Positions 1 through 32,000 of a stretch of 32,000 nt of DNA are shown here, piece after piece. The notes beneath the pieces were generated by a model. It had not been told where the DNA came from. It worked only from the letters and a program-made list of their open reading frames with translations, and did no database searches. Source of the stretch: Planctopirus limnophila DSM 3776 (GTDB taxonomy: Bacteria > Planctomycetota > Planctomycetia > Planctomycetales > Planctomycetaceae); NCBI RefSeq assembly GCF_000092105.1, contig NC_014148.1, positions 810,001-842,000 on the forward strand. Direction: 5' to 3'. The translations under genes and the position numbers were made by a program. Every line of letters starts with the position of its first letter. The stretch's first letter is position 1.

Positions 1-2782
1 CCGTCTCCGGGTGTTGATTCAGCCACTGCACGACTTCCTCTCGAAGTGCCTGGGGAAGATCGCGATAGCGGTCGTGTGTTCGTCTGGCGATTTGCGCCAG
101 CGAAAGTCCCACGAGACCAATCGGCCCGCCACAAGTCATCAAGGCTGCCAGCATCGATTCGACCCGTTCGGGACTCAGCACATGGTCGAGAGAGCCATAG
201 ACCGGGGTTCTCTGGCCAAACCGGCCCAGCGACCAGATGGCGGCATCCATCGTAATGGGTGAGTTTTTCTGCTGCAGTGAGACTTCTGCCAGACCCGCCA
301 ATTCACTTCGAGTTGTTTTCGAAAGTTCTTCAAAGGCACCGAACATCCGCATCATTTCTGAGAGTTCATGGGAAGTCGGCCCCGATTTATTGGCAGATTT
401 CCGGTGATCCAGACCTCGTTTGAGAGCCGTTTTCACCATTGAAATATAGGGAGCTGCAATGGCCTGCTGAATGCCGGCATTCAATCCTCCCGAAATTCTC
501 CTCCAGAGAACCAGCACTTCAGCTCGAACCTGAGGGTCGGCATGAGTTAACTTGCCACTAATGGCTTTCCATGTTTCGGCAACTCTCCAGTCGTCAATGG
601 CGACGCCATAACCCGGCCTCAGGCAGAACCCGACCAGATTGAGCCACCGGGCCTCATGTGCCGCAGATCGGCTGCGCTGGGCAGCGACATCCATGAGTGT
701 TGTCCAGAGTGACCTGAGCAGAACTGGCGACCACGAATCACGGGGCGCTTCGAGGGCTTCAGAAAGTCTGGGCATCAACTCACGGGGAAGCAGGGGTTCG
801 TCAGTAGGCCGGAAAGTGTTTTCTATCAATTTCATCGCCTGCTGTTGCAGTTGATCTTCAAACACACCGGCCTGTTCACCCTGGCCTTGATGTGCGGCCA
901 GTTCGGTATGGGTCGCACTGCGGACATCAACGGCCAGATTCCATGATCTGGTTCCATCACATTCTCGACAGCTTAAATCGAGAGTGCCTAATTCTGTCAA
1001 ACGGGCAGACAGTTGAGCGGGAATCCGACTGGCTTCTGTTTCCCGGCGGCTTTTCAAGACCGTACGAATGGGTGGGAGGGGAGTGAGTTGTTCGCGATCA
1101 ATCGGGATGAGTGTCCCGGCCCGATCGGTAAGTCGTGTGCTCGAGCACCATAAAGGAAACTCGACGGGTTGAGAGAGCAACAGCCAGAATCGCTGATCCT
1201 GCAAATCCACTTCGGCACCGGGTTCAATACCGGCTGGCAAAACGCAGAGAGCTTCGTTGGTTTTCCCACCGAGCTGCAGATAGTAGCTGCGTGCCAGACC
1301 CGCGACGATCTTGACTCCCAGTCCTCGTTTGACCATCCCAAAGTAAGCCGCTCCACGTGCAACCGCCAGATCGAGCCGACCATGATCGAGTTCCTGGATT
1401 TTTTCGGCGGCTTGCGAGCTGGATAATCCCTGGCAAAACCAGTGGCGCAAGGTGTGCAGAACGCGGTCTTTCAAAACAGTCGATTCGAACACGCCGCCGT
1501 TAAAGAGAATCAGATCCGGGCAAGCAGGATCAGCGCTCAAGCTGGTCTGATGGGGTAGTGTGGCGTTCGCTCGCTGCTCAAGTTCACTCAAAGTGGCGCG
1601 GTGCTGTTCGAGAAACTGGGCCAGATATCTGGTGATGGCCGCATCGGGGGCGTAAGCCAGACCAAATTCTCGAAAGCCCATGGGGTGCGCAGCGGGGCGA
1701 TCTTTCAGTTCACAAACAGGGAAGAAACCGTCGACCAGGCAAGTCTGGATTTCTTCGCGGGTGACTTCGTATTGCCTGCTTGAAGAAAGGAGTTTCGAGC
1801 CACTGCCCGCGAGAATCACCTTGGCAGATTCAGGGGGATTCGGGCCGAGTAAAGTTTCTTTGAGCACTCGGCATTTGCGAATTAAGGAAGAGAATTCGCG
1901 ATGGGAAAGCTTGTCTTCGAGGTTGTATTTCTGCTCGACAAAATGGGCCAGTGCCAGGTCGAGATTATCTCCACCCAGGATCAGGTGCTGACCAACTGCC
2001 ACGCGATGGAACTCGCACAAACCATCGGTTCGTTTTTGAACTCGAATCAAAGTGAAGTCTGTGGTTCCTCCACCGACATCGATGACCAGAATCTTCTGTC
2101 CAGGTTGGACGCGGCTTTCCCAGTCCACTCGATGGCGTTCAATCCAGGCGTAAAAGGCGGCTTGTGGCTCCTCAATAAATGTCACCCGGGGTAAGCCCGC
2201 TTCGCGAGCTGCTTTGATGGTGAGTTCGCGAGCGATCTCATCAAATGAAGCGGGCAGGGTAATAACGATCTGCTGATCAGCCAGAGGATCATCGGGCCAT
2301 TGAGTCTCCCAGGCCAGACGGTAATGCTCCAGATACCTGCTGCTGGCGGCCACTGGCGAAAGCTTGTGAAGTTCGTCATCACCTTGCCACGGAAGAATAG
2401 CAGCTGTTCGATCAACCGCATGATGGCAAAGCCAGCTCTTGGCTGAGGAAATGAGACGCTGCGGATTCAAGCCGCCTTGCTCGCGGGCGAGAACACCGAC
2501 CGCAGATAGCTGAGGCCGATCGCCTGGGGGTTGTGCCCAGGGGAGCTTCAGATCGGCGGCAGCCACTTCGCCAGGGGCAAATTCATAATGAAACGAAGGT
2601 AAAGTTTCCCGCTTCTCGATGACGCCCGGGGCGACCAGTTGTGGAGTTGACAGGATCTGCACTGTCTCTGGTGAGGTCTGGGTGTCGATGAATGCCAACG
2701 CGCAATTCGTCGTACCCAGGTCAATCCCGACAACAAATCGGGACCCGGTGGCAGATGGAGAAGCTGGCGATAGCGTCGTCAC
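1..2782 (-). CDS. Large Hsp70/actin-like ATPase family protein; N-terminal 927 codons in window, 3' end beyond the left edge
   Basis: Not in the ORF track because no stop lies in the window. Hand translation of the minus strand from GTG 2782 (alternative TTG 2800, stop just upstream at 2804-2806) stays open to position 2. It contains the Hsp70 phosphate-1 motif VVGIDLGTTNCALAFID, phosphate-2 ILVIDVGGGTTDFTLIRV, and ILGGDNLDLALA. About 480 further residues follow the ATPase core. Confidence 0.8.
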   Translation of the reverse strand, partial: MTTLSPASPSATGSRFVVGIDLGTTNCALAFIDTQTSPETVQILSTPQLVAPGVIEKRETLPSFHYEFAPGEVAAADLKLPWAQPPGDRPQLSAVGVLAREQGGLNPQRLISSAKSWLCHHAVDRTAAILPWQGDDELHKLSPVAASSRYLEHYRLAWETQWPDDPLADQQIVITLPASFDEIARELTIKAAREAGLPRVTFIEEPQAAFYAWIERHRVDWESRVQPGQKILVIDVGGGTTDFTLIRVQKRTDGLCEFHRVAVGQHLILGGDNLDLALAHFVEQKYNLEDKLSHREFSSLIRKCRVLKETLLGPNPPESAKVILAGSGSKLLSSSRQYEVTREEIQTCLVDGFFPVCELKDRPAAHPMGFREFGLAYAPDAAITRYLAQFLEQHRATLSELEQRANATLPHQTSLSADPACPDLILFNGGVFESTVLKDRVLHTLRHWFCQGLSSSQAAEKIQELDHGRLDLAVARGAAYFGMVKRGLGVKIVAGLARSYYLQLGGKTNEALCVLPAGIEPGAEVDLQDQRFWLLLSQPVEFPLWCSSTRLTDRAGTLIPIDREQLTPLPPIRTVLKSRRETEASRIPAQLSARLTELGTLDLSCRECDGTRSWNLAVDVRSATHTELAAHQGQGEQAGVFEDQLQQQAMKLIENTFRPTDEPLLPRELMPRLSEALEAPRDSWSPVLLRSLWTTLMDVAAQRSRSAAHEARWLNLVGFCLRPGYGVAIDDWRVAETWKAISGKLTHADPQVRAEVLVLWRRISGGLNAGIQQAIAAPYISMVKTALKRGLDHRKSANKSGPTSHELSEMMRMFGAFEELSKTTRSELAGLAEVSLQQKNSPITMDAAIWSLGRFGQRTPVYGSLDHVLSPERVESMLAALMTCGGPIGLVGLSLAQIARRTHDRYRDLPQALREEVVQWLNQHPET

Positions 2783-3090
2783 GGAGTGGCTTTCTCTCAA
2801 CAGTTATACTGTCAGGCAGCGGATGTGTGAGGCATCTTTCTATGCAGCGAGAATTGCCCATGGCAAATTTTCAAGAACAGGGTTTTGCCTGAAGGGGCTG
2901 GCTTTCATTTCATCGCTGTTGCATTTCGAACCGCGCAGGTGTTCAATACTCAACAGATAAACAATTGCTGGTGAATTAAAGTTTGCCAGCTTTGAGTTAG
3001 ATTTCATGAATCCGTGCCTGTCTGTTCTCCAATTTGCCAGCGGCAACACTCCCCACGCTCAACTGATGGACTCTTATTCCGAAAGGGTGC

Positions 3091-4770
3091 TTGATGCACA
3101 GACTTTTACAGTTTCTTATGGCCCAAAAGCCAATGATGACGCCCGCCATCTCGGCCTGGGCCTGTTTTTTCTGGCTGGCGAGCGTCTCGTTGTGTGTGGT
3201 GAGCTCAGGAAGTGAGCTTCAGGCCGAAGACAAAGCGGATGAAACAGGATTTGTTTCGATTTTCGACGGAAAAACTCTCGAAGGATGGGATGGAAATCCA
3301 GAATTCTGGAGCGTGCAGGATGGTGCCATTACCGGCATCACAACTGCTGAAAAACCTACCAAGGGAAACACTTTCATTATCTGGCGCGGTGGCGAGACGG
3401 CCGACTTCGAACTCCGGCTCGATTACAAAATTCAAGGTGGAAACAGTGGTATTCAGTACCGCAGCTTTGAAGTGAAGGATCAGCCCTGGGTCATCGGTGG
3501 GTATCAGGCCGACTTTGAAGCCGGAAACACTTACAGCGGTATTAATTACGGCGAACGTTTCCGAGGGATTTTAGCTCTTCGAGGTCAGAAAACCGTCATT
3601 GGCGAGAACCATAAGCCGGTTGTCAAAGAGCAGTTTGCCGAAGGTGCGGCACTGCAAAGTGCCATCAAGAAAGATGACTGGAACTCGTATCGGATTGTGG
3701 CCCGGGGTTTTCAGTTTGATCATTACATCAACGACACGTTGATGAGTTCTGTGATTGATGAAGATCTGAAAGATCGACGCGCCAAGGGGCTTCTGGCTTT
3801 GCAATTGCATGCCGGGCCACCCATGAAGGTGCAATTCAAGAATATCCGCTTGAAGACACTCGATGCGACTGCTGACAAAGTCTCCAGCAGCAAGGAACCG
3901 GCCAAGAAGAAAGTCCTGCTCCTGGCGGGAAATCGCAGCCATGGTTTTGGTGCTCACGACCATACGGCTGGTTGCACATTGCTGGCCCGCCTGCTCAATG
4001 AGAGTGGCTTGCCGATTGAAGCCACCATGCATTCGCTGCAATCACAGGGTTGGCCCTCACCTGAGGTGCTGTCTGCTGCCGACTCAATCGTGATTTATGC
4101 CGACGGCGGGGGCGGTCATCCCTTTAATTCCCATCTCGATGAATTGCAGAAACTGGTCGATCGAGGGACTGGGATTGTCTGCATTCACTACGGAGTTGAA
4201 ACTGTTGCCGGCAAGCCCGGGCAGGCTTTTCTGGATTGGACTGGTGGCTACTTCGAGCCTCACTGGTCAGTCAATCCTCACTGGACAGCGGATTACAAGG
4301 CTTTCCCAGCGCATCCGATTACTTCAGGGGTCAAGCCATTTCGAATTAACGACGAGTGGTACTACCACATGAGATTTCGCGAAGGGATGGAAGGGGTCAC
4401 ACCAATTCTGACCGATCTCCCCGGGCCTGAGACACTCAAGCGGCCTGATGGTCCTCACAGTGGTAACCCGGCAGTTCGTGAAGCGATTGCCAAAGGTGAG
4501 CCACAGCATATGGCGTGGGCTCATCAACGGGCGAATGGTGCTCGCGGGTTTGGATGCAGCGGTGGGCACGTTCACTGGAACTGGGGACATCCCGAGTTTC
4601 GCCGACTGTTCCTGAATGGGATTGCCTGGACCGCCCAGGTCGATGTTCCCGCAGGTGGCGTCCCGATTGGTCAGGTCGGCGTGGAAGAGTTACTGGTCGG
4701 TCATGATGAGCAGATTCCAGAAAACTTCAACAAAGCTCGTGTTGAAGCCATGCTGAAAGAATGGAATTGA
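3091..4770 (+). CDS. Secreted DUF1080 (3-keto-disaccharide hydrolase-like) / ThuA-like fusion protein
   Basis: 559-aa ORF with a hydrophobic signal-like N-terminus (AISAWACFFWLASVSLCVV). FDGKTLEGWDG...WSVQDGAI and GNSGIQYRSFE resemble DUF1080. The C-terminal half (KKVLLLAGNRSHGFGAHDH, IVCIHYG) resembles ThuA. The true start may be ATG 3094 or 3133. Confidence 0.65.
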   Translation: MMHRLLQFLMAQKPMMTPAISAWACFFWLASVSLCVVSSGSELQAEDKADETGFVSIFDGKTLEGWDGNPEFWSVQDGAITGITTAEKPTKGNTFIIWRGGETADFELRLDYKIQGGNSGIQYRSFEVKDQPWVIGGYQADFEAGNTYSGINYGERFRGILALRGQKTVIGENHKPVVKEQFAEGAALQSAIKKDDWNSYRIVARGFQFDHYINDTLMSSVIDEDLKDRRAKGLLALQLHAGPPMKVQFKNIRLKTLDATADKVSSSKEPAKKKVLLLAGNRSHGFGAHDHTAGCTLLARLLNESGLPIEATMHSLQSQGWPSPEVLSAADSIVIYADGGGGHPFNSHLDELQKLVDRGTGIVCIHYGVETVAGKPGQAFLDWTGGYFEPHWSVNPHWTADYKAFPAHPITSGVKPFRINDEWYYHMRFREGMEGVTPILTDLPGPETLKRPDGPHSGNPAVREAIAKGEPQHMAWAHQRANGARGFGCSGGHVHWNWGHPEFRRLFLNGIAWTAQVDVPAGGVPIGQVGVEELLVGHDEQIPENFNKARVEAMLKEWN

Positions 4771-4782
4771 TCGATTTTACTG

Positions 4783-4824
4783 GTCTTGCCAGCGATTCCT
4801 CGCTGGCAAGACTGCTGGTTTTGG
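4783..4824 (+). terminator. Putative intrinsic terminator after the DUF1080/ThuA gene
   Basis: Perfect 12-bp stem gtcttgccagcg / cgctggcaagac (4783-4794, 4801-4812) with a 6-nt loop, followed by tgctggttttggtt. Confidence 0.55.
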
Positions 4825-5189
4825 TTGGTCGATGAACGACTAAGTTTTCTATTTTTCTATGTACTGGTGACATGATTTTCGGGTCGCCCATTTCTATCGA
4901 CATCACGACTTGATGATGGAACCTTTTGGTTATCGATGCTCATCATTTTCTTGCTCAGATCTCATCACTCTGGTTACTGATTAACGGTTCTTCACTTCGA
5001 CGTCCTGTCTCACTTTTCTGTTCTGATGTTTAACTATTCTGATACTGGTCAGTTTGCTTCTTCCCGGAAGCAGCGAACTCATTTTTCCAGTCGGCTGGCT
5101 CATGCAGAAATGCTGCCAGCACATCAACTGGAAAAGGGTTTGCAGGTCTTGAACTGACTCCAGCATTCGCTGATACGAAAGTCTGACTC

Positions 5190-5663
5190 ATGAATACTTT
5201 CCAGAAACTCCTGGGAAAGCGTAGGCCCTTCACAGATCCGGCGGAAGAAGCGGCTTTGACCTTACTTCGAACGGCGGATCGACTCGAATACCGCTGCGGA
5301 CAACTTTTTCGAGAGCATGGTCTCACAAATTCTCAATACAATGTGCTGCGGATTCTGCGCGGTGAAGGTGAACCCTTGCCCAGCCTGGAGATTGGCCGCC
5401 GTATGTTGCAGCCGGTCCCTGCCATGACAGGATTAATTGACCGTTTGCAAAAACTGGGTCTGGTTGATCGCCAGAAGATCCCGATGGATCGACGTCAGAT
5501 TCTGGTGGGCCTCACTGAACAAGGTCGAGAGCTGATCTCTCAACTGGATGAACCCTTACGCAAGCTGATTTCCGAGATGTTCAGTAATCTCGATGAAGAG
5601 GGGCTGAAGCAGTTAACTCACCTGCTGGAAAAAACTCGCCAGCAGGTCGAACCCGACGCGTAA
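5190..5663 (+). CDS. MarR family transcriptional regulator
   Basis: 157 aa. Winged-helix region LTNSQYNVLRILRGEGEPLPSLEIGRRMLQPVPAMTGLIDRLQKLGLVDRQ...DRRQILVGLTEQG is typical of MarR. Confidence 0.85.
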   Translation: MNTFQKLLGKRRPFTDPAEEAALTLLRTADRLEYRCGQLFREHGLTNSQYNVLRILRGEGEPLPSLEIGRRMLQPVPAMTGLIDRLQKLGLVDRQKIPMDRRQILVGLTEQGRELISQLDEPLRKLISEMFSNLDEEGLKQLTHLLEKTRQQVEPDA

Positions 5664-5726
5664 GGTTCTGCTGGAACGCCAGTAATACATGACATGTAAT
5701 CTATCGACTGGTCATGCTGACATTGC

Positions 5727-6470
5727 TTGGCCGGTGGATTGTCACTGTCTGTCTGGTTAAGGCGTTACATCATGAAACAGGTACGTCGAGCTGAGGATCG
5801 CGGTTATTTTGATCATGGCTGGTTGAAGACGGCCCATACGTTCTCATTCGGCCATTACTTCGACCCGGGCTGGAATGGCTTTCATACACTCCGGGTCATC
5901 AACGAAGATGTGGTGGCACCAGGCCAGGGGTTTGGGATGCATGGCCACAAAGATATGGAGATCGTCACCATTGTGCTTCAGGGTGAACTGGAGCATAAAG
6001 ACAGTCTGGGCAATGGAGAAGTTCTCCGCCCGGGCGAATTGCAGAGAATGACAGCGGGCAGCGGTATTCGTCACAGCGAATTCAACCCCAGTTCGAGTCA
6101 ACCGACACATCTATACCAGATCTGGCTGTTTCCTGAGGAGAAAGATCTCACACCAGGTTATGAGCAGAAGCCATTTCCACGTGAAGAACAGTTGAATCAA
6201 TGGCGATTGGTGGCTTCACGAGATGGCCGCGATGGCTCGCTAACTATTCAGCAAAAGGCGAATCTGTGGCTGACTGATCTCTCAGCAGGTCAATCGCTGC
6301 GAAAAGACCTTTCGACTTCGCACAAAGGATGGTTACAAATCCTGAAGGGTCAATTCCTGATCGATGGCCACGAGGTGCAGGAAGGGGATGCTCTCTACTG
6401 GAGTGAAGAAGATCGCCTCGATGTGGTCACGAAAGCCGATGGCCAGTTGCTGCTCTTTGAACTTGAATAA
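5727..6470 (+). CDS. Pirin family protein (YhhW / quercetin 2,3-dioxygenase-like cupin)
   Basis: RRAEDRGYFDHGWLKTAHTFSFGHYFDP and GFGMHGHKDMEIVTIVLQGELEHKDSLG are pirin N-terminal cupin motifs. The likely true start is ATG 5772 (MKQVRRAEDRG). Confidence 0.85.
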   Translation: MAGGLSLSVWLRRYIMKQVRRAEDRGYFDHGWLKTAHTFSFGHYFDPGWNGFHTLRVINEDVVAPGQGFGMHGHKDMEIVTIVLQGELEHKDSLGNGEVLRPGELQRMTAGSGIRHSEFNPSSSQPTHLYQIWLFPEEKDLTPGYEQKPFPREEQLNQWRLVASRDGRDGSLTIQQKANLWLTDLSAGQSLRKDLSTSHKGWLQILKGQFLIDGHEVQEGDALYWSEEDRLDVVTKADGQLLLFELE

Positions 6471-6539
6471 TCTCGCATTCCAGTTCACAGCCAGTCAGTT
6501 GCTGCGTCCGGATTCTCCTGACGACGTTTCCAGAATTCT

Positions 6540-7022
6540 GTGATCATCGCATCTCTGCAAAATCACTCATACCGAACTCTTGATAGAAAGTGTATTCCCA
6601 TGTTTCAGTCCCTCCTTTCCATTTTGGGGCGAGCCGCCCTCGTTGCGATTTTCCTGATGAGTGCTCTCGGGAATAAAATCCCGAACTATTCCAAAGTAGC
6701 AGCTTATATGGCGAACGAAGGTGTTCCCGCACCACAGATCCTTTTGGGTGGAGCAATTGCCTTTTTGATTGTCGGGGGTGCGTTGGTCCTCGTTGGTTAC
6801 AAAGCCAGACTGGGCGCGACTCTGCTCCTGATTTTTCTGATTCTCGCGACGTACTTCTTTCATGACTTCTGGACAGTTAAAGATCTCGCCGCCAAGGAAT
6901 TTCAAATGATTCAGTTCTTGAAGAACCTCTCGCTGTGTGGAGCCATGCTCTTCATCATGGCCAATGGCCCGGGAGCAGGAAGCCTCGAATCGGTCTTTTC
7001 CAAGCGTTCGGGAAAGAAGTAA
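6540..7022 (+). CDS. DoxX family membrane protein
   Basis: About 140-aa core with four hydrophobic helices (RAALVAIFLMSALGNK, ILLGGAIAFLIVGGALVLVGY, GATLLLIFLILATYFFH, LSLCGAMLFIMANG). The likely true start is ATG 6600. It sits directly after the pirin gene. Confidence 0.7.
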   Translation: MIIASLQNHSYRTLDRKCIPMFQSLLSILGRAALVAIFLMSALGNKIPNYSKVAAYMANEGVPAPQILLGGAIAFLIVGGALVLVGYKARLGATLLLIFLILATYFFHDFWTVKDLAAKEFQMIQFLKNLSLCGAMLFIMANGPGAGSLESVFSKRSGKK

Positions 7023-7072
7023 ACTGTATCGTGCAACCTCTCCGTTAAATCAAACGTCAGGCCACAAGATTT

Positions 7073-7108
7073 GAGCTGACCTCGTAGCGGGGTCAGCTCT
7101 TTTTATTT
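7073..7108 (+). terminator. Putative intrinsic terminator after the DoxX gene
   Basis: Stem gagctgacc / ggtcagctc (7073-7081, 7091-7099) followed by tttttattt. Confidence 0.65.
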
Positions 7109-7123
7109 AAGTCGAAATGCGGC

Positions 7124-7933
7124 TCAAACTCCGCCAGCGAGATCTCTTTCTGGTTCTGGCCAATAACTGGCCCACTCGGCTGGGAATGGTGCATGGATCG
7201 TCACTTCATCAAAGCGAATGGGATGAGGGACAATGATCTGACTCGCATGCAAGGCGATCCGCTCGGATCCCCTCGGTTGTGTTGTGAGATTCGTCGTCGA
7301 CTGCTCTTCAACCGTTCGTGTCGTCGTATCTCCAGCCTGTGGCGTTTGGTACTCCTGATCCCCCACGACCGGACAACCCATCGCTGCCATCTGCACACGA
7401 ATCTGATGCATCCGCCCGGTCTGGAGTTCAATCTCCAGCAGGCTGCGACCTGCCACAGTACCGAGAAGACGGTAATCCAGAATGGCAGATTTACTCCCCG
7501 GTGTCCCTTCCGCCACGATCTGGCTATGGGCGGCTTGAGGATCCTTGAGAAGATAATTGGTCAGTCGTCCAGTCGTCTGTGGAGGCATCCCTTCCACCAC
7601 TGCGGTATATGTTTTTTTGACTCGACGATCACGAAAGACCTCGGCCAGCCTGGCCGCGGCTTTGGAATTTCGAGCAAAGAGCATCACACCAGAGACTGGT
7701 CGATCCAGTCGATGGGGGATCCCCAGGTAGACATTCCCTGGCTTGGCATACTTCTCCCGAATCCAGTTTTTGACCCAGTTTTCAAGCGTGGGCAGCCCCT
7801 GGGGAACTCCCTGAGTTAACAGCCCTGCCGGCTTCCAGATGGCAAGAAGAGGACCATCTTCTAAGAGGATTTGAGGTTCGAGGCTCCAGGCAGGCTCGAT
7901 CATCAGGTGTGTCGGCAGAACATTCGGGGACAT
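7124..7933 (-). CDS. RluA-family pseudouridine synthase (no S4 domain)
   Basis: LLAIWKPAGLLTQG and the catalytic motif GIPHRLDRPVSGVMLFARN, then GRMHQIRVQMA. The ATG overlaps the stop of the upstream gene by 1 nt (TGATG). Confidence 0.85.
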   Translation of the reverse strand: MSPNVLPTHLMIEPAWSLEPQILLEDGPLLAIWKPAGLLTQGVPQGLPTLENWVKNWIREKYAKPGNVYLGIPHRLDRPVSGVMLFARNSKAAARLAEVFRDRRVKKTYTAVVEGMPPQTTGRLTNYLLKDPQAAHSQIVAEGTPGSKSAILDYRLLGTVAGRSLLEIELQTGRMHQIRVQMAAMGCPVVGDQEYQTPQAGDTTTRTVEEQSTTNLTTQPRGSERIALHASQIIVPHPIRFDEVTIHAPFPAEWASYWPEPERDLAGGV

Positions 7934-10248
7934 CAGTTTTTAGCCAGCGGTTCAAGTTCAGCAACAGAAAGTGGAGTCTCTCCACGTTGCCACTGGTTGT
8001 AACCAATTTCCTCACGAAAGCGACTGAATCCACCACCAGGGCCGGTGATGGCCGAGAGTATGCCGTACTTTTTCGCTGAAAAGGCGAGTTCGCTCTTCTC
8101 GGAGAGATCCCACTCCTGTGTGTTCAAACCATGGATGGAAGTACCTGGCTTACGGGAATTGAGGAAAGCAATGGTCAGTTTGGAGGGGTCCACTTCGCCA
8201 CCGTTAAAGAATTTACTGAAGCTGGGTGGGTCTTTCACAATGACGACCGGCTTCCCTTTGAATCCCACCCACTTGGAAACATTGTAAACGTTGTTCCGTC
8301 CTGTCCATTGGCGTCCGTTCGGGCTTCCATCAGCTCCCAGGAACGACATGCCCAGCGAATCGCACTTGAAGACATCGTGGAGTGCTTTCACACTGAGTTC
8401 GCCGCTGAATTTCTCTGCGACAAAGCCATCGATCGTATGCACAGCACTTGCATAAATGCCGATCGACAGCTCTTTTTGACCAGAGATTTCAAATCCTTTC
8501 GTGGCGAAAATCACGCTGTTATCGATTGTTACCTTCTGGTTATCTGCGACATCGAGTTGCATGGCTGTCGCACTGGTGGCCAGCAACGAATTTTTAACGA
8601 CGATGACAGCGCTTCCTTTGGAACTGATCGCCACCACTCCGCGTTTGGTTCCTTCAGAGAGGGCGCAGTTAAGTAATCGCAACTGCCCGCCATTCACCTG
8701 CAGAATTTTCCATGGAATCGAAGACGATCCCGACGGTGGATCCATCTGCAATCGGAGTCCTTCCAGCGTGACGACACCACTGTCGATCGTGAACAGGGCA
8801 CGGGCAATCTCATCTTTCTCAGGTCGATATCTCAGGCCAGTGCTGTCATATCCCACACCATACTCAAGCACGGGTGTGTAGCCGAAGCCTGCTGTGATCG
8901 TGACATCCTGCTTGAACAGATCGTTCTGGCAGCGATAGGGGCCATTCCCATCAATACGAATGACTTCCCCAGGCTTGGCAGCGGCCACTGCTTCCTGCAG
9001 GGAAGAAAAGCGTGGTAAGCCTTCGCGTCCCGGCAGACAAAAGGCTTGTTCAGGCTCCCCTTCCAGCAATCGCGAAATATCGCTGCCCAGATTGGCCTTC
9101 CTCAAGAACAAAACCGCAAAGGCGGTATCAGCCGGGCTTTCTTTGGAATCTGGCCACGAACCATCTGGCTTCTGAGCCTTCAAGAGAGCTGTGGCCCCTT
9201 GATCGAACCACTTCACGTCTCCGAGGCGTTCCAATCCCAGGAGCACACCCAGACGCTCAATGGACCACATGAAATAGCGGGCCGATCCGGGGCTCATCCC
9301 TTTGGCGTAGTAGCCAACTTGAGTGAATCCTTTGGCATAGACAGGATCTTGCAGTAACGTGGCTTTTTCGGCGCCTTTCGCGGTTGATGAATTGCGGGTG
9401 GCTGCATTCTTCTGAAGTTCTTCGCGAATCTTGGTGGCTCGTGCAACTGTCAGGCAGAACAAACCTGCTGATGTCATCGCACCTGTGCTATCCGTTTTCG
9501 TGCCCTTGGGGTTGTAAGGCCAGCCACCGTCTTCATTTTGCGAATCGACAAATCGTGCAGCGACCAGTTGCATCGCTTCATCGATCGGTACGCCGTACCG
9601 CGAACAGACCCACAACCCCAGCACACCAAACTGAGTACAGCTGTTATCTCCCATGCCAGCTTTTCGCTTCGGGGCACGGGCCGTGGACGAAAGCGAAGTC
9701 GCATCGACCGTCGGACAGGTATATGTCCACCCGCCGCTTTCCAACTGGCCAGCGAGTAATCGGGCGCCAATCGTACGAATCAAAGCCTTGTCGGCACGAT
9801 CACCAACGCGTGCCAGGAGCAGTGCCGCCAGCGTGAGGTCGTACGTCTGTTTCAGCTCGCCATCAATCCCCCGTCGAACACTTTTGTAGCCTTTATCAAC
9901 GACCGGGTCATACAACGGCACACCATTCTCAATGAGCGCGAGGGTACACAAAGCGGTAATCCCAACCTGGTGCCCTTCATACACCCAGCTTCCATCGGCC
10001 TCCTGCTTCGACTTCAGATATTCCAGCCCTTTGAGTCGCCCGGCTTCAATGGCCGCAGGATCGGCCGCAAAAGTGACGGACGAATGCGCCAAACTCTGTA
10101 CGAAGGCAGCCAGCCCGATACCCACAATCCACAGGCGTAAAGATCGGCTCATTTGCCACTCCCTTTGCTCAAGCAAACGCATCAATAAGTTTTGATAATT
10201 TATTGAGTGTACAGCGAGCACCGGAGCAAGCAATGGGAGTTCAGCCAA
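7933..10248 (-). CDS. Secreted protein: prenyltransferase/terpene-cyclase-like alpha-toroid repeats plus right-handed beta-helix-like C-terminal half
   Basis: Signal peptide MSRSLRLWIVGIGLAAFVQSLAHS (likely true start ATG 10152). Repeats DGSWVYEG, GGWTY, DGGWPYNP, DGSWPDS are typical of prenyltransferase/squalene-oxidase repeats. FSSLQEAVAAAKPGEVIRIDGNGPY followed by short repetitive beta-like segments suggests a parallel beta-helix. Confidence 0.6.
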   Translation of the reverse strand: MAELPLLAPVLAVHSINYQNLLMRLLEQREWQMSRSLRLWIVGIGLAAFVQSLAHSSVTFAADPAAIEAGRLKGLEYLKSKQEADGSWVYEGHQVGITALCTLALIENGVPLYDPVVDKGYKSVRRGIDGELKQTYDLTLAALLLARVGDRADKALIRTIGARLLAGQLESGGWTYTCPTVDATSLSSTARAPKRKAGMGDNSCTQFGVLGLWVCSRYGVPIDEAMQLVAARFVDSQNEDGGWPYNPKGTKTDSTGAMTSAGLFCLTVARATKIREELQKNAATRNSSTAKGAEKATLLQDPVYAKGFTQVGYYAKGMSPGSARYFMWSIERLGVLLGLERLGDVKWFDQGATALLKAQKPDGSWPDSKESPADTAFAVLFLRKANLGSDISRLLEGEPEQAFCLPGREGLPRFSSLQEAVAAAKPGEVIRIDGNGPYRCQNDLFKQDVTITAGFGYTPVLEYGVGYDSTGLRYRPEKDEIARALFTIDSGVVTLEGLRLQMDPPSGSSSIPWKILQVNGGQLRLLNCALSEGTKRGVVAISSKGSAVIVVKNSLLATSATAMQLDVADNQKVTIDNSVIFATKGFEISGQKELSIGIYASAVHTIDGFVAEKFSGELSVKALHDVFKCDSLGMSFLGADGSPNGRQWTGRNNVYNVSKWVGFKGKPVVIVKDPPSFSKFFNGGEVDPSKLTIAFLNSRKPGTSIHGLNTQEWDLSEKSELAFSAKKYGILSAITGPGGGFSRFREEIGYNQWQRGETPLSVAELEPLAKN

Positions 10249-10260
10249 AGCCCGGCAATT

Positions 10261-10851
10261 TCACGCAGCTCGACGACCTGCTGGTTCGTCGGCCTGACGC
10301 ACTCCTTCTCGCCTTAACACCTTGATGGAAGTCATCCACAGAATCTGCAGATCAAACCACAAAGATTGCCGACGAGCGTACTCGGCATCTAAAGCGACTT
10401 TCTCGGGAATCGATAACTCATCGCGACCGTTGATCTGTGCCCAGCCCGTGAGGCCTGGCCGCAATAGATGGACGCGCTCCGCTGTCCGTGCTGCCACGAG
10501 GTCATCCTGATTGAACAGTGCCGGACGCGGGCCGACAAAACTCATATCACCCCGCAGAATCGACCACAGTTGCGGCAGTTCATCGAGACTCGTCTTGCGG
10601 AGAAAATGACCCACTGGCGTGATCCACGAACGTGAGTCAGTGAGTAAATGAGTCGCGACCACCGGCGTATCGATCCGCATCGAGCGAAACTTCGGCATCG
10701 GGAAAATTTCGTTGTTCTGGCCGACTCGGTTCGACCAGTAAAGTGCCGGCCCACGCGATGTCAGTCGCACCACGCAGGCAATCGCCATCATGAGCGGCAG
10801 CAGCACCATTCCTGCTGATAAGGCCAGCACAACGTCAAATGCACGCTTCAC
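10261..10851 (-). CDS. Small bacterial sugar transferase (PglC/WbaP-C-like initiating phosphoglycosyl transferase)
   Basis: 196 aa with a GTG start and a re-entrant N-terminal helix. Motifs [29 protein letters not shown] and [22 protein letters not shown]. The C-terminus is ...GRRAA. Confidence 0.85.
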
Positions 10852-10894
10852 CTGAAAACCTCAATCTCGCACACGATCCTCATGGCCAACGGCT

Positions 10895-11935
10895 CTAAGC
10901 CGCCCGTTGACAATGTCTCGCCGATTCAAGAGTTTCGATCAAGTTCAGTTCGCCAGCCGCATCTCGCCAGCCATCCACCAGGGAAACTGCCGGAGCCATC
11001 CCCAGCTCCCGCCAAAGTGCCGACCCATCCACCGCCACATCTTCACACATTTTGTCCACCAGCCACCTGCCGACGGGTGCCTTCCGCCGAACGGCATGAA
11101 ACATGGCCTCGACCACACCCAACCCACTCCGCGTCATGTTTCTGGGGATACGCAGTATTCTCGCACGTCCACCTGTTGCTTCGCGGATTGAAGCCAGGAT
11201 CTCATTGAGTGAGTAAATCGTCGAGTCGCAAACATTCCAGATACGTTGTGTCGATGGATCGGCTTTCAACTCGGCAGCGATCAACCGCGAAAGATCAGCC
11301 GCATGGATCAACGTGCGGCGGTTCGATCCGTCGCCAATGCATGGCAGCACTCCATATCGTCCCAGCTTTAAAAGGGTTCGATAGTTCCCCTTGAGCCCCC
11401 GTCCCAAAACAGCGGCCAACCGCCAGATGGTGACATTCGGAAAGGTTAAGCCCACTTCCTCAGCTGCCAGCTTGCTTTCTGAGTACCAGTCGATTGGACA
11501 AGGAGCCGTCGATTCATTCACCACGCCCTGCTGAAAGGCCGAGCCATAAACATTGATGGTGCTGGCTAAAATCACACGTTTGACGCCGCATTCGCTGGCC
11601 GCCTCACAGACATGGCGGGAGCCAGCGACGTTCACTTGCCAATACTTCTGCTTAATGTCGCTCCCGGGATTATTGATATGTAGAAGTGCCGCCAGATGAA
11701 TGACGGCAGCAGCACCGCTCATCGCCGTGGCCAGCGCACGCGTGTCGTCAAGATCGGCGACGACGGATTCATCAGCGATATCGAGTCCTACTGCCGAACG
11801 CCCCACGGCCCGCACATGAAAACCCGCCACTCGCAACCCCAGACAAACCTGCCGCCCCACCGCACCGGTTGCCCCAGTAACAGCGACGGTTTGCGGTATC
11901 ACCTCACAGTGATTTTGATGAGTAGCAAACTCCAT
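10895..11935 (-). CDS. NAD-dependent epimerase/dehydratase family protein (SDR)
   Basis: Rossmann motif VAVTGATGAVGRQV and catalytic YSESK (YxxxK). The C-terminus is ...CQRAA. The ATG shares 1 nt with the upstream stop (TAATG). Confidence 0.8.
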   Translation of the reverse strand: MEFATHQNHCEVIPQTVAVTGATGAVGRQVCLGLRVAGFHVRAVGRSAVGLDIADESVVADLDDTRALATAMSGAAAVIHLAALLHINNPGSDIKQKYWQVNVAGSRHVCEAASECGVKRVILASTINVYGSAFQQGVVNESTAPCPIDWYSESKLAAEEVGLTFPNVTIWRLAAVLGRGLKGNYRTLLKLGRYGVLPCIGDGSNRRTLIHAADLSRLIAAELKADPSTQRIWNVCDSTIYSLNEILASIREATGGRARILRIPRNMTRSGLGVVEAMFHAVRRKAPVGRWLVDKMCEDVAVDGSALWRELGMAPAVSLVDGWRDAAGELNLIETLESARHCQRAA

Positions 11936-13119
11936 TATGCCGCTTTCCGACGTGTGATCGAATCGTCACTGACGGGTACGAGCCTTTGATAGAGTCGAAT
12001 CGTCTGCTCTGCGATCAATGTCGAAGTAAATTCCTCTTCTACTAAACGACGTCCACCTTGTCCGAAGGTTTGGCGTATCTCAGGATGCGATAGTGCAAAA
12101 TGTATCGCTTCTGCTAAAGCTGTACTCTCTTTAATGGGTATCAACCAGCCATTGAGCCCAGGGCGGCAAATTTCCCGGCAGCCTCGGATATCTGTCGTGA
12201 TAATGGCCCTGCCGCAAGCCGCAGCTTCGAGGAGGACTTTTGGTAGTCCCTCTCCATAGAAGCTGGGGAGGCACACAAGTTGCGCCTGGCTGAAAACAGT
12301 TTGCATATCTGACTGGTGTTCCCACCATTCAATGACGCCATCTCGTTGCCATGCCCGCAACTGCGATTCCGATACATGATCAGGATTGTCTGTATCTGTC
12401 CGCCCCACCAGCACAAAGCGACTTTCACAACCCTTAGATCTTAGTAACTGAGCAGCATCCACAAATTGCTGCACGCCTTTAGACCACAGCATGCGGCAGG
12501 CCATGACAACAATCGATGGCTGTGCCGGTTCAGGCACCGGGTGAAATGACTCGATATCAACGCCCGCGCCTCGGATCAAACAGATTTCCTCTTGTCGAAC
12601 GATCCCGGAATCGACCAACTCACGCTCGTCATCACTATTCTGAACGATGACTGGTGACCGAAGACCCAAAAAACAACCTCTAAGGATCGTCCGGATGGCG
12701 GTACGGCCCAACGCAGCCTTCCATCCTTTAGCGGCGAAGACATAACCCAGTCCTGCAAACGCATTGACGATCTGCGGCACTCCCGCCAAACGAGCTGCCA
12801 ATGTACCCAGCAACACATTTTTTAATGCGACGTTATGCACAAGATCGGGTTGAAGCTCTCGCAGAATTTTCGCCAACCGGGTAACGACACGCAGATTGCT
12901 GAAAGGGTCAATCGAACGTCTCGGGCATGCAAACGAGATCACACGAATCCCTTCGGATTCGATTTTCTCTTGATAAGTGCTGGTACGTGTGACTAGAGAA
13001 ACGCGGTAGCCCGCCGCCATGGCGGCCCTGGCCAGATGCAGGCGGTGCGACCAGAAATACCAGTCTTCACTGATCAGATAAACCAGATGTGGCTGCGTCA
13101 CGTCAGGCGGCCCGTTCAT
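11935..13119 (-). CDS. Glycosyltransferase family 4 (GT-B)
   Basis: N-terminus LVYLISEDWYFWSHRLHLARAA and C-terminal EGLPKVLLEAAACGRAIITTDIRGCRE (EX7E-type motif). The C-terminus is ...RRKAA. Confidence 0.8.
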   Translation of the reverse strand: MNGPPDVTQPHLVYLISEDWYFWSHRLHLARAAMAAGYRVSLVTRTSTYQEKIESEGIRVISFACPRRSIDPFSNLRVVTRLAKILRELQPDLVHNVALKNVLLGTLAARLAGVPQIVNAFAGLGYVFAAKGWKAALGRTAIRTILRGCFLGLRSPVIVQNSDDERELVDSGIVRQEEICLIRGAGVDIESFHPVPEPAQPSIVVMACRMLWSKGVQQFVDAAQLLRSKGCESRFVLVGRTDTDNPDHVSESQLRAWQRDGVIEWWEHQSDMQTVFSQAQLVCLPSFYGEGLPKVLLEAAACGRAIITTDIRGCREICRPGLNGWLIPIKESTALAEAIHFALSHPEIRQTFGQGGRRLVEEEFTSTLIAEQTIRLYQRLVPVSDDSITRRKAA

Positions 13120-13828
13120 GGAGGGAAGAGTTGGCCGACTTGGTGGCCGTCAACAGAAACCCTGTCGTTGCCGATGGGGTTCGATGCCCCCGCTGCAAAC
13201 TCCCCGGCAACCGTGCCAGCAGGTGATTGGCCAGCCGCAAAGGGGCAAACAACCACCCGGGCGAAGCTGTCGAACAAAGATCGGAAACGACATGCAGGCG
13301 ATGTCCGTGAGAAATAATCTCCACGTTGTCAAACTCTTTAAAGAGCGATTCGAGGCAATGCCGGGTGGGTCGCCAGAAGTCGTAAGGGTCGCCATGCTGA
13401 TGAAACATGAACGGGACAGAAAGCACCACACGACCGCCCGGCTTGAGCACGCGCGTAATCTGCGAACAGAGTGTGAATGGATCCGCAATGTGTTCCATAC
13501 ATTCGGTGGCCACGACGCAGTCAAAGCGTCCGTCTTCAAAGGGCATACTGAGGACATCGGCCACCACGTCAGTCACGCCGGGTACTTCTTCGATATCGAG
13601 GCAGACATACTCCTGGGCGCCCTGGAACAGATGCCGGTAAGGATCATGCCCCGCCCCGCAGATCAGGACCGATTTGCAGGCTGAAAGATCCAGCTGCCGC
13701 AACGACTTCTCCAGCAGCAACCGCCGCGAAGTCGGCAACATCTGACGCACCCAGTGCCGGGGATTGAGGAGAGAATGACGTATATTCATTATATAAAACC
13801 TTAGTATCAATCCATGAGAAATACTCAT
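13103..13828 (-). CDS. Class I SAM-dependent methyltransferase
   Basis: VLICGAGHDPY (motif I-like) and LSMPFEDGRFDCVVATECMEHIADP. Alternative start ATG 13789. It overlaps the next gene by 17 nt. The C-terminus is ...HERAA. Confidence 0.75.
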   Translation of the reverse strand: MSISHGLILRFYIMNIRHSLLNPRHWVRQMLPTSRRLLLEKSLRQLDLSACKSVLICGAGHDPYRHLFQGAQEYVCLDIEEVPGVTDVVADVLSMPFEDGRFDCVVATECMEHIADPFTLCSQITRVLKPGGRVVLSVPFMFHQHGDPYDFWRPTRHCLESLFKEFDNVEIISHGHRLHVVSDLCSTASPGWLFAPLRLANHLLARLPGSLQRGHRTPSATTGFLLTATKSANSSLHERAA

Positions 13829-14988
13829 TGCATTTTAGAGTTCACATTCGTTATCACTTCGCGCCAGGAATCAATATGCTGCATGGTTGTTGCCTCGATG
13901 CCGAACTCATGCACAATTCGCTCGCGACATGATTCGCCCAATTCCAGTCGGGAAGCCTCACTTTTAGATGCAAACTCAAGCATCGCTTCGTGAAGTTTAT
14001 CAACACTGTGTTTTGGTACCACGACCCCACAGTCGCCTACGACAAAGCTGGAACCTCCTGTATCGCTGACAATACAGGGAACTCCACACGCCATCGCCTC
14101 GCCGATACTGTTGGGAAATCCTTCGTCAACATTCGACATGAGGACTCCGACATCAAGACTCATCTGAATCGACTTCACATCGCTGCGAGGTTGTAAGAAG
14201 TGAAAGTGCGAACGGTGTTCACAATCTTTAAGGATCTCCTGAAACACAGGATCATCCCCAGAAATGCCATGGCCGAACAGGACAAACTTGGCATTTGAAA
14301 CCTGAGCACAAGTCAGAACGGCTGCCCGAAGGAATGTCTCGTGATCTTTTGACTTATGCCGCCTGGCAACCATTCCAAACAGAATCTCATCTTTCGCAAC
14401 CTGCAATTCTTCACGCACCTGTTTTCGAACCAGAGGATCCGAACGGAACAGATCAGAATCGAAGCCATTAGGAATCATCCTGAGTTTATCTTTAGGATAT
14501 TTCAGCCGTTCATGAGTTAAGAGGACAGAAGGTGAATTTCCAATGATGAGCGATGGAATCCACCGCGAAATAGAGGCACAAAGAAACCGAAAGAAACGTG
14601 CCGTTCTCCCTGCGATGTCGTCGCCAGCGGCGGTACGGAGATTCCAGACAACGGGCACCTTTCTTGCGACACATTTGGTCAGTAGGCCGCCAAAAAAATC
14701 AGATTGATAAAGCCATGTCACAACCACGTCGGGTTGAATCACTTTCAGCAATCTGAGCAATTTTATACAAGCAATCGGCACCGTAAGTGAATAATCCATC
14801 CGGATGCAATCTACTTCGCAGCCCAAGCTACGGAATTCCTCTCCTAAATTGCCTCGTGATGTCAGCGAAACAACAAATGAACAAATACCTTTTGTGGAAG
14901 AATAACGCACAATTTTCTGAAGAGCTCTTTGTGCCCCTCCGAGTTCAAAACTGTTGATGATATGAAGTACTTTCATCAAATTTTTCAA
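13825..14988 (-). CDS. Glycosyltransferase family 4 (GT-B)
   Basis: MKVLHIINSFELGGAQ (likely true start ATG 14976; the ORF-track start is TTG) and EGFPNSIGEAMACGVPCIVSDTGG. Its stop overlaps the next ATG (ATGA). This is the only protein in the cluster without an AA terminus (...NSKMQ). Confidence 0.8.
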   Translation of the reverse strand: MKNLMKVLHIINSFELGGAQRALQKIVRYSSTKGICSFVVSLTSRGNLGEEFRSLGCEVDCIRMDYSLTVPIACIKLLRLLKVIQPDVVVTWLYQSDFFGGLLTKCVARKVPVVWNLRTAAGDDIAGRTARFFRFLCASISRWIPSLIIGNSPSVLLTHERLKYPKDKLRMIPNGFDSDLFRSDPLVRKQVREELQVAKDEILFGMVARRHKSKDHETFLRAAVLTCAQVSNAKFVLFGHGISGDDPVFQEILKDCEHRSHFHFLQPRSDVKSIQMSLDVGVLMSNVDEGFPNSIGEAMACGVPCIVSDTGGSSFVVGDCGVVVPKHSVDKLHEAMLEFASKSEASRLELGESCRERIVHEFGIEATTMQHIDSWREVITNVNSKMQ

Positions 14989-15035
14989 CTAGCAGGAAGA
15001 CAAAACGACCAGAAAGGGGCGAGAAAATCACAATA

Positions 15036-16394
15036 TCAAGCAGCGGTTCGCCGTCTGCTTACAACTAAAGGGTCACGATATGCGCGTATGTCCTTCGCCA
15101 GATACATTCCATGAGACTTACATGAAATGAAACCTAACAGAAGTAGAACGCCCCGTAAGTCAAGCACATTGTGAGAAAAAAAACCATATAAAATCACCGT
15201 GCATATCATGCATATAGCCATCATGTCACGCCGATGAATCGCCCGCAAAAGAATTGTAGCAAACAAGGTAGCAAGCAGGATTAGGGCCGGAAGACCATTA
15301 TCAAGGAACTGAGCAATATAAATATTATGTGGGCCTTGATCGTGAATCAGAGAATAAGAAAAACGTGTTCCCCAGCCCAGAACAGGTTCTTTCCATGCAA
15401 GATCCAAGAAATATTTTGCAAGATGGGCGCGATAATCATCTTTATTGAAGACAACGTCAAAGTCCCCATTAAGAATTGCTGTTGCCCTCGCTGAACCACT
15501 TCCTTGGCTTGTGTTTTCAACAACCATGCCTATGACTATGGGCGCAGTGATGGCCATTAATGACGCAGTGATTAGGCCAATGAGAATTGTACCCCAGCCC
15601 TTCCTGCAAACGACTGATAAAAATAGAACGCATACGCATGCGAGAACGCATAAGCCGCTTCGTGAGTATGTGGCAAAAACGCAGCCGAGTGAAAGGCAAA
15701 TTGAGCAGAATGACATCAAGTCAATGATTCCGTTTCTCCAATCCAGAGACAAAATGCATAAAAAGCAGATACAGAATGCTCCGTCATTCGAGTTCATGGC
15801 GAAACCGGCGCTTCTGCTGGGTACTGTTGAGAATGTCCCCGGATTGATCAGGTCGATTGCGATGCTGATCGAATATGCACAAAGCCACAGGAAGGAAACA
15901 GATCTCCAGACCGTGTAGGAATTATGTCCATTAACGCTAAGCGCAATTCCAATAAACAACCCGAAAACAAAGCATATGCCATCAAAAAGGGGAAGTACGA
16001 GATAATGCTCTTCGGTTCCCTTTGCAACGCCGAACATGACACTGCAAAAAGCACCCCATCCACTAAGCAGGAGCATAATGCCAAGTGGAGCGCCGACAGT
16101 GCTCAATTGCTGAAAAAGGTACGGTAACCGCACAGTTCTACTGCTAAAAGCAGTAAACAGGCATCCTGCCGCGATAAGCATGATCCATGGATTTGGTGCA
16201 TCGAATCTCACGGAGAGCAGATCATCAGCTTTTGCAACAAAGAAGCAAAGAAAAACGCCTCCAAGGACCGGCAAAAACCACTTTGTTTTAGCAGTGCGAA
16301 TGTGTGTGGAAGAGCTATACAGGTTCTGAGTCCTGTATCGATTGACGGCGATCACTGAGCTGTTTGCTAGCACGTTCGCTTGCCTTTTGTTCAT
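15036..16394 (-). CDS. O-antigen ligase/polymerase-like (Wzy_C family) polytopic membrane protein
   Basis: 452 aa with about 10 or more hydrophobic helices and a central loop ...ATYSRSGLCVLA... It sits between the Wzx-like and GT genes in an AT-rich segment. The C-terminus is ...RRRTAA. Confidence 0.65.
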   Translation of the reverse strand: MNKRQANVLANSSVIAVNRYRTQNLYSSSTHIRTAKTKWFLPVLGGVFLCFFVAKADDLLSVRFDAPNPWIMLIAAGCLFTAFSSRTVRLPYLFQQLSTVGAPLGIMLLLSGWGAFCSVMFGVAKGTEEHYLVLPLFDGICFVFGLFIGIALSVNGHNSYTVWRSVSFLWLCAYSISIAIDLINPGTFSTVPSRSAGFAMNSNDGAFCICFLCILSLDWRNGIIDLMSFCSICLSLGCVFATYSRSGLCVLACVCVLFLSVVCRKGWGTILIGLITASLMAITAPIVIGMVVENTSQGSGSARATAILNGDFDVVFNKDDYRAHLAKYFLDLAWKEPVLGWGTRFSYSLIHDQGPHNIYIAQFLDNGLPALILLATLFATILLRAIHRRDMMAICMICTVILYGFFSHNVLDLRGVLLLLGFISCKSHGMYLAKDIRAYRDPLVVSRRRTAA

Positions 16395-16414
16395 CGAGCG
16401 AAGATGTCCTGGGG

Positions 16415-17806
16415 TTAGGCCGCCTTACCTGTAAGTGACGATCGATCGTCGTTGTGTTTGATCTTGTCTGCTGTTGGCCCCACGAGAGCGAAGGAAAATG
16501 GATCCACATTTAGATCAAGGTGGGTGAAGATCATTTTTCGGGAGTATAATGCATAAAAAACAGTGATTGCCGAAACACTGACAGCCATTCCAGATGATCC
16601 CAGCAAACTACCGGAGATGAAGTTCGATATGATGGTTGCTAAGCCGAAGATGAAGGTTATTCTGAGTAATACTCCCTCTTTTCCGCTCATTGCGAACAAA
16701 ATGTTTCCAGTTCCGATGGATGCTACAAGTACCCATCCGAATGAGATTATCGAGGTTAGTAGGACCATTCTTGCATCGAATCGAGGTTCTGTTGAAGTAA
16801 TCAGGAGTGACGTGCTGACAGCTACAATGGCAGCAAAGATGGTGATAAGTAAGTTGATTCGTGCTGCTTTTGTAACTAATGATTGCTGCGGTTGGTGAAC
16901 TCCAGTCTCGTAAAGTCCGGTGAATTTGGCTGCTACTATGCTATCGATGATTGGAACGCCAAAAATGCATATCCCAGCAATTTTGGCAGCGAGACTGTAA
17001 TATGCGACTTCCTCAGCGGTGGCTACCATGCCAAGGATGATGACGTCTGACTGTCTTAGTGCTAATTGTGCAAGGCCTGTGATCAGTAATGGCCAACTGG
17101 CTTTCCACCATTCATTTTTATTCTCATTCACTAGATGAGCAATGTGGTGTGATTTCTCTTTTCGTGTATTTGCGCATCCAATGGTAAGCAGTGCCAATGA
17201 CGAGAGTGATCCTAGCAGGTAGCTTGCAAACGCTTCCGATATTGTTGAGCTGTTGTTGCCGCTGATGACAAATAAGGATAGCAGTGCGATTAGCGGCCTT
17301 ACGCAGTTTAAACCAAATGTTGAGAGTAAAACTTCGGCCTTGCCTCTTAGTTCTGCAAACAGAACGTTTATGCAAGTGTTTACTGGTATGAGGAGAGCCG
17401 TGAATGCGATTTCAAGGGTGTACTTTCCTTCGAATTGTAGGTTCCAGAGTCCTCCAAGTGTTAAAGTTAGAATGGAAAGGATTATCGACGCAAATAGTAT
17501 ACGGCGATACCCCCAGCTTATCAGGGCTGCAGAGGTGGCGTTACTTTTTGTTGAATCATATTTGGCTATAAACCTTGTCATTGTGAAGTCAATACCAAGG
17601 GCAGCGAGCCGAGCCATTATTAGAGACCACGCTAAGCAGATTACAAATACACCATATTCGTTTGGGCTCAGTTTGATTGCGAATAGGCCAAACATGGCTA
17701 ATTGAAGCGTGTAGCCCAAGCAGTGATTTAGGAATGCAATGAGGGATTCTGGTTTTACTTGGAGGAGTTGCCTGACAGAATTCAATGGCATGAGTCGTCC
17801 ATCCAC
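16415..17806 (-). CDS. Wzx-like oligosaccharide flippase (polysaccharide biosynthesis protein, MOP superfamily)
   Basis: 463 aa with about 12 or more hydrophobic helices. Its size and position are typical of Wzx. GTG start at 17806, alternative ATG 17791. The C-terminus is ...TGKAA. Confidence 0.65.
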   Translation of the reverse strand: MDGRLMPLNSVRQLLQVKPESLIAFLNHCLGYTLQLAMFGLFAIKLSPNEYGVFVICLAWSLIMARLAALGIDFTMTRFIAKYDSTKSNATSAALISWGYRRILFASIILSILTLTLGGLWNLQFEGKYTLEIAFTALLIPVNTCINVLFAELRGKAEVLLSTFGLNCVRPLIALLSLFVISGNNSSTISEAFASYLLGSLSSLALLTIGCANTRKEKSHHIAHLVNENKNEWWKASWPLLITGLAQLALRQSDVIILGMVATAEEVAYYSLAAKIAGICIFGVPIIDSIVAAKFTGLYETGVHQPQQSLVTKAARINLLITIFAAIVAVSTSLLITSTEPRFDARMVLLTSIISFGWVLVASIGTGNILFAMSGKEGVLLRITFIFGLATIISNFISGSLLGSSGMAVSVSAITVFYALYSRKMIFTHLDLNVDPFSFALVGPTADKIKHNDDRSSLTGKAA

Positions 17807-17864
17807 GAAAACTTCGCCAATTGAAGTAATCAGTGAGAGTTAACCGAGATCGCTCAGTGCGTGT

Positions 17865-19139
17865 TCATCGGCTTAAATTGTGGAACTTCAGATGTTCATC
17901 ATCACGAGGAACGCACTCACCACTCACGCGTAGTGTGCCGCCGGTGGGGAGGGTGCCTAGCCATTGGTGGCAGAGGGGGGCGCAGTGTAGGCCGGGGCGG
18001 GCTTCCATGCCGTATTCCTGTTCAAAAATGACTGCTAAATCGTGCGGCGAGAATCCTTCCGCCGTCACGCTCAAAATGTTCACGCTGGAACTCTCTGGCA
18101 AAATTAGCCGAATTCCCGGAAATGTGGAAAGAGCAATTTGCCAGCCTAAGCGTGAAAATTGCTCGCGCTCTTGAATTTCCTTCAATGATTGCCCGGCTAA
18201 CCAATCCAGGGCGGCGGAAAGTCCGGCGATGCCGGGAAGATTCTGATTGCCGGCCTCGAACCTGGCGGGCCCGGCGGTGGGTGGGGCGAGATCTTCGCTG
18301 GCGAGGCCTGTGCCGCCCAATCGCCAGGGGGAAATTTCTTCATCGAGGCCCGCTCGAATGTAAAGCAGGCCGGTTCCCAGAGGGCCCTTCAAGCCTTTGT
18401 GCCCCGCCATGGCAAGGATATCCACAGGCTGGGAGGACATATCCAGCGGGAGAATCCCGGCGGTTTGCGCGGCATCCACAAGATAGATAACGCCCGCTTC
18501 CCGGCAGATTGTGCCCAGGTCGTCGATGGGCTGAATGACGCCGGTGACGTTGCTGGCGTGGGTGGTGATGACGAGCCGGGTATGGGGCCTGAGTGCAGCG
18601 CGGAGATCGGCAGGTTCAATCCAGCCTTGCTGGTTAGGAGTGAGCAGGGTCTGGGTGATGCCGAGGGTTTGTTGGAGCCAGGCGAGGGGGCGGAGGACGG
18701 AATTGTGCTCGAGCAGAGTGGTGACGACGTGGTCGCCGGGCTTGAGCAAGCCGCGAATGGCGAGATTGAGACTATCGGTGCAGTTGAGGGTGAAGACGAA
18801 GCGATCGGGAGGGGCATTGAAGAACCGACCGACTTTGAGGCGGCACTGATCGATAATCGATTGGGCTTCGAGAGCAGAGCGGTAGGCGCCTCGGCCGGCG
18901 GGAGCTCCGCATTCGGTGAGGTACTTGAGCATGGCTTCGGCGACACCGGGGGCTTTGGGGAAGCTGGTGGCGGCGTTGTCGCAGTAAAGTCGGGGCATGG
19001 AGGAGTTTGGTGTTTGTTGGTTGATAGTTGATGGTTTGTGAAAGGCTTGTTTGAGGAATGGCTGAGGTTTGTTTGCCTGGGCATGCTTGCCCAGGGCTGC
19101 AAGCATGGCACGAGGTATTGATCCAATGCCGAACATCAA
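17865..19139 (-). CDS. Class V PLP-dependent aminotransferase fold enzyme (cysteine desulfurase / SufS-CsdA-like)
   Basis: LYCDNAATSFPK, PLP-lysine context LAMAGHKGLKGPLGTG and RPGLHCAPL. The probable true start is ATG 18998 (MPRLYCDNAATS). The ORF-track start at 19139 would place a palindromic element and a G-poor leader inside the CDS. Confidence 0.8.
   Translation of the reverse strand: MMFGIGSIPRAMLAALGKHAQANKPQPFLKQAFHKPSTINQQTPNSSMPRLYCDNAATSFPKAPGVAEAMLKYLTECGAPAGRGAYRSALEAQSIIDQCRLKVGRFFNAPPDRFVFTLNCTDSLNLAIRGLLKPGDHVVTTLLEHNSVLRPLAWLQQTLGITQTLLTPNQQGWIEPADLRAALRPHTRLVITTHASNVTGVIQPIDDLGTICREAGVIYLVDAAQTAGILPLDMSSQPVDILAMAGHKGLKGPLGTGLLYIRAGLDEEISPWRLGGTGLASEDLAPPTAGPARFEAGNQNLPGIAGLSAALDWLAGQSLKEIQEREQFSRLGWQIALSTFPGIRLILPESSSVNILSVTAEGFSPHDLAVIFEQEYGMEARPGLHCAPLCHQWLGTLPTGGTLRVSGECVPRDDEHLKFHNLSR
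19076..19111. repeat. Palindromic REP-like element, copy A
   Basis: cctgggcatgcttgcccagggctgcaagcatggcac. It is 29/36 identical to copy B at 28627-28662 (28/31 in the core). It contains two mutually exclusive hairpins. Confidence 0.6.
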
Positions 19140-19158
19140 ATGCCAAATACCATCCCTG

Positions 19159-19200
19159 TAAAATAGAAAACGCCGCAGTCACTGGCCAGTGACTGCGGCG
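19159..19200 (-). terminator. Intrinsic terminator of the secretin gene
   Basis: Perfect palindrome cgccgcagtcactgg/ccagtgactgcggcg (19171-19200), followed on the minus strand by TTTTCTATTTT (19160-19170). A second hairpin, cgaggat...atcctcg, lies at 19203-19225, just upstream on the transcript. Confidence 0.75.
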
Positions 19201-19331
19201 GGCGAGGATTTGCGACGGATCCTCGTCAGGTGGTGATTTTGATTTCCTGCGGCCTGGGCGACGTGGATCGGAGTTCTGGTCGATCAGGTCAGGAATCGAA
19301 TCGGGAGTACCTGGTTTTCACTTGTGCGGGG

Positions 19332-22300
19332 TTAGTCGATTTCGACGCCCAGCAGCTCTTCTTCTTCTTCCTGGATCACGATTCGAGGTGTCACCATGAG
19401 CATGAGACTCTCGGTTTCGCGACCCACACCGGAGTTCTTGAACAACCGGCTGACGTAAGGAATCTTGTTGAGGATGGGGACACCGGCCATGTTCCGTCCT
19501 TCGCGGAGTCGCTTCACGCCACCCAAGAGGACGGTACCACCATCGGGCACACTCACTGTGGTGAGCACAGTGACCTGCTCGACCACGGGGAGCTGAACGA
19601 CCTGGGCAGGCTGCTGAACCTGACCGTTCTGGTTGTTGCCGTTCTGGTTGTTACCGTTCTGGTTGACCTGGCCCATGGTGACACGGCTGGCCTGGTTGGC
19701 AATCGGGGCAGAGCCACCGAAGCCACCGATACCACCGAATCCAAACTGCTGCTGTTGCTGATTACCACCGGCCTGAACACCGCCAAAGGCCTGACCACCA
19801 CCAGCACCGCCTGCCTGGGCCTGGTTACCGGTGACACCACTGGCTGTCGAGAAGGTCTGAACATCGGTGATGCTGGTGAAGTTGGGGATGATGGTCAGGC
19901 GGACGTAGCGGCGGTCGGCAGAGATCACGGCGGTAACCGTCAAGCTCACACCTTCGGGGAACTGCTGAATCTGTGGCGTCTGGATAGCAGCACCGACACC
20001 GACTGTCGTGTTGTAACCAGTGACGAAGAAGCGGTTCACCGTATCGGAGACGGTGGCTGTCTGGCCGTTGAACAAGGTCAACTTGGGGGCAAACAGCAGG
20101 TTGCTGCGGCTATCGCCTTGAGCGGCCTGGATGAAGAAGAACGCTTCGAGGTCACTCAGGATGGCCAGACCGGTGGTAATACCGGCGGTGGGGTCAAATC
20201 CACCAAAGTCAGGCACACCGATATCGAACGATCCTTGACGGAAGGGGATATCCAGATCGGGTGTGAAGCTGTTCTGGCTGCCCAGACCAACAATTGTGCC
20301 ACCCTTCTGATAGCTGCTTCGCTGAGTCGTATTTCTCGTTGGTTGTGTTCCAAAGAGCCCGGCTCCCGCTTGACCAGCGGTGCCAGCGGTGCCAGCGGTA
20401 CCAGCGGTGCCGGCAGTCCCCGTAGTGCCTGTCGTGCCCGCAGTATTCGCTGATGAAGTTCCTTGTGTGGGCAACTGCACGGCACCGAATGGTGGCAATG
20501 GCAAGCCCTGGTTGTCGGTTTCCGGACCACCGACTGTCGAGTTGACGTTGAAGTCAAAATCGACACCGATGCGTTCGAAGAAGCTGTCGCTCACTGTCAC
20601 GAAGCGGACTTCGACTGTCACCTGAAGATCCTGCAACCGACGGAGCTGCTTGAGCAGATCGGTGATTTCTTCATGGACGGCCTGGGTCTGGCGGATGACG
20701 AGCGAGAGAGTGGTTTCAAATCTCTGAATCGATGCCGGTCCACCGACCTGTTCCCAACTATCGGGAGCGATGGTGCGGGTGATCAGTTCGATCAGTGTGT
20801 CGTAATCGGTGCTTTGAGTGGGCTGCTGAGGAGCACGTGGATTGCTACCGACCTGATTCAGGCCACCAGCGACGTTTGGTGCCACCTGAGCCATCGACTG
20901 GCCACCCATGCCGCCCATCCCGGCGGGGACAGACATCATGCTGCCGGCTGCCTGGTTGAGGCTGCCATTGCGAGGATCGACATTGTTCATGCCGACACCG
21001 ACACCTGTGGCGAAGTTGGGAATAGGGACCACGAGGTCGGCGACCGGGTAGGTTACGGCAATCATCTGCCCCTGCTGACGCAGACGGCTGGTGATTTTGA
21101 GGACGTCGTCCTGGATCATGTAAGCGAGGTTAAAGCGTTCGAGAATCAGGTTCAGCACGCTCTTCAGAGGAATGCCATCAACATCGATGCTGACGAGAGC
21201 GTCGGTCGTGGCTCCTTCTTCTTCCACACCACGAGGATCGATCACAATGTTGATATCCGTCATGGCGGAGATCTTCTTGATGACTTCACCCAGGGGGACG
21301 TTGTCTTCGTGCAGGGAGACAGCCCGGTTCAGGCTTTCCTGGATCTTGAGTTCGGCATCGGTTCGCTTGCGGTTATCGGTCCCGAATTTCGAACGACGAG
21401 CTGACAGATCCTTCCAGTTTTCTGGATAGGCCACTGGGTTTTCATCGCCCACGTTCACGAGCATGGCCTGCTCGACATCGTTGAACATCTTCCAGTGAGA
21501 TTCGTCTTTACGATCTTTGAGCTGAGCGTTGATCTCGTTGCGGCGAGCATAGCGAGACTTGTAGATCAAAGTTTCGGAAGTAGGTTCACTGGGGTTGAGT
21601 TCTTTAGCCTTCTTGGCAACGACTTCGGCTTCGGCGAATCGCTTCTGCTTGAAGAGTTCGTTGAATTCTTCGACCAGCTTGGCATATTCCTGCTCGATGC
21701 GGATCTTGGTTTCGGTCGAACCCTTGATGCGAGCGAGCACTTCTTCGTTGTGACGCTTCTGATCAAGGTTTGGCTTACGCTGCTCAATTTCGTTGGTGAG
21801 CGAAACGCGAGTCTTGCCCAGAGAAGACTGTAGTTGAGCCATCGATTCTGGAGAAAGCTCGGAGCTTTCGATGGTGGCCAACTGGCGATCAATCATCTGG
21901 AGGGCAGTTTCGGGATCTTTTTCGCGAAGCTGCTCAGCCTTGAAGATGGTGCTCAAAGTTTCTGTGCGTAGACGATCAAACTGGAGCGACTTGGCCTTGG
22001 CGGCGTCATCAATCACGCCACCTTCGGTCAAAGCTGGGCCACTTTCGGTCTGATGGTTCACCATCTGAACATCTCGGCCACCCTTAGGTGCGAGTTCCCG
22101 CATGTAATCCCGCAATCGCTGAGCGCGGAAGCGATCGAGCTTCTGGCCAGATTCGTAAGCCTGGCTGAAAGCCTGGTAGGCTGCTTCGCGATTGCCGCGA
22201 TTGAGTTCGAACATGCCACGGTTATAGAGATCGATTGCAGAAAGTCCCTGAGCAGCAGCAATCGGGGCTGGTGCCTGAGGATCATCTTCCCAGGGGGAAG

Positions 22301-24113
22301 CTGCCGGAGTCTGATCAGCTCGTGCCAGATCGACGGCAGCAGACTTGGTTTCACCGGCTGGCACTGTAGCACCGGCGGGTTGAACCTTGGTACGACTGGC
22401 CATCATAGTGGCGGATTCGGCTTCGATATCGGCGAGAACCGCATCAGGAGTGTCAGCAAAGACTTCGTAAGCCACGTTCATCGCTTCGGCTTTGGTGGCC
22501 AGAGCGCGAGCCTTCTCAACCTGACCAGCAGCCAGTGCATTGCGAGCCTGCTTCAGCAGTTCAGAAGCTTCCGTGCGGGCCTTGATGACGGCGGGATCTT
22601 GATCTGCGACGGTAGCACCACTGGCGGCATTGTTGCCCCGTGTGGCCATACGAGCGGCATCGGCAATCACGATCTCCGGACGATCTTCGAAGAGCTGGTA
22701 AGTCACTTTGTTGGCACTGGCCAGCTTTTCTGCGTCCATGGCCTTACGACGAGCCTCTTCAATCAGTCCACCCTTCAAAGCCGAACGAGCTTCGACCAGC
22801 AACTGGGTGACCTGTGCTTTGGCAGCGTTATCGGCGTTGGACTTGGGGGCATCCTGGGCAGCAGAAGCCTGAGCGATTTTCGCGGCAGACTGGCTGCGAG
22901 TTTCAATTTCGGAAAGAATCAATTCGGGGCGATCATCGAAGAGTTTGTAGGAAGCACCGATTTTCTGAGCTTCGATGGCTTTGGCTTTGGCAACACTCAA
23001 CTGTCCGGCCTGCATGGCTTCGCGAGCTTCGAGAATCAGGGCAGTGGCTCGCTGGCTGGCCGCTTCTTCTGGTCGCTGCTCGGAAGCCATGGTGACTGTG
23101 GGCTTGGTCGCTGCCCCAGTCACAGTGGTGGTTCCCTGCTTACGATCCAGATCGGCGATCACCAGTTCGGGGCGATCATCAAAGAGACCATAGCTGACTT
23201 TCAGCTCCATGGCCGAAAGTGCCTTCTTGCGGGCGGCATCGTAGTCACCGGTCCGAATGTCGTTACGGGCGGAAGTGACCAGTGCTTCGGCTTGAGCCTT
23301 GGCGGAACTACCTGTCAGTCCTTTCACGGCAGGTGAAGATGCCTCTTCATCAGCAGTCAGGCTGGCCCAATCGGGAGTCTGGCCTGAGGTGAGTTGAATT
23401 TCGCTCTTAGGAGCAGGAGTTGACGGTTCGGCCCAGGCCATCTGATCGGCTTTGGCAGATGTTCCATCCTGCAGCATGGCCAGAAATTCACCGGGTGAAA
23501 CTTCACCCTTGGAGAATTTGAGGCGAGCCTCGCGAGAGATCTGGAAGGCCTGGGTTGCCAGAGTGGTCGCATCTTTAGTGCGCCCCTGCTGTGCAGCCAC
23601 TTTGGCCTGCGACATCAGTCGCTCGACACGAGTCTTGGCCGCCTCATCGACACCAGCCGGGAGACTGGAGCCTTCGGGCGACTGAGACCGGATCGAACTC
23701 TGGTCGGCCGAAGTGGACCTGCTGGCCACTGGCGAACCCGATGTTCGCTGGCGGGCCCGGCTCAGGTACTCGGTAGCGACCTGACGTTCGGCCAGGTTGA
23801 GTTCGCTGTTGTTGACACTGCTGGAGAGAAGGAGCGGAATCGCTTCTTCGTACCGGCCACGCAGGTAGAGCTCTTTGCCCCGCTTGAAAGCGTCTCGGGC
23901 AGCCATCGCCTGCTGTTCTGTCCGCGGGGCATTCCCGGCAGACAATGTCCTTGTTGTGGTCGCAAGATTTGTCAGCCAGAGTGCAGCGGCGACCAAACTG
24001 CTGCACGCGATCAAACCAATGACCCTACCCAAGGTAGCCTCCTCCATAAGGCATGCGTGATGCGCCCGACTTCCTGTCATGCGTCCGCGAGTGATGTGAT
24101 AGTTGGCTGGCAT
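19332..24113 (-). CDS. Giant secretin family outer-membrane channel protein (type II/III secretion system secretin domain)
   Basis: 1593 aa. C-terminal secretin signature GVPILNKIPYVSRLFKN...LMLMVTPRIV. N-domain-like modules (DGIPLKSVLNLILERFNLAYMIQDDVLKITS; LVIRQTQAVHEEITDLLKQLRRLQDLQVTVEVRFVTVSDSF). Signal-anchor LGRVIGLIACSSLVAAALWL, so the start is probably ATG 24047 or 24080 rather than 24113. Confidence 0.85.
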   Translation of the reverse strand: MPANYHITRGRMTGSRAHHACLMEEATLGRVIGLIACSSLVAAALWLTNLATTTRTLSAGNAPRTEQQAMAARDAFKRGKELYLRGRYEEAIPLLLSSSVNNSELNLAERQVATEYLSRARQRTSGSPVASRSTSADQSSIRSQSPEGSSLPAGVDEAAKTRVERLMSQAKVAAQQGRTKDATTLATQAFQISREARLKFSKGEVSPGEFLAMLQDGTSAKADQMAWAEPSTPAPKSEIQLTSGQTPDWASLTADEEASSPAVKGLTGSSAKAQAEALVTSARNDIRTGDYDAARKKALSAMELKVSYGLFDDRPELVIADLDRKQGTTTVTGAATKPTVTMASEQRPEEAASQRATALILEAREAMQAGQLSVAKAKAIEAQKIGASYKLFDDRPELILSEIETRSQSAAKIAQASAAQDAPKSNADNAAKAQVTQLLVEARSALKGGLIEEARRKAMDAEKLASANKVTYQLFEDRPEIVIADAARMATRGNNAASGATVADQDPAVIKARTEASELLKQARNALAAGQVEKARALATKAEAMNVAYEVFADTPDAVLADIEAESATMMASRTKVQPAGATVPAGETKSAAVDLARADQTPAASPWEDDPQAPAPIAAAQGLSAIDLYNRGMFELNRGNREAAYQAFSQAYESGQKLDRFRAQRLRDYMRELAPKGGRDVQMVNHQTESGPALTEGGVIDDAAKAKSLQFDRLRTETLSTIFKAEQLREKDPETALQMIDRQLATIESSELSPESMAQLQSSLGKTRVSLTNEIEQRKPNLDQKRHNEEVLARIKGSTETKIRIEQEYAKLVEEFNELFKQKRFAEAEVVAKKAKELNPSEPTSETLIYKSRYARRNEINAQLKDRKDESHWKMFNDVEQAMLVNVGDENPVAYPENWKDLSARRSKFGTDNRKRTDAELKIQESLNRAVSLHEDNVPLGEVIKKISAMTDINIVIDPRGVEEEGATTDALVSIDVDGIPLKSVLNLILERFNLAYMIQDDVLKITSRLRQQGQMIAVTYPVADLVVPIPNFATGVGVGMNNVDPRNGSLNQAAGSMMSVPAGMGGMGGQSMAQVAPNVAGGLNQVGSNPRAPQQPTQSTDYDTLIELITRTIAPDSWEQVGGPASIQRFETTLSLVIRQTQAVHEEITDLLKQLRRLQDLQVTVEVRFVTVSDSFFERIGVDFDFNVNSTVGGPETDNQGLPLPPFGAVQLPTQGTSSANTAGTTGTTGTAGTAGTAGTAGTAGQAGAGLFGTQPTRNTTQRSSYQKGGTIVGLGSQNSFTPDLDIPFRQGSFDIGVPDFGGFDPTAGITTGLAILSDLEAFFFIQAAQGDSRSNLLFAPKLTLFNGQTATVSDTVNRFFVTGYNTTVGVGAAIQTPQIQQFPEGVSLTVTAVISADRRYVRLTIIPNFTSITDVQTFSTASGVTGNQAQAGGAGGGQAFGGVQAGGNQQQQQFGFGGIGGFGGSAPIANQASRVTMGQVNQNGNNQNGNNQNGQVQQPAQVVQLPVVEQVTVLTTVSVPDGGTVLLGGVKRLREGRNMAGVPILNKIPYVSRLFKNSGVGRETESLMLMVTPRIVIQEEEEELLGVEID
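19624..19668 (-). repeat. In-frame 15-nt tandem repeat (3 units) inside the secretin
   Basis: ccgttctggttgttg / ccgttctggttgtta / ccgttctggttgacc on the plus strand. It encodes NQNGN NQNGN NQNG. Confidence 0.9.
20374..20445 (-). repeat. In-frame 9-nt tandem repeat (4 near-perfect plus 4 degenerate units) inside the secretin
   Basis: ccagcggtg ccagcggtg ccagcggta ccagcggtg, then ccggcagtc cccgtagtg cctgtcgtg cccgcagta. It encodes TAGTTGTTGTAGTAGTAGTAGTAG. Confidence 0.9.
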
Positions 24114-25114
24114 TCAGGGAACGATCAGTCTGGCGTTGCCTTGCCGCCGGTTTGATCGCCGTCGAGTTGGCTGAAGAACGCTGGGTTCCTCAATCGAATC
24201 GACATTCATTGAACGTGTGATTGGAACAGAATGAAGAGTGCTGGAAATGGAGACCTGATCCGGGAAGACCATGAGACCGATTGACACCATCTCTTCATTA
24301 CACGGAGAGTGGTATTTCAAACCTGAAGGATTGGTCAATACGGAGTCGGACTCGTGACCAAGAAATTTTTTTCGTAACGTTTGCTGTTTGCTGGAGTTTC
24401 GGCAATTCCTGCCATCCTGTGGTCAAAATGGAGACTCGATCCGTCAGAATGGCTGTTGGTGACTGGTGAGCCCGGAAGTTGAATGCTGCCGACAATGGGG
24501 ATTGCGGTTCCAAATGGGAAGAGAATAAATTCTGTAACCTATTTTATAATAACGGGTTGCAGGGAATGACGTGGTTGTGGGTTGCCCGGTTTAGTCAGGC
24601 TTTTGGAAAAACTTCGGGGGCGAAGCATCATGGAATTTTTGTGAGCCGTCACCATTTAACAGGGTCTCTTTTGTTCATGTGAATCTGCCTACCCGGAAGC
24701 ATCCGCTCACTCTTACGATGAAAGCGTCGAATTGACATTAACTGTTGATATGTGAACAGGTTGCGGTGTTTCTCAAGCAGTTGAGCCTCCCCTGAGAGGT
24801 TTTGTTGAGAAAAAAACGCTGCAACCGTTTGGAGATGGCCTGTCGCATCGATCTCAGGGGTTAAATCCAACATTGCGAATGATGGAGACGTAAGATGGCG
24901 CGGGTGGAAGGTGTGAACTCTTCGCGAGGAATCTCCAGAAACCGCTTGAACCCCGGAGAGGACTCTACAGAATAGATGATAACGGGAATGGATTCTGGGC
25001 GCGATAGGTTGTTCCCCGACGACCTAACGATTGGATGCAATGCTAAGTGAATGCGAAGTCAAGGATGGCTACTGGCGAAGATTGGTATTTCTGGTTTGAT
25101 CCTGGAATTCCCAG

Positions 25115-25981
25115 ATGAATATGAGTGCCGTGAACTCTGCAGTGATTGACCCAGGCTCCGACACCGTCGAAGTGGCTGGCCAAATTTCCCCATTGGATCG
25201 CCCCGGAGAGGTGGATTGCCCCGGAGAAGCGCTGCCTGTTGAAAGGTTGGACGAGAAAAGGGTTGCGACAACTCGTGTGAGTTCATTGGGCCTCGAATTG
25301 CCTCAAGGTGGCTATTCAGAAGAAGAGTTTTCTTACCGCCCCGTTCCAGTGCTCGTTTCGATCTCCGCAGGCCTGGTGATTCTGGGTCTTTCGTCGTTTT
25401 TGACAGAATGGATGCTGGTTTTGCCCTTGCTGGGGATGTTTGCAGCCCTGATGGCGCTACGGAAGATTCGCAACTCCGAAGGAGCCTATTCTGGTGCCGG
25501 AGCCTGCAAAGCGATGATGGTCTGTGCGTCGCTGATCATCGCGGGGGCTGGCTCGCTGCATGCGATGGCCTACATTACGGAAGTCCCCGAAGGGTATCAG
25601 CGGGTGAGCTTTGCTTCGGATATCAGCGCTCACGGCATGAAGGTGGTTGAAGGGAAGGTGGAGCTTCCCGATGCTGTTCAGAAACTGCAGAACCAACCGA
25701 TCTTCATCAAAGGCTACATGTACCCTTCCAAGCAGACGGCTGGGATTACCAAGTTTTTACTCTGCAAAGACAGTGGGGATTGCTGTTTTGGTGGAGCACC
25801 CAAGCCAACGGATATGATTCTCATCAGTGTTCCCAAAGAGAAAGCTGTGGATTTTTCTCCCGGACTCAAAGCGGTGGCTGGAACATTTACATTGGCAAAT
25901 GGAGCCGAAGCTGACGGGCAGTCACCGGTTTATCAGTTGAATGCCGATCAGTTTTACAGTCCTGCCCGTACGGCTTATTGA
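25115..25981 (+). CDS. Membrane-anchored protein with a C-terminal DUF3299-like domain (vicinal Cys-Cys motif)
   Basis: 288 aa with three hydrophobic helices (VPVLVSISAGLVILGLSSFL, MLVLPLLGMFAALMAL, AMMVCASLIIAGAGSL). The C-terminal domain IFIKGYMYPSKQTAGITKFLLCKDSGDCCFGGAPKPTDMILISV is a clear paralogue of the next gene. The DUF3299 assignment is from memory of that family's layout, not a search. Confidence 0.55.
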   Translation: MNMSAVNSAVIDPGSDTVEVAGQISPLDRPGEVDCPGEALPVERLDEKRVATTRVSSLGLELPQGGYSEEEFSYRPVPVLVSISAGLVILGLSSFLTEWMLVLPLLGMFAALMALRKIRNSEGAYSGAGACKAMMVCASLIIAGAGSLHAMAYITEVPEGYQRVSFASDISAHGMKVVEGKVELPDAVQKLQNQPIFIKGYMYPSKQTAGITKFLLCKDSGDCCFGGAPKPTDMILISVPKEKAVDFSPGLKAVAGTFTLANGAEADGQSPVYQLNADQFYSPARTAY

Positions 25982-26086
25982 TGGATCCGGGCTGATTTTC
26001 TCGGAACTCTGATCAGCCTCCGCCGAGGGAAGTGACCATTAATTGGAAGATCCAGTCGCTTGAAATCAGGCGTATCTGCATCTTGA

Positions 26087-27217
26087 TTGCAACTGCCGGT
26101 GGTTTCATCTGGCGAATTTGCAAGCTCACACAGTCAATCGTGCTGTTCTCAAAATGCAAAAAACCGTACTCTCTATTGGTGTTCCTGCGGTTTATGGGAG
26201 AGCAGTGCGATGTGGTCACAGCCAGGTTTTGCAGCCCGATCCAAGCCCCAATCTCTTCAACGGGGGTTCGAGGATCGCTTGCGATGGCTCCCCATGCTGC
26301 TCGTGCTGACGACGGCCTCAGGATGTTTTCAGAGTGATTACAGCGATTACAAGACATTCGGTGATGCAGATCTGGTGAAAACCGCACCAGAGGCGAGCGG
26401 ACAAAGTGAAGACCAGGCAGAATCTCAGGTCGCAACGTCCAGCAAAGAACCGTCTCAGACCGAACGAGCCTCTGTCGGCGCTGATAAGCCACAAGCTGCT
26501 GATCCTCAGGCAACGACTGCCATCGTGGCTGATGCAGGGGCCGCTGAAAACCTTGCCAGCGCCGATGGAAAGATGACACCCGTCCGGCCAGAAACCAAAG
26601 CGAGCAGCCTGCGCAGCGATCTGATTTTGGCTCCCGAAGCAGGGTTTGAATCCAGGACCGCATCGGCACCTGCTTCGGCTCTCAAAGCAGCTAACAGTTC
26701 CAATGTTGATCAGCGAGGTTCTGAGGTGTTGCCGGCTGATCAGGCCGGCAACAGTTCCGAAACCCCCGTTTTGCGGGAAGTGAAGCTGCTGATTCCGGAA
26801 AAGCAGTTCAGTGCTGAAGGGAAAGATCAGGCACTGCGGGTCTCCTACGACGATCTGGATCTGCTCAAGGTTCTGAATATGGAACCTGTGACCGATCAAT
26901 GTGTGGAACTGATGCCCGATTGGCTTAAACAACTCAATGGGCAAAAGGTGCGTATTCGGGGCTTTATGTATCCCACGTTCGAGGCGACAGGGATTACTGA
27001 GTTTGTGCTGGCTCGTGACAATCAGATTTGCTGTTTTGGTCGAAATCCCAAAGTTTACGACCTGATTGGTGTGAAGATGGCAGCGGGAAAAACCACGCAC
27101 TACATTCCCAATCGACCATTCGATGTGACCGGAACCTTTGTGATTGAAAAGGCCTCGGCTGAAGGCGAGATTTTTGGGCTGTACTGGATTCGTGACGCTG
27201 TCATTAACGAGCGCTGA
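26087..27217 (+). CDS. Lipoprotein with a C-terminal DUF3299-like domain (vicinal Cys-Cys motif)
   Basis: The probable true start is ATG 26210 (MWSQPGF...), giving the signal LPMLLVLTTASGC with lipobox ASG-C. An acidic/Ser/Thr/Ala-rich linker follows, then VRIRGFMYPTFEATGITEFVLARDNQICCFGRNPKVYDLIGVKM. Confidence 0.6.
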   Translation: MQLPVVSSGEFASSHSQSCCSQNAKNRTLYWCSCGLWESSAMWSQPGFAARSKPQSLQRGFEDRLRWLPMLLVLTTASGCFQSDYSDYKTFGDADLVKTAPEASGQSEDQAESQVATSSKEPSQTERASVGADKPQAADPQATTAIVADAGAAENLASADGKMTPVRPETKASSLRSDLILAPEAGFESRTASAPASALKAANSSNVDQRGSEVLPADQAGNSSETPVLREVKLLIPEKQFSAEGKDQALRVSYDDLDLLKVLNMEPVTDQCVELMPDWLKQLNGQKVRIRGFMYPTFEATGITEFVLARDNQICCFGRNPKVYDLIGVKMAAGKTTHYIPNRPFDVTGTFVIEKASAEGEIFGLYWIRDAVINER

Positions 27218-27296
27218 ACCGTCCCATAAGCCATTGAAATTCATAAGTGAAGTGGATTGATCATCATCCCTGAAGATCGATCAGAGAAATACCAGA

Positions 27297-28571
27297 ATGC
27301 AGAATCCTATGACGATGTTTTCTTCGCCAGTCGTAAGCCGATCATCACGGGGTCACCAGCCGGTTTGGCAGCGATGGATCAGTTGGCTCTGTCTCATATT
27401 GGCCCTGGGGCTGATGGTGTCACCTGTGCGGGCGTGCCCATTTTGTTCGGCACCCAGCAAAACACTTTCCGAGCAGGTGAGTGATGCTTCGGCTTTGTTG
27501 GAAGTGACTTGGGAATCTGCCAAAGATGCTCAGCAGACCGATGTCGGTTCAACGACCTTTCGCATTCTCAAGGTCATCAAGCAGGCCAAAGATGAGTTCT
27601 CAGTCAACGATCTGATTACGCTTCCCAGGTATCGCCCCGGTGAAAAGACGGATCGCTATCTGTTATTTGGAAATGCAGCCGGAGCTGAACTCGACTGGCA
27701 ACCTCCGGTGGCAGCCAGTCAGTCACTGGTGGAGTACCTGCAGAATGCGCCGAAGCCGAATCTGCCGTATCGCGAGCGACTGCCTTATTTCATGGGCTAT
27801 CTGGAAAACAGCGAAACACCCATTTCTGATGACGCCTACGGTGAATTTGCCAATGCACCGTACGAAGAGATCACTCCACTTTCTTCAAAAATGCCCCGCG
27901 AGAAGTTGCGAGAATGGCTCGTCGATCCCAAAGTTTCTCCCAGCCGCTTGGGCTTGTATGGCCTGATGATGGGGCTTTCTGGGAATGACGAAGACCGGCA
28001 ACTGATGGAGAAAAAAATCCTCGAACCCAATACCGATTTCCGCCTGGGAATCGATGGGGTGATGGGGGGCTATCTGCTTCTCGCAAAAGAGCCGGGTCTG
28101 GAGGTTCTTGAGCGGACGAAACTCGCCGATAAGCAGGCACCCTTCAGCGAAACTTATGCCGCCATGCAGGCTTTGCGATTCATGTGGCAATACGGTAACG
28201 AGACCATCAGCCCCAAACGTCTGCGGAAGTCGATGGAATTGCTCCTGACCCGGCCTGAGCTGGCTGATCTGGTGATTGCTGATCTTGCCCGCTGGAAGGA
28301 TTGGGAAGTGGTTCCGCTGCTGATTGCCAAGTTTGAAGATCCTGAGTTTGGCATCCCTTCCATCCGCCGGGCGATTGTTCGCTTTATGATTTACTGTGCG
28401 AAAGATGCTCAGGAAGTGAAAAATCAGCCAGCGTCGGAATCGAAGCTGACACCTGAAGAGCTGGCACAGGTTCAAGCTCTTGGCCAGCAGGCCGAAGAGT
28501 GGCTCAAGAAGCTCGAAGAAACCGATCCCGGCTTGATTCGAGATGCCCGCCGATTTCTGCTGATCAAGTAA
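27297..28571 (+). CDS. Secreted hypothetical protein with CPFC immediately after the signal peptide and a helical-repeat-like body
   Basis: 424 aa. Signal WISWLCLILALGLMVSPVRA followed directly by CPFCSAPSK. The remainder looks helix-rich (LGLYGLMMGLSGNDEDRQLMEKKI, ADLVIADLARWKDWEVVPLLIAKFEDPE). I recognised no known family. Confidence 0.45.
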   Translation: MQNPMTMFSSPVVSRSSRGHQPVWQRWISWLCLILALGLMVSPVRACPFCSAPSKTLSEQVSDASALLEVTWESAKDAQQTDVGSTTFRILKVIKQAKDEFSVNDLITLPRYRPGEKTDRYLLFGNAAGAELDWQPPVAASQSLVEYLQNAPKPNLPYRERLPYFMGYLENSETPISDDAYGEFANAPYEEITPLSSKMPREKLREWLVDPKVSPSRLGLYGLMMGLSGNDEDRQLMEKKILEPNTDFRLGIDGVMGGYLLLAKEPGLEVLERTKLADKQAPFSETYAAMQALRFMWQYGNETISPKRLRKSMELLLTRPELADLVIADLARWKDWEVVPLLIAKFEDPEFGIPSIRRAIVRFMIYCAKDAQEVKNQPASESKLTPEELAQVQALGQQAEEWLKKLEETDPGLIRDARRFLLIK

Positions 28572-28626
28572 AACTCATGAGGCAGTGGCTCTGCACGTCC
28601 CAGAAATCAATGGCATGTTGTGGGTC

Positions 28627-28662
28627 GTCGAGCATGCTTGCTCAGAGCCGCAAGCATGGCAC
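28627..28662. repeat. Palindromic REP-like element, copy B
   Basis: gtcgagcatgcttgctcagagccgcaagcatggcac. It lies between convergent genes (stops at 28571 and 28699). Confidence 0.6.
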
Positions 28663-28698
28663 ATCTGGCGCTGTCTAAGTCAAATCTTGAAGTCCTGA

Positions 28699-29352
28699 TC
28701 AGCAAGCCTGGGGCTTGAGACAGCGTTCGATGGCAGGGAGGTATTCGGCTAAGGGAGCAACTTGCAGTTCGGGCACCTTGGCTGCTTCGTCGCAACGGCG
28801 TAGAAGTGTGGCTTCTTTGAAAAAAGGATGTTTTTCAAACTCAGCCACTTCGTCGGCAGACATCGGGCCACCTTGCAAGGCAAGGCTTTGCACCGATGGA
28901 GCACTTAACTGTGCAAAGTAACCGGGTTCTGCTGCAGCCAGGTATCTTTTCGCCTGGACATGCAGGCAGGCGGGTTGAGTAACCGCTTCAATGAAGCGGG
29001 GTTCCATCCACTGAAAAGCCAACGTTTCATGCATATCGTCGACACCATGATCTGGTGCATCTTCGGGAAGATCGTGCAGGAGATGGCCGACATCGTGCAG
29101 CAAAGCCGCAACGACCACAGACTCGGGAGCATTGAAGCTTCTGGCGAAGTGAGCAGCTTGCAGGGCATGCTCACGCTGAGTAACGGCCTCTTTGCCATAA
29201 TTGGAATCGCCATGCTGAGCAAAGAGATTCACGATGGATTCCATCACCTGTTGAGGCGATTCGCTGCCGCATGTTCCCGTGGTCGCCATGATGATCACTC
29301 CGTATTCATTCCAAGGACAATCAACGATCCATGAAGGCAGTGGCCACACCAA
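28699..29352 (-). CDS. HD-domain protein, PhnZ-like (phosphonate-degradation-associated HD oxygenase family)
   Basis: YGKEAVTQREHALQAAHFARS...VVAALLHDVGHLLHD and DMHETLAFQWM resemble the PhnZ/TIGR03276-type HD family. The likely true start is ATG 29289 (MATTGTCG). Confidence 0.6.
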   Translation of the reverse strand: MVWPLPSWIVDCPWNEYGVIIMATTGTCGSESPQQVMESIVNLFAQHGDSNYGKEAVTQREHALQAAHFARSFNAPESVVVAALLHDVGHLLHDLPEDAPDHGVDDMHETLAFQWMEPRFIEAVTQPACLHVQAKRYLAAAEPGYFAQLSAPSVQSLALQGGPMSADEVAEFEKHPFFKEATLLRRCDEAAKVPELQVAPLAEYLPAIERCLKPQAC

Positions 29353-29644
29353 TGGCTGATAACACGGCAGGATCGAACTTCTTTACACGATTACCCTGAC
29401 AATATCGCGTGGAATGTTATCGACTTTCAATGCCATAATGTTTCCTTATGAGAAAATTCATCGAGTCGGTGAACTTGAACTTGCGCGGCCTGTTGAGGCT
29501 GTGTGGAATTGACGTCGAGATGGTGAGAAGCAGTTATCGCATTGGTGATGGTGGATGCGTTGTGTCAGCACCTTGTTGACGGCATTGCGCAGCCGTATAC
29601 TCTTCGACGCATAAGAAAGATCGTCTGCGAACTGTCCGACTTCG

Positions 29645-30712
29645 TTGTTGAGACATGTCCAGACTGTACTTCAGTTGAGGAGTGTGCTTGTGGCCCCGGT
29701 GAAGGTTGGCATCAACGGTTTTGGACGTATTGGGCGTGTCGCATTTCGTGCAATGGCAGCCCGCCCGGAAGAATTTGAAATTGTCGCCGTCAACGACCTG
29801 GGTAAGCCTGATTCTCTCGCTATGCTCCTGAAGTACGACAGCGTTCATGGCCGATTCCCTGGAACTGTGGAAGTCGATGGCGACTCAATCGTCGTCAACG
29901 GCAAGAAGGTCAAAGTGGTCGCTGAACGCGATCCCCGCCAGCTTCCCTGGAAGGCAATGGGCGTCGAGATCGCTCTCGAGTCGACTGGTTTCTTCACTGC
30001 TCGTGCGAAGGATGGAAAGCCTGGTTACGACAGCCATCTGGAAGCTGGTGCCCGCAAGGTCATTCTTTCTGCACCTGCCAAGGATACACCTGACCTGACC
30101 GTCGTGGTGGGCGTCAACGACAATCAGCTCACTCCCGAGCACAAGTGCATCTCGAATGCCAGTTGCACCACCAACTGCCTGGCTCCCGTGGCGAAGGTGC
30201 TGCACGAAAACTTTGGCATCGTCAAGGGTTTGATGACCACTTGCCACGCCTACACCAACGACCAGCGTCTCGCTGACCAGTTGCACGATAACATTCATCG
30301 CTCACGAGCTGCCGCCGTGAATATTATCCCCACATCGACCGGTGCCGCTAAGGCCGTCGGTGAAGTTCTGCCAGAACTCAATGGCAAGCTGACCGGGATT
30401 TCGCTGCGAGTCCCTGTGCCTTGCGGCAGCATTACCGACCTGGTCGCCGAACTTGGCAAGGACGTGACTGTTGATGAAGTGAATGCTGCTGTGAAAGCTG
30501 CTGCCGAAGGCCCGCTGAAGGGAATTCTGCAGTACAACACCGATCCCATCGTTTCGAGCGATGTGATTGGTAATGCTCACAGCTCGATTTTCGACGCTCC
30601 CTGGACCATGGTTCTCCAGAAGCGGATGATCAAGATTCTGAGCTGGTACGACAACGAGTTTGGCTATTCCAACCGGACAGCCGACCTCATTGCCAAGGTT
30701 GCCAAGCTCTAA
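29645..30712 (+). CDS. gap: Type I glyceraldehyde-3-phosphate dehydrogenase
   Basis: [13 protein letters not shown], the catalytic [12 protein letters not shown], and [11 protein letters not shown]. The true start is probably GTG 29690 ([10 protein letters not shown]). Confidence 0.92.
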
Positions 30713-30722
30713 TTGGATGATG

Positions 30723-30760
30723 ATGACCACCAGGGCGGATGGCTCTGGTGGTCATTTTTT
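30723..30760 (+). terminator. Intrinsic terminator after gap
   Basis: 11-bp stem atgaccaccag / ctggtggtcat (30723-30733, 30745-30755) followed by a T-run to 30760. Confidence 0.7.
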
Positions 30761-30940
30761 ACTCTTCACTGGTCGATGAGCGCGAGTTCAATGATCAGAA
30801 TCTCTGGCTGAGGATATGTCCTCGGCCCTGTCGGTCTGACGGTTTCTTTGGAATCCGTGGATGATTTAGCCAGTCTGCATCGAAAAAATGATGCAGGTCT
30901 GGTTTCCGACAGCCAATGATGGTTTGTCCTCAGGTACTGT

Positions 30941-31645
30941 ATGGTTCCGAATCCTTCTCGACTTGATGCGGCATTGGGTAGCCAGATCCCTGTGATCGCT
31001 CCGTCAATGCTCAAAGTCGATTTTGCAGATCTCGCGACAGAAGTCAGTCGGTTGGAAGAGGCCCATGCACATCTGCTGCACTGGGATGTGATGGACGGGA
31101 ACTTTGTTCCCAATCTGTCGTATGGAGCCATGCTGATTGCCAGTGTCCGCAAGAGAACGTCCTTGTTCTTTGACGCACACCTGATGATTGCTCATCCGGA
31201 AAAGTATGTGGATGAGTACTTAGCCGCCGGATGTGACGCCATCACAGTTCATATTGAAGCGGCACCAGAGCCTGCCGAGATTCTCCAGAGAATTCGTGCA
31301 GGGGGTGCGCATGCTGGTCTGGCGATTAACCCGCATACACCACTTTCGCACCTCGAGCCATGGCTTGATCAATGCGATCTGGTTCTGGTGATGAGTGTGC
31401 AGCCCGGGTTTGGCGGTCAGAAATTTATGCCCGAGGTGCTTGATAAAGTTCGCGCTTTGCGAAGCCGGCTCGCACCACATGTCCGGCTTTCGATTGATGG
31501 CGGGATAGGAACGACGACGATTGCTGCAGCATCAGCTGCGGGGGCACGCCTGTTTGTTGCAGGAAGTGCAATTTTTGATGTCAGCGATTATGCCATTGCC
31601 ATGAGGCAACTGGAGCAGTTGGCATCTTCTTCTTTGGAGTGTTGA
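30941..31645 (+). CDS. rpe: Ribulose-phosphate 3-epimerase
   Basis: IAPSMLKVDFADL, LHWDVMDGNFVPNLSYG, DAHLMI, VMSVQPGFGGQKF and IDGGI are canonical Rpe motifs. Confidence 0.92.
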   Translation: MVPNPSRLDAALGSQIPVIAPSMLKVDFADLATEVSRLEEAHAHLLHWDVMDGNFVPNLSYGAMLIASVRKRTSLFFDAHLMIAHPEKYVDEYLAAGCDAITVHIEAAPEPAEILQRIRAGGAHAGLAINPHTPLSHLEPWLDQCDLVLVMSVQPGFGGQKFMPEVLDKVRALRSRLAPHVRLSIDGGIGTTTIAAASAAGARLFVAGSAIFDVSDYAIAMRQLEQLASSSLEC

Positions 31646-31650
31646 GGCAT

Positions 31651-32000
31651 ATGTCTCGCTGTTCACACGTTGTTCTGGTGCAACCAGGGGCAACGGAATT
31701 GTGTTCACAAATGCGTGTTGTTGGTGGGCTCGATGTTTCGCTTTCTCCCCGAGGGATTGAGCAAGTCGCTGCGACGGGAACTTTTCTTCACGAACTGGTC
31801 ACCAAAGATCTGGCTGTCGGGGCGATTTACTCGTCAGACTCCGGGCCCGCTTTCGAAGCTGCCCAGATCCTGGCCACTCAATTGGGTTTTCCAATTGTTG
31901 CTACACCTTTGCTGGCCAATCAGTCGCTGGGATTGTGGGAAGGCCTGCAGAGGTCAGAAATCGAGCGGAAGTATGGACGCCGATTCTGTTCGAAAGGTGC
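31651..32000 (+). CDS. Histidine phosphatase (phosphoglycerate mutase-like) superfamily homologue, 5' fragment, catalytic motif degenerate
   Basis: Not in the ORF track because it runs off the right edge. Hand translation: MSRCSHVVLVQPGATELCSQMRVVGGLDVSLSPRGIEQVAATG...IYSSDSGPAFEAAQIL...LGLWEGLQRSEIE. It aligns to the LVRHGETEWN...D.PLS..G..QA...SS.L.RA..TA pattern, but RHGE is replaced by QPGA. Confidence 0.55.
   Translation, partial: MSRCSHVVLVQPGATELCSQMRVVGGLDVSLSPRGIEQVAATGTFLHELVTKDLAVGAIYSSDSGPAFEAAQILATQLGFPIVATPLLANQSLGLWEGLQRSEIERKYGRRFCSKG

Follow-up and report, generated by a model that had tools for sequence, protein, structure and literature searches.

A lineage-restricted Ala-Ala C-terminal tail on polysaccharide pathway proteins of Planctopirus limnophila and related Planctomycetaceae

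Features of the locus

The window analysed is a 32,000-nucleotide stretch of the Planctopirus limnophila DSM 3776 genome and contains, at 10261-17806, seven consecutive minus-strand polysaccharide pathway genes, the products of which were assigned to families using Pfam. The first in coordinate order encodes a small phosphoglycosyl transferase (PGT; Bac_transf, 196 aa; 10261-10851) ending ...EPAGRRAA (GCT GCG TGA), with an added extension of 10 residues encoded by 10264-10293 and a stop codon occupying 10261-10263. It is followed by an NAD-dependent epimerase/dehydratase (346 aa; 10895-11935) ending ...ARHCQRAA (GCG GCT TAG; tail codons 10898-10909), a GT4 glycosyltransferase designated GT4a (394 aa; 11935-13119) ending ...SITRRKAA (GCG GCA TAA), and a SAM-dependent methyltransferase (241 aa; 13103-13828) ending ...SSLHERAA (GCC GCC TGA), in which the added 11-residue extension SANSSLHERAA is encoded at 13106-13138. 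The second GT4 glycosyltransferase, GT4b (387 aa; 13825-14988), ends ...NSKMQ and is the sole tail-less member of the cluster in the window. The remaining genes encode a Wzy-type polymerase (Wzy_C, 452 aa; 15036-16394) ending ...VVSRRRTAA (GCT GCT TGA; tail codons 15039-15050) and a Wzx-type flippase (Polysacc_synt, 463 aa; 16415-17806) ending ...SSLTGKAA (GCG GCC TAA; tail codons 16418-16429), where about 40 residues of hydrophilic sequence separate the last hydrophobic segment from ...LTGKAA. The Wzy gene is located within an AT-rich sub-block, and the genes of the window are packed closely, with overlaps of 1, 4 and 17 nt.

Six of the seven genes therefore end in [R/K/T]-Ala-Ala-stop, as read from the ORF translations and from the DNA at the gene ends, and every C-terminus and codon triplet listed in an initial annotation of the window was reproduced. 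Its statement that the other genes lack such an ending was also borne out: outside the block, the window yielded 14 complete gene calls, a set that excludes an HSP70-like gene cut by the left window edge, the C-terminus of which lies outside the window, and not one of the 14 ends in Ala-Ala. The block is bounded upstream by a class-V aminotransferase (17865-19139, minus strand; ...NLSR), 58 nt from Wzx, and downstream by a prenyltransferase/SQHop-like repeat protein (7933-10248, minus strand; ...PLAKN) with a hydrophobic N-terminal segment resembling a signal peptide, beyond which lies a pseudouridine synthase (7124-7933). These three proteins and a secretin upstream of the block are all without the tail and belong to the same-strand run, so the tail tracks function and not strand or operon.

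Composition and structure of the tail

The motif was tabulated from 37 tails chosen because they end in Ala-Ala; with Ala at -1 and -2, Arg or Lys occupies -3 in 28 (76%) and -4 in 22 (59%), and upstream of -4 nothing is conserved and residues drift freely. The consensus is [R/K]-[R/K]-Ala-Ala-COOH, with relaxed variants ending R-x-[V/S]-Ala (RRVA, RKSA, RLVA). Within the same 37 tails the Ala codons are GCC (24), GCG (17), GCA (17) and GCT (16), in proportions close to those of gene interiors, and the stops are TGA (23), TAG (8) and TAA (6). Since every Ala codon and every stop codon is used, and the tail Ala codons carry synonymous changes among Planctopirus relatives, the signal lies in the protein and not in a DNA repeat, as the codons of the window alone had earlier suggested.

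The enrichment of Arg and Lys at -3 and -4, the many carriers that work at the membrane and the tight gene packing described above would suit a passive physical or translational role without a specific reader, such as binding to anionic lipids, protection of the C-terminus from exopeptidases, or better translation termination or coupling within operons. Such a role is improbable, however, because it is Ala-Ala and not the charges that is invariant, and neither a pair of Ala residues nor a free carboxylate would be needed for lipid binding. Tails also occur with every stop and Ala codon, at varied intergenic distances, and on operon-final and lone opposite-strand genes, whereas some co-transcribed neighbours have none.

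Each tail consists of 10-14 flexible residues that extend a protein past the normal C-terminus of its family. In the AlphaFold2 model of GT4a, helix 366-380 closes the fold and the last 14 residues (381-394, encoded at 11938-11979) fall in pLDDT from 59 to 46; for the PGT and the methyltransferase, comparison with homologues shows the extensions to be additions, in line with the short, probably disordered extensions proposed in the initial annotation.

Distribution and conservation

In the Wzx/Wzy-type polysaccharide clusters of Planctomycetaceae, most proteins of the cytoplasm and inner membrane bear the tail, among them glycosyltransferases, PGT/WecA initiators, epimerases, methyltransferases, AsnB-like amidotransferases, Wzx, Wzy and BY-kinases. 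Across ten independent loci of this type, 43/82 pathway genes end in Ala-Ala compared with 1/34 neighbouring genes (Fisher p = 1e-7) and with 16/1030 reading frames of homologous clusters from other phyla (p = 3e-41). That Ala-rich C-termini are merely frequent in fairly GC-rich genomes is refuted by these controls and retains a negligible probability, even though Ala is a frequent residue and isolated Ala-Ala termini occur at 1.4-4% in control sets (2/148 family representatives; 2/50 for Isosphaerales plasmids). No homologous cluster of the other phyla was seen to have more than one such terminus, and a locus of 74% GC with a distant BY-kinase has only 1/8. The probability of at least six Ala-Ala endings in seven genes is 1e-10 at the 1.55% rate of the homologous clusters, 4e-9 at the 1/34 rate of the planctomycete neighbours and at most 1e-7 with a 5% background, in keeping with the original judgement that chance is negligible.

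The tail is kept across about 50% protein identity and differing cluster architectures. For the PGT, the ending ...GV[x]H is shared by 114 of the 120 nearest homologues, nearly all of them 186-188 aa long, and members of the planctomycete clade run on for a further 10-13 residues to RRAA, RKAA or HRAA; the tail-bearing PGTs form one clade in which the linkers have wholly diverged, and the tail probably had a single origin within one family. The epimerase orthologue of a Planctomyces sp. MAG (L097) ends ...RPASRAA, three pre-tail residues differing and RAA being retained, and the nine closest non-Planctopirus homologues of GT4a, at about 50% identity, include eight with an Ala-Ala ending. In P. 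hydrillae, Wzy ends ...NRHRIAA, with adjacent residues changed, Ala-Ala retained and one Ala codon synonymously altered; the Wzx tail is retained with a synonymous GCC to GCG change, and the GT4b orthologue is also tail-less (...NAKSQ). Methyltransferase orthologues at L006 and L092 (60-61% identity) end ...VAAIK/VAAQK without the extension, and both called GT4 paralogues of L006 end RRAA. Tails were thus kept while the residues before them drifted, the outcome that the initial annotation had proposed looking for in orthologues, and these comparisons indicate that purifying selection is limited to the last two to four tail residues.

The tail is absent from Isosphaerales EPS genes, and within Planctomycetaceae-type loci it was never found on exported proteins or on those with a periplasmic C-terminus, namely Wza-type exporters and Wzy_C-TPR fusions, which fits a cytoplasmic reader unable to reach them. 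The cytoplasmic side of membrane-protein C-termini was taken from family knowledge and manual reading, a crude topology predictor being inconsistent.

Comparison with known C-terminal signals

No prior report was found in the literature of this tail, or of an Ala-Ala ending that marks a whole pathway. Like the ssrA tag and native 'C-motif 1' ClpX degrons (E. coli ClpXP substrates, RqcH alanine tails), it exposes Ala-Ala with a free carboxylate at the end of an unstructured C-terminal segment; Caulobacter CtrA is another ClpX degron that ends in Ala-Ala. The sequences covered by the analysis contained no tmRNA gene, the source of an organism's own ssrA tag. Those signals mark single regulators or failed translation products and have Leu or another hydrophobic residue where the planctomycete tail has Arg/Lys at -3/-4, whereas the tail is genome-encoded on about half of the pathway's proteins, is restricted to one bacterial family and is known here from sequences. 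The MuA-type basic ClpX signal (...RRKKAI), reportedly named 'C-motif 2' by Flynn et al. in 2003, similarly has an Arg/Lys cluster directly before a small non-polar C-terminal residue, and the relaxed variants RRVA, RKSA and RLVA are very similar to it; as the last two planctomycete residues are nearly always Ala-Ala, the tail resembles, by sequence, a hybrid of both ClpX motif classes.

In E. coli, FtsH acts together with the TPR adaptor LapB to turn over the LPS enzymes LpxC and WaaA via a non-polar C-terminal tail, so that the abundance of envelope-glycan enzymes is set by a C-terminal tail and a membrane AAA+ protease, a parallel to the role proposed below. That system acts on one or two committed-step enzymes through a longer, different tail, whereas the uniform four-residue planctomycete end is carried by initiators, glycosyltransferases, modifying enzymes, flippase, polymerase and kinase together. 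PEP-CTERM, a Pro-Glu-Pro motif with a transmembrane helix and a basic cluster on secreted signal-peptide proteins, is likewise a C-terminal signal that varies among lineages and accompanies exopolysaccharide clusters, but the planctomycete tails are on cytoplasmic enzymes, have neither helix nor PEP motif, and are missing from the exosortase-linked EPS cluster of Isosphaera.

Carboxylate-clamp addresses such as PTS1 (SKL-COOH with the PEX5 TPR) and EEVD-COOH (with the TPR co-chaperones Hop and CHIP) are also very short invariant C-terminal motifs on variable linkers that send many unrelated enzymes to a common destination or process.

Possible function

A serious rival to proteolysis, though a tentative one, is that the tail is a docking or address signal, the C-terminal peptide ligand of a dedicated cytoplasmic receptor (a carboxylate-clamp TPR, a PDZ-like domain or another domain) that would gather the enzymes into one membrane-bound complex or place them, for example at the pole or budding site. 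A single short motif on many unrelated folds, with a flexible tether and conservation at the extreme C-terminus only, is consistent with docking, and a lineage-specific reader would explain the tail-less Isosphaerales EPS and other-phyla clusters more naturally than a universal protease. Unlike for PTS1 and EEVD, however, the search of the planctomycete clusters gave no candidate receptor: their only conserved repeat-domain protein is the Wzy_C-TPR fusion, which adjoins the BY-kinase, is absent from the window, and reads, partly by manual application of the positive-inside rule, as 13 transmembrane segments with an apparently periplasmic TPR domain. The invariant residues also coincide exactly with the best-known degron.

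The favoured reading, given about an even chance, is that ClpXP or FtsH recognises the tail as a C-terminal degron of the ssrA type, which would keep the pathway short-lived. What ClpX chiefly recognises in the ssrA tag is Ala-Ala-COOH, the two Ala residues and the carboxylate being read (PMC7652416), and an unbiased screen in E. coli found Ala-Ala endings to be the leading class among short C-terminal degrons of high potency (PMC10862746), in agreement with the emphasis of the initial annotation on this dipeptide. Ala-Ala alone is no guarantee in E. coli, where 39% of pentapeptides with this ending are only weak degrons, and the Arg/Lys at -3 speaks against a degron, as E. coli ClpX favours Leu there; this departure of the basic -3/-4 residues from the optimum favours docking (PMC10862746). 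ClpXP and FtsH are moreover universal, so a universal reader alone cannot explain tagging of the pathway in a single lineage, and it would be expensive to break down about ten enzymes of every cluster constantly. The initial annotation had proposed coordinated proteolytic clearance, timed for instance by the cell cycle or surface contact for a holdfast/EPS-like polymer, or else assembly on a PDZ-type scaffold; its protein-level Ala-Ala signal on flexible extensions stands, whereas the proteolysis, the timing and the scaffold were not supported.

As a degron, the Ala-Ala-COOH end would thread into the pore of an AAA+ protease on the cytoplasmic side, either ClpXP or, for membrane-associated members, membrane-bound FtsH; Arg/Lys at -3/-4 may adjust the affinity in the manner of MuA-type ClpX signals, or may mirror the planctomycete enzyme's own preference. 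Every pathway component would then be intrinsically short-lived, so that levels would track transcription closely, and a stop in synthesis could allow the machinery to be cleared jointly.

Genomic context of the tailed cluster

The seven genes at 10261-17806 (-) were translated and the DNA was read at every 3′ end. Six of the seven consecutive proteins end in Ala-Ala, as described in the initial annotation, and the Ala and stop codons of each gene, which differ between genes, agreed exactly with those listed there. The tailed proteins, all encoded on the (-) strand, are a small phosphoglycosyl transferase (PGT, 10261-10851; ...GRRAA, Pfam Bac_transf), an epimerase (...CQRAA, Epimerase), a glycosyltransferase designated GT4a (11935-13119; ...RRKAA, GT4), a methyltransferase (...HERAA, Methyltransf_11), Wzy (...RRRTAA, Wzy_C) and Wzx (...TGKAA, Polysacc_synt), and the residue before Ala-Ala is basic or Thr in all six. 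A second glycosyltransferase (GT4b, 13825-14988 (-), Pfam GT4) ends in ...NSKMQ and has no tail. An NCBIfam search of the cluster proteins gave nothing more specific than the Pfam families. The probability of at least six Ala-Ala ends among seven genes is 1e-10 at the background of other phyla and 1e-7 at a background of 5 %, which excludes chance as their origin.

Ala-Ala ends are absent from all 14 complete genes called in the window outside the block, as had also been claimed. The untailed genes include the same-strand neighbours (a giant secretin, a class-V aminotransferase, an SQHop-like repeat protein and a pseudouridine synthase) as well as ThuA/DUF1080, MarR, pirin, DoxX and GAPDH genes, so the tail tracks function and not strand or operon. 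Cluster genes overlap by 1 nt (TAATG) at 11935, by 17 nt at 13103-13119 and by 4 nt at 13825-13828, which suggests translational coupling, and the remaining junctions are 20-47 nt apart; since overlapping and spaced junctions are both present, the tail is independent of junction type.

An AT-rich sub-block at 14000-17500 (44-47 % GC, against about 55 % in the flanks) contains the tailed Wzy and Wzx and the untailed GT4b; such sub-blocks are typical of exchangeable serotype-specific genes. The secretin (19332-24113 (-), 1593 aa), with a C-terminal Secretin domain and weak TPR matches, is encoded a short way upstream of the cluster in the same orientation, an arrangement also kept in Planctopirus hydrillae. 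The prenyltransferase/SQHop-like repeat protein (7933-10248 (-)) has a hydrophobic N-terminal segment resembling a signal peptide; it is also found in locus L004 and in L097, the locus of a “Planctomyces sp.” MAG, with a length of 739-771 aa across the three, and its gene is immediately downstream of that of the PGT in Planctopirus relatives. A large HSP70-like gene (1-2821 (-)) runs past the left edge, leaving its C-terminus outside the window, and shares 70 % identity with an HSP70/DUF3731 protein of L097 along some 930 aa; the first 3 kb of the window are therefore coding, despite their gene-poor appearance.

Composition and structure of the tail

A sequence logo was prepared from 37 tails selected for Ala at positions -1 and -2 (37 of 37 by this criterion). 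Position -3 is basic in 76 % (Arg 22, Lys 6, with Leu in 1) and position -4 in 59 % (Arg 21, Lys 1), and upstream of -4 there is no preference except for polar, Pro and Ala residues. Variant ends (RRVA, RKSA, RLVA) occur in BY-kinases and in Maioricimonas. The tail Ala codons are GCC 24, GCG 17, GCA 17 and GCT 16 (shares inside genes: 38, 27, 17 and 17 %), followed by TGA 23, TAG 8 and TAA 6 times, and they differ synonymously even between close relatives (GCT/GCC, GCT/GCA, GCC/GCG). This variety of codons and stops indicates selection on the peptide. A repeated DNA element or terminator at the gene ends was rejected, as codons, stops and intergenic context all vary. A passive role in membrane binding or translation is likewise unlikely, because the invariant part is Ala-Ala and not the charges, and because codon, stop and spacing context varies.

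The tail is a 10-14-residue extension past the usual C-terminus of the family. Among the 120 nearest PGT homologues (Hydrogenophaga and others, mostly 70-77 % identical), 114 end in ...GV[x]H, nearly all at 186-188 aa, as do all PGTs of the control loci; planctomycete PGTs run 10-13 residues further, for example HQGPLVGPTTRRRAA. In a neighbour-joining tree of the PGT core all extension-bearing PGTs fall in one clade, which implies a single gain of the extension, whose end has persisted despite the divergence of the linker. A recent PGT transfer from Hydrogenophaga-like bacteria followed by tail gain, considered at identities of 74-77 %, was rejected in view of this one-clade tree. Two PGTs of this clade without Ala-Ala (L092 11765-12337 and protein P0184) keep the extension and end in ...SRQQ and ...QRKVA; these are natural cases of Ala-Ala loss or variation. 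The methyltransferase of the window has an 11-residue extension that is missing in orthologues 60-61 % identical to it, so tails have also been gained or lost individually.

In an AlphaFold2 model of GT4a (mean pLDDT 89) the fold ends at a helix of residues 366-380, and pLDDT falls from 59 to 46 over residues 381-394. The tail is thus predicted to lie on an accessible, unstructured segment, as would be expected of a degron. In BY-kinases (P0241-P0264 and L100) it follows a Tyr-rich autophosphorylation cluster and an acidic linker of about 10-25 residues, and phosphorylation of residues close by might in principle affect how the tail is read.

Conservation among relatives

Planctopirus is a member of the Planctomycetaceae. 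The GT4a of the window is 93 % identical to a P. hydrillae protein, and the PGT is 97 % identical to that of P. ephydatiae and 83 % to that of the “Planctomyces sp.” MAG; the exact PGT protein is matched in only three Logan read-archive assemblies. All six tails and the one exception are kept in the syntenic P. hydrillae locus. The comparison of orthologues called for by the initial annotation came out as it required, the tails being kept while the preceding residues drift (Wzy SRRRT-AA to NRHRI-AA in P. hydrillae and epimerase HCQR-AA to PASR-AA in L097).

Seventeen of the best 120 GT4a homologues end in Ala-Ala, and these cluster at the top (9 of the best 10 matches, at about 50 % identity except for the P. 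hydrillae orthologue) with mutually unrelated linkers upstream of the tail. The loci around the distant GT4a homologues differ in gene content and share the tail habit. In L005 the tailed proteins are a BY-kinase (GRAA), methyltransferases (RRAA and TKAA), GT4a (KRAA), an epimerase (SRAA), a WecA-type protein (RRAA), Wzx (IAA) and hypothetical proteins (GLAA and RRAA), and in L006 they are two GT4 proteins (RRAA), AsnB-like amidotransferases (RSAA and PKAA), GT4a (SRAA), an epimerase (RKAA) and a PGT (RTAA). Tails are carried by three GT4 proteins, Wzx, an epimerase, a PGT and one hypothetical protein in L088, by GT4a, a PGT and a BY-kinase in L090 (each RRAA), and by one hypothetical protein, two GT4 proteins, an amidotransferase and GT4a in L092.

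The BY-kinase of L005 was used as a second, independent search seed. Ala-Ala ends were found in 16 of its 23 closest homologues (38-51 % identity), and six of the other seven end in RRVA, QRVA, RKSA or RRSA. The homologues include a protein of the cultured Maioricimonas rarisocia, also of the Planctomycetaceae, whose locus (L100) encodes WecA-type (RRAA), WecB (RVAA) and WecC (RRAA) proteins together with a BY-kinase (RKSA), an amidotransferase (RLVA) and a UDP-glucose dehydrogenase (IRKA). L101 has three tails and L102 has one. Proteins without Pfam matches ending in RQAA, GLAA, RRAA or RSAA lie inside or adjoin the clusters (L088 10361-10909; L005 8610-9044 and 16016-17371; L092 1957-4128; L101 7417-8424) and may be unrecognised pathway members.

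Enrichment and controls

Of the 82 pathway genes in ten independent planctomycete-type loci, 43 have an Ala-Ala end; the corresponding count for the remaining genes is 1 of 34 (Fisher p = 1.2e-7). As controls, 78 homologous clusters of other phyla (Nitrospirota, Burkholderiales, Desulfobacterota and others) gave 16 Ala-Ala ends in 1030 reading frames, with a maximum of one per locus, and family-wide representatives gave 2 in 148; these counts rule out the tail as a general property of homologous polysaccharide clusters. A phylum-wide planctomycete habit is ruled out by Isosphaerales plasmids (Singulisphaera and Isosphaera; 2 of 50), which include the exosortase-linked EPS cluster of Isosphaera, in which the glycosyltransferases, kinase and epimerase are all untailed. 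Distant BY-kinases ending in EDHAA or SSSAA were dismissed as tail carriers on the one locus examined (L103, 74 % GC), which has no cluster-wide tails (Ala-Ala in 1 of 8). A metagenome scan with the methyltransferase alignment recovered one true relative, L093, a contig of 49 % GC with the same methyltransferase-GT4a-PGT core order (9045-11450) and zero tails, and the sole match in a plasmid protein search was from Spirosoma. The tail is a C-terminal motif carried by a flexible extension, conserved at the level of the protein, restricted to one lineage and specific to one kind of pathway.

Proteins lacking the tail and the side on which it would be read

In the loci examined, Wza-type exporters, large Wzy_C-TPR fusions, MBOAT proteins and RmlA/B/D-like nucleotide-sugar enzymes are never tailed, and some methyltransferases and glycosyltransferases are also untailed. 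The C-termini of soluble tailed enzymes are trivially cytoplasmic, and those of Wzx, PglC-type PGT, WecA and BY-kinase are presumed to be so from knowledge of their families. For Wzx and Wzy a home-made hydropathy topology predictor gave conflicting results, which were excluded from the evidence. The untailed proteins of clear topology are all consistent with a cytoplasmic reader.

One such reading is that the tail is a docking or address signal, such as a ligand of a carboxylate clamp (TPR or PDZ), recognised by a putative lineage-specific receptor. This is the main rival to degradation and is held to be possible, if rather doubtful. The sole conserved repeat-domain candidate in the loci is the Wzy_C-TPR fusion (about 900 aa), which occurs in 6 of the 10 independent planctomycete-type loci and in none of the other loci examined, is absent from the window, and adjoins the BY-kinase in five loci (L005 1672-6991; L090 13758-18935; L100 10001-15160; L101 10001-14927; L102 174-5217). 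Its sequence, read by hand, has 13 hydrophobic segments with alternate loops rich in Arg and Lys, and by the positive-inside pattern its C-terminal TPR domain reads as periplasmic. This placement would explain why the fusion has no tail, counts against the address signal and disfavours the fusion as the tail reader. A more specific form, which we consider more doubtful still, is that a dedicated receptor, cytoplasmic and confined to the Planctomycetaceae, reads [R/K][R/K]-Ala-Ala-COOH and recruits all cytoplasm-facing Wzx/Wzy assembly components to one membrane site (such as a pole, bud neck or holdfast site), possibly with later transfer to a protease; this would be a bacterial counterpart of PTS1-type C-terminal targeting.

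The tails differ from the PEP-CTERM/exosortase signal, which consists of a PEP motif, a transmembrane helix and a basic cluster at the C-terminus of signal-peptide-bearing secreted proteins, in being hydrophilic, lacking a PEP motif or helix, and occurring on cytoplasmic enzymes. Matches to the NCBIfam PEP-CTERM-associated glycosyltransferase families were far below cut-offs.

A proposed degradation signal

By analogy with known degrons, the tail may be a pathway-wide degradation signal, the reading that we favour, at about an even chance. The motif would suit a reader recognising two small residues and a free carboxylate, of which ClpX is the best documented in bacteria. FtsH would be an attractive reader for the membrane-bound carriers; it controls the LPS enzymes LpxC and WaaA via a C-terminal tail. 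FtsH, ClpAP and Lon also degrade ssrA-tagged proteins (PMC9753991). Within the ssrA degron no element matters more than Ala-Ala-COOH, and ClpXP also degrades native proteins that end in Ala-Ala (PMC7652416). An unbiased screen of C-terminal pentapeptides in E. coli found Ala-Ala in 91 % of its top 100 degrons, tolerance of net positive charge, and recognition of LVA ends, too, by ClpX; the optimum had Leu at -3, and Arg was favoured only at -4 (PMC10862746). Six of the seven cluster proteins resemble ssrA (C-motif 1) in ending in Ala-Ala with a free carboxylate, and the tails as a whole differ from it in mostly having Arg or Lys, not the preferred Leu, at -3; in their cluster of Arg and Lys within the last six or so residues, followed by a small non-polar end, the tails resemble the MuA-type ClpX signal (C-motif 2). 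Weak points of degradation as an explanation are the Arg or Lys in place of Leu at -3, the finding that in E. coli an Ala-Ala end by itself does not always make a strong degron, and the restriction to one lineage, which a universal protease leaves unexplained. No tmRNA gene was found in the window or the other loci examined, and an Rfam search of the window gave no matches. The cell-cycle or holdfast timing suggested by the initial annotation would fit the way of life of the Planctomycetaceae, which are budding and dimorphic.

Implications

Individual native proteins with Ala-Ala degrons are well known. A full-text literature search found no description of the tail motif, and an encoded tail of uniform type, shared family-wide by most members of a biosynthetic pathway, is to our knowledge new. 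The motif is a sequence-only marker of pathway membership, extending to several tailed hypothetical proteins, and planctomycete genetics may find in it a compact natural tag to use; the tractable genetics of P. limnophila makes the hypothesis directly testable. A docking or address signal would be a new bacterial protein-sorting code, a dedicated receptor, if it exists, a categorically new system, and recruitment to one membrane site, if true, a novel principle by which bacteria organise a biosynthetic pathway. If the tails are degrons, they would be the first case known to us of one genome-encoded ssrA-like signal on a whole envelope-polysaccharide pathway, from the initiating transferase to the flippase, polymerase and kinase. 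Bacteria would then be able to make an entire machine short-lived by design, and the tails would offer a handle on surface remodelling between the swimming and attached stages of the budding, dimorphic Planctomycetaceae.
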